In this document: in pieces, positions 1 to 50,391 of the stretch | How the letters are laid out: each line of letters starts with the position of its first letter | How positions within the stretch are numbered: the stretch's first letter is position 1 | Origin: a virus | Length of the DNA stretch: 50,391 bases | IMG/VR virus record: IMGVR_UViG_3300003155_000001 | Coordinates: 1-50,391 of that record | Reading direction: 5' to 3' (one strand) | Position numbers and translations under genes: made by a program | The notes under the pieces: model-generated | Database searches by the model: none | What the model was told of the DNA's origin: nothing | The model's input: only the letters and a program-made list of their open reading frames with translations

Positions 1-23
1 AACGGATGGGGAGGCAATGGCGG
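1..23. repeat. Terminal assembly overlap (identical to 50369..50391), marking circular closure
   Basis: AACGGATGGGGAGGCAATGGCGG occurs at both window ends. The frame of the junction gene is continuous across it (50369-50207 is divisible by 3). Confidence 0.9.
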
Positions 24-669
24 TGCCAACGGATCTGGTTTTCAGGGATGGGCGACCAGAGCAGATATTAACGATGGGTTCGCACTGAACAACCTTCAGA
101 GCGGTATTAACTCTATTCAGAACGGGATCTGTGACAGTACATACGCCCTGACAAATGCAATTAACGGTGGTCTGTCGAATCTCCAGTTACAGCTTTGCAA
201 CGGATTCAACGGCGTACAGACACAGATTAGTAACATTGGATATAATCTTCAGGACTGCTGTTGCCAGATACAGCGCGCTATCGATGGCGTAAACTACAAC
301 ATGGCGACGCAGACAAGCGCACTTCAGAACACAATGAACAACAACACACGGGATATTATCGATAACCAGAACGCAGGCACAAGAGCAATTCTGGATTATC
401 TGTGTCAGGATAAGATCCAGACGCTTCAGAACGAGAACCAGAGTCTCAGGCTTGCGGCTTCACAGGCAAACCAGAACGCTGTTCTTCAGGCGGCTATGGA
501 TGCGAACACAGCGGAGATCATTCGCAGGACTGGCAATGATTGTCCGGTACCTGCCTATGTTGTTCCGAATCCGAATTGTTGCTATGGCAATCCGGTAGGA
601 GTAGGCTATGCAGGGTATGGTTTTAACGGCTATAACAACGGCTGTGGCTGTAATTCTGGATGTTGCTAA
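1..669 (+). CDS. Gly/Asn/Gln/Cys-rich membrane-anchored protein, 3' part (ORF starts at 50207 across the junction)
   Basis: Frame 1 is open from nt 1 to TAA 667-669 and continues the ORF from ATG 50207. Q/N-rich heptad-like middle and a Cys/Gly/Tyr tail (..CCYGNPVGVGYAGYGFNGYNNGCGCNSGCC). No family recognised. Confidence 0.65.
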   Translation, partial: NGWGGNGGANGSGFQGWATRADINDGFALNNLQSGINSIQNGICDSTYALTNAINGGLSNLQLQLCNGFNGVQTQISNIGYNLQDCCCQIQRAIDGVNYNMATQTSALQNTMNNNTRDIIDNQNAGTRAILDYLCQDKIQTLQNENQSLRLAASQANQNAVLQAAMDANTAEIIRRTGNDCPVPAYVVPNPNCCYGNPVGVGYAGYGFNGYNNGCGCNSGCC

Positions 670-715
670 TGTATTTGTAGGCTAACGTAAAATAATCCGC
701 CTATGGCGTGAATAA

Positions 716-741
716 GGGCGGCAGAGACCGCCCTATTTTTG
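716..741 (+). terminator. Rho-independent terminator
   Basis: GGGCGG-cagaga-CCGCCC followed by TATTTTTG. Confidence 0.8.
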
Positions 742-764
742 TTTCAAGAAAGGAGCTGAATAAA

Positions 765-1160
765 ATGCCTTGTAACTTATATAACAATAATGGCTTTGGG
801 TGTGGTGGCTGTAAGCATTTTATAAGGACAACAAGCGTTGCGTTAAACGGGACAGTGCTCGAACTGAATATACCGCAAGCTACATACAGTAACAAAGAAA
901 AGGTTTGCATCTGTGTTGCGCAGGCAATCCCGGATGTGACAAGTGCGGACACCGTTGCTATCACAATTGGCACGAGCGCCACGCAGTATCCACTCCGTAC
1001 AAAGTGCGGAAACAATGTCCATGCAGATCAGATCCGCAGTCGAAAGGTATACCACACATTCGTAGCGACTGACATCCCTCAGTTTACGGTTTCCGAATGC
1101 GAGCTGTGTTGCACTGGGTTTAATTTCCCGACGATCCCGGTCGCCGCTCCAGCAGTGTAA
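765..1160 (+). CDS. Cys-rich hypothetical protein (N-terminal CxxxxxxxxxCxxC, then beta-rich body)
   Basis: ATG 765 lies 7 nt after AAGGAG. The longer ORF-track start at 708 lies inside the upstream terminator. MPCNLYNNNGFGCGGCKHF.. and a C-terminal CELCC. Confidence 0.6.
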   Translation: MPCNLYNNNGFGCGGCKHFIRTTSVALNGTVLELNIPQATYSNKEKVCICVAQAIPDVTSADTVAITIGTSATQYPLRTKCGNNVHADQIRSRKVYHTFVATDIPQFTVSECELCCTGFNFPTIPVAAPAV

Positions 1161-1161
1161 C

Positions 1162-1374
1162 ATGGGGAACGGGAACACTTATGACTTTCTGGACGCCCTG
1201 ACCGCCGTTAGTTTTCTGATGAGCCTAGCGAACTACAAAGAAAATATAACACAGTCCGGGCTACAGGAAATCGTACATGAGCTGTTATCCAGTATTGACG
1301 GACATTTGCAGGAGCAGGATAGAAAAATAGATGAAATATATAATATGTTAAAGGAGGGCGAAAAACATGCGTAG
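1162..1374 (+). CDS. Hypothetical protein (70 aa)
   Basis: ATG sits 1 nt after the upstream stop (coupled). No clear SD. Confidence 0.5.
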   Translation: MGNGNTYDFLDALTAVSFLMSLANYKENITQSGLQEIVHELLSSIDGHLQEQDRKIDEIYNMLKEGEKHA

Positions 1375-2206
1375 GAATAACATAGGCACTATGGATGACA
1401 TGCGTGACGATCCGGGCACAAGGGACGATATGGAAATGCGCAGAAGACCAGATATGATGATGCACGATCAGCAGTCCGGCATGTCTATTCCGACACAAAG
1501 AGGCACAGCGAAAACGCAGAAAGTACAGGCCGCTGAAAACGTATATAATGTGATTAATGAGCACATGTGTAAGGGTGTTGCATTCCATGAGCAATTAGCG
1601 GATTATTTCTGTTTTCTCGGCCTGAAGGGATATAAAAAGATGCTGGAATACCAGTACATGAAAGAATGTGCTGAGAAAAGGGATCTGCACAGACGTTATA
1701 TCGAAGTGCACCAGAAAATTCTCCCTGTGAAACAGGTAAGGATCCCGGAGTTTATCCCGTCCGATTGGAGCCGTTACACAACAGAAGACATCGACGACAC
1801 AGTGGTTTCTAAGTTCGTTCGGGCGGCTCTGAAAGAGTGGAAAAACTGGGAAGAAAAAACAAAAGATCTGTATGAGGATCAGTGTGACATTCTGATGCAG
1901 GCAGGCCTTATATCAGACAGCGAATTTGTGAAAGACCTGATTGTGGATGTTGAGAAAGAAATGAAAAAGGTCGCACAGATCATGGAAAGCCTGAATGGAA
2001 CCGGATATGATGCAACCATGATTCACAGCCAGCAGGATAAGTATAACAAAACATACAAGAAAAAGTATGACGATCACTTTACCGTGAAAAACAACTATCG
2101 TATGCCGACGTATGACAGATATATCCCGCCGTACTATGATACAGACGAAGAAGACGACGACTGGGAAGAAACCGGAGTGCGCCGCAGACGCTGGGGCTTT
2201 GTGTGA
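1367..2206 (+). CDS. Ferritin-like four-helix-bundle domain protein with M/D/R-rich N-terminus and acidic-Trp C-terminal region
   Basis: RBS AAGGAGG. The core VINEHMCKGVAFHEQLADYF..GLKGYKKMLEYQYMKECAEKRDLHRRYIE..ALKEWKNWEEKTKDLYEDQ..FVKDLIVDVEKEMKKV aligns by eye helix-for-helix with bacterial ferritin (FtnA). Only some metal ligands are kept. Confidence 0.5.
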   Translation: MRRNNIGTMDDMRDDPGTRDDMEMRRRPDMMMHDQQSGMSIPTQRGTAKTQKVQAAENVYNVINEHMCKGVAFHEQLADYFCFLGLKGYKKMLEYQYMKECAEKRDLHRRYIEVHQKILPVKQVRIPEFIPSDWSRYTTEDIDDTVVSKFVRAALKEWKNWEEKTKDLYEDQCDILMQAGLISDSEFVKDLIVDVEKEMKKVAQIMESLNGTGYDATMIHSQQDKYNKTYKKKYDDHFTVKNNYRMPTYDRYIPPYYDTDEEDDDWEETGVRRRRWGFV

Positions 2207-2218
2207 CATAACATTTTA

Positions 2219-2245
2219 GGGCGTTGTGCAAACGCCCTTTATTTA
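2219..2245 (+). terminator. Rho-independent terminator
   Basis: GGGCGTT-gtgca-AACGCCC followed by TTTATTTAT. Confidence 0.8.
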
Positions 2246-2348
2246 TATATATAATATATATATTAACATATAATTGTTATTGTGTAATATGTTATTATAT
2301 ATGTTATATAGTGTAATAAAAATATTTTAAAAACTTTTATGTTATGTA

Positions 2349-2377
2349 TTGACAATATATATTTCATGTGTTATTAT
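2349..2377 (+). promoter_or_regulatory. Sigma-A type promoter P1 (early)
   Basis: TTGACA 2349-2354, 17-nt spacer, TGtTATTAT (extended -10) ending at 2377. Preceded by an AT-rich tract. Confidence 0.7.
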
Positions 2378-2424
2378 ATAAACAGTTAAAGGAAAGCAAA
2401 CAGGATAGCAAAGGAGAAAGAAGA

Positions 2425-2718
2425 ATGGCAAAGTATACAGTAAAGTTTGAGCAGTGCGGACATGAAGGAGTCGTAGAACTCTTTGGAAAGAATGAACAGA
2501 GGGCAAGAAAGATTGAGTATATTTCAAAATATCATCTCTGCCCGGAGTGTTACAAGGAAATGAAAGAAGCGGAGAAAGCAGAAAACTGCGAAGAAGTTGA
2601 AATGAAGTACTACGAGTACAAAAAGAACTACGCAGGATGCAAAACAAAAGCAGACAGCTACAACAGGCGGGAGAAAACAATCGTTGTATATGTCCAGAAA
2701 GAAGGTGCGACAGAATGA
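2425..2718 (+). CDS. Hypothetical protein with CGH..CPEC zinc-ribbon-like motif
   Basis: ATG 2425 follows AAGGAGAAAG. The ORF-track start 2368 would overlap the -10 of P1. Confidence 0.6.
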   Translation: MAKYTVKFEQCGHEGVVELFGKNEQRARKIEYISKYHLCPECYKEMKEAEKAENCEEVEMKYYEYKKNYAGCKTKADSYNRREKTIVVYVQKEGATE

Positions 2719-2963
2719 AAGAAATAGAAGCTTATAGAAAAGCAGTAGAGCAAAAGCTATCACAAGTAAGGAGATCACTAATCACACCGTTAGAGGGTAT
2801 GACATACTGTTCCGGTTATTTAAGATGTATGCTTGACCAGAATATCGTGGAAGGTGTGGAGTGTTCTCGTGAGCTGGATGACATGTGCAGAAAGTTTCTG
2901 GAAGAAGATGCAAGACTCCAGAGAAGAAAAGAAATGATGGAAGGATGGTTGAACAAAGAATGA
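2715..2963 (+). CDS. Hypothetical protein
   Basis: ATGA start/stop overlap with the upstream gene (ATG 2715, TGA 2716-2718). Confidence 0.55.
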   Translation: MKEIEAYRKAVEQKLSQVRRSLITPLEGMTYCSGYLRCMLDQNIVEGVECSRELDDMCRKFLEEDARLQRRKEMMEGWLNKE

Positions 2964-3127
2964 CACCTTATCAGTATCGCAAATTAAAAAACAGGATTTT
3001 TCCAGCTCTTAGGACTTGGCATAATATAAAAAATGTTATGTTAGATCTGTTAAAGGTAATTGGTGTTTTTGTTGGGTTTGTTCTTTTTCCGTGTGTTGTC
3101 TATACAATCTTAAATTTTTTAATGTAA
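2960..3127 (+). CDS. Small membrane protein (one C-terminal TM)
   Basis: ATGA overlap at 2960-2963. Hydrophobic stretch VIGVFVGFVLFPCVVYTILNFL. The start could also be 2945. Confidence 0.5.
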   Translation: MTPYQYRKLKNRIFPALRTWHNIKNVMLDLLKVIGVFVGFVLFPCVVYTILNFLM

Positions 3128-3131
3128 CATA

Positions 3132-3160
3132 TTGACAACTCCGGGAGAACAGAATAAAAT
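3132..3160 (+). promoter_or_regulatory. Sigma-A type promoter P2
   Basis: TTGACA 3132-3137, 17 nt, TAAAAT 3155-3160. Confidence 0.6.
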
Positions 3161-3199
3161 AAAAGTGTAGCAAGTAAAGCAGAAAAGGAGAAAGAAAAG

Positions 3200-3775
3200 A
3201 TGAAAAATTATGAAGAAATGACAGTGCCGCAGTTAAGAGAAGAATGCAAAACAAGAGATATACCAAGACAGGAAGGAGGAAAGAAGCTCACAAAGTCAGA
3301 GCTGATTGAGCGTCTGGAAAAGTCCGATAAGGAAAATACTCAGATGTGGGGCTACAAGGAAGCATCCAACAGCCCAGAGCAGGAAACAGAAGAAGAAGAG
3401 CGTATCACATATGAACATGATCTTCTTCCGAGGATTAATGATCTTGTTAGCAAGTACAGCGGATCCAATAACATCGAAAAGATCTGTGTTGGGTGTCGTG
3501 TTGTATATATCAGACTTGTGGAAACAAAGTCAGGCCGGATTATAAAAAAGCTTTCTACGGCTGTTGTATTAAACACAAAGAAAGCGTCTGGGATTGCACA
3601 GGTCAAAACGACCATTGGCACAACAGATGTTAGGAATTTTAAGGAGTTCATTTATGTGTCTGTTCCGTCTGAGGGGAGATATCCGGAGGATATTGCAGAG
3701 ACTCTGAGACTTCAGAGAACCGAAAGAGAACAGTTTCTTAAGGAGCTGGAAGCAATAAAAGAGCGCAGACAGTAG
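3200..3775 (+). CDS. HeH/SAP (Rho-N-like) motif protein with beta-rich C-terminal domain
   Basis: RBS AAGGAGAAAG. N-terminus MTVPQLREECKTRDIP..KLTKSELIERLEK has the helix-extended-helix pattern. Confidence 0.6.
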   Translation: MKNYEEMTVPQLREECKTRDIPRQEGGKKLTKSELIERLEKSDKENTQMWGYKEASNSPEQETEEEERITYEHDLLPRINDLVSKYSGSNNIEKICVGCRVVYIRLVETKSGRIIKKLSTAVVLNTKKASGIAQVKTTIGTTDVRNFKEFIYVSVPSEGRYPEDIAETLRLQRTEREQFLKELEAIKERRQ

Positions 3776-3784
3776 GAGGCACAC

Positions 3785-4330
3785 ATGAGTATTAATTACA
3801 GCTTAATTGAGGGCAGTGTAAGGCGGCTTTATGAAGCAAAAAAGAAGAAAGCGCAGGTGGATAAGTGGTATGAAGAGGTAAAGAAGAAAGAACAGCTTGC
3901 AATCTCCAACTTCATGTTTACAAATGTGCCGAGGGGAGAGGAACACTTCGACATAACGCTTACTGAGGGGATAGAGTATTATACAAACCATAAGCATCTT
4001 GGTGTTACTCGTGTCCGCAGGCGTAAAATCGTATGGGACATGAAAAAGCTGAAAGAACGGTTGTCCAAGGAAAAATATAAGGCCATCGTAAGAAAACGGT
4101 ATGAAATCGAGGACATTGACGGGCTGATAAAGTACCTGAGAAAGTGCGGAGTGGATCCGAAACGTTTTAAGTCTTTTTTGAGTATTACCGAGGCAATTGA
4201 TGAGAAGGAACTTAACAATCTTTCTGAGCTCGGCACCATAACAGAAAACGACATAAAAGGATGTTACACTGTTGAATTATTAGATCCGTATATTAAGATA
4301 ACGGAGAGAAATAATGATTCGGAGGTATGA
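3785..4330 (+). CDS. Hypothetical protein (basic, coiled-coil N-terminus)
   Basis: RBS AGGAGG 7 nt upstream. No motif recognised. Confidence 0.6.
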   Translation: MSINYSLIEGSVRRLYEAKKKKAQVDKWYEEVKKKEQLAISNFMFTNVPRGEEHFDITLTEGIEYYTNHKHLGVTRVRRRKIVWDMKKLKERLSKEKYKAIVRKRYEIEDIDGLIKYLRKCGVDPKRFKSFLSITEAIDEKELNNLSELGTITENDIKGCYTVELLDPYIKITERNNDSEV

Positions 4331-5279
4331 CGGGAAAGACCTTTTAAAGGTGCTTGTGTTTTATGGTCTAGCGCCGCCCGAGATACATACATCTAAATTC
4401 AAGATTGTGTGTCCGTTTCATGGCGATTTAAATCCGAGTATGCAGATTGACTTAGATGATGGAAGTTTCTACTGCTACGGATGCGGCGCAAACGGAGACG
4501 CAAGAGCATTCGTGTCTATGGTAAAGCCGGAGTTAGGCGAACTCGATACGTGTATTGCGCTGGAGAAAATTATAAAAAGCAACGAGATCCAGCGGCTACA
4601 TGTTCGGTACAAAAAGAAGAGGAGAAAGAAAAACAGACAAGCGCTATCTGAAGCAAAAGACTACTATTATGGTCTGCGTACGGTGGACTGGAAAGCCCCT
4701 AGAAATGAAGAAGAAGTAAAAGCCTTGAAATATATGAAGTCGAGAGGTTTTGGCTCGTATGCGTTAAATACTGCGGGTTGTAAGGCCACATATGACAAGT
4801 ATTATCCAGTTGTGTTTCCGATACTTGATAACGGAGAATTTCGAGGGTATGTATGTCGTACAGATAACAAGCGAGTGGAACAAAAACGGAAGTATCTGTA
4901 TAACGAAGGTTTTGACAAGCGTAACACCCTGTGTGGTACTTACACTGAGAATAAAGCTGTATTTCTATGTGAAGGGTATTTTGACTATCTGTCTTTAAAG
5001 GCAAGGGGGCATGTTAAAAATGCTTGTGCGGTTCTTGGATGGCATATTTCAGATGGGCAGTTAGAGGAGTTAAACAGCAAACATATTACTATTGTTGTCT
5101 CTGCACTTGATAATGACCGTTGTGGAGAAAAAGGGACAGAGCTATTAAAACAATATTTTAAGGTGATTCGTTTCCCGTTTCCTGACGGAGTAAAAGACCC
5201 CGGAGAAATGACAGAAGAGCAAATGAAAAAAGCAGTAAAACATGTAAGAGAGGAGTTGGAACATGCAAATAGAAGTTAG
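4314..5279 (+). CDS. dnaG: DNA primase (CHC2 zinc finger + TOPRIM), no helicase domain
   Basis: CPFHGDLNPSMQIDLDDGSFYCYGCGANGD (CHC2 finger). TOPRIM motifs CEGYFDYLSL and ALDNDRCGEKG. Confidence 0.85.
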   Translation: MIRRYDGKDLLKVLVFYGLAPPEIHTSKFKIVCPFHGDLNPSMQIDLDDGSFYCYGCGANGDARAFVSMVKPELGELDTCIALEKIIKSNEIQRLHVRYKKKRRKKNRQALSEAKDYYYGLRTVDWKAPRNEEEVKALKYMKSRGFGSYALNTAGCKATYDKYYPVVFPILDNGEFRGYVCRTDNKRVEQKRKYLYNEGFDKRNTLCGTYTENKAVFLCEGYFDYLSLKARGHVKNACAVLGWHISDGQLEELNSKHITIVVSALDNDRCGEKGTELLKQYFKVIRFPFPDGVKDPGEMTEEQMKKAVKHVREELEHANRS

Positions 5280-5649
5280 CGCTGACATGTGTGTTACATT
5301 CTACCACAAGCAGACGTTAAAAGAGCTTTCGATTGACCAGCACATAAGTCAGAAATACAATGAGGATAGCGAGGAATACCTGAGTTTATGTAGAGAGCTT
5401 GAAAACGATATCGGATTCCCTAGAAAAGAGGATAAGGAAAGGTTTGACAGATTGCTCGGTGAATGGCTGTGCAAAGAAATAAAATCAGTGTGGGACAGCA
5501 GATTGGGAGATATAATGGAAGTAGTGAAAAAATCATTTTTAGATACAGATACAACCGGAATCGTTACTATTGGTGGATACATGCTGAATCTGAAAGATTT
5601 TTGTGCAGTCGGTGTGAATGCATTTGAAATAAAAGTAAACAAGTCATAA
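5263..5649 (+). CDS. Hypothetical protein
   Basis: Overlaps the primase end by 17 nt, with GGAG upstream. Confidence 0.55.
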   Translation: MQIEVSADMCVTFYHKQTLKELSIDQHISQKYNEDSEEYLSLCRELENDIGFPRKEDKERFDRLLGEWLCKEIKSVWDSRLGDIMEVVKKSFLDTDTTGIVTIGGYMLNLKDFCAVGVNAFEIKVNKS

Positions 5650-5661
5650 AAGGAGCAGAAT

Positions 5662-6483
5662 ATGAGTTTCAGTATTAACGATCTTAAAAACGAAATTAAA
5701 AAATCTGGGAGTAACAAAGGTAAATTCCTGTATTTCAGAGAGGGAGAGAAGGTTCGTGTCAGATTTCTTACAGACATGGAAGACGGAACAGAGGTATTGT
5801 GGCACGACAGCTACAAAGAGAATATCAATGTACCATGTCAGGAGCGATTTGGTCGTGAATGCAAATACTGTGATAACAGTGATCTGAGAACCCGCAACAT
5901 GTACATCTGGAGTGTGTACGATTATGAGAGCAAAGAGGTAAAACTCCTTATGGCGGCTGTAAACCAGTGTTCTCCGATTCCTGCGCTAGTCGCAATGTAT
6001 GAGGAATATGGTACATTGTTAGATCGTGATTTTGTTATTAAACAGATTGGAAGCGGACAGGGGAAAAGCTTTTCTGTGATTCCTCAGGATAAATCTAAGT
6101 TCCGGAATACAAAGGCAAAGCCGTTGTCTGAGAGTGCAATTTTAAAGCACATTGATAAAGCATATCCGGACACCGAGGCGGACGATGAGGAAGAAGAGGA
6201 AACACCAAAACGTAATAGAGCGAAAGGAAGCAGGGGGAAAAAGAAAACAAAGGAATCAGAACTTGATATGAACGAACCGGAGGCTGACTGGGATGAGGAT
6301 GGACAGGAAAATGATTATGAGAGTATGAAACCACAAGAGCTCTATAAACTGTGCAAAGAGCGCAGTATACAGTGTAAGCCGAAGAAAGCAAAAGAGTATT
6401 ATATCGATCTGCTGGAGGAAGCTGACGAGGAGTCAGACGGCGACGACTGGGACGACGAAGAAGAAGAGTGGGAGGATGAATAA
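5662..6483 (+). CDS. T4 gp32-like ssDNA-binding protein with HeH insert and acidic C-terminal tail
   Basis: GEKVRVRFL.., zinc ligands WH..C..CKYC, FVIKQIGSGQGKSFSV resemble the gp32 OB core by eye. The tail ..DGDDWDDEEEEWEDE is typical of SSB interaction tails. Confidence 0.65.
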   Translation: MSFSINDLKNEIKKSGSNKGKFLYFREGEKVRVRFLTDMEDGTEVLWHDSYKENINVPCQERFGRECKYCDNSDLRTRNMYIWSVYDYESKEVKLLMAAVNQCSPIPALVAMYEEYGTLLDRDFVIKQIGSGQGKSFSVIPQDKSKFRNTKAKPLSESAILKHIDKAYPDTEADDEEEEETPKRNRAKGSRGKKKTKESELDMNEPEADWDEDGQENDYESMKPQELYKLCKERSIQCKPKKAKEYYIDLLEEADEESDGDDWDDEEEEWEDE

Positions 6484-6735
6484 ATGATTATCAGCAGGAA
6501 GGACTATGAGGCGGCATTGAGAAGAGCAAAAGCAGAAGGCCGCATGGAAGAAAGAAGAGCGGCTGAAGGAGAAAGAAAGTTGGAAGATGTGTCACGATAC
6601 ATGAATGATGAGATAGCCCGCATCTATAGGGATATGGGGGAGATAAAGGACGTTGTGTTTAGAGTTGAACGGGCGGTGAAAAACATAAGAGAGACAACAG
6701 AGAAGGCCGCATGTACATGTAGTGTGAATGGGTAG
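6484..6735 (+). CDS. Hypothetical coiled-coil protein
   Basis: ATG directly after the upstream TAA. Charged heptad-like sequence. Confidence 0.55.
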   Translation: MIISRKDYEAALRRAKAEGRMEERRAAEGERKLEDVSRYMNDEIARIYRDMGEIKDVVFRVERAVKNIRETTEKAACTCSVNG

Positions 6736-6737
6736 GG

Positions 6738-6764
6738 AAGGGCGATTTCTCGCCCTTTCTTTTT
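6738..6764 (+). terminator. Rho-independent terminator
   Basis: AAGGGCGA-tttc-TCGCCCTT followed by TCTTTTT. Confidence 0.8.
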
Positions 6765-6824
6765 AGAAAGGAGACAATATGCAGAATTAGAGATTATACG
6801 GGAAAAATTCAGAACAAATACAGA

Positions 6825-7139
6825 GTGGTGAAAACGGATGAAGATCTGGAATGGAACAGAGCGATAGACCTGTGTACGAATATTATTAATGCGCACATGA
6901 AGCACATGAATGACGGCTGGATCCCGGTTGAGGAAGCGCTTCCGGAAGAAGGGCAGGAAGTATGGGTAAGCGCGAAAACTGAGTGCGTCAGAAGAGGAAC
7001 ATATACAAAAAGCTTTGGAGATAGGAGGCTTGAAGGGTTTATATGCACTGATGGCTTCATGTGGATGAATACTGCTAATGCATGGAAACCATATGTTGTT
7101 CCAGAACCGTACCGCCCGGAAAGGAGAGAGGGAGAATGA
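6825..7139 (+). CDS. DUF551-like phage protein
   Basis: GWIPVEEALPEEGQEVWV matches the DUF551 signature as I recall it. The GTG start at 6825 is uncertain (weak SD). Confidence 0.55.
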   Translation: MVKTDEDLEWNRAIDLCTNIINAHMKHMNDGWIPVEEALPEEGQEVWVSAKTECVRRGTYTKSFGDRRLEGFICTDGFMWMNTANAWKPYVVPEPYRPERREGE

Positions 7140-7423
7140 GACTGATTGATGCTGATGAACTGATAAAACGGATAGAGAATTCGAGAAACAACAATCCTCA
7201 TAAAGATTGCCGCGTCAAGAGAAACCATGACATAGAGCATTATCATTTTATAAAAATGGTGTATGGTCAGCCGACAGTATTTGACAAGGAGAAGGTGCTT
7301 GATGAATTGAAAGGAGAGATAGACCTGGTGGTACATAATCCGATGATTAATCCAATAATTGCTGGGAGATATATTAAGAAAAACAGGGCGATTGAGATTG
7401 TCAAGAAAGGCGGGATTGATTAA
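7136..7423 (+). CDS. Hypothetical phage protein (MRLIDADELI.. type)
   Basis: ATGA overlap at 7136-7139, with GGAGAGAGGGAG upstream. Confidence 0.6.
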   Translation: MRLIDADELIKRIENSRNNNPHKDCRVKRNHDIEHYHFIKMVYGQPTVFDKEKVLDELKGEIDLVVHNPMINPIIAGRYIKKNRAIEIVKKGGID

Positions 7424-10170
7424 TGGGAAATTTCTTCGATTTGCACAGGCATGATGAGTTTTCTTTTTTTGATGGTTTCGGAAAACCCTCAGAACTTGCA
7501 CAGATTGCAAAGGAGAAAGGATACGATGCTCTGGGTATCAGTAATCATGGAAATATCAGCGGTCTTGTCCAGCACTGGCTTGCCTGTAAAGAAGCAGGCA
7601 TAAAACCTGTTATGGGATGTGAGGTCTATTTTCAGCCAAAATATAATAAGGAGAATCCACAGAGGAAATCATATCATTTGTGCGTGTTTGTGAAGAATTT
7701 GACAGGGTACAAAAACCTATGTCACATGATGACAGAAGCGAATACAGAACAATTTTATTACAAGCCGATTGTTGATTTCAGGCTGTTGGAAAAGTACAGC
7801 GAAGGTCTTATTTGTACCACGGCTTGTATCGCCAGTGCTACGTCACAAGCAATTGTGAATGGTAATGCCGACACGGCAGAAAAGTTATTAAAGAAGTTCA
7901 AGAGCATTTTCGGGAAAGATCTGTATGTTGAGATACAGCCGTATAAGATCGACAAGAAAGGAACACAACAGAAAACAGATTATGTGTTAATGGGACTTGC
8001 CAGAAAGCTGAAAATAAAATGTATCCTCACGTCCGATAGTCATTATGGCAGAAAAGAAGATTTCGATACTTATTGTAAGATGCATGAGATCGGTAAGACT
8101 ACTTTGGACGTAAAAAATACATACGGCGAAAGGTATATGCCAACAGAGTATGAGATCACAGAACGTTTCGCTAAGATATATCAGAAGAAAATAAAGAATA
8201 GCATGGAATTAGCAGAACGGTTTGTTGATAACATGAAAGAAATTTATGACAAAGTTGAGGATGACATATTGAGTCAGAGCGAGTTACATCTTCCAAAGAT
8301 TTCCGATGATCCCACTTTTGACAGCGAAAAAGAATTGAGAAGGCTTGTATCGAAAGGTCTGAAAAAGCGAGGGAAATGGAATAGAGAATATCGCAACAGA
8401 TGTTTGATGGAACTTGATGTAATCCATTACCATGGATTTGACGACTATTTTTTGATGGTGCAGGAATACGTGAACTGGGCGAGGGAACACGGTATTGCAG
8501 TCGGGCCCGGACGTGGTTCAGCATGTAATTGCCTTGTTGCCTATGCCATTGGCATAACAGATGTGGACAGCATAAAGTATAAGCTGGATTTCAGTCGATT
8601 CATGCGAAAGGAGAAAAAGAAGCTTCCGGATATTGATGTTGACTTCGAAACAGATCGGCGGCAGGAAGTGATAGACCATGTAATACAGAGGTATCCGGGT
8701 AGAGCTGTCCAGATATGCTCTTACGGCGAATATAGCGTAAAATACCTTGTAAATGATCTTTCCGGTGTGTGTGGCTTGAGAACATCCGGAGATGAATTGG
8801 ACGACTGGGACAAGGAGCAGAATAAAAAAGTTGTTGCTGACATAAAACGGTATATCAACAGTTTCGAGGAAGACGGAAAGATTAACTTTGAAAAGCTTCT
8901 CGACGATCCGCGGACAGAAGAATATAACAGCCAGTATGACAACATAATAAAACATTTTTGCAAGATGTACGGCAAAGTGAGACAGCTCGGTACACATGCG
9001 GCCGGGGTTGCTGTTGTCGGAACAGATATCTCGGATTATACCTGTGTTGTAAAACGTGGAGACAGTTTTCGATCTTGTTACGATCTGAATGATCTGGAGC
9101 ATATTAATTGTACAAAGTTCGACATGCTTGGCCTGAAAACCGTTTCAGAGCTGTTGGAGCTGGAGCAGATAACAGGGCATAAGGTGACTGACGAAGACAT
9201 TGAACAGCCAGAAATCTATGAGAATTTTCAGAAAGGGAACACGGACGGTATTTTCCAGATGGAGAAATCAGCACCAAAGGATATTCTGAGGATGATACGT
9301 TGTGATTGTATTGAGGACGTAATCGCAGTAAATGCTCTGAACCGTCCAGCTCCACTACAGTTAAAAATGCATGAAACATATGCATACAATAAATTGTCTG
9401 GGAAAACAGACACGAATACGCCATACTACAAATATACTCGTGAGACTTATGGAACGATTTTGTATCAAGAACAGACCGTAGAAGTAGCACAGAAGGTTGG
9501 CGGGTTGACTCCGGAGCAAAGCTTTGATCTGTTAAAGATTATGAAGAAAGCAGAAAATCTGACAAAACCGGAATATGTTCCGATTATTGAACAAATGAGA
9601 AAAGACTTCTTCCGGGGCTGTAAGTCGCACAGAATGACGTTAGAACAAACCAAAGAACTATGGGCAAGTATGCTGATCTATGGCTTCAACAAAGGGCATT
9701 CCACAGGGTACTCTATTATCAGTGTCGATCAAATGTGGTATAAAATGCATTATCCGGCTGTGTTCTGGTACGTAAAAATAAAGTATGCCGGGAATGACAG
9801 CGATTTCTATAAATACTGTATGTTCGCCGCAAAGGATGGGGCTGTGGTTATGCTTCCGCATGTTAATTACAGCGCAAAGACATCTATCCGTAAAATAGAT
9901 GGGGAATATGTAATCCAACAGGGATTAAACTCCGCAAAAGGAATAGGAGACAAGGCGGCGCAGGCAATTGGGGAAGAAAGAGAAAAGAACGGTGTGTTTC
10001 GTGACTTTGACGATTTCTATGACCGTTGCAAAGGCGGTGCGGTAAATGAGCGCGTAATAAAAACATTGAAAGAAAACGGTGCGCTAGAGTTCCATAGAAA
10101 AAAGTATCTGAAGCGTGTTGTTGCGTATAATAGTACATTACTCGGAAAGGCAGAAAGGATGGTAAAATGA
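7423..10170 (+). CDS. dnaE: DNA polymerase III alpha subunit-like replicase (PHP + Pol IIIa core), short form
   Basis: PHP motif FFDLHRHDEFSFFDG..ISNHG. GPGRGSA, DIDVDF and KFDMLGL motifs. 915 aa, with no obvious C-terminal OB/tau region. Confidence 0.9.
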   Translation: MGNFFDLHRHDEFSFFDGFGKPSELAQIAKEKGYDALGISNHGNISGLVQHWLACKEAGIKPVMGCEVYFQPKYNKENPQRKSYHLCVFVKNLTGYKNLCHMMTEANTEQFYYKPIVDFRLLEKYSEGLICTTACIASATSQAIVNGNADTAEKLLKKFKSIFGKDLYVEIQPYKIDKKGTQQKTDYVLMGLARKLKIKCILTSDSHYGRKEDFDTYCKMHEIGKTTLDVKNTYGERYMPTEYEITERFAKIYQKKIKNSMELAERFVDNMKEIYDKVEDDILSQSELHLPKISDDPTFDSEKELRRLVSKGLKKRGKWNREYRNRCLMELDVIHYHGFDDYFLMVQEYVNWAREHGIAVGPGRGSACNCLVAYAIGITDVDSIKYKLDFSRFMRKEKKKLPDIDVDFETDRRQEVIDHVIQRYPGRAVQICSYGEYSVKYLVNDLSGVCGLRTSGDELDDWDKEQNKKVVADIKRYINSFEEDGKINFEKLLDDPRTEEYNSQYDNIIKHFCKMYGKVRQLGTHAAGVAVVGTDISDYTCVVKRGDSFRSCYDLNDLEHINCTKFDMLGLKTVSELLELEQITGHKVTDEDIEQPEIYENFQKGNTDGIFQMEKSAPKDILRMIRCDCIEDVIAVNALNRPAPLQLKMHETYAYNKLSGKTDTNTPYYKYTRETYGTILYQEQTVEVAQKVGGLTPEQSFDLLKIMKKAENLTKPEYVPIIEQMRKDFFRGCKSHRMTLEQTKELWASMLIYGFNKGHSTGYSIISVDQMWYKMHYPAVFWYVKIKYAGNDSDFYKYCMFAAKDGAVVMLPHVNYSAKTSIRKIDGEYVIQQGLNSAKGIGDKAAQAIGEEREKNGVFRDFDDFYDRCKGGAVNERVIKTLKENGALEFHRKKYLKRVVAYNSTLLGKAERMVK

Positions 10171-10331
10171 AATATAACAGATCAACCAAAGAAGATCGAT
10201 GTAGTAATTGTGCATATAACAGATATGACAGCGAATTGAAAAGGTATTACTGTAATAATAAAGCATCAGACTGGTATGACAGCACAACGGAGTATGATGA
10301 TAGCTGCGAATTCTGGGAAGGTAAGGACTAA
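10167..10331 (+). CDS. Small Cys-rich protein (54 aa, CxxC..C..C)
   Basis: Below the ORF-track cutoff. ATGA overlap with the dnaE stop, and the ORF ends 2 nt before the recA ATG, filling the gap exactly. Confidence 0.5.
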   Translation: MKYNRSTKEDRCSNCAYNRYDSELKRYYCNNKASDWYDSTTEYDDSCEFWEGKD

Positions 10332-10333
10332 GT

Positions 10334-11248
10334 ATGAAAGCAATGGACAAAGCAAGAATTATGAAGTTATGCGAAGACATAAACAAGAAAGAGGGAGAAG
10401 GATCTGTCTATAGTCTGGGATCGAAAAACGGAAATCTGAGAATAAAACGCTGGTCAACTGGGATCCCTGATCTGGATGCAATTATTGGAGGTGGAATGCC
10501 GTGCGGAAGAACTGTCGAGGTTTTTGGTGCAGAGTCAGCCGGGAAAACCTCTTTAATGTATCATTTGTGCGGGATGCATGAGTTGTGTCTACACATTCCG
10601 ATAGAAGGAACATTTGACGCTGACAGGGCAAGGGTGTTTGGAAATCGCAAACAGCAAATGATCCTCTACAAAGCGAAATACGGAGAGAAAGCTTTTAATC
10701 GTGCGATTCGTTTTGCAGAGGAGGGGATCCCGTTAATTACGATAGATAGTGTCCCGTCCATGCAACCAAAAGACGATGTGGATAGAATCAGAAAAGCAGT
10801 AAATACAGACAGCGAACAGGAAATGAGAATCGGAGGCGTTGCCCGGTTAATGGATAAGTATCTTCCCACCTTGGAGGATGTAATAGAGCAGACTGGGACA
10901 ACTGTTATATTTGTTAATCAGATCCGTGACAAGATGAACGCCTTGCCGTTCGGGGATAATATACAGACTCCCGGAGGCCATAAGCTGAAACACAGTGCAA
11001 GCCTTAGAATACAGGTTGCTCGGAAAGGATACATCGAAATTCCGAACTATAATCCACGTAACGCAGAGGCCAAAGAGCGTATCGGAATAATTATGAAGTG
11101 CAAGGTCGTGAAGTCTAAGGTATGCAATCCCATGCAGTCGTGTGAGATCCCACTGATTTATGAGAGGGGATTTGTAGATTTTGTGGACTTGGACGCGGTC
11201 AGAAAAGAGATCATGAAAGAGCACAAAGAAAGGTATCTAGGAAAGTGA
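10334..11248 (+). CDS. recA: RecA-family recombinase
   Basis: Walker A GAESAGKTS, FVNQIRDKM, and PGGHKLKHSASLRIQV parallel to RecA GGNALKFYASVRLDI. Confidence 0.85.
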   Translation: MKAMDKARIMKLCEDINKKEGEGSVYSLGSKNGNLRIKRWSTGIPDLDAIIGGGMPCGRTVEVFGAESAGKTSLMYHLCGMHELCLHIPIEGTFDADRARVFGNRKQQMILYKAKYGEKAFNRAIRFAEEGIPLITIDSVPSMQPKDDVDRIRKAVNTDSEQEMRIGGVARLMDKYLPTLEDVIEQTGTTVIFVNQIRDKMNALPFGDNIQTPGGHKLKHSASLRIQVARKGYIEIPNYNPRNAEAKERIGIIMKCKVVKSKVCNPMQSCEIPLIYERGFVDFVDLDAVRKEIMKEHKERYLGK

Positions 11249-11414
11249 GATTATACTGTATTACTTATAACATAACAATAGACAGGAGCAGTAATAAAAA
11301 GAGGTTCTTCTGTTATGCTAAGACTCAGGCCGAGGCAGTAAGAAGGTTTATAACATGTTCTGGGCTGTCTAAGAGTTATGTTATAAGTGTACACATCGTA
11401 GAGGAGGAATAAGC

Positions 11415-12239
11415 ATGGGGCTGATAGATAATATAAAGCGGGATGCAGACGGGAACCGGACGATTATACAGAAGACAGAAGATGCAGAGCTGGAAGGGAA
11501 GCTAAACCAACTGTTTTATTTGCCAAAGAATATCGAGAAAGAAACGGAATTTGTTCACAATGTCATGACCAGGGGGCAAGAGACAGAAGAAAGGAAGGGG
11601 CTTCATGCCTCTGCAATTATTGTGTCGGATAATAAGTTCTGTTATCGCCAACAGGTGTTGAGTCTGTTTTACAAGCAATTGCAGGGCGAGCAAGTAGAGG
11701 TCGGACTGAAGCGTATTTTTTCTGAAGGTGACTCGATTCACGAGAAGTGGCAGAGGTTGTTTATTCGTGGTGGATATTCTGAGCCGGATGAACTGGATGT
11801 AACGCAATACAGCCCAGAATACGATCTGCAATACACCCCAGATATTCTGTGTACGATTGACGGAGAAGAAATGGTCGGAGAAATCAAAAGCATGAATACA
11901 TATGCATTTCAGAAGATGGTCAAGACTGCTTCTCCTCATCCGTCTGGAGAAAAGCAGTTACAGCTTTATCTGTGGCTTACAGGTCGGGAAAAGGGCTTTA
12001 CGCTGTGCGAAGATAAAAACACACAGAATATTAAGGTTAAGGTTGTAAAAGCCGATATATCGAAAATTACGCCTTTTATAAACCGATTGGAGAATATCCA
12101 GTATTATAAGGAGCGGTTGCAACAAAAAGGGAGACTCGTAAAGCGTCATGACCTGTGCACGGGGTATAAATGTGACATGGCGCAAAAGTGCCCTATGCGC
12201 GAGGTATGCTATGGAAGGAGCAGGGAGAGGTTAAGTTGA
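11415..12239 (+). CDS. Cas4/RecB-like PD-(D/E)xK exonuclease with 4-Cys cluster
   Basis: N-terminal Cys (FCYRQQ), D..EIK (DGEEMVGEIKS), QxxxY (QLQLYLW), and C-terminal CTGYKCDMAQKCPMREVC. Confidence 0.7.
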   Translation: MGLIDNIKRDADGNRTIIQKTEDAELEGKLNQLFYLPKNIEKETEFVHNVMTRGQETEERKGLHASAIIVSDNKFCYRQQVLSLFYKQLQGEQVEVGLKRIFSEGDSIHEKWQRLFIRGGYSEPDELDVTQYSPEYDLQYTPDILCTIDGEEMVGEIKSMNTYAFQKMVKTASPHPSGEKQLQLYLWLTGREKGFTLCEDKNTQNIKVKVVKADISKITPFINRLENIQYYKERLQQKGRLVKRHDLCTGYKCDMAQKCPMREVCYGRSRERLS

Positions 12240-12955
12240 TACGATATATTGCTAGTTGTAGTTTTGGAAAAGATAGCCTTGCAATGGTTATTTTATTGAT
12301 TATGAAAAAATATCCGCTTGACGAGGTTGTTTTTTATGATACCGGGATGGAGTTTGATGCAATTTATGAAAATGAAAAGAAGTTAAAAAGAATATTGAAG
12401 AGAAGGAGGATCGGATATAAAAGGATAGTACCTGAAAAAAGTTTTGAATATCTTGCATTTGAACACAAATGTAAAAGAAGGGATGGAACCGTATGCGTAG
12501 GATATGATTGGTGTGGAGGTTTAAGAAGGTGGGGAACTTCGCAAAAAAATAGAGAAATAGAAAAATATTATAAAAGCAAATATGGGGATGCAGATTTAAT
12601 AGTTGAGTATGTTGGCATTGCAAAAGATGAGTTGAATCGTGTTGAAAAACAAAGGATAAAAAGAGGAAAAACTGTAAAAATATATCCTCTTGTCGAATGG
12701 GGAATGACAGAAAAGGATTGCTTAAGTTTTTGTTATGAGCATAATATAAATTGGAAACAAAATGGTGTCGATCTATATAAAATATTAGACAGAGTGAGTT
12801 GTTGGTGCTGTACAAACAAAAATCAAAAAGAGGTAAAAAATATAATAATGTTTTTACCGGATGTGTGGACGAAAATAAAGGGCTATGAAAGGAGGTGCGG
12901 AGTTCCGTACAAAGGGAAGGGATGCAAATATTTTGAGGATAAGTTTAAGGGTTGA
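12236..12955 (+). CDS. PAPS-reductase / PP-loop ATPase family protein
   Basis: PP-loop SFGKDS near the N-terminus. TTG 12236 follows GGAGAGG (ATG 12206 is the alternative). Visibly more AT-rich than its neighbours. Confidence 0.7.
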   Translation: MIRYIASCSFGKDSLAMVILLIMKKYPLDEVVFYDTGMEFDAIYENEKKLKRILKRRRIGYKRIVPEKSFEYLAFEHKCKRRDGTVCVGYDWCGGLRRWGTSQKNREIEKYYKSKYGDADLIVEYVGIAKDELNRVEKQRIKRGKTVKIYPLVEWGMTEKDCLSFCYEHNINWKQNGVDLYKILDRVSCWCCTNKNQKEVKNIIMFLPDVWTKIKGYERRCGVPYKGKGCKYFEDKFKG

Positions 12956-12980
12956 CAGTGTTCAGCCCTTATGTTATAAT
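12952..12980 (+). promoter_or_regulatory. Sigma-A type promoter P3
   Basis: TTGACA 12952-12957, 17 nt, TGtTATAAT ending at 12980. Confidence 0.7.
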
Positions 12981-13015
12981 ATAGGCATAACAAAGGATAG
13001 CAGGAGGTAAAGCAA

Positions 13016-13213
13016 ATGAAAAGATATAAAGTGTTTCAGAACAATGTTTTCTATCCGGTCGGGTACGTCGAATGTGATAGTATTGATGAGGCTATTCGTA
13101 TTGGACGAGAAAGCATAAGCAAAGAAATAAATGGTTCTCAGATGTGTAGCGAAAAGGAAAGATATTTAGTCGGTATCCCGGTATACGATAGAAATGGAGC
13201 GAGAAGAAAATGA
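13016..13213 (+). CDS. Hypothetical protein (65 aa)
   Basis: RBS AGGAGG 8 nt upstream. Confidence 0.6.
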   Translation: MKRYKVFQNNVFYPVGYVECDSIDEAIRIGRESISKEINGSQMCSEKERYLVGIPVYDRNGARRK

Positions 13214-13521
13214 AGCGCATAACATTAATAACAGACATAGACCAGATTGTCTATGTTGTGTTTGCATCAAAGCGGGAAGGATATAAAGACAATGTTGTCT
13301 TCAAAGCAGTGGTAACAGGAGCACAGATCACGCAGGAAAAGCATGTATTGTATAAATGTAAGTCATTGAAGGCTGTAACCAATAAAGAGGATAGCATCAG
13401 ACATTATGTTAAACATTTTTACTATAAAAATAGTAATATCGATACTGGAGTTCGAGGCTATGGAAATTGTTACCCTGTATTTACGGATAAGGAGAAGTGT
13501 CTGAAATGGCTGAAAGGGTAA
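13210..13521 (+). CDS. Hypothetical protein (103 aa)
   Basis: ATGA overlap with the upstream gene. Confidence 0.6.
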   Translation: MKRITLITDIDQIVYVVFASKREGYKDNVVFKAVVTGAQITQEKHVLYKCKSLKAVTNKEDSIRHYVKHFYYKNSNIDTGVRGYGNCYPVFTDKEKCLKWLKG

Positions 13522-13985
13522 GAAAATGTTGTTGTTACAGTTGCATTCATTTGCATAAAGAAAACCCTATTGTTTCGGGGGAAATGGCGTTGTATCGTTG
13601 TACAAGTCAAAAGAGGAACGGGCGCTGTGACGGATGGGTTCTACGTGATGATCCGGAGGCTGGCCTTGCACAGCTGGGATGTTCTTATGGTAACAAGTTG
13701 TATTCCGGAGACATAATAGAGGTTGAGAGCATATTCAGTGATAGCAAACAACGCTATCTGTATTGCGGGAAGTTAAGAGGATACAGGCTTATTGTTGATA
13801 TGCCAGAGTTTGTTCCTCATGTTGTGCCAAACAGTTGGTTCAGGTCTATGACTGGGAGACTCATGAGACAGAATCACATTATTATACAGGAGAAAGAACA
13901 GGGTGCATATTATAAAAAGTTGGCGCGATCCATAAAAGAGAGGTATAACCATGAGCGACAAAAAGATGAGGGAAAGAGATTATAA
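13506..13985 (+). CDS. Cys-rich hypothetical protein
   Basis: ATG 13506 lies 11 nt after GGAG (GTG 13497 is the alternative). N-terminus RKCCCYSCIHLH. Confidence 0.55.
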   Translation: MAERVRKCCCYSCIHLHKENPIVSGEMALYRCTSQKRNGRCDGWVLRDDPEAGLAQLGCSYGNKLYSGDIIEVESIFSDSKQRYLYCGKLRGYRLIVDMPEFVPHVVPNSWFRSMTGRLMRQNHIIIQEKEQGAYYKKLARSIKERYNHERQKDEGKRL

Positions 13986-14742
13986 GAAAAGGTTTTTGAA
14001 TGGATTAAACCTGTTGTGTAAGACAAGAAATATGTATGAAGTATGGTCTGATGCTATGTATCTGTTCGCTACTGGGATTGCAAACCCGATAATCTCTCAA
14101 TTCAGAGAAAATGCAGTGTTTAAGGACGTATGGGAAGAAAGAGAACGGGAATATCTGAGGATCATTAACAAGTACAATAAGAAGGAACAGAGATTATTTC
14201 CTCAGATGCTCGCGCTACTTGTGAAAGAACTAGACATTCATCCATGGCAGGACTTGATAGGTGAAATCTATATGATGTCTGGGATATCAAGCAAAGATAA
14301 AGGACAGTTTTTCACGCCCTATAGTGTATGTCAGATGATGGCTGGGATAACAATGCAAAAGAAAGCGGTTGCAAGGACAGTTCATACGGATGGATATGCT
14401 TCTGTATACGATTCGGCATGCGGGGGTGGTGCAACACTAATAGCCGCCATTGAGCAATGCTCTAAGATATTCAAGAAACTGAATTATCAAAATCATGTAT
14501 ACTTTGTAGGTCAGGACATTGACCGTACTGTTGCTAATATGTGTTATATACAGTTATCTTTGCATGGTGTTGCGGGATATGTTGTGATAGGAAATACAAT
14601 AACAGAACCAGTGGTAACAGACTTACATAGGATCTGGTTTACTCCGACATGGTTTAGTGATGTGTGGACATTGCGCAGGCTGTTTCACGGACAAAATATT
14701 CTAGGAGATGAAATCAAAAAGAAATGTCAAAAGCAACGTTAA
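13951..14742 (+). CDS. HsdM/N6-adenine-methyltransferase-like SAM-binding protein lacking the NPPY/F catalytic motif
   Basis: GQFFTP (motif X-like), YDSACGGGATL (motif I), VGQDIDRTVANMCYIQLSLHG..IGNTI (motifs II-III). The protein ends ~40 aa later with no (N/D)PP(Y/F). Confidence 0.55.
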   Translation: MSDKKMRERDYKKRFLNGLNLLCKTRNMYEVWSDAMYLFATGIANPIISQFRENAVFKDVWEEREREYLRIINKYNKKEQRLFPQMLALLVKELDIHPWQDLIGEIYMMSGISSKDKGQFFTPYSVCQMMAGITMQKKAVARTVHTDGYASVYDSACGGGATLIAAIEQCSKIFKKLNYQNHVYFVGQDIDRTVANMCYIQLSLHGVAGYVVIGNTITEPVVTDLHRIWFTPTWFSDVWTLRRLFHGQNILGDEIKKKCQKQR

Positions 14743-14906
14743 AGATTACAAAGTGCAAGGGCGAAGGACAGGGGCATTGTAAGATGTGTTCCGATAATGG
14801 AAAATGGAATAGAAATTGGATGTGCTTTCTTTATGAGATTCAGGAATATGAAGGTTGCTATTGTTCCGAATGTGTTAAGAAGATAAAGGAGAAACAAAGT
14901 GGATAA
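14724..14906 (+). CDS. Small zinc-ribbon protein (60 aa)
   Basis: CKGEGQGHCKMC...CYCSEC. Overlaps both neighbours. Confidence 0.5.
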   Translation: MSKATLKITKCKGEGQGHCKMCSDNGKWNRNWMCFLYEIQEYEGCYCSECVKKIKEKQSG

Positions 14907-15531
14907 GGTAGTAATCGGGATAGACCAGAGTTATACCAGAACAGGTATTACAGTGCTGGTAGACAGAGAAGTTTTTGAAGTGTACAGTATCGATTTTAAG
15001 GGATGTAAGAATAATACAGAGAAGCGTATAACACTAAGAGGGAAGATTATAGATATTATTAATCAGGCAGTGTCAGAAATAAAATCGGAAAATATCATAA
15101 TTATTTGTGAAAGGATTCGTTTAAGGTCGCAAGGTTTTCTGTCTGAGAACTATATCAAATCAACAGGAGCATTGATTGCAAGCATTATTGACATTTGTTA
15201 TGGCTATAATCTCCCCGTTTATTCTGTAGATACAAGAGCATGGAAATCCGCTATTATTGGTAGCAGTAAACCTCTAAACAATCCATATGGTATCAATCCA
15301 GAGAAGTACCGCACAATCTTGTATATGCGTGATAAAGGGCTTTTAAGTTGGATTGCCGAGGAATATTCAGGTAGGGGAGAAAAAGGCGTTATATGGGCAA
15401 ATAGAACGGTGAGAGGGCATAAAGAAAAAGTCCGCATTAAGGTAAATGATGACCTGGCTGATTCCTATTGTATTGCCTTATATGGTTTCCTGCCAAAGTC
15501 AAAACAAAAGCTGAAAGAAGAACGATTTTAG
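14899..15531 (+). CDS. ruvC: RuvC-like Holliday junction resolvase
   Basis: GTG start after AAAGGAGAAA. VIGIDQSYTRTG (first Asp), IICERI (Glu), and DDLADSYCIALYG (C-terminal acidic pair). Confidence 0.7.
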   Translation: MDKVVIGIDQSYTRTGITVLVDREVFEVYSIDFKGCKNNTEKRITLRGKIIDIINQAVSEIKSENIIIICERIRLRSQGFLSENYIKSTGALIASIIDICYGYNLPVYSVDTRAWKSAIIGSSKPLNNPYGINPEKYRTILYMRDKGLLSWIAEEYSGRGEKGVIWANRTVRGHKEKVRIKVNDDLADSYCIALYGFLPKSKQKLKEERF

Positions 15532-15560
15532 GGCGTGAACAATCATGCCCTTATTTTATT
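15531..15560 (+). terminator. Rho-independent terminator
   Basis: GGGCGTGA-acaa-TCATGCCC (one G.U pair) followed by TTATTTTATT. Confidence 0.7.
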
Positions 15561-15582
15561 GCAATAAATTATAACATAAGGG

Positions 15583-15611
15583 TTGACATAACATAACAAT
15601 TGTGTTATTAT
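15583..15611 (+). promoter_or_regulatory. Sigma-A type promoter P4 with ATAACA/TGTTAT boxes
   Basis: TTGACA 15583-15588, 17 nt, TGtTATTAT ending at 15611. ATAACA at 15571, 15588 and 15593, and TGTTAT at 15603. Confidence 0.7.
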
Positions 15612-15652
15612 AATATCAGAACAAAGGAGAGCACAAGAGAGGAGCAGAGGAA

Positions 15653-15964
15653 ATGAGTATTAAATATTCTGAAATGACAGATGAGCAGTTATTAGAGCTT
15701 CAAACTAACCTCACAGCAAGAGGTAACTATAATGCGGCTGTTGAGGTTAGTGACTTTCGAAAGCTGTTTAACAAAAAAGTCAAAGTCGTGAAAGGGAGAA
15801 AGGTTCCTAGAGGAACAATCGGAACATGTTTCTGGGTAAAGCGATATAATTACTCTCGTTATGGAGATGCATGGGGAATATACAGCGACACAAGAATAGG
15901 GATCAGGACAGCAGATGGAGAGGTGCATTTTACATCATCCAATAACGTGGAAGTAATAGCATGA
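15653..15964 (+). CDS. Hypothetical protein (103 aa)
   Basis: RBS GAGGAG upstream. Confidence 0.6.
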   Translation: MSIKYSEMTDEQLLELQTNLTARGNYNAAVEVSDFRKLFNKKVKVVKGRKVPRGTIGTCFWVKRYNYSRYGDAWGIYSDTRIGIRTADGEVHFTSSNNVEVIA

Positions 15965-16044
15965 AGGAGAGATGAAAAGAAAATATATACCGATCAGAGA
16001 AGCGATAAGACAGGTAAGAAAAGCTACTAGGGGGTGGTGAAAGC

Positions 16045-16269
16045 ATGGCAAAAGTAACAAGGGAAACAGAAAAATATAAACACATAGTATTATATGAAAC
16101 AGACACAACTAGAATTAAGCTAGTAGAGGATAAGAAGGACAGAGCGTATGACAAAATCTGTTTTACAAAGTTCGGAAATGAATATTATGAACCAGAAAGT
16201 ATTTCAGTTTTTCGTTATGAGGATGAGCAGTTAATAGAGGATATGAAAGAGAGATATGGGGCTGAGTAA
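16045..16269 (+). CDS. Hypothetical protein (74 aa)
   Basis: RBS GGGGGTGGTGA lies 5 nt upstream of the ATG. Confidence 0.6.
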   Translation: MAKVTRETEKYKHIVLYETDTTRIKLVEDKKDRAYDKICFTKFGNEYYEPESISVFRYEDEQLIEDMKERYGAE

Positions 16270-16284
16270 TCAACCCCTTTTCTT
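16258..16284 (+). terminator. Rho-independent terminator (overlaps stop codon)
   Basis: GGGGCTGA-gtaa-TCAACCCC (one mismatch) followed by TTTTCTT. Confidence 0.6.
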
Positions 16285-16511
16285 ATGCCTTTATTTGCCC
16301 CTAGAATCAATTTTAATTTATTACCTTTATAAGTTATAGCCTATCCATATAAAGTGGCTTAAATCGCCAAATAGGCGTGTCAGAAGGGCATTTGTATATT
16401 TCCACCACCCTAGTTTGCTATCCAATGTCAGCTCCATTTATGTTTATACTTCATTACCAGTATTACTCTTTATTTTCTTTCTTTATATATTTCTTTCTTT
16501 TGTTTCTGTTC

Positions 16512-16540
16512 TTGCATTGTTAATACATAAGTGTTATAAT
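16512..16540 (+). promoter_or_regulatory. Sigma-A type promoter P5
   Basis: TTGCAT 16512-16517, 17 nt, TGtTATAAT ending at 16540. Preceded by a ~55-nt polypyrimidine tract. Confidence 0.6.
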
Positions 16541-16561
16541 ACACATAGGAGGTTATATGTT

Positions 16562-16618
16562 ATGTATGAAAGAAAATATATAACAGATAAACAAGCAAAA
16601 GAATTAAAAGAAATTTAA
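16562..16618 (+). CDS. Possible 18-aa micro-ORF (MYERKYITDKQAKELKEI)
   Basis: AGGAGG 16547-16552 lies 9 nt before ATG 16562, just downstream of P5. There is no other support. Confidence 0.3.
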   Translation: MYERKYITDKQAKELKEI

Positions 16619-16626
16619 AATAAATA

Positions 16627-16655
16627 TTGATAAACAAATTATGTTATGTTATTAT
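16627..16655 (+). promoter_or_regulatory. Sigma-A type promoter P6
   Basis: TTGATA 16627-16632, 17 nt, TGtTATTAT ending at 16655 (TATAAT also at 16653-16658). Confidence 0.6.
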
Positions 16656-16706
16656 AATACACGTAAATAGGAAAACAAATACAGAGTAAAAAAAGGAGGA
16701 ACAAAC

Positions 16707-17003
16707 ATGGGGAACTGGAAACAGAGGAATCACAAGATCGTAATTCCGCAACAGAACAAGTTAGATAAAATAAAATGTCTGGTTTGTGGAAATGAATTTA
16801 TCCCAACAAAAGAAGGACATTATGTTTGTCGGGATGATATCACACAGGGAGGAATAGGGAACGCAATGTCAGGAAATAAAGAACCTTCTCTGTGGGATTG
16901 TTGGGATTGTCCGGTATGTGGAACGCAGCTAAGAGGGAAACAGAGATTTAGAGAATATGACAGTAGAGTGGATGAAATCATGGATGTAAAAGCATGGGAT
17001 TAA
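16707..17003 (+). CDS. Double zinc-ribbon hypothetical protein
   Basis: RBS AAGGAGG. CLVCGNEF..C and CWDCPVCGTQL. Confidence 0.6.
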   Translation: MGNWKQRNHKIVIPQQNKLDKIKCLVCGNEFIPTKEGHYVCRDDITQGGIGNAMSGNKEPSLWDCWDCPVCGTQLRGKQRFREYDSRVDEIMDVKAWD

Positions 17004-17446
17004 CAAAGGAACAGGCAGTAGAAGAACACAGAAAGATGTGGAGATGGATCGCAAAGGAGCTAGAAACCCATTCAGTAGGAGAGCTTGCAGGAAAGTATTA
17101 TGGTCTACCAGAAATGAAAAAGGAATATATGAATAAATTCATAGAGGAACATAAGATAAACCATTTCGTATTAAAATGCTGTTTCTGTTGCGAATATGCC
17201 GCACAAGAAAATGGAGATATTCAAACAAGATGTATAGAATGTCCTGTGGTATGGCCTATAGAGGGAGAACATCTGTATCAATGTGATGTTAATGGTGGTA
17301 TATACGATTCTGCTTGTAAACATTATAGACAGATGATATACTGTTGCAATGACCTGTTTGGTGTGTGCCAGTATGAAGCGAAAAACGAGCACAAAGAGAT
17401 ATGTATGAATCTGTGTAAGCAGATTGCAGAGTTACCAGAGGCATAG
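16994..17446 (+). CDS. Cys-rich hypothetical phage protein
   Basis: EEHRKMWRWIAKE.. with many Cys residues (CCFCCEY, CIECP). Confidence 0.6.
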   Translation: MGLTKEQAVEEHRKMWRWIAKELETHSVGELAGKYYGLPEMKKEYMNKFIEEHKINHFVLKCCFCCEYAAQENGDIQTRCIECPVVWPIEGEHLYQCDVNGGIYDSACKHYRQMIYCCNDLFGVCQYEAKNEHKEICMNLCKQIAELPEA

Positions 17447-17449
17447 AAC

Positions 17450-17776
17450 ATGGACAATGTAATATATACATTCAACGTGTATTGGACAGACAAGATGAAA
17501 GCTGATTTTCTCCAGCGTGTGATATTGATACATAGTTATCTGTATTATGAGCTGGACAGTCAAAAGTGGACAGACAGTAAATTTGACAAGGTAAGCAAAC
17601 AGCTCGTAAACATACAGAGCCAATATGAGGAAATATGGATACGTGAACATACACAATATGGTTATGTGTTTTATGATTTCGATGGGACAACAGGGTTTGA
17701 TCTGTGGGACAGGCTGGAAGAACAAGACAAAATATTTATTATGAACATTGCGGTAAGGATGGTGCAAGGGATATGA
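17450..17776 (+). CDS. Hypothetical protein; N-terminus resembles NAD-ligase domain Ia
   Basis: ILIHSYLYYELDSQKWTDSKFDKVSKQLVNIQ is similar in pattern to LigA I..H...YY..D.P.ISD.EYD.L..EL. This rests on memory only. Confidence 0.5.
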   Translation: MDNVIYTFNVYWTDKMKADFLQRVILIHSYLYYELDSQKWTDSKFDKVSKQLVNIQSQYEEIWIREHTQYGYVFYDFDGTTGFDLWDRLEEQDKIFIMNIAVRMVQGI

Positions 17777-17955
17777 ATTATGAATATAATTGGTATTGCA
17801 AGGCAGTGTCGCAGGAAGAACAAATGTTCCGTGATCTGTTTGGTGAAGAAGAGCTGGAGCAAGCGAGAAGAAAGGGATATGCGCAGGTAAAGCCATATCT
17901 TGAATTCTTAAGAGAAGAAATGGAAAGAAAGTCGAGAGAACAAGATGGAGATTAG
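17773..17955 (+). CDS. Hypothetical protein (60 aa)
   Basis: ATGA overlap at 17773-17776. Confidence 0.5.
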   Translation: MNYEYNWYCKAVSQEEQMFRDLFGEEELEQARRKGYAQVKPYLEFLREEMERKSREQDGD

Positions 17956-18427
17956 AAAGCAATATGATATCAAGAACCTGATAAAATGTTTGCAGGACAT
18001 AATTAACAATACTGAATGTGCCTATCGTAAGGTAAGTGTTGATATAATCACGTTACAGCAGATCATGGACGTTTTGACGGAAGTAGAGAGGCATGAGGTT
18101 GTAGAGAACATATCGTCTAAAAACGTGGCAGAACGATGCGGATACAAGCCGCCTATTGGATATACCATACCATGTGCAAAAGTGGCAAAGGCAAACTGTG
18201 ACAATGAGTTTGATCCGTGTCCGGGAGAATTTGACAGCAATATGAAATGTTGTCTTGACGGGATCATGAATGATGAAAGCTGTAAGGACTGTTATAAAGC
18301 CCCGTATGAGGAAAAATCTGAATGTTTTTTGAAATATACGGAAGAAGAAGCCGAAGCAAGAAGGTGCAAAGAATGTTTTTATAAAGGCAGATGTAAGAGG
18401 GAGAGCAGAAAAGGATTAAGACAATGA
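17945..18427 (+). CDS. Cys-rich hypothetical protein
   Basis: ORF overlaps both neighbours. No motif recognised. Confidence 0.55.
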   Translation: MEIRKQYDIKNLIKCLQDIINNTECAYRKVSVDIITLQQIMDVLTEVERHEVVENISSKNVAERCGYKPPIGYTIPCAKVAKANCDNEFDPCPGEFDSNMKCCLDGIMNDESCKDCYKAPYEEKSECFLKYTEEEAEARRCKECFYKGRCKRESRKGLRQ

Positions 18428-18954
18428 ATAAGCGAAGTACAAGGTTTTACCGGAAGAACGAAGCAGAAGTCATGGAGCGTCTGGGGTTTTCTCCCACTGT
18501 TAATAGCGGAGCGGGGTGGATCCAGAAAGAAGATGGAGAGTCTGAAGATTTTGTATGCCAACTTAAAAGCACGGACAAGGAAAGCATAAGTGTGAAACAA
18601 AAAGATCTGTTAACGCTGGAAATACATGCCTCAGAGAGCCATAAACTGCCTGTATTTGCGTTCCAGTTTTTAAATAGGGATGAAGTGTGGGTAGCGGTGA
18701 GAGAATCGGATATCGAGGCAGTTAAGGCCGTCATAAAGGGAGAGAAAAAGAAAGAACAGGTTGACGAGCCTGAGGAAACAGAGTATAATTTTGATGCTGG
18801 CAATGAATATGCAAAAAGAAGTGTTGATTCACTGCTTGCAAGAAAGAAATACATGAGACAAAAGCAGAGAGAAGCAGAGCAGAGAAGAGCGGAGATGAAA
18901 GAGACAATTAAGGAGAACAGGAGGAAAAGAGCAGAACTGTGGAAAAGGAAATGA
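18424..18954 (+). CDS. Possible PD-(D/E)xK-type endonuclease with basic coiled-coil tail
   Basis: NSGAGWIQKEDGESEDFVCQLKST resembles the SG..KGD...E.K core of small phage resolvase-like nucleases, but with Q in place of E. Weak call. Confidence 0.4.
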   Translation: MNKRSTRFYRKNEAEVMERLGFSPTVNSGAGWIQKEDGESEDFVCQLKSTDKESISVKQKDLLTLEIHASESHKLPVFAFQFLNRDEVWVAVRESDIEAVKAVIKGEKKKEQVDEPEETEYNFDAGNEYAKRSVDSLLARKKYMRQKQREAEQRRAEMKETIKENRRKRAELWKRK

Positions 18955-19331
18955 AACAGAAAGGTATAGCGTATTTTGCAGGGCTTACAATCAGCCCGGT
19001 CGGGGCAGTTACTCTCAAATTTAAGCTCCGGTATGATGAGATTGTAACAAGCGTAAATTTGCTACAGGGTCTTAACAATGACATTACGATTATTGCGAAA
19101 TGTCCTGACAAAAAGCCAAAGAATCTTGGTTTGTTTACAATCGGGGGAATGAACATTGATAAGGACGGAAATGCAACTATTCCGTTCAAGTCGTTAACAG
19201 AGAATGTTAATCTGTCAGACATTTGCGACTTAGTGGATGAGAGTTATATACAGCTTATGTTCCGGGCAGTGATTGAACTGCCGGATTCAGAAGTACAGGA
19301 GAAAGAAGGTGATAGCGAATGGGAAGATTAA
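18939..19331 (+). CDS. Hypothetical protein ending in acidic-Trp tail (..GDSEWED)
   Basis: ORF in operon context. The start could be 18951. Confidence 0.55.
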   Translation: MEKEMKQKGIAYFAGLTISPVGAVTLKFKLRYDEIVTSVNLLQGLNNDITIIAKCPDKKPKNLGLFTIGGMNIDKDGNATIPFKSLTENVNLSDICDLVDESYIQLMFRAVIELPDSEVQEKEGDSEWED

Positions 19332-19615
19332 GGTTTGAGGAGCTTGGAAAGGCAAAGTACCGAGAAGGAAGGGCGCTCGTGATTTCCAGAGCATACAGCA
19401 ACAGAGACGGAGTGTTCGAAGGGTATGCAGTAACACAGCAGTTGATTGAGAACGAAGGGAAGGAAAACGAAACAAGGGTATTTCTGAAAAATGGAATCGG
19501 GGTTGTTTCGCCGGAATCTCTTGTTATGCTTGCGGATCTTATGGCCGAGATCTGCCATGATGAGGGGTTGTTGACAATCAGTGATGCATCCGATGATGAA
19601 GCAGAAGAAGTGTAA
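19319..19615 (+). CDS. Hypothetical protein (98 aa)
   Basis: Overlaps the upstream gene, with AAGGTGA upstream. Confidence 0.55.
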   Translation: MGRLRFEELGKAKYREGRALVISRAYSNRDGVFEGYAVTQQLIENEGKENETRVFLKNGIGVVSPESLVMLADLMAEICHDEGLLTISDASDDEAEEV

Positions 19616-19632
19616 AAATATAGCATATTATG

Positions 19633-19661
19633 TTGACATTGATAGCATAACATGTTATAAT
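19633..19661 (+). promoter_or_regulatory. Sigma-A type promoter P7 with perfect ATAACATGTTAT palindrome over the -10
   Basis: TTGACA 19633-19638, 17 nt, TGtTATAAT ending at 19661. The palindrome ATAACATGTTAT abuts and overlaps the -10. Confidence 0.75.
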
Positions 19662-19709
19662 AATAAATGTAAATAAAGAAAGACTCAGAGAAGAAAAGGA
19701 GAAAAAGAA

Positions 19710-20357
19710 ATGGCAAAAAACTGGAGCGCATACGAAGCGGCAAAAGAAATGTATGGGAACAATGTAGAGAATATTCAGGATATTGGTTCAAGATATCCAC
19801 TGTTCAGCAGAGCAGTAATGCAGATCAATTATGATGCACTTCTTGATATTCTTGCGGCTGTTCCGAAGATCACGGCGAGAGTGGTTGAGACTGGTTTAAA
19901 AGCTGTGTCCGAAGGAGATGTGCCGGAAGCAGAAGAGGAGAAGAAAGAGAATACCAAAAAAGAGAACACAAAAGAGGAAGCGGACGAGCCGGAGGAAGAG
20001 GAGTCTGAAGATTACGAGAGCATGACAGCACAGGCACTTTATAAACTGTGTTGTAAGAGGGGCCTCTCCGGGAAATGTAAACAGAGAAACAAGAAATTTC
20101 TGATCGGCGTACTTACTGAGGCAGACAAAGGCACGGCAGATGAGCCGGAGGAAGAGGATGACTGGGACGAGGAGGAGGATACTCCAAAAGACCCGTATGC
20201 AGGCAAAGGAGCAAAAGAGCTCTATGAGATGTGCAAGGATCGTGGAATCAAAACAAAGCCGAAAATGAAAGCGGCTGAGTATGTCAAACTGCTCAAAAAA
20301 GCAGACGAGACAGAGGCAGAAGAGCCAGAAGACGACGATGACGAATGGGATATTTAA
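19710..20357 (+). CDS. Highly acidic protein with two HeH/SAP-like motifs
   Basis: RBS AAAGGAG. YESMTAQALYKLCCKRGL..FLIGVLTEA and GAKELYEMCKDRGIK..YVKLLKKA separated by D/E runs. Ends ..EDDDDEWDI. Confidence 0.65.
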   Translation: MAKNWSAYEAAKEMYGNNVENIQDIGSRYPLFSRAVMQINYDALLDILAAVPKITARVVETGLKAVSEGDVPEAEEEKKENTKKENTKEEADEPEEEESEDYESMTAQALYKLCCKRGLSGKCKQRNKKFLIGVLTEADKGTADEPEEEDDWDEEEDTPKDPYAGKGAKELYEMCKDRGIKTKPKMKAAEYVKLLKKADETEAEEPEDDDDEWDI

Positions 20358-20372
20358 TAAATGAGCGCAGTG

Positions 20373-20400
20373 AGGGCGGCGATTGACCGCCCTACTGTTA
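20373..20400 (+). terminator. Possible terminator (weak T-tract)
   Basis: AGGGCGG-cgattga-CCGCCCT followed by ACTGTTATATT. Confidence 0.4.
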
Positions 20401-20421
20401 TATTAGAACAGGAGTAAAAGC

Positions 20422-20808
20422 ATGAAAACAGAAGACATTTTAAACATTGATTGCAGAGAGCAGGAAGGTAGAGACACATTAAACAGATTTCTTTGGAAGA
20501 TCAAACCGGTCACAAAACTCGGTGTCCCAAAAGGATGTATACTGAGCATTGAAGATCTGGAAAAAGTATTGCATGGAATAAGCATAAGATACGGGTATAC
20601 TATACAAGGGATACAGCCGTATTACGAGGACAATCAAAGATTCGTGTTCTTCTCCTGCGGTGTAATGAAGCTACAGGAAAATACAAAAAGAAGACTTGGA
20701 ACATGGATCGGTACAGTATATGGAATAACATTGTGGGAGACTATGGCAAAAATAATCGTAAAGATTTACGGAGATATTATGGAGAGGAGAAAAGATGGGA
20801 AAGCTTAG
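20422..20808 (+). CDS. Hypothetical protein (128 aa)
   Basis: RBS AGGAG 8 nt upstream. Confidence 0.6.
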   Translation: MKTEDILNIDCREQEGRDTLNRFLWKIKPVTKLGVPKGCILSIEDLEKVLHGISIRYGYTIQGIQPYYEDNQRFVFFSCGVMKLQENTKRRLGTWIGTVYGITLWETMAKIIVKIYGDIMERRKDGKA

Positions 20809-21265
20809 TGTAATATACTATACAGACGGAGCTTGTTCGGGAAATCCGGGCCCCGGAGGGTGGGCGGCTGTATGCTTAAAAGAATGTACTTGCGGGTACA
20901 AGACAGAGATTATAAGCGGAGGAAAGGAAAACACAACAAATAATGAAATGGAGCTAACAGCGGCTTATAAAGCGTTAGTAAAAGCCTATAAGAGCGGGAA
21001 AAAGCAGGTGACAATATACAGCGATAATGCATATGTTGTGAACGCTATAAAGAACAGATGGCTGTGTAATTGGTGTGAGAACGGATGGAAGACCCGGGAG
21101 GGGAAAGAAATCAAGAACAAATACATCTGGGAAAAGATGTACAAACTCGTGTACGAAAAGGGAATGTATGTCGAGATGAGGAAAGTAAAAGGACATTCCG
21201 GGGATCCTCTTAATGAGCTGGCAGACAGAGTAGCAGTCAGAATGCGTAACGAGTACAGCAACTGA
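20795..21265 (+). CDS. rnhA: Ribonuclease HI
   Basis: YTDGACSGNPGPGGWAAV, TNNEMEL, IYSDNAYV and VKGHSGDPLNELADRVA are the classic RNase H motifs. Confidence 0.9.
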   Translation: MGKLSVIYYTDGACSGNPGPGGWAAVCLKECTCGYKTEIISGGKENTTNNEMELTAAYKALVKAYKSGKKQVTIYSDNAYVVNAIKNRWLCNWCENGWKTREGKEIKNKYIWEKMYKLVYEKGMYVEMRKVKGHSGDPLNELADRVAVRMRNEYSN

Positions 21266-21279
21266 CGGAGGTAAAGCAT

Positions 21280-21648
21280 ATGATAGTAGGAGATAAGCTG
21301 TTCGAAAGAACATTTGAAGGTAGGACGCAGAAAGATGCATATCTTACTTGTTGTAAATGGGTAGCGTCAAACATAATTGCAATAAATAACTGTAGGCATG
21401 TTACATACAGCATTGAGAAAGCTGAGCAGAGATTTCCGGGCAAAGTAAAGCTGACTGTGTATGTTAGCGCAGATGAGGAGCAGATAAGGGATCATAATTG
21501 CGAGGTGTGCCAAGAGGTCGGCGGGATCTTGTACTCAACAGAAGCGAAATACAGATGCTACAGTTGTAAGTTAGAACCGTATCGCAGGAGAATGAAAGAG
21601 AGGTTAGAAATGTTAAAAGATGGAATGAAAGGCGGGATCTTAAAATGA
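21280..21648 (+). CDS. Hypothetical protein (122 aa, several Cys pairs)
   Basis: RBS GGAGG upstream. Confidence 0.6.
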   Translation: MIVGDKLFERTFEGRTQKDAYLTCCKWVASNIIAINNCRHVTYSIEKAEQRFPGKVKLTVYVSADEEQIRDHNCEVCQEVGGILYSTEAKYRCYSCKLEPYRRRMKERLEMLKDGMKGGILK

Positions 21649-22070
21649 TGGCATACAGAAAAAAGAACAAAGGGAATACAAGAAATTTCAAAAAGATTGT
21701 GACTGACACGCTGAGAGAGCTTATATGTGATGTATCAATCTGTATGTATGAGAATGGTAAAATTCTTATCTATATGCTACAGATATTTTTTTTCATTTTG
21801 TTTTGTGGATTGTCTTATTACGTTGATTTATCGGTGTGCGCGTTGTTATTCACGTCAAGTCTGTTTGTCACCGAATACCTCTTTCGTTTGCTTTCAAATG
21901 TGAAACATGTGTCTGAAGATGGGATGCCAATACCGCCAGAACGGTATACAAAGACTACAGAAGAGGGGTTCGTACAGGTGGAAAAGATCGAAGAGGCAGT
22001 TGTATACCTGTGCGACGTAGAAGATTATCTGAAAAGGAAGGGACTGTTAAAAGATGACCACACCATGTAA
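21645..22070 (+). CDS. Membrane protein (two predicted TM segments)
   Basis: ATGA overlap. Hydrophobic stretch ILIYMLQIFFFILFCGLSYYVDLSVCALLFTSSLFV. Confidence 0.6.
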   Translation: MMAYRKKNKGNTRNFKKIVTDTLRELICDVSICMYENGKILIYMLQIFFFILFCGLSYYVDLSVCALLFTSSLFVTEYLFRLLSNVKHVSEDGMPIPPERYTKTTEEGFVQVEKIEEAVVYLCDVEDYLKRKGLLKDDHTM

Positions 22071-22251
22071 GGGCTGTAATGTGAGATATGTTGGGTGCCA
22101 TGCATTATGTAAGAGCTATAAAGAGTGGCGAGCAAAGATGCCAAAGCCGGACTATAAAGAAAGAGAATACAGAATGTATGTCAGAGATGCTGTAAACAAC
22201 ATGAGGAGGGGAGTTTCACATAACCCCTGCTGTAAAATGACAAAAAGATAA
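22054..22251 (+). CDS. Small Cys-rich (zinc-binding-like) protein directly upstream of the late promoter
   Basis: CKGCNVRYVGCHALCKSYKEW.. plus a C-terminal CC. It is the last gene before P8. Confidence 0.6.
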   Translation: MTTPCKGCNVRYVGCHALCKSYKEWRAKMPKPDYKEREYRMYVRDAVNNMRRGVSHNPCCKMTKR

Positions 22252-22260
22252 ATATTTTTC

Positions 22261-22289
22261 TTGACATATTATAGATAACATGATATAAT
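22261..22289 (+). promoter_or_regulatory. Strong sigma-A type promoter P8 (late/packaging operon)
   Basis: TTGACA 22261-22266, 17 nt, TGaTATAAT 22281-22289. Confidence 0.8.
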
Positions 22290-22363
22290 ATATAGCGTAA
22301 AGGAGGTATCTGTGGATAGAGATACATAGTGACAGCCTGAAATGTCTGCCGGAATGTGAAATG

Positions 22364-22444
22364 AAGTGTCGCATCGACAAAGGCGCATATATACCACCTT
22401 TTAATGAGCCATGTTCCAATTCCCGAGATTTTGATGCGACACTT
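22364..22444. repeat. Inverted repeat IR1 (10 nt perfect, ~14 bp extended)
   Basis: GTGTCGCATC 22366-22375 pairs with GATGCGACAC 22433-22442. The flanking AA/TT pairs extend it. Confidence 0.85.
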
Positions 22445-22456
22445 TATATAAATGAA

Positions 22457-22556
22457 AATAACGCTTGTGGCGGTTGATATATGCTGAGCGCCGATGACAT
22501 TTTGTTGAAATTCCTCTCTTATAGTTTTAAGTGTGATTTTCGCCACAAGCGTTATT
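22457..22556. repeat. Inverted repeat IR2 (15 nt perfect, 16-17 bp extended)
   Basis: ATAACGCTTGTGGCG 22458-22472 pairs with CGCCACAAGCGTTAT 22541-22555. Confidence 0.85.
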
Positions 22557-22571
22557 ATATAGAATCTATGT

Positions 22572-22600
22572 GACAAGGGATTTTCTCTTGTCGTATTTTT
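22572..22600 (+). terminator. Intrinsic terminator-like hairpin in the late leader
   Basis: GACAAGGG-atttt-CTCTTGTC (one G.U pair) followed by GTATTTTTAT, about 30 nt before the terS start. Confidence 0.6.
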
Positions 22601-22632
22601 ATATATAAGGCAAAGAATAGGAGGGAAGAAGA

Positions 22633-23193
22633 GTGCCACGAGTGAAAGCAGACAGAAGCAGGCCAGACCCGAGAACAGACTTCTCCGTGCAGAAGAAGAA
22701 CCTTGTAAACCTTGCGGATAGGCCGCCTGAAGAACGTAGGAGGATCGCGAAGCTGGGTGCGCAGGCAAGGATCCGGAAGAAAGAAGAAAAGATGCAACTA
22801 CAGAAGTGTATGCGGGAATTGCTAGACATGCCAACAAATAAGCCAAAGCAGAAACAGCTTTTAAAAAGCTTTGGGTTTAACGATGAGCAGTTAACAAACA
22901 AGACGCTGTTAATGGTTGCCTTGTTTCAGAAGGGATTAACAGGAGATGTATCTGCAATTCGTGAGACAATCGGAATGATGGACAAGCTTGACATGTTTGA
23001 GCAGTCTGGTGAGTTAACGAACAATGTTGTGATTAATCTTGTTCCTGTGGGATCCAGCTATGTTCCGGGTGAACGGGAGGCAGAAGAAATAAAAGAAGTA
23101 GAGAATTATGATCCATTGTCAGACGAGCCTGAGATACCGGGCGGCCTTGACGAGTGGGATGACTGGGAGGAGGATACATATGATCCAGAGTAA
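22633..23193 (+). CDS. Terminase small subunit-like protein
   Basis: GTG start 7 nt after GGAGGG. Basic N-terminus (..ERRRIAKLGAQARIRKKEEK) followed by ..ALFQKGLTGDVSAIRETIG resembles a Gram-positive phage TerS family from memory. First gene of the late operon. Acidic-Trp tail. Confidence 0.55.
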   Translation: MPRVKADRSRPDPRTDFSVQKKNLVNLADRPPEERRRIAKLGAQARIRKKEEKMQLQKCMRELLDMPTNKPKQKQLLKSFGFNDEQLTNKTLLMVALFQKGLTGDVSAIRETIGMMDKLDMFEQSGELTNNVVINLVPVGSSYVPGEREAEEIKEVENYDPLSDEPEIPGGLDEWDDWEEDTYDPE

Positions 23194-23581
23194 GAAATGT
23201 CCTGAGGGCGCAGATTGCCCGTATAAAGCAAGCAAAGCAAGAGAGGCTATAAGAAGTATGTCTAATCATTTAAAATGGCAGGAACAGGCAAATATGAAGC
23301 CTATAGACGTAAAAGAAATGAATGCATTGGCAAAGGAAGAGTTAATAAAGTACCAGAGGACAGGATTAACACCAGAAGAAATCACAGGACTGTTAGAACA
23401 TTTGCAGGGCGAGTGCTGGTTATGTGAGCATAGCAAACCGTATGACATAAGTGCAACCAGAAAGTTATCTGTGTGTGAGTTAGGTTATCCAGACAGGAAA
23501 GAAAGCAACACAAAGCCAGTTGCTATGATCCGTGACAAACAGTGTTCGCAGTGGAAACTGAAATATTTTACGGGGGAATAA
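23180..23581 (+). CDS. Hypothetical Cys-containing protein
   Basis: ATG 23180 lies 6 nt after GGGAGGAGG and overlaps the terS end. Confidence 0.55.
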   Translation: MIQSKKCPEGADCPYKASKAREAIRSMSNHLKWQEQANMKPIDVKEMNALAKEELIKYQRTGLTPEEITGLLEHLQGECWLCEHSKPYDISATRKLSVCELGYPDRKESNTKPVAMIRDKQCSQWKLKYFTGE

Positions 23582-23584
23582 CAT

Positions 23585-23887
23585 ATGCAGGCCATATTTC
23601 GAGATAACATGGATCAGGCAGAAGAGTACAAGGAAAACAAGTACAGAGTGGAATACAGGAAGCGCATGAAACACGGTGGAGCACAAATAGAATATCCAGA
23701 CATACATACCTGTGAAATATATGCACGTAACATAACGGAGGCAAGAGAAAAGGCAGAAATGTTATTAGATGCATCCGGAAAGAAAAACAATCTAGGCAAG
23801 AACAGGATTGTATCTATTAAAATGTTAGAGCGTAACAGGAGTAACAGACCGGGTAAAACAGAGTACGAAAAAGCAAGGAGAACATAA
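23585..23887 (+). CDS. Hypothetical basic protein (100 aa)
   Basis: RBS GGGGGA upstream. Confidence 0.55.
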   Translation: MQAIFRDNMDQAEEYKENKYRVEYRKRMKHGGAQIEYPDIHTCEIYARNITEAREKAEMLLDASGKKNNLGKNRIVSIKMLERNRSNRPGKTEYEKARRT

Positions 23888-23888
23888 C

Positions 23889-24632
23889 ATGAGTAGAGAA
23901 CATATTATATATAAGCCTATTAGGGATTTAAGGCCATATAAAAAGAATGCAAAGAAACATCCGAAACAGCAGATAGAACAGATTGCAAACAGTATTAAAG
24001 AATTCGGTTTTACTCAGCCCGTGTTGATTGACAAGCATAACAATGTTGTAGCGGGACATGGCAGGGTGCTGGGCGCAAAGAAAGCAGGATTAACAGAAGT
24101 GCCTGCATTATGTTTGGATGGTCTGACAGAAGAGCAGGTAAAGGCATACAGGTTAGCAGATAACAAACTGAATGAAAGTGCGTGGGATAGTGTGCTGTTG
24201 AGTCAGAGTTTAGATGAGATCACAGAGCTTGATATGAGCTTGTTTGGTTTTGATCTGGGAGAAGCAGTGGAACAGGAAGAACAGAAATACACGATGAAAA
24301 CAAATATTCCACAGTATGAACCAAAAGGGGAAGAACCAGACATAACAGAGCTTGTGGATATCAGCAAAACAAAGGAGCTGTTAGAACGAATTGAAGCGAG
24401 TGACGTAACAAAGAAACAGAAACGGTTCTTAAGGCTTGCCGCATACAGACACTTATGTTTTAACTACAGTAAGATTGCAGAGTATTATTGTCATCAGAAC
24501 AAGGAGATGCAGGAGCTCATGGAGGACAGTGCCCTTGTTATTATTGACTTTGATGATGCAATTGCAAAAGGCTATGTTCAGTTATCAAAACAGGTAGCAT
24601 TACTGAGAGGAGAGCAGGAACATGAGGCATAA
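23889..24632 (+). CDS. ParB N-terminal (ParB-like nuclease) domain protein
   Basis: IRDLRPYKKNAKKHPKQQIEQIANSIKEFGFTQPVLID..VVAGHGRVLGAKKAGL..VP and YRLADNKL are typical ParBc motifs. Confidence 0.85.
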   Translation: MSREHIIYKPIRDLRPYKKNAKKHPKQQIEQIANSIKEFGFTQPVLIDKHNNVVAGHGRVLGAKKAGLTEVPALCLDGLTEEQVKAYRLADNKLNESAWDSVLLSQSLDEITELDMSLFGFDLGEAVEQEEQKYTMKTNIPQYEPKGEEPDITELVDISKTKELLERIEASDVTKKQKRFLRLAAYRHLCFNYSKIAEYYCHQNKEMQELMEDSALVIIDFDDAIAKGYVQLSKQVALLRGEQEHEA

Positions 24633-25485
24633 AAGTTTTGTTGTGTTCATCCTGTCTCATGGTAGGGCAAGTAATGTAAAAACATTAAAGACTTTAAAGC
24701 GTGCCGGATATACTGGTAAGGTTCTTATTGTGATAGACAGTGAAGACCCCTTAGAAGATGATTATAAGCGCATATACGGGAAATCAAGCGTTGTGGTGTT
24801 TGATAAGTCAAAGGCGTCTGGGTTGTTTGATATTATGGACAATTACGATGATAGCAGAGGGGTTGTTTATGCAAGAAATGTCTGTTTTGACGTAGCGGAA
24901 CAAACGGGATACGAGTATTTTCTGGAGCTAGACGACGATTACACATTGTTCGAATACAGAACAAGAGAGAACGGAAAGCTGAAAAGTCAGAGAGTAGAGA
25001 ACATAGACAGTCTGTTTGATGCTATGTTGGACTTTCTGGATGTGTCTGGTGCTTATACTGTAGCGTTTGCTCAGGGAGGGGATTTGATTGGAGGGACAGA
25101 GAACGGGAATTATAACAAGAAGTTGCTAAGAAAGGCGATGAATAGTTTCTTCTGTAGAACAGATAGACGGTTCACATTTGATGGAAGAATAAACGAAGAT
25201 ACTGTTATGTACTGTAAGATGGGAATTCAGGGAAAGCTGGTGTTTACCTATACAGATGTTGACCTTGTGCAGACTCAAACGCAGAAGCAGAAAGGCGGTC
25301 TGACAGAGCAATATCTTGATGTAGGAACGTATGTGAAATCATTTTATACGGTAATGTGTTGTCCTAGTTGTGTAACAATTGGAATGATGGGCGGTAGCAA
25401 GAAGGGTATGAGACTGCACCATATGATATCATGGAATCATTGTTGCCCTAAAATTATATCAGAGAAATACAAAAAGCAGAACTGA
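24622..25485 (+). CDS. Putative GT-A-fold glycosyltransferase-like protein (DxD)
   Basis: N-terminal beta-strand FVVFILSHGRAS, ARN, and the DxD-like YFLELDDDYTLF. Reminiscent of phage TET/JBP-associated glycosyltransferase (TAGT)-type proteins. Unverified. Confidence 0.4.
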   Translation: MRHKSFVVFILSHGRASNVKTLKTLKRAGYTGKVLIVIDSEDPLEDDYKRIYGKSSVVVFDKSKASGLFDIMDNYDDSRGVVYARNVCFDVAEQTGYEYFLELDDDYTLFEYRTRENGKLKSQRVENIDSLFDAMLDFLDVSGAYTVAFAQGGDLIGGTENGNYNKKLLRKAMNSFFCRTDRRFTFDGRINEDTVMYCKMGIQGKLVFTYTDVDLVQTQTQKQKGGLTEQYLDVGTYVKSFYTVMCCPSCVTIGMMGGSKKGMRLHHMISWNHCCPKIISEKYKKQN

Positions 25486-25506
25486 AAATGTTCTGCTTAT
25501 TTTATT
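25475..25506 (+). terminator. Rho-independent terminator (overlaps stop)
   Basis: AGCAGAAC-tgaaaat-GTTCTGCT followed by TATTTTATT. Confidence 0.75.
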
Positions 25507-25527
25507 ATATAAATATATAAAAAGTAG

Positions 25528-25557
25528 TTGACAAGTATTTATGTTGTGGTGTATAAT
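25528..25557 (+). promoter_or_regulatory. Sigma-A type promoter P9
   Basis: TTGACA 25528-25533, 18 nt, TATAAT 25552-25557. Confidence 0.65.
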
Positions 25558-25600
25558 AAAGACAGTTAAAGAAGAGCAAAAGCAAAGGAGAACAAAGGAA

Positions 25601-25771
25601 ATGAAAAGAACACCAAAACAGATAGCGGAGGACATTTTTTATGGCAGGGATGATAAGGCAAAGAAAGAGCTTGAAAAGATGATTGGATGTAAGTTCTGCG
25701 ACATGACTATTGAACAGCGTAGAATTGGGTGTGCGGCTCTATCCGCTTTTGATGGGGTATGGAATAAATAA
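25601..25771 (+). CDS. Hypothetical protein (56 aa)
   Basis: ATG 25601 follows AAAGGAGAACAAAGGAA. The ORF-track start 25541 overlaps the P9 -10 region. Confidence 0.55.
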   Translation: MKRTPKQIAEDIFYGRDDKAKKELEKMIGCKFCDMTIEQRRIGCAALSAFDGVWNK

Positions 25772-26028
25772 TAGAGGAGATAAGTTGGACATAGCAGATT
25801 GTTATAACTGGTGGGATGCTATGTATTATGGTTAACAATCAAGCTCCAGAAACTCGATATGAAGCAATTGTCAGTGAGAACAGTTGTGGAATGTTGATTT
25901 CTACTAGTGAGGGCCAACTGGTAGGAGAGAGTGAAGCCCGAGGGATTAATGCCGTTATGGGAAAATAGAACGAGGAGGAGAGTTGCACGTAGTAGGAGAG
26001 TGGTGCAGTGTAGGGCTAAATAAACATG

Positions 26029-26090
26029 AAACGAACAGAACAGATATAACACAAATTACCCGGCTGTTGTCTTTGCCCTGTTCGTTTTAT
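26029..26090 (+). terminator. Terminator-like compound hairpin immediately upstream of the terL RBS
   Basis: AAACGAACAG 26029-26038 pairs with CTGTTCGTTT 26078-26087. An inner AACAG/CTGTT pair is present and a TTTTAT tail follows. Confidence 0.4.
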
Positions 26091-26106
26091 GCATAAGGAG
26101 AATTGA

Positions 26107-27374
26107 ATGAATATAAGTGTTACTGTTCCGGATCGGTTTGTATCATTTCTGACCGACTGGGATTATAGACAGTACCTCTCATTCGGCGGCTATGGAAGCG
26201 GAAAAAGTTATAGTGTAGCATTAAAGATAATCTTAAAGTTGATGGAAGAAAAGCGGACAGCGCTTGTGGTAAGAAATGTATTTGAAACAATTAGAGACAG
26301 TTGTTTTTCATTGCTTCGTGAGATCCTTGACGGAATGGGGATACTGTCTGAGACAAAATCTTTAAACAGGAGAAATACTGGAAAGGTAGTAGCCGTAACA
26401 AGTCCTATGGAGATTCGTTTTCCGAATGGAAGCAGGATTATATTCAGAGGACTTGATAATCCGGAGAAAATAAAGTCTATTAATGGCGTGTCTATTGTGT
26501 GGATCGAGGAGTGTTCTGAGATTACTTTTCAGGCGTATACGGAATTACTCGGACGTATTCGCGGTAAGGGAGTAACAAAGCATTTCTTTTTGACTTGTAA
26601 TCCTGTTGGTCGTTGGAACTGGGTATACAATACATTTTTTGTGCACCTGAACGACGATGGAACAGAGCTGGTAATACAGGATGAAGAAGAAGTATACAAA
26701 AAGCGCACAGTTGTTAGAAACGGTGTGTATTATATGCACAGTGTTGTGGACGACAATCCATTTGTTGAGGACAGCTATGTAAGGCAGTTGGACTCGCTAA
26801 AGCAATTGGATCCTGAACTGTGGGTTGTTGCAAGGTGGGGACGCTTTGGCGTAAGCGGAACAAGAGTGTTGCCGAACTTTGTGGTCGCTCGCAATGCTAC
26901 ACAGTTTAAGGCGAAAGTAAACAGTATCCCGGCAAGGTTCCATTTTTTTGGTCTTGACTTTGGATTCGAGGAAAGCTATAATGCCCTTGTCTCTTGTGCG
27001 GTTGATGATGAGAATAAGGATCTGTACATTTATGATGAGGTATATGTAAACCACGTAACGGACGATCGATTCAGTCAGAGACAGGATGTGAGAAAGGTAG
27101 CAGAGAGGGCAGGAAGGTGCAAAAAGGCAATAGGTGCTGATGGTGCTGAGCCGAAGTCAATACAATTCTACAGACAGCAGGGGTTTAACATGTATGCCGC
27201 GAAAAAGTACGTAGGGAGCAGATTACAGAACACGAAGAAGATGAAGCGTTTCCGACATATCTATTGCTCTCCAAAGTGCAAGAACACAATCCGGGAGCTG
27301 AAAGAGTTAACATATAGAAAGGACACAAAAGGCAATGTAATCTATGATGAGTTTAACATCGATCCGCACACGTT
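26107..27374 (+). CDS. terL: Terminase large subunit, exon 1 (PBSX/Terminase_3-like)
   Basis: Walker A GGYGSGKSYS, Walker B-like IVWIEEC, and a nuclease domain. The exon end is inferred from the P1 pairing and frame (see intron finding). Confidence 0.8.
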
Positions 27375-28329
27375 TAACTACCACAAACTAGGCGTGTATA
27401 AAGTGATGGAAAAACGGGGAAGCTGAGATGCTAATCCGAGCGGAAGTTATGAACGGTAACAGAACATAACACGCGCAACGCATAGGGACTGAGGAAACAA
27501 GAACGTCCCCACGAGCCATTGCAATTTATAATAAAGGAGATGCAATCAATGTATGAGAGAAAAAGAGTGAATACATTGGAAAAAGAATACGAACAAGTGC
27601 TTGACGTCTACGAAGTAGACAAATATGGAAATGTTTATGGGACAAATGGGATGGAATTAAAACAGGAGCTGAATAGTTCTGGGTATTGTTATGTATCATT
27701 AAAAATAAAAGGACAAAGAAGATGGAAGAAGTGTCTTGTGCATCGTTTGGTCGGGTACGGTTTTGTTGATGGGAGAACAGAACAATATAATGAAATTGAC
27801 CATAAAAATACAAACAAACGAATTAATCGGTGGGATAATTTGAAGTGGACAGATCGTGTCGGGAATATGAACAATGAGAACACTGTTGAGAAGATGAAGA
27901 ATCAAAACGGTATGAAATGTTATGTCTATGATTTTAGATTAGATTTCATTGGGAAATATGATTCCATGACAGAAGCAGAGAGATTTATCGGAAGAACGAT
28001 ATATGGAATAAATACTAGAGTAAAAGAGTATTATGTTCTGGGTAAGCCAGATCTGAATATTGTTTTAAAGATAAATAGAAAACAGAGAATACAATCTGTT
28101 GTTATTACTGACATGTATACAATGGAAAAACATTATTTTTATTCTAACCGAGAAGCAAGAAAGTTTTTTGGAAATAAGGTAAACATAACACAAGCCATAC
28201 AAAAGAATTGGACTGTAAAGGGAAGATTTAAAGTTCGTAATCTGAATTATAAAAAATTAATAGGTATGCTAGACTTATAAGAAGCGAATTATAAGAGGAT
28301 TCGGATAAAAAGCCGAGTTGATGACAACG
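27375..28329 (+). mobile_element. Putative group I intron with HNH homing-endonuclease ORF
   Basis: The 5' exon ends in U. P1 pairs ACACGUU 27368-27374 with GGCGUGU 27391-27397. P10 pairs ACUA 27387-27390 with UAGU 28330-28333. The last intron nt is G (28329). It carries ORF 27549..28280. Confidence 0.65.
27549..28280 (+). CDS. HNH (HNH_3/AP2-type) homing endonuclease
   Basis: YCYVSLKIKGQRRWKKCLVHRLV..EIDHKNTNKRINRWDNLKWTDRVGNMNN. ATG 27549 lies 9 nt after AAAGGAG. AT-rich relative to the terL exons. Confidence 0.85.
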   Translation: MYERKRVNTLEKEYEQVLDVYEVDKYGNVYGTNGMELKQELNSSGYCYVSLKIKGQRRWKKCLVHRLVGYGFVDGRTEQYNEIDHKNTNKRINRWDNLKWTDRVGNMNNENTVEKMKNQNGMKCYVYDFRLDFIGKYDSMTEAERFIGRTIYGINTRVKEYYVLGKPDLNIVLKINRKQRIQSVVITDMYTMEKHYFYSNREARKFFGNKVNITQAIQKNWTVKGRFKVRNLNYKKLIGMLDL

Positions 28330-28405
28330 TAGTGCATTGTGGTATGCGTTGGACAAATACACTGTAGCTGATGTCAAAAAACGGAAACCGAATACAAAGA
28401 GGTAA
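28330..28405 (+). CDS. terL: Terminase large subunit, exon 2 (last 24 codons plus the third base of the split Phe codon)
   Basis: Spliced reading gives ..NIDPHTF|SALWYALDKYTVADVKKRKPNTKR*. The stop at 28403-28405 lies 3 nt before the next ATG. Total 1344 nt, in frame. Confidence 0.6.
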
Positions 28406-28408
28406 GAG

Positions 28409-28642
28409 ATGATAAAACAGAATAAAATAAAAGAGCTAAAGAGATTGAGAGACTTACAAAAGGACAGCATAGGGTCTGAATATGCATGTGGATTGCATAA
28501 TGGACTGGAGCTTGCAATATCTGTTCTGGAGGGCAGAGAGCCTATTATGGAGACTTTTGACAGTGTGCCCGAAGTAATAGAGGGCGAAGAGGAAAAGCCC
28601 GGTAGAACGGTGTTTAGCGGGGTCAGAAAGCGTGGTGTATAA
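28409..28642 (+). CDS. Hypothetical protein (77 aa)
   Basis: RBS AAGAGG upstream. Confidence 0.6.
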   Translation: MIKQNKIKELKRLRDLQKDSIGSEYACGLHNGLELAISVLEGREPIMETFDSVPEVIEGEEEKPGRTVFSGVRKRGV

Positions 28643-28948
28643 ATGGACATAAAATACAAAGTTGATGGTATGTTACTTAAGGAGGAAGGAAGTCACGGGA
28701 AGATTGCGAGGGGTTCACACAATGTGATTGTGTTATCTTTTGCGTTTGACGAGTCATGGAGTGGCATGAGAAAAGCTGTTGTTATGCGTGACACAGAGCG
28801 GACACAATATAATGCACTAATACCGAGTAATGGAAAAGTACTTATTCCGGATGAGGTAACAGGAACATCTCGGATATTTGTGCAGGTTGTAGGAAGGAAA
28901 GGCGACATGATAACAAAAACAAATGTTGCTGTAATTGAACAGATATAA
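28643..28948 (+). CDS. Hypothetical protein, similar in pattern to the N-terminus of the following fibre protein
   Basis: ATG directly after the upstream TAA. Beta-rich. Confidence 0.55.
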   Translation: MDIKYKVDGMLLKEEGSHGKIARGSHNVIVLSFAFDESWSGMRKAVVMRDTERTQYNALIPSNGKVLIPDEVTGTSRIFVQVVGRKGDMITKTNVAVIEQI

Positions 28949-28969
28949 AATAAAAAAGGAGGCGAGAGG

Positions 28970-30823
28970 ATGCCAAGTGTAGAGGAACTACTAAGCGGAA
29001 CGGAGGTGATGGCAGATAGCATAACATACTGTGAGATTGACGATGCAACCAGACAGATTAGTGTCCCAGAAGAATACAGAATCCTAGGTGTAGAATCTGA
29101 TGAAAAGGCAAAGCGGTTATATTTTCATTGTCCTAAAATTGTAGGCAATAACAACGTTGATCTTACAGACTGCATCTTGTTCATAAACTATCGGAACGCA
29201 GGTGGCGAGCTGGACGCTTACCGTATACTGGATGTGGAAGAAGATAGCTCTGGAGAGTATATTACTTTTTCGTGGGAGTTATATCGGCGCGTTACGGCAT
29301 ATCACGGTGATGTTGTGTTCTCGTTTTGTGCTATGAAGCAGGGCGAGATAGAAGTAACAAATGAGTATAACACTGCGATAAACACGCAATGTACGTGTTT
29401 GGAAGGTCTTGAAGCAACAGAGAGAGTGGAAGAAACAAACGCGGATGCAATTGTACAGATTTGGGAAGCAATCGATCAACTGAAAGTGTCCGGTGGAGGT
29501 GGTGGTTCAGGCACTCCGGGAAAAGATGGCAGAGAAATTGAATTGCAGAACAATGGAACGGCAATCCAGTGGAGATATGTTGGTGATAGTGGGTGGACAG
29601 ACCTTGTACATCTGTCATCCCTGAAAGGTGAAAAGGGTAACAAAGGAGATACCGGAGCAACTCCGAATATCCAGATCGGAACTGTACAGACACTTGAACC
29701 CGGACAGGACGCAACAGCAAGCATGACGGGAACGGCTGAGAATCCGCTGTTAAATCTTGGGATACCGAGAGGAAAAGACGGAGAAAGTTCTACAGGTGGC
29801 TGGAGTTCAACGCAGATTGATCTATTTGAAGCTTTTACGAACGTAATAGCATATACGTCACCAGATGCAAATAGTATTGTAAGTTCTCTTATATCGTCCC
29901 TCAGAAGTGGATCTTCTGATACTCCAGAAGGCTCATTCTCAATTATTTATGTTCTAAGTAATGTAACAAGCTCTAGCAAAGATAATAGCATAAAATCCGG
30001 AGAGCCATATAATACTACCTTAACCGCAAATCCGGGATATGAATTGGAATCTGTAATCGTAAAAATGGGAGGGTCTGATATAACAAGCACAGCATATTCA
30101 GATGGAGAAATAACCATTTCTGCTGTTACTGGGAATATAGTTATTACTGCTTCTGCCGTTCAATCATCAGCCTCCGGTCAACTTCCGCAAGACGGACTTG
30201 TAGATTATTTTGACTTTAGAAATAAATCATATACTGCTGGTGGAGGTGGACTATATTATATTAATTCTGATTATGGTAATGGCATGTTGTATTCCTGGAG
30301 TAATCAATCAAGCAAACAAGGAGATAACATCGGGTTAAAAGGAGTTGGTGGAAATTATACAACAGAGAGAGCAACTGGTTATCCAGTTACCGATAATTTC
30401 CCATCTACAAGAACAGTGTGCCTGTTTGGAAAAGGTGGTCCTTCAGTACCCAACAGCATTGGAGTGGATGGTACACTGAATAATGCATTTGTGTATATGA
30501 TAAAATATAGAGCCATTGATAAAACAACAAAGAGCTTGTCGAATGAGCAGATTCAATATCCTGAAGGATTTACTAAAACTGGATATAACGCTTCTTTTGT
30601 CATAGTTAATCAAAATATTTTGAAAGTATATTTCGATGATACTCTTCATAAAACAGTTGATGGAAATGAGATTGAAGATTTTGAATCATGGGATATAATT
30701 CCCCTAGCCTTAACATCATTTGGTAATTATGGAGTCGCGTATGCGATTTATAACAAGGAGTTATCTGAAGTAGAAATTGTTGAAGCACTAGAATTCTTCA
30801 AAACATTGGAGGTGAGTGAATAA
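28970..30823 (+). CDS. Tail fibre / receptor-binding protein (collagen-like triplets, C-terminal LamG-like domain)
   Basis: RBS AAGGAGG. GGGGGSGTPGKDG and GEKGNKGDTGATP Gly-X-Y runs. C-terminal ..AIYNKELSEVEIVEA resembles the LamG_3 signature. Confidence 0.6.
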   Translation: MPSVEELLSGTEVMADSITYCEIDDATRQISVPEEYRILGVESDEKAKRLYFHCPKIVGNNNVDLTDCILFINYRNAGGELDAYRILDVEEDSSGEYITFSWELYRRVTAYHGDVVFSFCAMKQGEIEVTNEYNTAINTQCTCLEGLEATERVEETNADAIVQIWEAIDQLKVSGGGGGSGTPGKDGREIELQNNGTAIQWRYVGDSGWTDLVHLSSLKGEKGNKGDTGATPNIQIGTVQTLEPGQDATASMTGTAENPLLNLGIPRGKDGESSTGGWSSTQIDLFEAFTNVIAYTSPDANSIVSSLISSLRSGSSDTPEGSFSIIYVLSNVTSSSKDNSIKSGEPYNTTLTANPGYELESVIVKMGGSDITSTAYSDGEITISAVTGNIVITASAVQSSASGQLPQDGLVDYFDFRNKSYTAGGGGLYYINSDYGNGMLYSWSNQSSKQGDNIGLKGVGGNYTTERATGYPVTDNFPSTRTVCLFGKGGPSVPNSIGVDGTLNNAFVYMIKYRAIDKTTKSLSNEQIQYPEGFTKTGYNASFVIVNQNILKVYFDDTLHKTVDGNEIEDFESWDIIPLALTSFGNYGVAYAIYNKELSEVEIVEALEFFKTLEVSE

Positions 30824-31761
30824 TGGCAATATACAATGTAAATGGAGAACCAATACAGTCCGATGGTGGTTCTAACTTTTCTGTAACAAATTATTCAGCA
30901 TTTACCGACAATGAAGGCTCCGCAAGACAGGCTATATTGACGTATCAAGGAAATAGATTATATCCGTATAATTACCAATCACAACGCACAGATATTGTTA
31001 AAAAATATGATGGCGGTGTCATGATAACGCTTGGTGACAGCTATACAGCGTACATGAATTCATTTTTTGATGCATTTGCGAAAAAACATGGACTTGTTCA
31101 GGATAACAGGGGACTTGCGTCTTCTACTATTGCAGGGAGTGAAGACGGAATAACTGTTGGGTATCATGCTTTTTGGGTTCGACTGGACGAAGCTATCTCA
31201 GAATATGAGACAAAAGGCGGTCACACCATCGGAGATAACGCATATACACTTGCTGATGTCAGGCTTGTTACTTTTATGGGCGGCGCAAACGATTGGTCAA
31301 CTGTAAATGAAGAAATGGACAGGCTTGGAAAAGGACCGTGGGAAACAGATAAAGAAAAATTGTATGGCGCTTGCAATTATATATTTACTAAATTCCTTGA
31401 AAAATTTACAAATGCAGATATTGTGGTAATCTTACAGCCACCCAACTATGCCAATACTGTACCTACACAAGAGGATGGAGCTAAAAATGTGGGTTTTGAG
31501 AGTCTTGCGCAGGCTCAAAGAATGACAGACGCTGAGTATTCCAGTTATCTAATGATGAGAAAAGAAGTCATTGTAAGAGAGATGGCTGAAAGATATGGCC
31601 TGACAATATGTGACTGCTGTTTCGATTGGTATAATCCAATCAATCCAGATGAGGCTGCGAAATACTGGCAATCAGATAAATTACATCTTACCGCAGACGG
31701 CCATCGGGCAATTATAGAAAAACTTGAAAAAGTTGTGAATAACATGAGGGCAAGGGATTAA
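30823..31761 (+). CDS. SGNH/GDSL-family hydrolase (esterase)
   Basis: Block I ITLGDSYT, block III FMGGANDW, block V DKLHLTADGH. Confidence 0.75.
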   Translation: MAIYNVNGEPIQSDGGSNFSVTNYSAFTDNEGSARQAILTYQGNRLYPYNYQSQRTDIVKKYDGGVMITLGDSYTAYMNSFFDAFAKKHGLVQDNRGLASSTIAGSEDGITVGYHAFWVRLDEAISEYETKGGHTIGDNAYTLADVRLVTFMGGANDWSTVNEEMDRLGKGPWETDKEKLYGACNYIFTKFLEKFTNADIVVILQPPNYANTVPTQEDGAKNVGFESLAQAQRMTDAEYSSYLMMRKEVIVREMAERYGLTICDCCFDWYNPINPDEAAKYWQSDKLHLTADGHRAIIEKLEKVVNNMRARD

Positions 31762-31806
31762 AAGGATACTTTAAATCAGCGACATAAAGGAGCCAGGGCA
31801 CATGAC

Positions 31807-31917
31807 ATGTACAAGGCGGGAGAATACATGATCTGGACATACGGAACAGTCAAAAAGTGTCTGAGGGACACCAATTTCAGCCCGGAGGAATATCCGCAGG
31901 CGTGGGAAGTCGCATAA
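31807..31917 (+). CDS. Possible small ORF (36 aa; or 29 aa from ATG 31828)
   Basis: Fills the 192-nt gap. GGGAG lies 6 nt before ATG 31828. Below the ORF-track cutoff. Confidence 0.3.
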   Translation: MYKAGEYMIWTYGTVKKCLRDTNFSPEEYPQAWEVA

Positions 31918-31953
31918 AGGCAGGTGATAGCTTATGTGGAGGATATGCAATGA

Positions 31954-32304
31954 ATGTCGCAATATGAATACATAGGATTTTTAGTTGGGAGCCTTGCTGT
32001 CATTGTTCCGTTGTGTGTTGCCTTGATCGCCCCTATAATTAAAAATACCAAAACAATGACAAGGTTAACGTTGACAATGGAACACTTGATAGATCGTATA
32101 GATAAGCAGGAGAAGGCATTAGAAAAACATGAATTGGAATTCGAAGAGTATAAAGCACATGTTAGCGAAGGGCAGAAACGGCAGTGGGATGAAATAAACA
32201 AACATCACGACCAGCTGATACGGCAGTGGGATGAAATAAACAAACATCACGACCAGCTGATACGGCAGGGTGATGATATAAACAGATTAAAGAAGGAGGA
32301 GTAA
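31954..32304 (+). CDS. N-terminal TM + coiled-coil lysis-associated protein (BhlA/UviB-like holin candidate)
   Basis: TM FLVGSLAVIVPLCVALIAPII followed by charged heptads. Sits just upstream of the holin and endolysin. Contains a perfect 42-nt tandem duplication. Confidence 0.45.
   Translation: MSQYEYIGFLVGSLAVIVPLCVALIAPIIKNTKTMTRLTLTMEHLIDRIDKQEKALEKHELEFEEYKAHVSEGQKRQWDEINKHHDQLIRQWDEINKHHDQLIRQGDDINRLKKEE
32179..32268 (+). repeat. Perfect 42-nt tandem duplication (2.1 copies)
   Basis: CGGCAGTGGGATGAAATAAACAAACATCACGACCAGCTGATA at 32179-32220 and 32221-32262, then CGGCAG. Encodes RQWDEINKHHDQLI twice. Confidence 0.95.
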
Positions 32305-32306
32305 AC

Positions 32307-32561
32307 ATGTTTAAAAATTGTGTATTCAGCGTCAGCGTTGATACAAAGAAGTGGTTAAAAAAGGCCGGGGTTCGTGCGATAAAGACTGTTGCTCAGGCGG
32401 CTATTGCGGGGATCGGAACAGCGGCGGCAATGGGACAGGTCGATTGGAAATATGTTCTTTCGGCGTCTGTGCTGGCTGGCGTTATTTCCATACTGACAAG
32501 TATTACTGGAATCCCGGAAGTAGAAGCGACAGAAACCGAGAGCATAGAACAGAAAGGATAA
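32307..32561 (+). CDS. Holin (LL-H/Dp-1-like pattern)
   Basis: RBS AAGGAGGAG. RAIKTVAQAAIAGIGTAAA.. and a second TM VLSASVLAGVISILTSI. Lies directly before the endolysin. Confidence 0.7.
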   Translation: MFKNCVFSVSVDTKKWLKKAGVRAIKTVAQAAIAGIGTAAAMGQVDWKYVLSASVLAGVISILTSITGIPEVEATETESIEQKG

Positions 32562-32566
32562 TAGAA

Positions 32567-33622
32567 ATGGAACTTAGAAAATGTTTGCTCACGAAGAACA
32601 ATTGTTACAAATCGGGTGCAAAGATGGTACCAAAAGGTGTGATGTGGCATTCCACAGGTGCAAATAATCCGAATCTTAAAAGGTATGTTCAGCCGGACGA
32701 TGGAAAGCTAGGAAGCAACGGCAACGGGAATGACTGGAATCGCCCAACTCCCGGAGGAAGGGAGGTTTGTGTACATGCTTTTATCGGGAAAGACAAGAAC
32801 GGAAAAGTTTGTACATATCAGACGCTTCCGTGGAACTATCAGGCATGGCACTGCGGAGGACCAGGAAACCAGAAATACATTGCGTTCGAAATGTGTGAGG
32901 ATGGCCTGAACGACAAGTCATATTTCGAGAAGGTATATAAAGAGGCTGTGGAACTAACAGCATATTTATGCGAGCTCTATAACCTGAATCCAGAATCTTC
33001 AAATACTGTTATATGCCATCAGGACGGTTATAAGCTTGGGATTGCAAGTAATCATAGTGATGTGTACCACTGGTTTAACAAGTTTGGAAAGACTATGGCG
33101 GACGCAAGAAAGGATGTGAAAGCGGCTATGAGCGGGAAGACAAGCGGCACAAAAGTGGAAACAACACATGGAGGTACATCCGGGCACTATTGGGCTACGA
33201 TGCAGTTGAAAGAATTCGATAGAACAAACGGGCAGAAGTGGATTGTACATAAGCATAGCGACGGGACATATTCTTTCAAGAATGTTGCGTCCACAATTTA
33301 TATGAGTGTGCGAGACGGGAAGATGGTAAACGATCAGGAGGTTTGGGCTTACTCTTGGAATGACACGAAGTCACAGAGGTTCTTGATTGATCTTGACGAG
33401 TCGGGAGAAATTGCGGCAGAGGCACATATTCGCTGTTGTAACGACAACAATATGGTTGTCGAGGTCGACAATGGATCTTATGCGGATGGGTCAAGAATTC
33501 AGATTCGAAAGGAAAATGATACATTTGCTCAGAAATGGACATTTCTTCCGACAGGGCATGAGGAGGAATATTACATTCTGAATTATGGATCTGGTAAAGC
33601 ATTGGATGTAACATATAAATAA
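32567..33622 (+). CDS. Endolysin: N-acetylmuramoyl-L-alanine amidase (Amidase_2/PGRP) + ricin-B-like lectin repeats
   Basis: GVMWHSTGANNP..VHAFIG..AWHCGG..IAFEMCED..ICHQDG. C-terminal QKW/AQKW repeats. ATG 32567 follows GAAAGGA. The longer ORF-track start overlaps the holin in another frame. Confidence 0.9.
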   Translation: MELRKCLLTKNNCYKSGAKMVPKGVMWHSTGANNPNLKRYVQPDDGKLGSNGNGNDWNRPTPGGREVCVHAFIGKDKNGKVCTYQTLPWNYQAWHCGGPGNQKYIAFEMCEDGLNDKSYFEKVYKEAVELTAYLCELYNLNPESSNTVICHQDGYKLGIASNHSDVYHWFNKFGKTMADARKDVKAAMSGKTSGTKVETTHGGTSGHYWATMQLKEFDRTNGQKWIVHKHSDGTYSFKNVASTIYMSVRDGKMVNDQEVWAYSWNDTKSQRFLIDLDESGEIAAEAHIRCCNDNNMVVEVDNGSYADGSRIQIRKENDTFAQKWTFLPTGHEEEYYILNYGSGKALDVTYK

Positions 33623-33628
33623 AATTTT

Positions 33629-33653
33629 AGGCAGGCTTGGCCTGCCTTTTGTT
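33629..33653 (+). terminator. Rho-independent terminator
   Basis: AGGCAGGC-ttg-GCCTGCCT followed by TTTTGTT. Confidence 0.85.
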
Positions 33654-33668
33654 ATATTACATAACATA

Positions 33669-33697
33669 TTGACATATATAATTATATATTATATAAT
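33669..33697 (+). promoter_or_regulatory. Sigma-A type promoter P10 (head genes)
   Basis: TTGACA 33669-33674, 17 nt, TATAAT 33692-33697, inside a TA-repeat tract. Confidence 0.7.
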
Positions 33698-33732
33698 ATA
33701 TATGAAATAGAGTGAAAGAAAGGAGAGTGAAG

Positions 33733-35325
33733 ATGTCAAACGCTTACTATGATAGAATGGAAGGAAACGTAACAGAAACCACAGAAGTTCTAACAGTTGC
33801 ATTAAGAGACTTCCCGTACTTTGTGCTAAGAGACGAGATGACAGATCTGAGTTTTTCTGATTATAAAAAAGAGGTTATGAAAACGAAAAACAGGTATCTG
33901 CAATATCGTTGGGGTGTTATGTTCAGTCCTGATGGCATACATGGTGACTATGTTGCTTCTGATATACGTTTTAAGGAGTCAAAAACTCTGATCGATAAAC
34001 AGGCCAGATTCATGTTTTCTCGTACTCCAGATGTTGTTGTACAGTCGAAGGACACGGACGAAAAAGCGAAGAAGCAAGTAAGCCAGTACCAAAAACTAAT
34101 TGATATGGTTTTGAAGGATAGCAAGTTTCCGGGTCGATTGTTAGCATCAGCAAAGGATTGCCTGATCGGATCACGAATCGCAATTCTGGTAGATTTTTCA
34201 GACGTTGATGGAATACAGGTGCATTTCTATAACAGCTTACAATTTTACTACGAGCTGGACGCAGGAACTAATAGGATTGTTAAGTTCATAACGTTTGAGC
34301 AGATAAACCGAGGAGAATCGAGTTCTGTCCGTAGATACTTGGTAAATCGTTACTATGATACAAACGGTGTTATTTCTATGAGATCAGCACTGTATGATGG
34401 CGCAGGGAGAAAGATAAATGATCTTATAGAAGAAAAGGATATCGACTTGCAGTATATCCCGGCTTATGTTGTCGTAAACACAGGCTTGTTAAGCGATATA
34501 GGCGGTATTTCAGATATGGCAGACTTGGCAAAATATGAGTCTGGATATTCCAAGATTGCAAATTCAGATATTGACAGTGAGCGGCGTACAATGAATCCGA
34601 TTCGTTACACCGTCGATATGAACCCGGATACTACGGAAAATCTCCCGACAGGCCCCGGAGCATACTGGGATCTACAAAGCAACCAGAACATGGAAAGCCC
34701 TCACCCGTCCGTGGGAGCGATTGCGCCGTCAATGGGACATACGGAGGCTGTGAAAACAACACTGGACAGAATCAAGACCGGAATGTATCAAAGTGTTGAT
34801 GTCCCAAACATAAGCGAAGAAACTATGGTGGGAAGTGTTACGTCTGGAAAAGCATTGAAAGCATTGTATTGGCCTCTTATGGTGCGCTGTGATGAGAAGC
34901 TAAAAGAATGGATTCCGGCTTTACAATCCATGGCCGAAGCGATTGTTGATTATGCGAAGCTAGAAAAGCAATTTGTTGCTGAGCACTATGTTTTAGAGTC
35001 CGTGGACGAAATACAGATTGACATATCTATTCGCCAACATTATGCCTTACTAGACGATGAAACGGAAGAAAAGGCAAGCGATATGTCCGAGATTGCGCAG
35101 AATGCAAGGAGCCGGAGATCATATCTGAAGAAGTGGAGAAAAGAAGAGTTCCAGACAGACGAGCAGATACAAGAGGAACTTATGCAGATTGCTGTAGAAC
35201 TTAACATGTTCGATACCATGAGCATGAATGCACAGGTACAGACGGAATTAAACAAACAGCAGACAAGCCAAAATGTTGACAGCAATCTGGAAGAGGTGGC
35301 CACAGAAAATAAATTAGGTGAATGA
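33733..35325 (+). CDS. Portal protein (SPP1 gp6-like)
   Basis: ATG 33733 lies 7 nt after AGGAG. About 530 aa, with ..VTSGKALKALYWPL.. typical of SPP1-type portals. Followed by a gp7/Mu-F-like gene. Confidence 0.8.
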   Translation: MSNAYYDRMEGNVTETTEVLTVALRDFPYFVLRDEMTDLSFSDYKKEVMKTKNRYLQYRWGVMFSPDGIHGDYVASDIRFKESKTLIDKQARFMFSRTPDVVVQSKDTDEKAKKQVSQYQKLIDMVLKDSKFPGRLLASAKDCLIGSRIAILVDFSDVDGIQVHFYNSLQFYYELDAGTNRIVKFITFEQINRGESSSVRRYLVNRYYDTNGVISMRSALYDGAGRKINDLIEEKDIDLQYIPAYVVVNTGLLSDIGGISDMADLAKYESGYSKIANSDIDSERRTMNPIRYTVDMNPDTTENLPTGPGAYWDLQSNQNMESPHPSVGAIAPSMGHTEAVKTTLDRIKTGMYQSVDVPNISEETMVGSVTSGKALKALYWPLMVRCDEKLKEWIPALQSMAEAIVDYAKLEKQFVAEHYVLESVDEIQIDISIRQHYALLDDETEEKASDMSEIAQNARSRRSYLKKWRKEEFQTDEQIQEELMQIAVELNMFDTMSMNAQVQTELNKQQTSQNVDSNLEEVATENKLGE

Positions 35326-36319
35326 TATGCCAGCATTTCGGTTAAAGAAAGCGGAAGAGATAAGAGATAAAACAACAGAGTCTATGTTAAAGCAAATACG
35401 CCGAATGTACTACGAACTGTATAGCGATATATCTAAGCGCATTAGTCAAGGCGGGAACAGTCTGAGCAATCAAAATCTAATGCTAATACAGAGGCAAATA
35501 CGGAATAGGGTACAGCAGATTAATGAAGAGCTGGACGGAAATGTGAGAGCGAACATGGAAACGGTGTGCGAGGCAGTTACAGAAGATATAAGAACATATC
35601 TGAAACAGATGGGGTTTCGAGCTGAAGACATAACACAAGCGTATGTGCATATTCCTGCACAGGTTATAGAGAGCATTGTGACCGGGCAGATCTATCAGGA
35701 GGGGTGGAACCTGTCACAGGCAATCTGGGGATACAATCAAAAGACACAGCAGGTGTTACAGAACATTATTACAATGGGTGTTGGAGAAGGGAAGAGCGCA
35801 TATGATATTGCCAAAGACTTAGAGGCCTATGCTGACCCCAGTGCCAAAAAGACGGCACAGACCATACGTAGTTGGAGATATGCCACAGAAGTTGATGTAA
35901 GGGCTGGTAGGGCTTCTGCTGTGGGAGAGAGAATCACAGATTACTTTCGCCCCGGGAAGGTTGACTATAATGCGTTGCGCTTGGCCAGAACAATGGTAAG
36001 TCATGCGTATCAGCAGGCATTTGAGCGTGTGAACAGATATGATCCGTTTGTGATTGGGTACCGGTGGCTAACGTCCAATTTTCACGGCAGGGTATGTCCG
36101 ATATGTATTGAGCGTGCAACAAGCGACAGCTATGGACTTGGTGCAGGCGTGTTTCCAAAAGATGAGTTACCGCTAGATCATCCGAACGGAATGTGTACGT
36201 TCGAAGCTGTTATGTCAGATTCGATGACCGAGATTGCGAGGCGCATTGGAGAGTGGTATAATTCTCCTGTTGGCACGTTTCCGGATATAGATAGGTATGC
36301 ACAAGACTTTATTGCGTAG
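35318..36319 (+). CDS. Head morphogenesis protein (SPP1 gp7 / Mu F-like)
   Basis: ..RWLTSNFHGRVCPICIERA..PLDHPNGMCTFEAV matches the C-terminal HP.C.C signature of this family. Confidence 0.8.
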   Translation: MNDMPAFRLKKAEEIRDKTTESMLKQIRRMYYELYSDISKRISQGGNSLSNQNLMLIQRQIRNRVQQINEELDGNVRANMETVCEAVTEDIRTYLKQMGFRAEDITQAYVHIPAQVIESIVTGQIYQEGWNLSQAIWGYNQKTQQVLQNIITMGVGEGKSAYDIAKDLEAYADPSAKKTAQTIRSWRYATEVDVRAGRASAVGERITDYFRPGKVDYNALRLARTMVSHAYQQAFERVNRYDPFVIGYRWLTSNFHGRVCPICIERATSDSYGLGAGVFPKDELPLDHPNGMCTFEAVMSDSMTEIARRIGEWYNSPVGTFPDIDRYAQDFIA

Positions 36320-36331
36320 GAGGAGAAAAGA

Positions 36332-36709
36332 ATGTTAAAAGCTGAGACAGTGTGCAGAGAATGCAATAAAACAAACGAGGTTTTTGAAGGTATACTAAAA
36401 AATGTAACAGCGTATGATAAGGACGGGATAGAAATATATCTGTTGTGTTATACTTGTCCTCTGTGTGGCACTTTGAATGTTGTTCAAATTGATAATGCCA
36501 TAACAAACAGAACGTTGGCAGAATGCAAGAGAATTCTCAGGTATGGGATGAGGGAGAATGGAACAGCAAAGAACAGCATGAAAAAGAAATATAATAAGCT
36601 GTGCAAAAAGTTAAGCGCTCAGAGGCAGTTACTTAATAAATCGTATTCGGGCGCTGAATTGTTTGATTCGGCCGGAGAAACTTTTATAAAAAGCTTGACA
36701 TTATCTTGA
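36332..36709 (+). CDS. Zinc-ribbon + basic coiled-coil protein (paralogue A)
   Basis: RBS AGGAGGAG. CRECNK...CPLCGT. Confidence 0.6.
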   Translation: MLKAETVCRECNKTNEVFEGILKNVTAYDKDGIEIYLLCYTCPLCGTLNVVQIDNAITNRTLAECKRILRYGMRENGTAKNSMKKKYNKLCKKLSAQRQLLNKSYSGAELFDSAGETFIKSLTLS

Positions 36710-36723
36710 AAGGATGGTATAAT
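36695..36723 (+). promoter_or_regulatory. Promoter-like element P11 overlapping the next start codon
   Basis: TTGACA 36695-36700, 17 nt, TGgTATAAT ending at 36723. The ATG of the next ORF is 36722-36724. Confidence 0.45.
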
Positions 36724-37066
36724 GGACGTAAGATGTGATAAATGTCGCATCATGTTTAGCGCAAGGCTATATGAAGAGGAAAAGCAGATCGGGAATGAGG
36801 TAATAACACAGACTTATATGCAGTGTCCTGTGTGTGCAAGCAAATTTCCGGTCTGTTATGACACTCCAGAAACATTTGCGCTGAAAAAGAAAATAAAGAA
36901 AATGTCCCATGCTATTGGAGCATGTGAGACTGTAAAAGCACGACAGAGAATGATGAAGAGGCTACAGAAAAAGAGACAGATGTTAAACGAGAAAATGGAG
37001 CAGGCAAAGCAGAGATATTGTGGAGAAAGGGAGAACGAAGATGAGCGAAACAACAAACCAGAATAA
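36722..37066 (+). CDS. Zinc-ribbon + basic coiled-coil protein (paralogue B)
   Basis: CDKCR...CPVCAS. RBS AAAGGA lies 7 nt upstream. Confidence 0.55.
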   Translation: MDVRCDKCRIMFSARLYEEEKQIGNEVITQTYMQCPVCASKFPVCYDTPETFALKKKIKKMSHAIGACETVKARQRMMKRLQKKRQMLNEKMEQAKQRYCGERENEDERNNKPE

Positions 37067-37739
37067 CAGCCAGCAGACAGAACCGCAGAAAGGGCAGACA
37101 CAGCAGAATAATAGCCAACAGACACAGAGCAATCAGGGTGCATCTCCACAGCAGGGGCAGAATAATACTTCTGTCGATGTGGAGAAAATTAAAAATGATG
37201 CGATTAATAACTTGCTGAAAGAGGCCGGATATGATTCAATCGACACCATGAAGGAAGACCTTGGTAAGTATAAGGATCATGTTAATAGCCAGAAATCTGA
37301 GAGCGAGAGAAAAGACGATGAGCTGAAGGAGACAACAAAACAGCTTGCCGAAGAGCGTGAGGCACGTCTGCTCGCAGAAGCAAAGCTGGAAGCCCGTAAC
37401 ATGGGAGTAAAGGCCGGTCTCGTGGATGACGTTGTTATTATTGCGAAGAGTCGTGTAACAAAAGACAAGGATATTGTCGCAGTCCTGACAGAAATGAAAG
37501 ACAATTCGGATGAAAAGATCTATTTCGAAGATGATGCTGAACCTGATGAGAAAAACAAGAATACAGGACATAACAATACTACACGGCGCAGAGTGCCAAA
37601 GAAAGACGAAGCAAACAGCGGATCTAATGGCGCAAAAGATGAGGGATCCGCACAGGCTGGAAAGTATGCTGGGACAATGGCGGCCCGTTTGCTGGGAAAT
37701 ACATCCCGTGGAAAAGGCGGGTACTACTTTAAAAAATAA
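37041..37739 (+). CDS. Scaffolding protein (GP20-like)
   Basis: ATG 37041 follows AAGGGAGAA. Q/N-rich N-terminus and coiled coil ..KQLAEEREARLLAEAKLEARNMGVK... Positioned before the capsid genes. Confidence 0.65.
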   Translation: MSETTNQNNSQQTEPQKGQTQQNNSQQTQSNQGASPQQGQNNTSVDVEKIKNDAINNLLKEAGYDSIDTMKEDLGKYKDHVNSQKSESERKDDELKETTKQLAEEREARLLAEAKLEARNMGVKAGLVDDVVIIAKSRVTKDKDIVAVLTEMKDNSDEKIYFEDDAEPDEKNKNTGHNNTTRRRVPKKDEANSGSNGAKDEGSAQAGKYAGTMAARLLGNTSRGKGGYYFKK

Positions 37740-37750
37740 GGAGGATAAGC

Positions 37751-38173
37751 ATGTTAAACAAGACAGGAGTATTAAAAGAATCTTTTGTTAACGTCGAGCA
37801 GATTCTTTTTAATGTGGAACATCAGGTTTCTGTCTCTGTTCTGGTAGACCAGAGTGTGGTAACATCTGCGGATGCATATGGGAATAAAATTGCAAAAGCA
37901 GGGACACCATTAACAGGGGATCTTGATGCAAGGACTACGGCATTTACCGCCGCACAGACTTCCGGTTCTCCCACGGCTACATCTAATGCAGTTGGGATTC
38001 TTCTGCATGATGTTGATCTTACACAGGGAGATGAAAATGGTACGTTACTTATTTTCGGTTTTGTAAACACAAGCCGAATCGATTCGACAACGGCGGCGAA
38101 AATTACCGATGAGGTAAAAGCGGCATTGCCTATGATATGTTTTGCCGCTATGGATGACAAGGCAGAAGAATAA
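37751..38173 (+). CDS. Head decoration protein (lambda gpD-like)
   Basis: ..AKAGTPLTGDL..AVGILLHDVDL..GTLLIFGFVN.. fits the gpD-family pattern. Directly upstream of a gpE-like capsid gene, as in lambda. Confidence 0.6.
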   Translation: MLNKTGVLKESFVNVEQILFNVEHQVSVSVLVDQSVVTSADAYGNKIAKAGTPLTGDLDARTTAFTAAQTSGSPTATSNAVGILLHDVDLTQGDENGTLLIFGFVNTSRIDSTTAAKITDEVKAALPMICFAAMDDKAEE

Positions 38174-38188
38174 GAAGGGAGTTAAAAC

Positions 38189-39223
38189 ATGACAATTTTT
38201 GATCTGATTGTTTCCGGTGAGATTGTTGCTTATTGGGAACTGAAAACACAGGACAGAGCTCCATACTTAGGCGAGGAGCTTTGGCCGAATGAACAGAAAA
38301 TGGGTCTGAAACTGGAATGGCTGAAAGGTTCTAATGGCCTTCCGGTTGTATTACGTCCGAGTGCGTATGACGTGGCGGCTGTACCACGTCCAAGAATTGG
38401 ATTCGAGAAATTAAGTACGAACATGCCGTATTTCAAAGAGTCTAAATATATCGACGAGGAATTAAGACAGCAGTTAAACATGGTAATGGAGAGTAATAAT
38501 CAGGCCCTTATTGACATGATTATACGACAGATATTCAACGATGAAATGGAACTTCTGGAAGGTGCGGCGGCACAGCGTGAGCGTATGCGAATGATGGCGC
38601 TTACCACTGGAGTCATCAGTATCGAAGGAAACGGTCAGGTGTATGATTATGATTACGGTATGCCGGAAGGCCATAAGGTTACAGTAAGTAAATCATGGTC
38701 TGATCCGACGGCTCCGATTATCGAGGATATCCGGGCAGGAATTGACAAGATCGAAGCAGATACCGGAGTAACAGTCGAAAGGGCCGTAACAGGTTCTAAG
38801 GTAATCGGATACATGAGGAAAAATAACGAGATTAAAGCAACGCTGAATGCGCTGTCGCAGGGAAATGGATACATCTCCGACGGTCGTATTCTCCAGTATA
38901 TTTCCGATGAGCTCGGGATCGAAGTTGTGAAGAATGACAAGCAGTACAAGGACGAGACAAAAACTACACAGAGATATGTTCCGGATGATGTTTTTGTTAT
39001 GTTCCCGGCTGGACAGCTTGGAAATACATGGTTTGGCATGACACCGGAGCAGTCAGATCTGATGAGCAGTAATGTTGCAAATGTATCTATTACAGATACA
39101 GGTGTTGCCGTTACAACAACACAGAAAACCGATCCGGTTCAGGTCGAAACAAAAGTAACACAGATTTGTCTCCCGGATTTCCCAACAGCAGATCAGGTCT
39201 ATATTCTGGATGTGATTGCATAA
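38189..39223 (+). CDS. Major capsid protein (lambda gpE-like family)
   Basis: 344 aa. The N-terminus ..YLGEELWPNEQKMGLKLEWLKGSNGLPVVLRPSAYDVAA.. is typical of the capsid E family. A strong terminator follows. Confidence 0.8.
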   Translation: MTIFDLIVSGEIVAYWELKTQDRAPYLGEELWPNEQKMGLKLEWLKGSNGLPVVLRPSAYDVAAVPRPRIGFEKLSTNMPYFKESKYIDEELRQQLNMVMESNNQALIDMIIRQIFNDEMELLEGAAAQRERMRMMALTTGVISIEGNGQVYDYDYGMPEGHKVTVSKSWSDPTAPIIEDIRAGIDKIEADTGVTVERAVTGSKVIGYMRKNNEIKATLNALSQGNGYISDGRILQYISDELGIEVVKNDKQYKDETKTTQRYVPDDVFVMFPAGQLGNTWFGMTPEQSDLMSSNVANVSITDTGVAVTTTQKTDPVQVETKVTQICLPDFPTADQVYILDVIA

Positions 39224-39229
39224 TAACAC

Positions 39230-39253
39230 AGAGGGCGAAAGCCCTCTAATTTT
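39230..39253 (+). terminator. Rho-independent terminator after the capsid gene
   Basis: AGAGGGC-gaaa-GCCCTCT followed by AATTTT. Confidence 0.75.
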
Positions 39254-39269
39254 GAAAGGAGGAGCGCAA

Positions 39270-39614
39270 GTGGTAATTGCAGTAAGAGGGAAACGCAGGA
39301 TTAAAGTAAGCAGACAGGCTTACAACAAAGTCTTTCGTAAAAAAGGTTTCCGGGTCGTCGAGGATGAAGCAGACAAGAATGTGAATATGGAAGAGTCTGA
39401 AAACATGGAAACACCGCAGGAAGATACAGCAGAGGAAAGCACGGGAACATCTGAAGAGGGTGAGGATGTTGACAGCATTCCGATTGCTGAAATGAACAAA
39501 CAGCAGTTATCTGAGTATGCAAAAAAGCATAACATCGACACAAGCGGAGCAACGTCTGTTTCTCAGGCAAGAAAGATCATACAGCGGGAAGTCCGCAACC
39601 GCAACATTATGTAA
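39270..39614 (+). CDS. Acidic protein with C-terminal HeH/Rho-N-like motif
   Basis: GTG 39270 follows AAAGGAGGAG. ..MNKQQLSEYAKKHNIDTSGATSVSQARKIIQ. Confidence 0.5.
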   Translation: MVIAVRGKRRIKVSRQAYNKVFRKKGFRVVEDEADKNVNMEESENMETPQEDTAEESTGTSEEGEDVDSIPIAEMNKQQLSEYAKKHNIDTSGATSVSQARKIIQREVRNRNIM

Positions 39615-39615
39615 T

Positions 39616-39867
39616 ATGGACAGCTTAGAAAAACTGAAATTCAACATCCGTGAGAATGAATATCCATGTTTTTCGGATGAAGAATTGATGTATGTCTTAA
39701 ATGATGAATGCGGTGGAGATATCAGAAAAGCATCTTATAAGTGTCTTATCCGTAAAGCAGAGAATACAGGGATTACAGTGAGCGGCCTGACAACAAAGGA
39801 TAGTTCTAGCTATTTCCGTATGTTAGCGTCGAATTTTGTGACAACGCATAGCGGGTGTCTGAAATGA
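39616..39867 (+). CDS. Head-tail connector/adaptor candidate
   Basis: Call is from position and size (83 aa). ATG sits 1 nt after the upstream TAA. Confidence 0.4.
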   Translation: MDSLEKLKFNIRENEYPCFSDEELMYVLNDECGGDIRKASYKCLIRKAENTGITVSGLTTKDSSSYFRMLASNFVTTHSGCLK

Positions 39868-40253
39868 GAGAAGAGTTACTCAGGCAGGAGGTATTCAAGC
39901 TGGCTCGTGAGATTGAGCGGTATGGTATTTCTATAGAGTTCGTCCGATTCGGAGTTGATGACTATGGTCAGCCTGATGAGGATAAAAATGTGGAAATGGC
40001 AACCGTTCAGGGAATATATCACACTACCAAGGGATATATTAACAGAACTATTACAGATGGTGGTATGAATGTTCCTTTCGGACAGCCTATGCTAATGTGT
40101 CTATATGCAGATGCTAAGGTCATAAACGTCGAAGACGTTGTCACAAAAGACGGCGTAGAATTGTATCGCATAGTTGGCAAAACAGATATAGGCGGGTTTC
40201 ATATTGTTATGGATTTTTCGCTGGAGGAAGTACATCGTGGGAATTCGATTTGA
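39864..40253 (+). CDS. Head closure / head-tail joining candidate
   Basis: ATGA overlap at 39864-39867. Call is from position only. Confidence 0.4.
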   Translation: MREELLRQEVFKLAREIERYGISIEFVRFGVDDYGQPDEDKNVEMATVQGIYHTTKGYINRTITDGGMNVPFGQPMLMCLYADAKVINVEDVVTKDGVELYRIVGKTDIGGFHIVMDFSLEEVHRGNSI

Positions 40254-40587
40254 TGCGAGACAGCTCAGTAGTGCTCTTGAAAAAGCAGAGGATAAGACAC
40301 AGATAGCGATTAAAATGTATGCCTCAGAAGGGGCAAAAAAATTCCAGAACTATGCGAAGAAGCATAGACCATGGACGGATAGAACAGGGAGAGCCAGACA
40401 AAGCCTAACGGGATGGGTTGAAACATTTTCGGATAAAGTTCGAATACATATCGGGCATGGTGTTGATTACGGAGTCTATCTCGAGTTATCCCATGAAAAG
40501 CGATATGCAATATTACAGCCTACGGTGAACGCAATGTCTGGCGAAGTGCTAGAGGGTTTTAAGGAGCTTATAAAACATTTCAAATGA
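40237..40587 (+). CDS. HK97 gp10-like tail-completion/neck protein
   Basis: GTG 40237 lies 8 nt after GGAGGA. ..AKKHRPWTDRTGRARQSL..GHGVDYGVYLE resembles the gp10 family. Confidence 0.55.
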   Translation: MGIRFDARQLSSALEKAEDKTQIAIKMYASEGAKKFQNYAKKHRPWTDRTGRARQSLTGWVETFSDKVRIHIGHGVDYGVYLELSHEKRYAILQPTVNAMSGEVLEGFKELIKHFK

Positions 40588-40949
40588 GCGACAGTGTATT
40601 AAAAAAAATATATAACTATTTAAAAAACAACTTTAATGAGACTTACTTTCCCGGACAGCACGTAGGCGAGTGCTCTGAGCCGTATGTCGTAATAAAAATG
40701 GACGGTACGGCAAGTGTTTCCGGAATATCCAGCGAAAGACCAATATACACAATTATGTGCTATGTTCCGCAGGGAAGGTTCACGGATCTGCATGATGTGG
40801 TACTAAGTGTTAAGGACATTATGCGCGGTCTGTATCCTATGGTTATGTATGCTGGGAATGAAACGCCGGAATACTACGATGAACAAGTAAACGGGAACAT
40901 GATAAGTTTTCAGTATTACGGAATTCGAAAAATAAGGAATTATCTCTAA
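40584..40949 (+). CDS. Tail-terminator/neck candidate
   Basis: ATGA overlap. Call is from position only. Confidence 0.35.
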   Translation: MSDSVLKKIYNYLKNNFNETYFPGQHVGECSEPYVVIKMDGTASVSGISSERPIYTIMCYVPQGRFTDLHDVVLSVKDIMRGLYPMVMYAGNETPEYYDEQVNGNMISFQYYGIRKIRNYL

Positions 40950-40963
40950 GAAAGGGTGATAAA

Positions 40964-41617
40964 ATGCCAAGAGCAAAAAAAAAGGCGGTTGGTATTCCGA
41001 CCATTGATGTGTCTCTGGTTGTAGTTCGAACAGGCGACGATAGTACCGGGCTTGAAATTGCGGTTGACACTGCGAATCAGGTTCAGGTTGAGCCGCAGAC
41101 GAGTGAAAGTGATCCCATACAGTTAATTAAACTTGGGAAGCTGTTAGCGCAGAAGCTTGGCAAAACTACAATAACAGGGCATCAGATTACATTAACAGAC
41201 AACGTATTCACGCCGCTACTTGCCAAAATCTTTCAGGGGGGTACAATCGAGGGCGAGGGAACATCTCTTGTGTATACTCCTCCAGTGGCAGGCAGTACAG
41301 ATGCGGGCGAAATCTTTGAGCTGGACTGTTATTCCGCTGTGTATGATGCGTCTGGACAGATTGTGAAATATGAGTGTATTACATATCCGAACTGTCAGGG
41401 AACGCCATTCGGAGTGGGCTCTCAGGATGATACATTCCGACTTCCGGAGTATGTTATTAACTCCGCACCAAAGACCGGACAGGCACCATATACCATTAAG
41501 TATCTTGCGGCACTCCCGGATTTCAGTAGCGCACCGGAAACAGAAAACGGAGAGGATGACGTTAGTGCACTGTCTCTTATGTCGGCAGATGCAGGAACAG
41601 GAGTAGCGACAGTATAA
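40964..41617 (+). CDS. Major tail (tube) protein
   Basis: 217 aa. Immediately precedes the two chaperone ORFs and the tape measure. Confidence 0.65.
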   Translation: MPRAKKKAVGIPTIDVSLVVVRTGDDSTGLEIAVDTANQVQVEPQTSESDPIQLIKLGKLLAQKLGKTTITGHQITLTDNVFTPLLAKIFQGGTIEGEGTSLVYTPPVAGSTDAGEIFELDCYSAVYDASGQIVKYECITYPNCQGTPFGVGSQDDTFRLPEYVINSAPKTGQAPYTIKYLAALPDFSSAPETENGEDDVSALSLMSADAGTGVATV

Positions 41618-41641
41618 CATAATAAGCAAGGAGAGAGAACA

Positions 41642-42058
41642 ATGGAGAAAACAGAGAAATTAAATGTAACAAGTGTTGACAGTCTGAAGGAATATGCGAA
41701 AGGAACTTTGGTCGTACTTCCTCCGTTTGCAGAAGGCCAGCCGTTTGTTGCAAGGATGCGCAGGCCGTCCATGCTGAAGTTGATAAAAGAAGGGCAGATA
41801 CCGAACTCATTGATTCTGAAAGCAAATGAATTGTTTGCAGACACATCCTCAGCGTTGGATACGGACGATGAAGGAATGATGGGCGAGCTTTTTGACGTTA
41901 TTGATGTTATTGCTTCTGCGTCGTTTTTGGAGCCAACATATGAAGAGATTAAAGAGTCCGGTATGGATCTTACAGACGATCAACTTATGTTTATTTTCAA
42001 CTATTCGCAGAGGGGTGTAAAGGCGTTAGAATCCTTTCGTGACAAGCAGGAGGATTGA
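41642..42058 (+). CDS. Tail assembly chaperone (gpG-like)
   Basis: Position upstream of the tape measure. Acidic, 138 aa. Confidence 0.6.
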   Translation: MEKTEKLNVTSVDSLKEYAKGTLVVLPPFAEGQPFVARMRRPSMLKLIKEGQIPNSLILKANELFADTSSALDTDDEGMMGELFDVIDVIASASFLEPTYEEIKESGMDLTDDQLMFIFNYSQRGVKALESFRDKQED

Positions 42059-42062
42059 AACA

Positions 42063-42272
42063 GTGATCGCCATGTCTAAGCTGTATAACCAGAAGCCAAG
42101 TGAAATTATAGGCTTGGACGATGAGTATACAGCTTATTGTTTCGATGAGGCGTGTGCGTGCATTATATTAAGATTGCAAAAGGGAGAAACACCAGCATAT
42201 AAGCGTAGCAAGGCAGAGAAAAAGAAAGTGCATTATAACAGTTTTACTGACATGTATAAAAATTATGAATAG
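42063..42272 (+). CDS. Second tail-chaperone-region ORF (gpT position)
   Basis: GTG 42063 lies 8-9 nt after GGAGGA (ATG 42072 is the alternative). It is in the +1 frame relative to 41642..42058. Confidence 0.45.
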   Translation: MIAMSKLYNQKPSEIIGLDDEYTAYCFDEACACIILRLQKGETPAYKRSKAEKKKVHYNSFTDMYKNYE

Positions 42273-42286
42273 GAGCATAACATAAC

Positions 42287-45200
42287 ATGGCAATTACGAT
42301 AGGTAGTGCCGTGGCATATCTCGAACTTGATACGTCGAAATTTCAGAAAGGCTTTAAGTCTGCTTTGAGTGATCTATCTGTGTTTGGAGACAAAACAGCC
42401 ACGGCAGGGCAGAAGTTTAAAGGACTGGAGAGCTCTTTTAAAACGGCAGGGTCTACTCTTACGAAAAGTGTGACTGTTCCATTGGCAGGAGTAGGAGCCG
42501 CCGCAGTTAAGGTAGCAACAGATTTTGAGAAGCAGATGTCCAATGTTAAAGCAATCTCTAATGCAACAGGAGATGAGTTTACGGCTCTACGGGACACTGC
42601 TATAGAGCTGGGAGCTTCTACTTCTTTCAGCGCGTCTGAGGTGGCAGAGGCTATGACAGAGATGTCCAAAGCAGGCTGGGATTCCCAGCAGATCATCGAT
42701 GGCATGAGCGGTGTTCTGGATGCCGCCGCCGCTTCTGGTGAGGATCTTGCCTCTGTTGGGACAATTGTTGCAGATGCTATAACAACGTTCGGGCTGAGGG
42801 CAGAAGATTCCACAAAAGTTGCAGATTTGCTAACACAGTCTGCAAATGCAGGGACAATTAGTGTAACAGATCTTGGCGAGTCGTTTAAATACATCGGCCC
42901 TGTAGCTCGTACAATGGGATTTTCGATAGATGATACAACAACAGCTATCACAGCACTATCTCAGGCTGGTATTAAGGGATCTCAGGCTGGTACGACATTA
43001 AGGACAATGTTTGCAAGGTTGGCGAAGCCAACGGACGCCGTCGCAGAGGTTATGGACGAACTGAACATCGTTATAGCAGACAGTGAGGGCAATTTCAAGA
43101 GTATGGATGATATTCTTGCTGAGATGCGCAAAACATTCAAGAATCTTACCCCCGAGCACCAGGCTTATTATGCAACTGTTCTTGCGGGGCAGGAGGGTAT
43201 GAGCGGCTTAATGGCCTTGCTCGGAATGACACAAGAAGAATATGATAAGCTTGCTGAGAGCATGGATAATTCGAGCGGAGTAGCCGCGCAGACGGCAGAC
43301 GTAATGAAAGATAACTTGGCTGGAGCACTGGAACAGTTGGGAGGCGCTTTGGAGTCCGCAGGAATTATAATCGGAGACAAACTAACGCCTTATATACGAG
43401 ACCTTGCTGAGTTTATCACAGGGCTGATTGAAAAGTTTAACAGTTTGGATCCTAGTACGCAGGATTTTATCGTTAAGCTTGGTCTAATAGCCGCCGCCGC
43501 CGGGCCCGTCTTGCTAGTGTTGTCTAAGGTTGTGTCTGTTGTGCAGGTAATAGGATCTGCTTTTTCGTTCATCTCCACAACTGTAGTGCCTGCGATACAG
43601 GCGTTCGGAATGCTAAAAAGCGGCGTAGATGCTGGAGTTCTGGCCGTTGAGGGATTTTCTTCTAAGTCTCTTGGACTCGCTTCGGCTCTGTCCGGGATTA
43701 GTGCTCCGGTCGTTGCTGTTGTCGGTGTGATCGGAACTCTGGTGGCCGCATTCAAAACGCTGTGGGACACAAGTGAGAGCTTCAGAAGCAGTATAACAGG
43801 GACATTCGATGAAATTAAAGCCTCTGTGCAGTCTTTCGCGGACGGAGTTGTTAGCCGGATTAATGACTTGGGGTTCGATTTCGAGAGCGTTGCAGATATG
43901 ATGCGGACAGCATGGGAAGCTTTTTGCTCTGTACTAGAGCCGTTATTCACCGGAGCGTTCGATGGAATAGCAATTGTGATCCAGACCGTGTTAGATACTA
44001 TATTGAGTATAATGGACGTATTCATTGGAGTTTTCACTGGCGACTGGGAACAGGCCGCAGATGGAGTAACTGGGATTGTCGGTGGGCTGTTTGATGGAGT
44101 GACTGAAATCTTGGCGACCATATTCGATACGTTGGGCGGCGTTGCAGGAAAAATCATTGAGTTGCTGGGGTTTGAAGAAGCCGCCGAAGCTGTAGAAGGA
44201 TTTTTCTCTGGTATTGCGGATATGTTCTCACAGCTTCCAGAAACAATTATGTCCATCGGAGAGACTATAGGAAACTTTTTCACCGTAACAATTCCCGGGT
44301 TGTTTTCTTCTGCTGTGTCGACTGTCACCGGGTTCGTGGATTCGATCGTGAACTTTTTTACCGTAACAATTCCGACAGCGTTCACAAACTTTGTAACTGT
44401 AACAATTCCGAATTTTATCAACTCGTTTGTGCAGTGGATCCAGCAGTTACCTTATAATCTGGGTGTTATGGTTGGAGAGTTTCTGGGTAACTTAGTGGTA
44501 TGGGGATCTAATATGTTGTCTTGGGTTGCAGAGACGATCCCGAATGTTATTAACAACATTGTGCAGTGGTTTCAGCAGTTGCCCGGGAAGATAGCAAATT
44601 TCCTGTCCAACATTATCTCCAACGTGATCGACTGGGGAGCGCAGTTGCTAAAGAACGGTATTAATGCCGCAAAGAACTTTTTGAATAATGTTGTGAATTT
44701 TATCCAGCAGTTGCCCGGCAGGATAGCGAGCTTTTTGTCCAGTGTTATTAGCAATGTGATTTCGTGGGGATCTAACATGATTTCGCAGGCTAGGAGTACG
44801 GCACAGAATTTCGTGAACAACATGGTCAATTTTATAAAGGATTTGCCGAACAAAGTGTACAACATTATAAAACAGATACCGAGTAAGATCACACAAATTG
44901 GATCCACTATGTTACAGGCTGGAAAAGATATTCTGAATAAATTGTTCGATGGTATAAAGAGCGTTGGAGAAGGTATCCTTGATTGGTTCGGGGATTTTGC
45001 CGGGTCAATCGGCAGTTTTGTGAGCGGTATTATTGACGGATTCACAAGCGTTGTGTCCGGTGCAAATGACGCAAAAGCCGCCGCCGCTTCTGTGGATGGC
45101 TCCCACGCAAATGGTCTTGCATATGTCCCGTTCGACGGGTATATTGCAGAGCTTCATAAAGGCGAACGAGTTCTGACAAAGAAAGAAAACGAGGCATACA

Positions 45201-45325
45201 GCAGAGGCGCACAAGCGGCTCAGAGCGGTGGCGATACATTCAATTTCTATAACACAAAGCCAACGCCTTACGAGTATTACAGGCAGATGAAGAAAGCAAA
45301 GAAAGAATTATTATATGGGATATGA
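42287..45325 (+). CDS. Tail tape measure protein
   Basis: 1012 aa. TP901-type core ..LGASTSFSASEVAEAMTEMSKAGW.., hydrophobic Gly/Ala-rich segments, and internal repeats. Confidence 0.9.
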   Translation: MAITIGSAVAYLELDTSKFQKGFKSALSDLSVFGDKTATAGQKFKGLESSFKTAGSTLTKSVTVPLAGVGAAAVKVATDFEKQMSNVKAISNATGDEFTALRDTAIELGASTSFSASEVAEAMTEMSKAGWDSQQIIDGMSGVLDAAAASGEDLASVGTIVADAITTFGLRAEDSTKVADLLTQSANAGTISVTDLGESFKYIGPVARTMGFSIDDTTTAITALSQAGIKGSQAGTTLRTMFARLAKPTDAVAEVMDELNIVIADSEGNFKSMDDILAEMRKTFKNLTPEHQAYYATVLAGQEGMSGLMALLGMTQEEYDKLAESMDNSSGVAAQTADVMKDNLAGALEQLGGALESAGIIIGDKLTPYIRDLAEFITGLIEKFNSLDPSTQDFIVKLGLIAAAAGPVLLVLSKVVSVVQVIGSAFSFISTTVVPAIQAFGMLKSGVDAGVLAVEGFSSKSLGLASALSGISAPVVAVVGVIGTLVAAFKTLWDTSESFRSSITGTFDEIKASVQSFADGVVSRINDLGFDFESVADMMRTAWEAFCSVLEPLFTGAFDGIAIVIQTVLDTILSIMDVFIGVFTGDWEQAADGVTGIVGGLFDGVTEILATIFDTLGGVAGKIIELLGFEEAAEAVEGFFSGIADMFSQLPETIMSIGETIGNFFTVTIPGLFSSAVSTVTGFVDSIVNFFTVTIPTAFTNFVTVTIPNFINSFVQWIQQLPYNLGVMVGEFLGNLVVWGSNMLSWVAETIPNVINNIVQWFQQLPGKIANFLSNIISNVIDWGAQLLKNGINAAKNFLNNVVNFIQQLPGRIASFLSSVISNVISWGSNMISQARSTAQNFVNNMVNFIKDLPNKVYNIIKQIPSKITQIGSTMLQAGKDILNKLFDGIKSVGEGILDWFGDFAGSIGSFVSGIIDGFTSVVSGANDAKAAAASVDGSHANGLAYVPFDGYIAELHKGERVLTKKENEAYSRGAQAAQSGGDTFNFYNTKPTPYEYYRQMKKAKKELLYGI
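44418..44900 (+). repeat. Diverged ~130-nt tandem repeats inside the tape measure gene (about 4 copies)
   Basis: Recurrent ..V(Q/N)(W/F)(I/F)QQLP(G/Y)(K/R)IA.FLS..ISNVI.WG... The string CAGCAGTTGCCCGG occurs at both 44573 and 44707. Confidence 0.7.
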
Positions 45326-45337
45326 TAGGAGGTAAAA

Positions 45338-46291
45338 ATGGTTAATGACATAACAATTGTTAATCTTGTTACGAATGCGAGTATTGACATGCATAGAGGC
45401 TCCGGCAGTTATGTTCTTGACGAGATTGACTGGGATTCCCCGGCAGTGTCTTTTTCATCTTATCGTGTCCCTTTTCAGGTTGGAAGCAACCTTTCCGGTG
45501 TGACAGTTGAGACGAGAAAGCCAACGATTATCGGGTATGTTATAGCAGATCTTTCTGGTGCTGATGTGCTTGGTATGACGATTGAGCAATATTATAGATA
45601 CCAGATGGAGCAAATAGAACAGAGCAAGTCTTATCTGAATAAGTTAGTGTCCATATATCAGGACGTTGAAATTAGAGTAGACGGATACTATCTCAGGGGA
45701 AGACCTACTATGCCAGTTAAGTATTCGATAGAGGAAGAAGAAAACAACGAAGTTTTGTGTATGTTCGAAATGGAGATCGAGTGTTTTGATCCTATGTTCT
45801 CGGCAGACAGTAAAACGGTCTATCTTGCCTCTGCGTCTCCTATGTTTCATTTTCCGATGGTTAGCACAGAACAAAAAGGAGACTTGTATTCTGTGTTCGG
45901 AGAGATTGTGCGCCGTAGATCTATGGAGGTCACAAACGACGGAGACAGTGAAACCGGATGCGAGATAAAAGTGTTTGCGCTGGGAGGAATTGAAGATCCA
46001 AGAGTATACAATGTAAATACTGGGGAGTACATCGAATTCGAAGGGGTAACGTTAAGCACAGGTGACACACTTACCATTAGCACAGTCTCCGGAGAAGAGC
46101 GGGCGGTGCATCACATAGCTTCTAGCGGTGTTGACCGTTCCGTGGTTGGGAATATAGCAAACGGGAGCACATTTTTTACAATTGCTCCCGGAACCGGCCT
46201 GTATGCGTATGAAGTGCCGGAGGGACAAGAGAACAACGTAGAGATATCTATTAGTTTTACCGAGAAGTATTTCAATCTCGTGGGGATGTAA
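45338..46291 (+). CDS. Distal tail protein (Dit / siphovirus tail family)
   Basis: First gene after the tape measure. 317 aa, beta-rich. Confidence 0.6.
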   Translation: MVNDITIVNLVTNASIDMHRGSGSYVLDEIDWDSPAVSFSSYRVPFQVGSNLSGVTVETRKPTIIGYVIADLSGADVLGMTIEQYYRYQMEQIEQSKSYLNKLVSIYQDVEIRVDGYYLRGRPTMPVKYSIEEEENNEVLCMFEMEIECFDPMFSADSKTVYLASASPMFHFPMVSTEQKGDLYSVFGEIVRRRSMEVTNDGDSETGCEIKVFALGGIEDPRVYNVNTGEYIEFEGVTLSTGDTLTISTVSGEERAVHHIASSGVDRSVVGNIANGSTFFTIAPGTGLYAYEVPEGQENNVEISISFTEKYFNLVGM

Positions 46292-46292
46292 C

Positions 46293-47555
46293 ATGATATA
46301 CATACTGAACGAAAACTTGTATAAGATTGAGCTGTTAAGAAAATATACGTTTTCGCAATATGAAAACAAGGCCAGGGACATAGGGAGCTTTGAGATCCAT
46401 GCACAGGCGGTCGAGGAAAATATGTATCTGCTGGACAAGACAAGAACATTTTTTATTTTGTTCGACGATGAGATCTTTGGAAAGATTGAAGATGTAAAAT
46501 ATGATAGTGACTCTGAGTATGACAGAACAATAGAGCTATCCGGGAGGCTTGCCCCGTATATTTTCACCAAGCGTGTCATTAAAGGAACTCTTACGTATAC
46601 CGGGAATATACCGGGATATATTAAGACCCTGATAGAGCGAAACATTACAAATAGCGGAGATGCGAAAAGATATATTAACATGTCTGTTGTATTCGACAAT
46701 GAGGATGCACTGCTTAGAGACTCCAGTACGATTAGTAAGCAAGTTACAGGCGGTTATTTATGGGACGAAATTGAGGAGGTTTTGGAGCAAGATCGACTGT
46801 GCTTACAAGTGCTCCCTATAGTTGTGCCCGAGACAGTCATAAGCGGGGTGAAAACCAACATATCCGGATGGAAAGTGCTGATAACCAAGGGAGCGGATAG
46901 AACAAAGGGAAACATTAATGGAAATGAGGCTGTTGTGTTTTCCCAGTCTCTTAGCAACATAAGCGGAACAAACTACCAAAATAAGAATGAGCAATATTGT
47001 AATGTTGCATATGTAGCTGGAGAAGGCGAAGCAGAAGAAAGAAAATGGTATGAGGTATATGTTTCCGGAAGTGATGACGGACTTACCGGGTGGAACCGTA
47101 ATGAACTCTGGATCGATGCAAGAGACGTGCAGAGCGAGACGGATGAGGGCGAGATAATAAGCGAGACGGAGTATCAAAAACTGATTGTACAGAGGGCAAA
47201 TGAAAAGTTTTCTGATAACACAATTGAAGAGTCTTATGAGTCCACGATTGTCTCACGGAAAGACTACGTGTATGGTACAGATTATTGGATGGGCGATAAG
47301 GTGAGTGTGATAGATCATGAACTGGGAATTTTTGTCGATGCGCAAATAACGTCCGTTACAGTAAGCACAGAGGGAAATGAAACTGTGCAGGATGTTGGTT
47401 TCACGTATGGCCGAATTGAAAAAGACCCTATACAGAAAATTAAGCAGATTCAGAGGAAAGAAGAAGAAAACGCAAACAGCATAAAGTATCTGGAAGCAAC
47501 AGTAAAGAAATTATTAACTGCCTTGGTACAGGCGAATTTATACAATCCAGAATAG
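46293..47555 (+). CDS. Tail-associated protein (Gp37-like siphovirus family)
   Basis: The N-terminus MIYILNENLYKIELL..DIGSFEIHA resembles the ReqiPepy6 Gp37-like pattern from memory. Position after Dit. Confidence 0.5.
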   Translation: MIYILNENLYKIELLRKYTFSQYENKARDIGSFEIHAQAVEENMYLLDKTRTFFILFDDEIFGKIEDVKYDSDSEYDRTIELSGRLAPYIFTKRVIKGTLTYTGNIPGYIKTLIERNITNSGDAKRYINMSVVFDNEDALLRDSSTISKQVTGGYLWDEIEEVLEQDRLCLQVLPIVVPETVISGVKTNISGWKVLITKGADRTKGNINGNEAVVFSQSLSNISGTNYQNKNEQYCNVAYVAGEGEAEERKWYEVYVSGSDDGLTGWNRNELWIDARDVQSETDEGEIISETEYQKLIVQRANEKFSDNTIEESYESTIVSRKDYVYGTDYWMGDKVSVIDHELGIFVDAQITSVTVSTEGNETVQDVGFTYGRIEKDPIQKIKQIQRKEEENANSIKYLEATVKKLLTALVQANLYNPE

Positions 47556-47567
47556 GAGGGAAGATAG

Positions 47568-48725
47568 ATGGCAGAAAGAAGCGGATTTTTTAATGCCGTG
47601 AATCAGGGCGGCACATACGATCGTGAATATGATGCAACAGATTTTACGGACTATTTTTCTTTGTTCATCGGTGACGGTGTTTTTGTCAATCCTGCAAACC
47701 AGCTACAGGTAGTGGCTAAGAGCGGCCTGACCGTAACTGTCAAAGCGGGGGCGGCGTTCATTGAGGGATGTTGGTACATTCTTACAGAAGACATGGACGT
47801 AATTATTCCGGCTAATACAGCCCAGTATGCTGTTAACACAAATGTATGCGTTACGCTTAGCCGTACAGATCGGCAAATTGTTTGCAAGGTTCGTCCGGCA
47901 GTAAGTAGCGTACTCCCCGTAAATAATGGAACAGAACACGATCTTGTTCTTGCGACTATTTCTGTGGGAGTTGGCGCAAGCAGTATAAGCAACGCAAACA
48001 TTACAGATCGTAGACCCAGTAAACAATATTGTGGGTATGTCACAGGACTTGTGGATCAGATTGACACAAGCGATCTTTTCCAGCAGTTTACGACAGCTTT
48101 TCAAGAGTGGTTTGACAGCATAAAAGACAAACTCGGAGATGATGCCGCAACAAACCTTCAAAAACAGCTTGACGATCTTAAGTCTGAACATGACGCAGAT
48201 ATTGAGAGTGTGCAGGCTCTTATCACACAGGCAAATTCTACGCTGTCGCAGAGTATCGGGAGTCTTGAAAATCGATTAACTACAAACGTAAACACAATCA
48301 ATAATATAATTGGGTCCCTAAGCAGTTTGACGACGAGCGCAAAGAATTCGATTGTGTCAGCCATTAATTGGCTAAAGTCACAGATCGACAGCCTAAAGTC
48401 CAGTTACACGACGCTGAATAACCGAGTAAACACTCTTTACGGGTTTCAGATCGTTGACATTATAAAAATGGATTTGAGTTATTCATCTGCCGACTATCCG
48501 CAGACTGTACATTACTGTACGGGAGATGCAGTGAGTACGAAAAATCTTTCCGGATGCAGTTTTTATACCGTATTTGTGAAAGGAAATTTTGTTGTTCCGG
48601 TAGAGGATGCTATCGTAACATTGACAGGAAGCAGTAACTTGCATGTGGGGCAGAGCTTCAGAAACGTGTCGGAAGAGACACACACGTTTTTGGGAACTGT
48701 GCTTGTAATATGCTATAAAAGGTAA
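47568..48725 (+). CDS. Tail fibre / receptor-binding protein candidate 2
   Basis: RBS AGGAGGGAAG. N-terminus FFNAVNQGGTYDREYDATDFTDYFSLFIGDGVF.., then a coiled-coil middle. Confidence 0.5.
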   Translation: MAERSGFFNAVNQGGTYDREYDATDFTDYFSLFIGDGVFVNPANQLQVVAKSGLTVTVKAGAAFIEGCWYILTEDMDVIIPANTAQYAVNTNVCVTLSRTDRQIVCKVRPAVSSVLPVNNGTEHDLVLATISVGVGASSISNANITDRRPSKQYCGYVTGLVDQIDTSDLFQQFTTAFQEWFDSIKDKLGDDAATNLQKQLDDLKSEHDADIESVQALITQANSTLSQSIGSLENRLTTNVNTINNIIGSLSSLTTSAKNSIVSAINWLKSQIDSLKSSYTTLNNRVNTLYGFQIVDIIKMDLSYSSADYPQTVHYCTGDAVSTKNLSGCSFYTVFVKGNFVVPVEDAIVTLTGSSNLHVGQSFRNVSEETHTFLGTVLVICYKR

Positions 48726-49051
48726 TGGAGGAATATAAAATGGAGGGAGACAATAACAGCTTAGATCCTGATAAGCTCGCTGTAAGAGAATTATTAAGAG
48801 ACTCTTTAGCGGAGTCTAATCGCAGTTCGAAGAGAAAAGACTGTATTATTATTCTGTTGTCTATCATAATCCTTATCTTGGTTGGATGTAATATTTACAG
48901 TGAGTATGCATATGAATATGTTGACACTGTTACGACTAGCGAGACAACAACTGTAGACATGGACGCAAGCGGTGACAGTGCCAGCGCCTCTTATGCTGAG
49001 GGCGACCAGTATAATGATAATGCTACTCATAATGAGGATGGTGATAACTAA
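48725..49051 (+). CDS. Single-pass membrane protein with acidic C-terminus
   Basis: TAATG overlap. TM CIIILLSIIILILVGC. Confidence 0.55.
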   Translation: MEEYKMEGDNNSLDPDKLAVRELLRDSLAESNRSSKRKDCIIILLSIIILILVGCNIYSEYAYEYVDTVTTSETTTVDMDASGDSASASYAEGDQYNDNATHNEDGDN

Positions 49052-49185
49052 TGTCGAGAGCGAGTGTAAAGGTAACAAAAACAAGGACAACAACCAGAAC
49101 ACGGACGAGAGTAAAGAAGGGAAAGCGTGGTAATCTGAATAAGTGCCCTGTATGCGGCAAGTTTATGGGGAGTAAGAATGGATAA
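49051..49185 (+). CDS. Small very basic protein with CPVC motif (44 aa)
   Basis: Below the ORF-track cutoff. TAATG overlap upstream, and overlaps the next ATG (49178). ..KTRTTTRTRTRVKKGKRGNLNKCPVCGKF.. Confidence 0.45.
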   Translation: MSRASVKVTKTRTTTRTRTRVKKGKRGNLNKCPVCGKFMGSKNG

Positions 49186-49411
49186 AGAAAATGCAAAGGT
49201 TAGAAATAAATTAAAAACAATAGAGTCTGTGAGAGATTTCGAAGGGTTGTTGTCTGAAACCATGCTAAGCGAAGAAGAAAAGCAAATGTTACGGTTACAT
49301 TACAAGGAGCGCAGAACATTGCAATATATTGCAGACGCTCTCGGAATGTCAGAATCGAATGTTAAGAAAATGCATCGGAAAGCATTAACAAAAATAAGAA
49401 AAATGTTTTAA
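49178..49411 (+). CDS. Sigma-70 region-4-like HTH regulator (77 aa)
   Basis: LSEEEKQMLRLHYKERRTLQYIADALGMSESNVKKMHRKALTKIRK has the region 4.2 HTH pattern. Confidence 0.75.
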   Translation: MDKENAKVRNKLKTIESVRDFEGLLSETMLSEEEKQMLRLHYKERRTLQYIADALGMSESNVKKMHRKALTKIRKMF

Positions 49412-49415
49412 TTCT

Positions 49416-49445
49416 AAGGGGCAGTCAGCCCCTTATTTTTTTTTT
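49416..49445 (+). terminator. Strong rho-independent terminator
   Basis: AAGGGGC-agtca-GCCCCTT followed by A and T10. Confidence 0.9.
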
Positions 49446-49539
49446 GCTATCTAAAGGTACAAACAGTGTACTTTTCTTATCTTTCCAAAATTCCCAGAAG
49501 AATAAAATAAAATCAGAAAGCAGGAAAGGAGTGATAATC

Positions 49540-50016
49540 ATGTTTGGGTATAACAATTATGCTCCTCAGTCTCCAGCAGGATACCAGATTCAGGCGAATC
49601 AAAACAGGATAAATGAGCTACAGCAGTATGGAGGTTATCAGGGCTATCAGATGTCTATTCAGCCGCAGTCTCAGCCTCAGGTCATAAAAGGCCGTCCTGT
49701 GTCCAGCTATGAGGAAGCAAAAGCAAGCATGATAGACTTAGACGGGAGCTTGTTTGTATTCCCGGATATTGCAAACAAAAGGATCTATACAAAACAGATA
49801 ATGTTGGATGGCACAGCAGATTTTAAGGTCTATAGCTTAGTGCAAGAGTCTGGTGAAATAGAGCATCAACAGCCAACAAAAGCACAACCCGAATATGTGC
49901 TAAAATCCGACTTTGACAACACGGTAAAACAACTTGTCGATAGAATAAATTCGATGAAAGGTGGGATGTGGGATGAACAAAATACAGACAATGTTAAACT
50001 TGGCAATGAGAAATAA
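49540..50016 (+). CDS. Gln/Tyr-rich hypothetical protein
   Basis: ATG 49540 follows GAAAGGAG. N-terminus YNNYAPQSPAGYQIQANQ..QQYGGYQGYQMSIQPQSQPQ. Confidence 0.6.
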   Translation: MFGYNNYAPQSPAGYQIQANQNRINELQQYGGYQGYQMSIQPQSQPQVIKGRPVSSYEEAKASMIDLDGSLFVFPDIANKRIYTKQIMLDGTADFKVYSLVQESGEIEHQQPTKAQPEYVLKSDFDNTVKQLVDRINSMKGGMWDEQNTDNVKLGNEK

Positions 50017-50158
50017 TCCGTTGTATAACAGGGCGAAACAGATGACTGAGGGAAAGAACGAACAGCAGTTAGAAGAGCTTGCAAGAAATCTGTGCAGTCA
50101 GAGAGGGATTGATCTTGACAGTGCAGTAAAACAGTTTCGCCAGATATTAAACAGTTGA
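49973..50158 (+). CDS. Hypothetical protein (61 aa)
   Basis: ATG 49973 lies 7 nt after AAAGGTGGG and overlaps the upstream gene. Confidence 0.5.
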   Translation: MNKIQTMLNLAMRNNPLYNRAKQMTEGKNEQQLEELARNLCSQRGIDLDSAVKQFRQILNS

Positions 50159-50206
50159 TATAAACCGATATGGTTTATATAAAACAAAAAGAAAGGAGAA
50201 TGTAAC

Positions 50207-50391
50207 ATGATGGATGGATCAGGATTGAGTGTAGCGGATGCGATTGCACTCGAAGGAAGGAACAACTGTTGCAATGATGGATGTGGTAACGGGCTTTTTG
50301 GAGGAGACGGAGCTATCTGGATTCTTTTCCTTCTGTTCCTGCTCGGTGCCGGAGCATGGGGCAATGGTAACGGATGGGGAGGCAATGGCGG
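50207..50391 (+). CDS. Gly/Asn/Gln/Cys-rich membrane-anchored protein, 5' part (continues at nt 24 via the junction)
   Basis: ATG 50207 follows GAAAGGAGAA. ..CCNDGCGNGLFGGDGAIWILFLLFLLGAGAWGNGNGWGGNGG. The frame is open to the window end. Confidence 0.65.
   Translation, partial: MMDGSGLSVADAIALEGRNNCCNDGCGNGLFGGDGAIWILFLLFLLGAGAWGNGNGWGGNG

Follow-up and report, generated by a model that had tools for sequence, protein, structure and literature searches.

To our knowledge, RNA-based antitermination has been described for only a handful of systems (put, EAR, conAn2 and canT), of which put alone comes from a phage. The timing of packaging-gene expression in phages of Gram-positive bacteria is known mainly for activator-dependent systems. 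In phage HK022, the putL site directly follows its promoter (PMC9378689). The conAn2 RNA of conjugative plasmids in Gram-positive bacteria is 260-600 nt long, with a 20-bp inverted repeat around 238 bp in the pLS20 copy, and its function requires a small hairpin and a short conserved tract but not the long repeat (PMC8191782). The canT element of Tn916 is ~340-450 nt, structured, orientation-specific and cis-acting, and enables transcripts from one promoter to pass terminators (PMC11658703). In Gram-positive phages, late activators of the RinA/ArpU/Ltr type are reported to control packaging genes just upstream of terS (PMC3152322). Here we describe a locus in virus record IMGVR_UViG_3300003155_000001, the whole 50,391 nt of which were analysed (the window), where terS is preceded by a ~340-base stretch that encodes a folded leader RNA.

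The leader follows a sigma-A type consensus promoter with an extended -10 element (TTGACA-17-TGaTATAAT, 22261..22289; the promoter, the leader elements, terS and the small gene upstream of the promoter are all on the + strand). An earlier note on this DNA had called the promoter near-perfect, and indeed it matches the consensus at 12/12 positions and has the TG extension. The sequence TTGACA(A)...TGnTAnnnT is present at the same site, 11-22 nt 5' of the first hairpin of the leader (P1), in 23/23 representative clades. The statement in the same note that no ORF longer than 5 codons lies between the promoter and terS was wrong, as a mechanical ORF listing contains two ATG ORFs in the leader, of 38 aa (22361-22477) and 30 aa (22481-22573). 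Neither has a Shine-Dalgarno sequence, their starts fall within stem arms, and conservation of both was sought in the closest relative, L111, and not found; we therefore rejected them as genes and consider the leader best read as non-coding. The leader RNA has a predicted folding energy of -93.4 kcal/mol (z = -3.27), and 0/100 shuffled sequences folded as well. No tRNA or tmRNA genes were found, and Rfam 15 gave no matches in the whole window at gathering thresholds; with E values up to 10, a search of 22200-22700 returned only chance-level matches to TMV_UPD-PK1 (19.5 bits) and SNORD96 (14.9 bits). Elsewhere in the window, terminators precede promoters (25474 then 25528, 33629 then 33669, and 15530 then 15583), and the leader is the sole site in the window where a promoter is followed by a terminator without an intervening gene.

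The first ~65 nt of the transcript are occupied by a motif (22297..22359) that starts at about +1 and is composed of a purine-rich AAGGAG, hairpin P1, a linker (AUA(A)GUG), hairpin P2 and a tail (YNRCC). P1 (22306..22325) has a 6-bp stem, GUAUCU/AGAUAC, and a loop, GUGGAUAG, that contains a conserved GGAU; P2 (22331..22350) pairs GACA with UGUC around a loop of the form GCC...AAA and is followed by the conserved tail CUGCC. The small hairpin GTATCT/AGATAC that had been noticed at 22306-22325 is real, and is helix P1 of this covarying motif. Among 37 distinct sequences, 94.5% of the P1 and P2 cells are paired, compared with 29-48% when the partners are slid, and compensatory changes occur at 10/10 base pairs of the two helices. 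Double changes across clades affect 6/6 pairs of P1, the loop GGAU of which is almost invariant. The 4 pairs of P2 are 98.6% paired, and their pair types (GC/AU, GC/AU/UA and CG/UG/UA) include 13 U-G cells, indicating that P2 represents RNA-level pairing on the + strand. P1 starts 11-22 nt past the -10 element in most clades (6 nt in L158), which places the motif at the extreme 5' end of the transcript, and many clades have only a degenerate version of the 5' purine tract (GGAA, GAGG, AGAG). A covariance model, R1, finds the motif in the window with 60.9 bits (E = 1e-13) as its single match there. The 5' motif is a covariation-supported RNA family that is absent from the catalogues.

The order of promoter, structured untranslated RNA, terminator and gene, as first described for the window, is kept in every relative examined: the same layout precedes every examined homolog of the downstream gene, at ~100 human-gut phage loci that include those of Clostridium phages CS266P1-4, cultured on Clostridium_AP sp000509125 strain DA266. 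R1 places the motif upstream of a terS homolog in 79/83 sources, and in a pattern scan of IMG/VR the only other true motif matches again precede the same gene. The promoter is 256-375 nt ahead of the gene in the first 34 loci, and the distance from the start of the motif to the start codon is 102-469 nt across all unique leaders. We also sought a prophage or host link in genome contigs, where the sole match was a phage-sized 52.7-kb contig labelled as a MAG. The position of the locus within contigs varies, and a 99.7-kb contig carries it twice, ~49.3 kb apart, a combination consistent with circularly permuted genomes that are packaged by headful and have no fixed ends here.

Downstream of the motif, the leader contains two long inverted repeats that the earlier note had pointed out, and both can be confirmed. 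The first, of 15 nt with 93% complementarity (22361-22375/22433-22447), forms hairpin P3a (22361..22447), which has a 17-bp stem, counting 2 G-U pairs, and a 53-nt interior; the second, a perfect repeat of 16 nt (22457-22472/22541-22556), forms P3b (22457..22556), in which a perfect 16-bp stem encloses 68 nt. Perfect inverted repeats in 22296-22632 reach 16 nt, the next longest having 12 nt; in 500 dinucleotide shuffles the longest repeat reached 12 in only 2, and the second longest never exceeded 9. Leaders contain from 0 to 2 long stems, with one in most relatives and none in some, and two long hairpins are present only in this phage and L111. The long stem of relatives always begins at motif position 65-78, comprises 12-24 bp of near-perfect double-stranded RNA, and is unrelated in sequence from clade to clade. 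Comparison of the stems among relatives, which the earlier note had suggested as a check, shows that the unrelated arms stay paired and that G-U is kept, with 134 G-U positions versus 3 A-C positions, indicating that the long stems are structures of the + strand RNA and not DNA cruciforms or pac sites. Selection on the stems is, judging from this asymmetry between the strands, at the RNA level. The interiors are also conserved within some clades, with an invariant 5' half in the L015 clade and conserved sub-hairpins in the L001/L006 clades. A MITE or other repeated mobile element was rejected as the origin of the repeats, since, with up to 2 mismatches allowed, the arms and interiors are single-copy in the window, and blastn against 50,697 phage records gave no matches. 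We also rejected P3a and P3b as recent duplicates, since they align convincingly neither to each other nor to the L111 units. The 5' AGGAG showed no significant pairing to CCUC-like tracts of the P3 interiors (mean z -0.18).

The leader ends in an intrinsic-terminator-like hairpin with a U-rich tract (22568..22606; core GACAAGGGA-UUU-UCUCUUGUC). The hairpin, at 22568-22596 and followed by TTTTTAT, had been proposed earlier and is real. An A-rich spacer (22607..22632) with the RBS AGGAGGG (22620-22626) then leads to the GTG start, and no separate terS promoter was seen between the leader terminator and terS. The spacing of terminator, RBS and start is conserved among relatives, and in 21/25 representative leaders an automatic scan found a G+C-rich hairpin and U-rich tract at 33-65 nt upstream of the start codon. 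The scan mis-called a P3-interior hairpin in L017 and failed for L015, L158 and L155; by eye, these three have, respectively, a bulged hairpin with a U-rich tail, a final hairpin without a U-run, and an extended P2 with a U-run that serves as the terminator. Between the motif tail and the terminator lie 44 to 354 nt and 0-2 hairpins, a spread that could not be tolerated by a local alternative-pairing switch but could be tolerated by an effect carried by the polymerase.

Alternative pairing had been suggested on the ground that the pentamers ACAAG and CTTGT occur in both IR2 (the P3b repeat) and the terminator. This sharing is real in the present sequence, in which a duplex between the 5' arms of IR2 and of the terminator has -11.2 kcal/mol (z = -3.2), but it is not conserved (mean z -0.34 over 14 clades), and the switch that it would provide is specific to this sequence and absent from the closest relative. 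A switch between the motif tail and the terminator was likewise rejected, as complementarity between them is significant in a few clades only (mean z -0.5). The L141 tail, UACCUGCC, can pair perfectly with the terminator 5' arm GGCAGGUA (z -4.2), the corresponding values are z -2.5 in L160 and -1.9 in L175, and in L154/L155 P2 and its U-run are themselves the terminator, suggesting that a local switch may exist in some members. The lack of a conserved alternative pairing of the motif or the long stems with the terminator argues against a switch of the riboswitch type.

The gene that always follows the leader (22633..23193 in the window) encodes a 186-aa protein that matches phrog_2412 (E = 2e-11) and yielded 996 relatives in a profile search. 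There was no match to a Pfam TerS family, there was a weak match to DUF5681, and a structural model (pLDDT 67.6) gave no informative PDB or BFVD matches. In one relative, P0248, the phrog_2412 domain is naturally fused to TerL (Terminase_6N/6C), and the remote relatives P0230 and P0151 are located directly upstream of Terminase_3 TerL genes. This fusion and synteny render the earlier designation of the gene as terS plausible, and its product is plausibly the small terminase; TerL of the window is encoded at 26107-27426. The unit read from the leader promoter would contain terS, a ParB-like gene and a glycosyltransferase gene (~3 kb) and appears to end at a terminator at 25474-25498, after which the units carry consensus promoters of their own, suggesting that long-range processivity is not obviously needed.

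Two proteins of the window had been put forward as trans factors for the leader. The first is encoded by a small Cys-rich ORF of 65 aa (22054..22251), which closes the replication module and directly precedes the promoter. The ORF is a genuine conserved neighbour, with a homolog just upstream of the promoter in 28/34 representative loci and a signature, P-C-x2-C-x2-R-x3-C-H-x2-C-x2-Y, that is invariant in 14 diverged homologs. The protein matched no Pfam or PHROG family; a single-sequence search found one homolog and a profile search 68, which are unnamed. It is not an exclusive partner of the RNA, however, as distant homologs occur in phages without the motif within 3 kb. A role for the Cys-rich protein as a trans factor is possible. 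The second is a 77-aa sigma-region-4-like protein (49178-49411), which does have weak sigma and RinA matches (TIGR01636, E = 2.8e-4), but the 12/12 match of the promoter to the consensus indicates that an activator is not required. Searches with known antiterminator and RNA-binding families (Pfam, NCBIfam) found none among the scanned ORFs of the window, which comprised the ORFs around 49051-50016, the major capsid gene and most ORFs of at least 90 aa in 301-36319 and left out those at 36332-38173 and 39216-49051.

The logic of the leader resembles that of put, conAn and canT, but the element does not appear to belong to any of them. Its position and two-hairpin plan are similar to those of HK022 put, a promoter-proximal nascent RNA of ~60-70 nt with two stem-loops followed by terminators, and in both cases the distance to the terminator can vary. 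No homology in sequence or structure is apparent, and helix lengths and loops differ between put, described with two long bulged stems and a triplex (PMC9378689), and the motif, with helices of 6 and 4 bp and large conserved loops. The host is E. coli there and a Firmicute here, and here long P3 hairpins follow the motif. The put RNA acts alone, through the beta' zinc-binding domain of RNA polymerase, and the motif may or may not do likewise. No -10-like pause is present here in the 19 nt past the -10 element; +23..+28, the putL position, was inspected by eye only.

The likeness to conAn lies in a Firmicutes mobile element with a small protein gene immediately upstream of a structured RNA and terminators after it, and the division of conAn2 into essential and dispensable parts parallels that between P1-P2, which are conserved, and P3, which is variable or optional. 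The leader shares the size and layout of conAn2, being a structured RNA of ~300 nt with long-range stems and a terminator. In contrast to ConAn1, however, the Cys-rich protein lacks the PF17362 (pXO2-34) processivity domain, which was not found in it or in 13 homologs at E values up to 1, and its family also occurs without the RNA. The locus belongs to a phage rather than a conjugation operon, there is no similarity between the RNA sequences, and the promoter separates the protein gene from the RNA, such that the two are not obligatorily co-transcribed. canT is likewise a large structured RNA in a Firmicutes mobile element, to which no homology was detected; it is far from its promoter and serves a long operon with several terminators, whereas here one terminator follows directly and the unit appears to be only ~3 kb long.

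The lambda PR'-qut-tR' region (6S RNA) also has a strong, constitutive-looking promoter and a short terminated leader before late and packaging genes, with a candidate regulator gene immediately upstream of the promoter, as here. The Q-binding element of lambda is DNA, whereas the conserved element here is RNA structure. No Q-family protein was found among the scanned ORFs, in the ranges given above, and the sigma-dependent, pause-like -10 repeat is not enriched here, -10-like pause elements after the promoter being present in 1/23 clades compared with 2.9 expected from shuffles. The earlier suggestion of an antitermination switch survives in the layout of promoter, leader, terminator and terS, but not in the IR2/terminator pairing or a Q-type pause element. 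With the RinA/ArpU/Ltr systems the locus shares a control point just upstream of terS, and the window encodes the 77-aa protein with the weak RinA match; those systems use activator-dependent, non-consensus promoters, in contrast to the perfect consensus promoter and subsequent terminator here.

We favor, with a probability of roughly 45%, a reading in which the terS operon begins with a structured 5' leader RNA that would act in cis as a transcription checkpoint. Host RNA polymerase would initiate at the constitutive-looking consensus promoter, and the first ~65 nt would fold into P1 with its GGAU loop, the AUAAGUG linker, P2 with its GCC...AAA loop and the YNRCC tail, to be followed by one or two long P3 hairpins and by the intrinsic terminator ~40 nt before terS. 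By default, transcripts would stop at this terminator. The 5' motif, acting alone (as put and canT do) or via a phage or host factor (as in nut/N or conAn2/ConAn1), would engage the transcribing polymerase and permit read-through into terS and the ParB-like and glycosyltransferase genes. P3 would be a variable accessory module that may insulate folding, protect the leader or be processed by RNase III. From the arrangement of these elements we infer that termination and read-through occur and are controlled by the 5' motif. A more specific version, which we regard as tentative and on balance doubtful, is that phages of gut Firmicutes have, in this motif, an antitermination RNA of a new class, which would bind the transcribing polymerase alone or with the adjacent small Zn-finger-like protein and render it terminator-resistant. 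The checkpoint reading has to contend with the absence of any known antiterminator family among the scanned ORFs, a Cys-rich neighbor that is not exclusively linked to the RNA, and the final hairpin without a U-tract in L158.

Alternatively, the leader could be a stand-alone phage non-coding RNA of ~200-330 nt with a function in trans: it might, for instance, titrate an RNA-binding protein or RNase of the host or serve as a decoy for factors that bind double-stranded RNA, and read-through into terS would be incidental. A unit that owns a consensus promoter and a terminator, P3 interiors conserved as well as the stems (L015; L001/L006 clades), and GGA motifs in the hairpin loop and in single-stranded stretches would all suit such an RNA, and there is a precedent in Stx phages, where the short PR'-tR' transcript is reported to be a functional small RNA (PMC7547250). 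A released leader RNA could carry a function of its own. We nevertheless consider the stand-alone reading unlikely, as the RNA is tied strictly to one gene, 33-65 nt from the start codon in 21 leaders, neither the window nor a pattern scan of IMG/VR showed the motif anywhere except before this gene and its homologs, P3 is missing from some members, and terS has no separate promoter past the terminator. RNase III is known to process the leaders of Bacillus phage SP82 and of the coliphages T7 and lambda at hairpins of this kind. Post-transcriptional control, in which AGGAG and P1 form a STAB-SD-type stabilizer against a 5' exonuclease, the long stems are RNase III sites that set mRNA half-life or translation, and the hairpin before terS is a 5' end left by processing and not a regulated terminator, would account for the SD-like AAGGAG(G) within ~10 nt of the predicted start with no conserved ORF after it, and for stems of 12-24 bp of near-perfect double-stranded RNA. 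This explanation seems rather improbable, however, because the purine tract is degenerate in many clades, the conserved P2, linker, tail and final U-tract are left unexplained, and motif and terminator persist in members without P3.

A riboswitch-type attenuator, in which P1-P2 would be an aptamer and binding would shift a local equilibrium between terminator and antiterminator, draws on the compact core with near-invariant unpaired GGAU, GCC, AAAU and CC and on minimal leaders in which the motif touches the terminator (L141, L160, L175; L154/L155). Most members have 60-350 nt of unrelated structured RNA between motif and terminator, tail-terminator complementarity is not general (mean z -0.5), and no Rfam family matches even at E values up to 10, and we regard this possibility as highly unlikely. 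Sites for pac are often within or near terS, and the earlier note had offered as its alternative that the inverted repeats are DNA-level pac or cos elements recognized by TerS. The region does adjoin terS, but the pairing is strand-asymmetric, with G-U kept on the + strand only (134 versus 3 A-C) and 13 U-G cells in P2; moreover, the arm sequences are unrelated between clades although TerS is conserved, and the long hairpins are missing from some members. The circularly permuted, headful picture also speaks against this alternative, and would still be compatible with a pac site elsewhere, such as inside terS. A packaging signal in the leader is therefore extremely improbable.

Regardless of mechanism, the uncatalogued RNA family described here spans a whole group of human-gut Clostridia phages. 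Since this group includes the cultured phages CS266P1-4, the checkpoint hypothesis is directly testable, and leaders with 0, 1 or 2 long hairpins, together with minimal versions of 100 nt, constitute a natural deletion series. Were the leader merely a leaky attenuator or an mRNA stabilizer, it would still be a new RNA motif, of an ordinary regulatory kind. If the antitermination reading is true, an antitermination motif would time the expression of packaging and DNA-modification genes in these phages, with P3 as a modular accessory.

The DNA between a consensus promoter and a terS-like gene (22633-23193) contains an ordered set of + strand elements, and our analysis largely confirmed those listed in an earlier note: an extended -10 promoter of the sigma-70/sigma-A type (TTGACA-17-TGaTATAAT, 22261-22289, 12/12 positions), a hairpin downstream of it (GTATCT/AGATAC, 22306-22325), a first inverted repeat of 15 nt (22361-22375/22433-22447; 93% complementary, or 17 bp counting G-U pairs), a second, perfect one of 16 nt (22457-22472/22541-22556), and a terminator-like hairpin (22568-22596) followed by TTTTTAT. 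The two longest perfect inverted repeats in this leader, 16 and 12 nt, are far above chance: in 500 dinucleotide shuffles, the longest repeat was 12 nt just twice, and the second longest was always 9 nt or less. The predicted fold of the + strand RNA has an energy of -93.4 kcal/mol (z = -3.27). The note's statement that no ORF exceeds five codons was incorrect, as ATG ORFs of 38 (22361-22477) and 30 codons (22481-22573) are present. Both lack a ribosome-binding site, start inside stem arms and are not conserved in the window's closest relative, locus L111, and we therefore treat the leader as non-coding.

The leader proper had no DNA-level match among 50,697 phage records; blastn matches of the region were restricted to Clostridium phages CS266P1-4 and confined to terS. 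CS266P3 has the same plan in a different sequence: an unannotated Cys-rich ORF comes first, then TTGACA-17-TGtTATAAT, a long-range inverted repeat (14 nt, perfect) and a terminator hairpin ahead of the homolog. Protein-based searches yielded 32 IMG/VR loci, 69 human gut metagenome loci and one "genome" match, which is itself a phage-sized contig of 52.7 kb, and a consensus promoter lies 256-375 nt before the start codon in 34/34 loci first examined. Two loci, L115 and L116, lie on a single 99.7-kb contig (NFZD01003831.1, 42245-45700 and 91506-94961); the presence of the locus twice, 49,261 nt apart, indicates a concatemeric assembly of a ~49.3-kb genome, which fits circular permutation and headful packaging.

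A common motif follows the promoter directly in all leaders; it is composed of purine-rich AAGGAG, a hairpin we call P1 (6-bp stem, loop nnGGAUwr), the linker AUA(A)GUG, a second hairpin, P2 (4-bp stem, with a loop that starts GCC and ends AAA), and the tail YNRCC. For most clades P1 starts 11-22 nt past the -10 element (L158: 6 nt) and would lie at approximately +5 to +15 of the transcript. In a hand-chosen alignment of 15 sequences, P1 and P2 positions were paired in 94% of cases, versus 29-47% with slid partners, and double changes occurred at 8/10 pairs. R1, a covariance model built from this alignment, recovered the motif in 79/83 sources, on the + strand and ahead of the terS homolog. 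In the R1-based alignment of 37 distinct sequences, 94.5% of P1 and P2 cells were paired, versus 29-48% when slid, with compensatory changes at 10/10 pairs; one P2 pair is CG in 13 sequences, UG in 13 and UA in 11. Since U-G pairs correspond to A-C mismatches on the opposite strand, selection on P1-P2 operates at the level of the + strand RNA. Scanning IMG/VR for the motif pattern gave 76 stretches, many at loci already known; among the other 50, R1 confirmed only three, all before the same terS-like gene. Sequence comparison shows a new RNA-level, cis-linked leader family.

Nearly all leaders have a long near-perfect stem, P3, that starts at motif position 65-78. P3 stems are 12-24 bp, enclose 46-156 nt and are unrelated in sequence between clades; two occur in tandem in the window and L111, one in most loci, and none in L080, L141 and L154/L155. 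With both G-U and A-C allowed when stems were called, and all unique leaders counted, P3 stem positions included 134 G-U and 3 A-C, the latter falling almost wholly outside main stems, apart from one in that of L138, so that the selected feature cannot be a palindrome or cruciform at the DNA level. A MITE-like repeat was rejected because P3 arms and interiors each occur once in the window. The interiors are not free spacers; the 5' half is invariant and the 3' half variable in the L015 clade, and several sub-hairpins are conserved in the L001 and L006 clades.

In 21/25 representative leaders, an automatic scan located a G+C-rich hairpin with a U-rich tract, 33-65 nt upstream of the start codon; it mis-called L017 (a P3-interior hairpin) and failed for L015, L158 and L155. 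Inspection by eye showed a bulged hairpin and U-rich tail in L015, and a final hairpin without a U-run in the L158 clade. Leaders of minimal length (100-150 nt) that lack long hairpins are present in L154/L155/L173 (about 1330-1441) and in L141 (1322-1470), the motif tail of which, UACCUGCC, is perfectly complementary to the terminator 5' arm. The terminator of L154/L155 consists of an extended P2 with the U-run that follows it, and the terS Shine-Dalgarno sequence is sequestered by a hairpin. The terminator loop is inverted between the close relatives L007/L117 and L006/L123 (GGGCAACC vs GGTTGCCC; columns 277-282 of alignment A6), while the stem is the same.

The 186-aa ORF directly after the leader (+ strand) belongs to phrog_2412, annotated "unknown function". 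It had no Pfam or NCBIfam match, and structure prediction and fold searches gave nothing informative. Among 1.84 billion representative proteins, a profile search retrieved 996 relatives, one of which, P0248 (606 aa), naturally fuses a phrog_2412 domain to a Terminase_6N/6C large terminase; the genes for two remote relatives, P0230 and P0151, lie directly upstream of Terminase_3 genes (L183 2501-4265; L184 453-2838). These data support assignment of phrog_2412 as a putative small terminase and back the terS label used previously, the large terminase gene (TerL, 26107-27426) lying 3 kb further on. The window represents a tailed phage with practically every gene on the + strand: genes for replication and modification (primase, PolIII-alpha, RecA, RNase H) extend to ~21 kb, and the portal and major capsid protein genes are at 33712 and 38189. 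Between terS and TerL are two ORFs of unknown function and, within 23889-25485, genes for a ParB_N-like protein (phrog_620) and a TET-associated glycosyltransferase (PF20691, E = 2e-39), whose inclusion in the terS-headed operon points to co-expression of DNA hypermodification genes with terS. An HNH/NUMOD1 homing-endonuclease-like ORF (27519-28280) is located immediately 3' of TerL. A 77-aa protein (49178-49411) resembles sigma-factor region 4 (TIGR02937, E = 9e-11), with a weak RinA-family match (E = 2.8e-4). Its gene is followed, within 49178-49435, by the strongest terminator of the window, which has a G+C-rich stem of 8 bp and 10 T in a row.

Six + strand promoters in the window match the consensus at 12/12 positions (12952, 19633, 22261, 25528, 33669 and 36695), and strong + strand terminators are also present. 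Elsewhere the terminator precedes the promoter (2218 then 2349, 15530 then 15583, 25474 then 25528, 33629 then 33669), forming modules (2218-2377, 15530-15611, 25474-25557, 33629-33697) in which a consensus or near-consensus sigma-A promoter comes within 30-110 nt after a strong + strand terminator. Only downstream of the promoter at 22261 do ~300 nt of structured, untranslated RNA and then a terminator come ahead of any gene, which is the design of a regulated leader. The unit that this promoter starts apparently extends to the 25474-25498 terminator, so the controlled set would be a ~3-kb operon (terS, ParB-like, glycosyltransferase) and not necessarily the whole late region. The ~550 nt from the consensus promoter to TerL (25557-26107), with only small ORFs (76, 50 and 41 aa) and a 27-nt imperfect hairpin (26025-26051/26065-26091) just ahead of the TerL ribosome-binding site, may be a second structured leader.

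Just upstream of promoter 22261 is a 65-aa Cys-rich ORF (22054-22251), evidently a real gene since P-C-x2-C-x2-R-x3-C-H-x2-C-x2-Y is invariant in 14 diverged homologs. The protein had no match to known families, and a profile search found 68 unnamed homologs. A homolog lies directly before the promoter in 28/34 representative loci. For two distant homologs, P0296 and P0315, the next gene encodes an nSTAND3 ATPase or Gad2-like protein, and the R1 motif is absent within 3 kb; the link between gene and RNA may thus reflect a module boundary (RNase H through the Cys-rich gene, then late genes) and not a functional pair. In such other phages (L180 3001-4109; L181/L182 3001-4175), where an nSTAND3/AAA ATPase or Gad2-like gene directly follows the distant homolog in place of leader RNA, the junction after this gene resembles a hotspot at which accessory genes (defence or anti-defence) insert.

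How might the leader work? We tentatively favor, at a probability of about 0.45, conditional read-through of its terminator: the 5' motif in the nascent RNA would act on the transcribing polymerase, directly or through a factor, and the polymerase would then pass the terminator conditionally. Our chief reason is that motif and terminator lie 44-354 nt apart, with non-homologous, modular RNA between them and no conserved alternative pairing. Such an arrangement is tolerated by polymerase-borne mechanisms of the put/nut/conAn/canT type, but not by riboswitch-type switches. The comparative data strengthen the antitermination-type reading of the earlier note, which is plausible, but not the specific switch that it proposed: pairing of the second inverted repeat (P3 5' arm) with the terminator 5' arm is present in the window (z = -3.2) but is not conserved across leaders (mean z = -0.34). 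Pairing of the 5' end with the P3 interior is also not conserved (mean z = -0.18). Nor is that of motif tail and terminator 5' arm (mean z = -0.5), and its significance in L141, L160 and L175 only would fit a local attenuator in some members, which we regard as very unlikely. That the leader is a stand-alone RNA acting in trans seems doubtful, and a role as a stabiliser or RNase III processing leader is distinctly unlikely. The pac/cos site offered earlier as an alternative is scarcely credible, as the retention of G-U over A-C in P3 stems points to RNA-level selection.

Precedents for read-through exist. HK022 put is ~70 nt with two stem-loops, and putL lies directly after its promoter (PMC9378689). 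In Firmicutes mobile elements, conAn2 is an RNA of 260-600 nt, and in that of pLS20 a 20-bp long-range inverted repeat is dispensable, a small hairpin is essential, and a small protein gene lies upstream (PMC8191782); canT of Tn916 is another example (PMC11658703). Tests for membership in any Rfam family, in conAn and in the Q-type system all failed: there is no Rfam match, the PF17362 domain that belongs to the conAn system is absent from the Cys-rich protein, and the -10-like pause element of Q-type antitermination is not enriched after the promoter (1/23 observed vs 2.9 expected). We take the element to be an uncatalogued form of a kind of regulatory leader already known, and it is experimentally tractable because the CS266P phages and their host are in culture.

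Follow-up and report, generated by a model that had tools for sequence, protein, structure and literature searches.

The terminase large subunit gene (terL) of this virus is very probably interrupted at 27375..28329 by a mobile, IA-like group I intron that carries an HNH homing endonuclease gene, with the consequence that the plain ORF call yields a wrong TerL end. A preliminary description of the same DNA had proposed such an intron, together with a mini-exon downstream of it that encodes the genuine C-terminus of TerL, and four lines of evidence, namely the protein comparisons, the ribozyme core, the splice sites and the endonuclease, now support this prediction. The window, to which all coordinates refer, is the whole stretch of 50,391 nucleotides that was analyzed (IMG/VR record IMGVR_UViG_3300003155_000001).

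In the ORF list terL occupies 26107..27426, which when read through gives 439 aa. It is followed by 122 nt (27427..27548), an HNH ORF (27549..28280) and 128 nt reaching to the next ATG at 28409; a further frame is open from 28325 to a TAA at 28403-05. On re-reading, every statement made earlier about this layout holds, as does the observation that a join of 27374 to 28330 preserves the frame (1268+76 nt, giving 447 aa). We set the exon 1/exon 2 junction by aligning the spliced TerL with uninterrupted homologues, which gave the following parts:

26107..27374, + strand: predicted terL exon 1, 422 codons plus 2 nt (ORF list; Pfam Terminase_3 and Terminase_3C)
27375..27426, + strand: read-through tail of the unspliced ORF (..NYHKLGVYKVMEKRGS*), predicted to be intron sequence and not the TerL C-terminus
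28330..28405, + strand: predicted terL exon 2, U plus 24 codons plus TAA (gapless alignment to Anoxybacillus phage A403 and Dulem virus 36)

The evidence supports join(26107..27374, 28330..28405), a predicted protein of 447 aa, as the true product. Exon 1 ends in ..CAC ACG UU, its final base being U, and the predicted ligated junction reads ..CACACGUU followed by UAGUGC. The insertion point is the codon that follows His-Thr, 25 codons before the stop and close to the C-terminal end of the nuclease domain of TerL. In the plain ORF call the final 25 residues of TerL, which lie in the nuclease domain and are conserved among homologues, are swapped for 17 unrelated ones. The exon-2 frame has neither an ATG nor an RBS, its sole in-frame start being a TTG at 28337 inside the conserved segment. 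In its first 15 codons synonymous changes greatly outnumber non-synonymous ones (e.g. 9:1 against L004), and these codons are under purifying selection despite having no start signal of their own.

Comparisons with characterized terminases agree with this exon structure. The Pfam Terminase_3 model matched the N-terminal ATPase domain at 186 bits. The Terminase_3C model matched the spliced form at 126.4 bits as far as position 154 of 155, versus 110.1 bits as far as position 145 for the unspliced form, a gain of 16 bits; positions 1-154 are covered by the spliced form only. This is the comparison of the two forms that had been proposed earlier, and it favors splicing. In tblastn searches against uninterrupted TerLs a single match crosses the junction, with that to Anoxybacillus phage A403 covering aa 3-446. 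The comparison with homologues uninterrupted at this site likewise bore out the earlier prediction, as both A403 and Dulem virus 36 (..DAHTFDSIAYALD.. in the latter) align across the junction with no gaps. The structure of the SPP1 G2P nuclease (2WBN) aligns with TerL residues 281-432 and so also crosses the junction. The unspliced tail (..FNYHKLGVYKVMEKRGS) has no counterpart in the homologues aligned. The predicted spliced protein thus has the domains of a Terminase_3/PBSX-type TerL, with an ATPase domain and a complete RNase H-like nuclease domain.

The intron ends are defined by the following elements:

27375..28329, + strand: predicted group I intron, IA-like, without P2, 955 nt
27368..27397, + strand: P1, exon ACACGUU (27368-74) paired with the internal guide GGCGUGU (27391-97), 7 bp
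28329..28329, + strand: terminal G (omega-G), predicted 3' splice site, G in each of 13 distinct introns at this site

At the 5' splice site P1 has a U27374.G27391 wobble, and its loop L1 contains the P10 guide ACUA (27387-90), which pairs with the first four bases of exon 2, UAGU (28330-33). The preliminary description had noted these pairings and G28329, and they are confirmed here. We found thirteen distinct homologous introns at the identical terL site in phage and metagenome contigs. All 13 are preceded by U and have G as their terminal base. In L024 and L027 an exon change of G to C (ACG to ACC, both Thr) is accompanied by a C to G change in the guide, so that column pair 10/34 is GC in 11 copies and CG in 2. 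P10 is lengthened to 6 bp in L007, and in L032 the exon-2 start and the P10 guide are both altered, to AGAU(G)/(U)AUC with one mismatch; because the helix is short, this evidence is modest. Both pairings are more than chance, as covariation is seen in the homologues for P10 and for the exon/guide pair of P1. For the proposed structure as a whole, 97.7% of cells are paired across the 13 introns and 14 pairs have changed on both sides; none of 500 shuffles equaled this, and all slid controls fell below it at 28-46% paired.

The P3-P9 core, which the preliminary description had been unable to trace by eye, could now be traced, with compensatory changes both in the 13 same-site introns and in about 50 introns of other genes. 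Its elements are:

27403..27409, + strand: P3 5' strand GUGAUGG, pairs with 27516-22; followed by J3/4 AAAAA (27410-14)
27415..27474, + strand: P4-P6 domain, comprising P4, P5, P6 and P6a (RNAalifold; counts on same-site introns; centroid fold in agreement)
27415-18/27435-38, + strand: P4, CGGG/UCCG
27421-32, + strand: P5, AGC/GCU, loop UGAGAU
27440-42/27472-74, + strand: P6, GCG/CGC
27446-51/27465-70, + strand: P6a, GUUAUG/CAUAAC
27480..27484, + strand: P7 5' strand GCAUA, preceded by J6/7 GCAAC; partner UAUGC at 28265-69
27485..27509, + strand: P7.1 hairpin GGGAC/GUCCC, placed as in IA introns between P7 and P3'
27516..27522, + strand: P3 3' strand CCAUUGC, immediately 3' of the conserved CACGAG
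27523..27527, + strand: P8 5' strand AAUUU, pairs with AAAUU at 28254-58
28274..28295, + strand: P9 hairpin CUUAUAA/UUAUAAG, predicted by RNAalifold on 42 sequences
28298..28319, + strand: P9.1 hairpin GAUUCGG/CCGAGUU, its loop AUAAAAAG invariant across the family

Compensatory changes occur in each of P3, P4, P5, P6a, P7.1 and P8, and the order of the elements matches the Rfam RF00028 consensus. The single-sequence fold of the ORF-deleted intron has the same helices (z = -2.19), and RNAalifold on relatives from other genes independently gives P4, P5, P6, P6a and P7.1, and also P9 and P9.1; with 12 such relatives the same P4-P6 helices were obtained and 12 of the 23 pairs were compensatory. 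The formal covariation count on the same-site introns omits P4 and P9.1, because the MAFFT alignment holds these helices and the P3 5' strand out of register; we judged P4 and P9.1 by RNAalifold on other alignments, and P3 with an anchor-based script and a shuffled-partner control. By this script all five base pairs of P3 form in 29 of 31 distinct sequences of the wider family, versus 19% with shuffled partners, and its compensatory changes include A-U to U-A in L007 and G-C to A-U in L069. P7.1, predicted as a hairpin in the relatives too, has two compensatory pairs (GC:7 AU:6; CG:7 UA:5), P9 has compensatory changes in L008 and the window, and the stem sequence of P9.1 varies in nearly every copy with the pairing retained. 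Some features of the fold speak against this reading: 1) P5 has only 2-3 bp, its first pair being A.C in 8 of the 13 same-site copies and G.A in 2 more. 2) P8 consists of five A/U-rich pairs with one compensatory event (AACUU/AAGUU in L007, U-A to C-G). 3) P6 and P7 show no variation among the sequences compared, an outcome owed in part to the search pattern, in which their 5' strands were fixed; they are compatible with pairing rather than proven by covariation. 4) P2 is absent from the intron. The P7 pairing GCAUA/UAUGC is found in all 13 copies. Its sole support from change is an exchange of two pairs relative to an intron that RF00028 does detect, where P7 has the canonical GACUA/UAGUC. 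The candidate pair for binding guanosine is G27480-C28269, and an extension of P7 by C27479-G28272 would carry an unusual 2-nt bulge in the 3' strand. Two other assignments were rejected, that of CACGAG to P7, as it has no partner in the 3' part of the intron, and that of GCGUGU/ACACGC to P3, as it clashes with the topology of the P4-P6 domain.

The predicted core comprises P3-P8, with a P3/P7 pseudoknot enclosing the P4-P6 domain. P7.1/P7.2 and P9.1 are hallmarks of IA introns. With P7.1 placed between P7 and P3', and with a P9.1, the predicted architecture is IA-like; this subgroup has been described as having one or more extra hairpins (P7.1/P7.2) ahead of P3' and a P9 region enlarged by P9.1 (PMC4227781, PMC3984707). 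The same helix topology, being that of a group I intron, argues against an intein or a group II intron in its place. The interruption of a conserved gene is all that favors either of these, and both are already refuted by the sequence: the insert is out of frame with terL and has a stop at 27424-26, the endonuclease gene lies in another frame with its own RBS, and the region contains no reverse transcriptase and no match to an Rfam group II domain. We accordingly give them practically no weight.

The gene inside the putative intron has the following parts:

27533..27539, + strand: RBS AAAGGAG of the endonuclease (sequence reading; position kept in homologues)
27549..28280, + strand: predicted homing endonuclease gene, HNH plus NUMOD1, I-HmuI-like, 243 aa, ATG 27549 to TAA 28280
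28254..28280, + strand: overlap of the CDS with the ribozyme core, in which the final nine codons (K L I G M L D L stop) serve also as P8', J8/7, P7' and the P9 5' strand

The Pfam NUMOD1 model matched the protein at 31.4 bits, above its cut-off of 22.8, and HNH_3 at 21.9 bits, just under its cut-off of 24.8; a PHROG HNH family matched with E=1.4e-18. I-HmuI (PDB 1U3E) aligned with residues 20-111 at E=5e-7, including ..VHRLV.. and ..IDHKNTNK..N..NL.W. The ORF thus appears to encode an I-HmuI-like enzyme with an HNH catalytic domain and a DNA-binding module. I-HmuI itself nicks one strand. The presumed intron-less target site for the endonuclease would be GATCCGCACACGTTTAGTGCATTGTGGTATGC. The entire gene and its RBS are housed in the P8 loop, and its end runs into the core, covering the P8 3' strand (28254-58), J8/7 (28260-64), the P7 3' strand UAUGC (28265-69) and the P9 5' strand as far as the stop (28274-80). 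In ORF-free relatives ..AAAAGAUAUGCUGAACUUAUAG.. stands in the position equal to this overlap, and the endonuclease terminus ..KKLIGMLDL is invariant in all homologues other than L005 (..KKLTGMLDL). As these nine codons are also core, full translation of the endonuclease and a folded ribozyme would be exclusive on one RNA. Elsewhere in the window, the ORFs of 13951-15964 display a gap/ORF/gap layout with an N6_Mtase N-terminal half; they were checked as a second intron, and no endonuclease was found in them.

Phage genes split by free-standing endonuclease genes are known. The HNH gene here might have split or truncated terL with no splicing, TerL being then the 439-aa read-through or two polypeptides, with the last 22-25 residues separate or lost. 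Annotations of relatives as a truncated 'terminase large subunit', 'DNA endonuclease I-HmuI' and 'hypothetical protein' would fit this, and Clostridium phages CS266P1-4 and Dulem virus 36 have been deposited as fragments named 'terminase', 'endonuclease' and 'hypothetical protein'. It would, however, leave unexplained about 220 nt of flanking non-coding RNA with ten covarying helices, the covariation of exon and guide and the invariant terminal G; exon 2 has neither an ATG nor an RBS, only the TTG within its conserved segment, and the read-through tail is unlike any homologue. The bases of this tail cover L1, the guide sequence, P3, P4 and the beginning of P5, i.e. they are the same bases that form covarying helices. 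We therefore regard a free-standing gene as very unlikely. Related terL genes differ in whether they carry the element: it is the sole terL intron of the window, CS266P1-4 have a second one upstream in addition, and in Dulem virus 36 the upstream one occurs alone. Such a patchy distribution is as expected for a mobile element.

The preliminary description had named failure of a covariance search to find a group I core as a refutation, and taken literally the Rfam search gave that outcome: RF00028 (gathering threshold 50 bits) had no match in the window, and at E<=10 no group I match was obtained in 27300-28450. We judge this a false negative, since the model likewise found nothing in relatives with endonuclease genes, missing the site-1 intron of L001/L002, which bears an endonuclease gene and a classical AAGAUAUAGUCU element, and placed all ORF-free members of the family below threshold. 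The best of these (L071) reached 17.8 bits (E=1.6), a match that vanished when its region was searched alone. The miss is attributable to how far the intron family has diverged and to its 730-nt insert in the loop, and we abandoned Rfam as a test of the window intron. A custom covariance model was also rejected for searching the window, as it could not bridge the 730-nt insert and a match would be circular, the relatives having been found via the shared motif. The two strong RF00028 matches in L062 (92.7 and 70 bits) are to other introns. These have the same order of elements as the window intron: an A-rich J3/4, P4-P5-P6, J6/7 CAAC, P7, then inserted sequence ahead of P3', P8, J8/7 AAGAUAU, P7' and P9 as a hairpin whose loop is of the GAAA type; the window differs from them in its P7 and in the family-specific sequences of P6/P6a and P9.1.

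The lack of an Rfam match, the weak P5 and P8, the absent P2, the unusual P7 bulge and the overlap of the endonuclease ORF with the core would also fit a decayed or host-dependent intron, in which the fold is kept while self-splicing is inefficient or needs a protein cofactor, such that TerL would be low or splicing a regulatory bottleneck on packaging. Yet compensatory changes maintain the helices, among them P1 with its exon strand, in 13 copies that have diverged, implying continuing selection for the fold; further, the exon-2 frame is under purifying selection, a phage cannot do without TerL, and in all other respects the window looks like an intact and complete phage genome. Hence, we think decay or host dependence unlikely.

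Endonuclease-bearing introns in terL are already known, and the window intron is a further member of this group. In Lactobacillus delbrueckii phage LL-H a group I intron with the HNH ORF168 lies in terL (Mikkonen & Alatossava 1995, as cited in PMC4299906 and PMC8785237). As in the window, the plain ORF call breaks its TerL into pieces, but the endonuclease gene begins at a distance of about 550 nt from the terL start, within the ATPase half at the N-terminus, whereas the window site is in the nuclease domain. Reading through the LL-H intron to test for homology, we saw none of the family motifs and a different core, in addition to the different site. In Bacillus megaterium phage Moonbeam, two group I introns with endonuclease genes lie in the terminase gene (PMC4299906); several such introns per terL are also seen in CS266P1-4, unlike the single one of the window. 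The closest solved relative of the endonuclease, I-HmuI (PDB 1U3E) from the DNA polymerase intron of Bacillus phage SPO1, is likewise an HNH enzyme of a phage group I intron, but its host gene is a DNA polymerase gene and it has 174 aa, versus 243 aa with NUMOD1 in the window protein.

From the anatomy, covariation, homology and restored reading frame we infer the likely course of catalysis, homing and coupling. In the pre-mRNA the guide GGCGUGU would pair with the last seven bases of exon 1 to form P1, presenting U27374.G27391 at the cleavage site, and the core would fold with the P3/P7 pseudoknot around the P4-P6 domain, together with P7.1, P8, P9 and P9.1. P7 would bind an external guanosine, which would attack 3' of U27374. 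Exon 2 would be positioned by ACUA (27387-90) via P10, and G28329 would take the guanosine site, upon which the exons would be ligated to encode the 447-aa TerL. In co-infection the endonuclease presumably nicks or cuts an intron-less terL, and repair would copy the intron in. Endonuclease translation and splicing may be coupled through the overlapping codons and core.

The core motif is common to about 50 introns in other phage genes, some of them AAA_24 genes, whose P3-P9.1 helices covary strongly. Their marks are GAGCGGAAGU-P6a-ACACGCNCAACGCAUAGG, P7 GCAUA/UAUGC and the invariant P9.1 loop GAUAAAAAGC, and they occur in gut, rumen, freshwater and cyanobacterial samples. A possible, albeit doubtful, reading is that these constitute a large, sequence-coherent, IA-like family undetected by Rfam and present at at least five phage-gene sites, in the terL lineage of which the endonuclease gene has grown into the core, making translation and folding mutually exclusive and possibly coupled as regulation. 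The sites tentatively assigned to it are terL, two in AAA_24 ATPase genes, and structural-looking genes.

As the type of element is well known, the result matters mainly for annotation: the deposited relatives, CS266P1-4 and Dulem virus 36, share the same terL annotation error. Phage introns with endonuclease genes, and the whole family of the window intron, escape the Rfam group I model, and a better model could start from the motifs and structure obtained here. The exon and guide changes provide a clear case of a synonymous exon change co-evolving with an intron guide sequence. Finally, the C-terminus of the TerL nuclease domain would be a further insertion site among the known intron targets in phage packaging genes.

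Re-reading of the sequence around terL returned exactly the coordinates of the preliminary description, which had proposed that a group I intron with an HNH endonuclease gene occupies 27375..28329 and splits this gene.

Layout of the terL locus
26107..27426, + strand, terL ORF as read from the sequence
122 nt, spacer following the terL ORF
ATG 27549 to TAA 28280, + strand, endonuclease ORF with the RBS AAAGGAG nine bases upstream
128 nt, spacer between the endonuclease ORF and the next gene, whose ATG is at 28409
28325 to TAA 28403-05, + strand, open frame containing exon 2, as read from the sequence

The terL frame is preserved when 27374 is joined to 28330, the product being 447 aa long, and the splice-site elements previously claimed are all present, namely P1 (ACACGUU/GGCGUGU, with U.G at the cleavage site), P10 (ACUA/UAGU) and the terminal intron G (G28329). 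Exon 2 has neither an ATG nor an RBS of its own, and differences among homologues in its first 15 codons are mostly synonymous (e.g. 9 synonymous to 1 non-synonymous against the homologous locus L004). Terminase_3 and Terminase_3C are both detected on the terL ORF with Pfam; the Terminase_3C match scores 110.1 bits and ends at position 145 of 155 in the unspliced form, versus 126.4 bits and position 154 of 155 in the spliced form. The unspliced tail NYHKLGVYKVMEKRGS, previously judged unrelated, has no counterpart among TerL homologues. In tblastn searches the spliced TerL matches more than 1000 phage records, and the matches of uninterrupted TerLs cross residue 423 in one piece. The uninterrupted TerL of Anoxybacillus phage A403 shows 52% identity to the spliced protein over aa 3-446, and a local alignment of the window, A403 and Dulem virus 36 TerLs is gapless in the junction region, where the Dulem virus 36 protein reads ..YDEFNIDAHTFDSIAYALDTYTVADL... 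The SPP1 G2P nuclease structure (2WBN) likewise aligns with TerL residues 281-432, i.e. through the junction.

The nearest deposited genomes are those of Clostridium phages CS266P1-4 (TerL identity ~73%), whose terL carries the insertion of the window at the same site and a second endonuclease-bearing insertion ~230 nt upstream, at a site equivalent to 27147|27148, where the window is uninterrupted. Dulem virus 36 has the upstream insertion only and is uninterrupted at the site of the window intron; the window, CS266P3 and Dulem virus 36 display three intron configurations. The deposited annotations of CS266P1-4 and Dulem virus 36 give terL as fragments.

Upstream terL insertions (endonuclease-bearing, ending in G and containing the classical group I element AAGAUAUAGUCU)
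~2530..3367 of L001, CS266P3
~1040..1883 of L002, Dulem virus 36

Pattern searches recovered the same-site intron in six viral and twelve metagenome contigs, and these, together with CS266P3 and the window, furnished 13 distinct complete copies. In all same-site copies the intron is preceded by ..CACAC(G/C)UU and its last base is G.

Elsewhere in the window, a 287-aa ORF (24622..25485, +) matches PHROG 842, 'beta-glucosyl-HMC-alpha-glucosyltransferase' (E=1e-69), a hint that the DNA of this Clostridium-type phage may contain glycosylated, hypermodified bases. The region 7423..11248 (+) encodes a DNA polymerase III alpha-type replicase of 915 aa (PHP, DNA_pol3_alpha and finger domains) and a RecA homologue. 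The ORF at 13951-14742 (+) matches only the N-terminal part of Pfam N6_Mtase (positions 4-135 of 311). Downstream of it lie a 210-aa ORF without a Pfam match, after a gap of 156 nt, and a 103-aa ORF (to 15964), after a further gap of 121 nt. This layout resembles an interrupted gene; a search of 13951..15964 for endonuclease or intron motifs found neither.

The P3-P9 core, left untraced in the preliminary description, could be located through relatives of the intron. The window intron shares a GAGCGGAAGU-hairpin-ACACGCNCAACGCAUAGG stretch with some 50 introns located in other genes; several of these introns lack an ORF and display the full 3' half in the order CCCACGAG-P3'-P8 hairpin-(G)AAAAGAUAUGCUGA-P9 hairpin-P9.1 hairpin (loop AUAAAAAG)-GAUAACA. 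This layout was mapped onto the window.

Proposed helices and core elements of the window intron
27368-74 / 27391-97, P1
27387-90 / 28330-33, P10
27403-09 / 27516-22, P3
27410-14, J3/4
27415-18 / 27435-38, P4
27421-23 / 27430-32, P5
27440-42 / 27472-74, P6
27446-51 / 27465-70, P6a
27480-84 / 28265-69, P7
27485-89 / 27505-09, P7.1
27523-27 / 28254-58, P8
28274-80 / 28289-95, P9
28298-304 / 28313-19, P9.1
28329, omega-G

The P8 loop holds the endonuclease gene and its RBS, and the last nine codons of this gene (KLIGMLDL-stop) double as P8', J8/7, P7' and the 5' strand of P9. Because the same bases form these elements, the KLIGMLDL terminus is almost invariant among homologues, the one exception being an I-to-T change in L005.

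We examined this proposed structure (10 helices, 50 pairs) in an alignment of the 13 same-site introns, each reduced to a construct without its ORF; it is 97.7% paired, and in 14 pairs both partners have changed. The observed pairing, number of doubly changed pairs and covariation score were not attained in any of 500 shuffles, and pairing fell to 28-46% when the 3' partners were slid by 1-3 columns. The most telling covariation event lies in P1 of L024 and L027, where a synonymous Thr codon gives the exon ..ACC UU in place of ..ACG UU and the guide is GGGGUGU in place of GGCGUGU. In L032 both the exon-2 start (AGAUGG) and the guide (AUAUCA) are altered with pairing kept, and compensatory changes occur in P3 (L007 and L069) and in each of P6a, P7.1, P8 and P9. 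For 12 family members from other genes RNAalifold predicted P4, P5, P6, P6a and P7.1 (12 of 23 pairs compensatory), and for 42 distinct 3' tails P9 and P9.1 (10 of 11). P3, whose 5' strand comes in 22 versions, forms all five pairs in 29 of 31 distinct sequences, versus 19% for shuffled partners. Thermodynamic folding of the ORF-deleted window intron alone recovered P1, P3, P4, P5, P6, P6a, P7.1, P9 and P9.1 (z = -2.19). The weak points of the structure are P6 and P7, which do not vary in the data set and are only compatible with pairing, the 2-3 bp length of P5, the short, A/U-rich P8, and P2, which is absent.

The preliminary description had held that failure of a covariance search to find a group I core would count against the intron, and the Rfam group I model RF00028 indeed has no match in the window. 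However, it is equally silent on the upstream terL intron of CS266P3 and Dulem virus 36, which carries an ORF and the textbook AAGAUAUAGUCU element, and matches no ORF-free family member at the gathering threshold (best, L071, 17.8 bits); hence its silence in the window is a false negative and no refutation. Two introns of contig L062, unrelated to the family, score 92.7 and 70 bits.

Canonical RF00028 matches in L062
4884..5171, - strand, group I intron
9009..9297, - strand, group I intron

Both follow the canonical layout and have an insertion where P7.1 lies in the window, between P7 and P3'. Their P7 is GACUA/UAGUC, whereas that of the window's family is GCAUA/UAUGC, two pairs being exchanged. 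The same contig bears at least three group I introns in ~5 kb, these two and a family member near 8753..8798.

The sources of the ~50 introns sharing the ribozyme core (loci L010-L073, from metagenome and MAG contigs) include a Dolichospermum MAG and samples from the gut, the rumen and freshwater. Among the genes that these introns interrupt are AAA_24 (Sak4-like) ATPase genes, at two different sites of which one falls within the stretch encoding Walker A (..YG.PK|SGKT..), and structural-looking genes; some introns are ORF-free and others have ORFs in different loops. In L048 an ORF entering the 5' side of the intron contains a LAGLIDADG_3 domain; the endonuclease class associated with the ribozyme thus varies between family members.

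In the endonuclease of the window intron Pfam detects NUMOD1 (31.4 bits) and, just below cut-off, HNH_3 (21.9 bits), and the protein matches a PHROG HNH family (E=1.4e-18) and the structure of I-HmuI (1U3E, E=5e-7), a nicking enzyme that belongs to the DNA-polymerase intron of SPO1. With its anatomy, homology, covariation and restoration of the frame in evidence, 27375..28329 is very probably a functional group I intron that restores TerL, and the original interpretation is supported. Guanosine-initiated, two-step transesterification would yield the 447-aa TerL, and the HNH enzyme may mediate homing into terL alleles that lack the intron, as would fit the patchy occurrence of the two terL introns in related phages. 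Judging from the overlap, the core would not fold while the last codons of the endonuclease gene are translated, nor would these be translated while it is folded; ORFs extending into intron cores are known to need tight expression control (PMC3984707).

The window intron would not surprise a specialist, since group I introns with endonuclease genes are already established in terL: one in LL-H terL (Mikkonen & Alatossava 1995) serves the Phage Annotation Guide as its textbook example (PMC8785237), the Moonbeam terminase gene has two (PMC4299906), and terminases are listed among typical targets of introns (PMC3984707). The window intron is distinct from that of LL-H, which interrupts the ATPase half of terL, at another site, and differs in its core. 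The value of the window intron lies in correcting an annotation error that recurs in CS266P1-4 and Dulem virus 36, and in documenting an intron family missed by the curated model RF00028.
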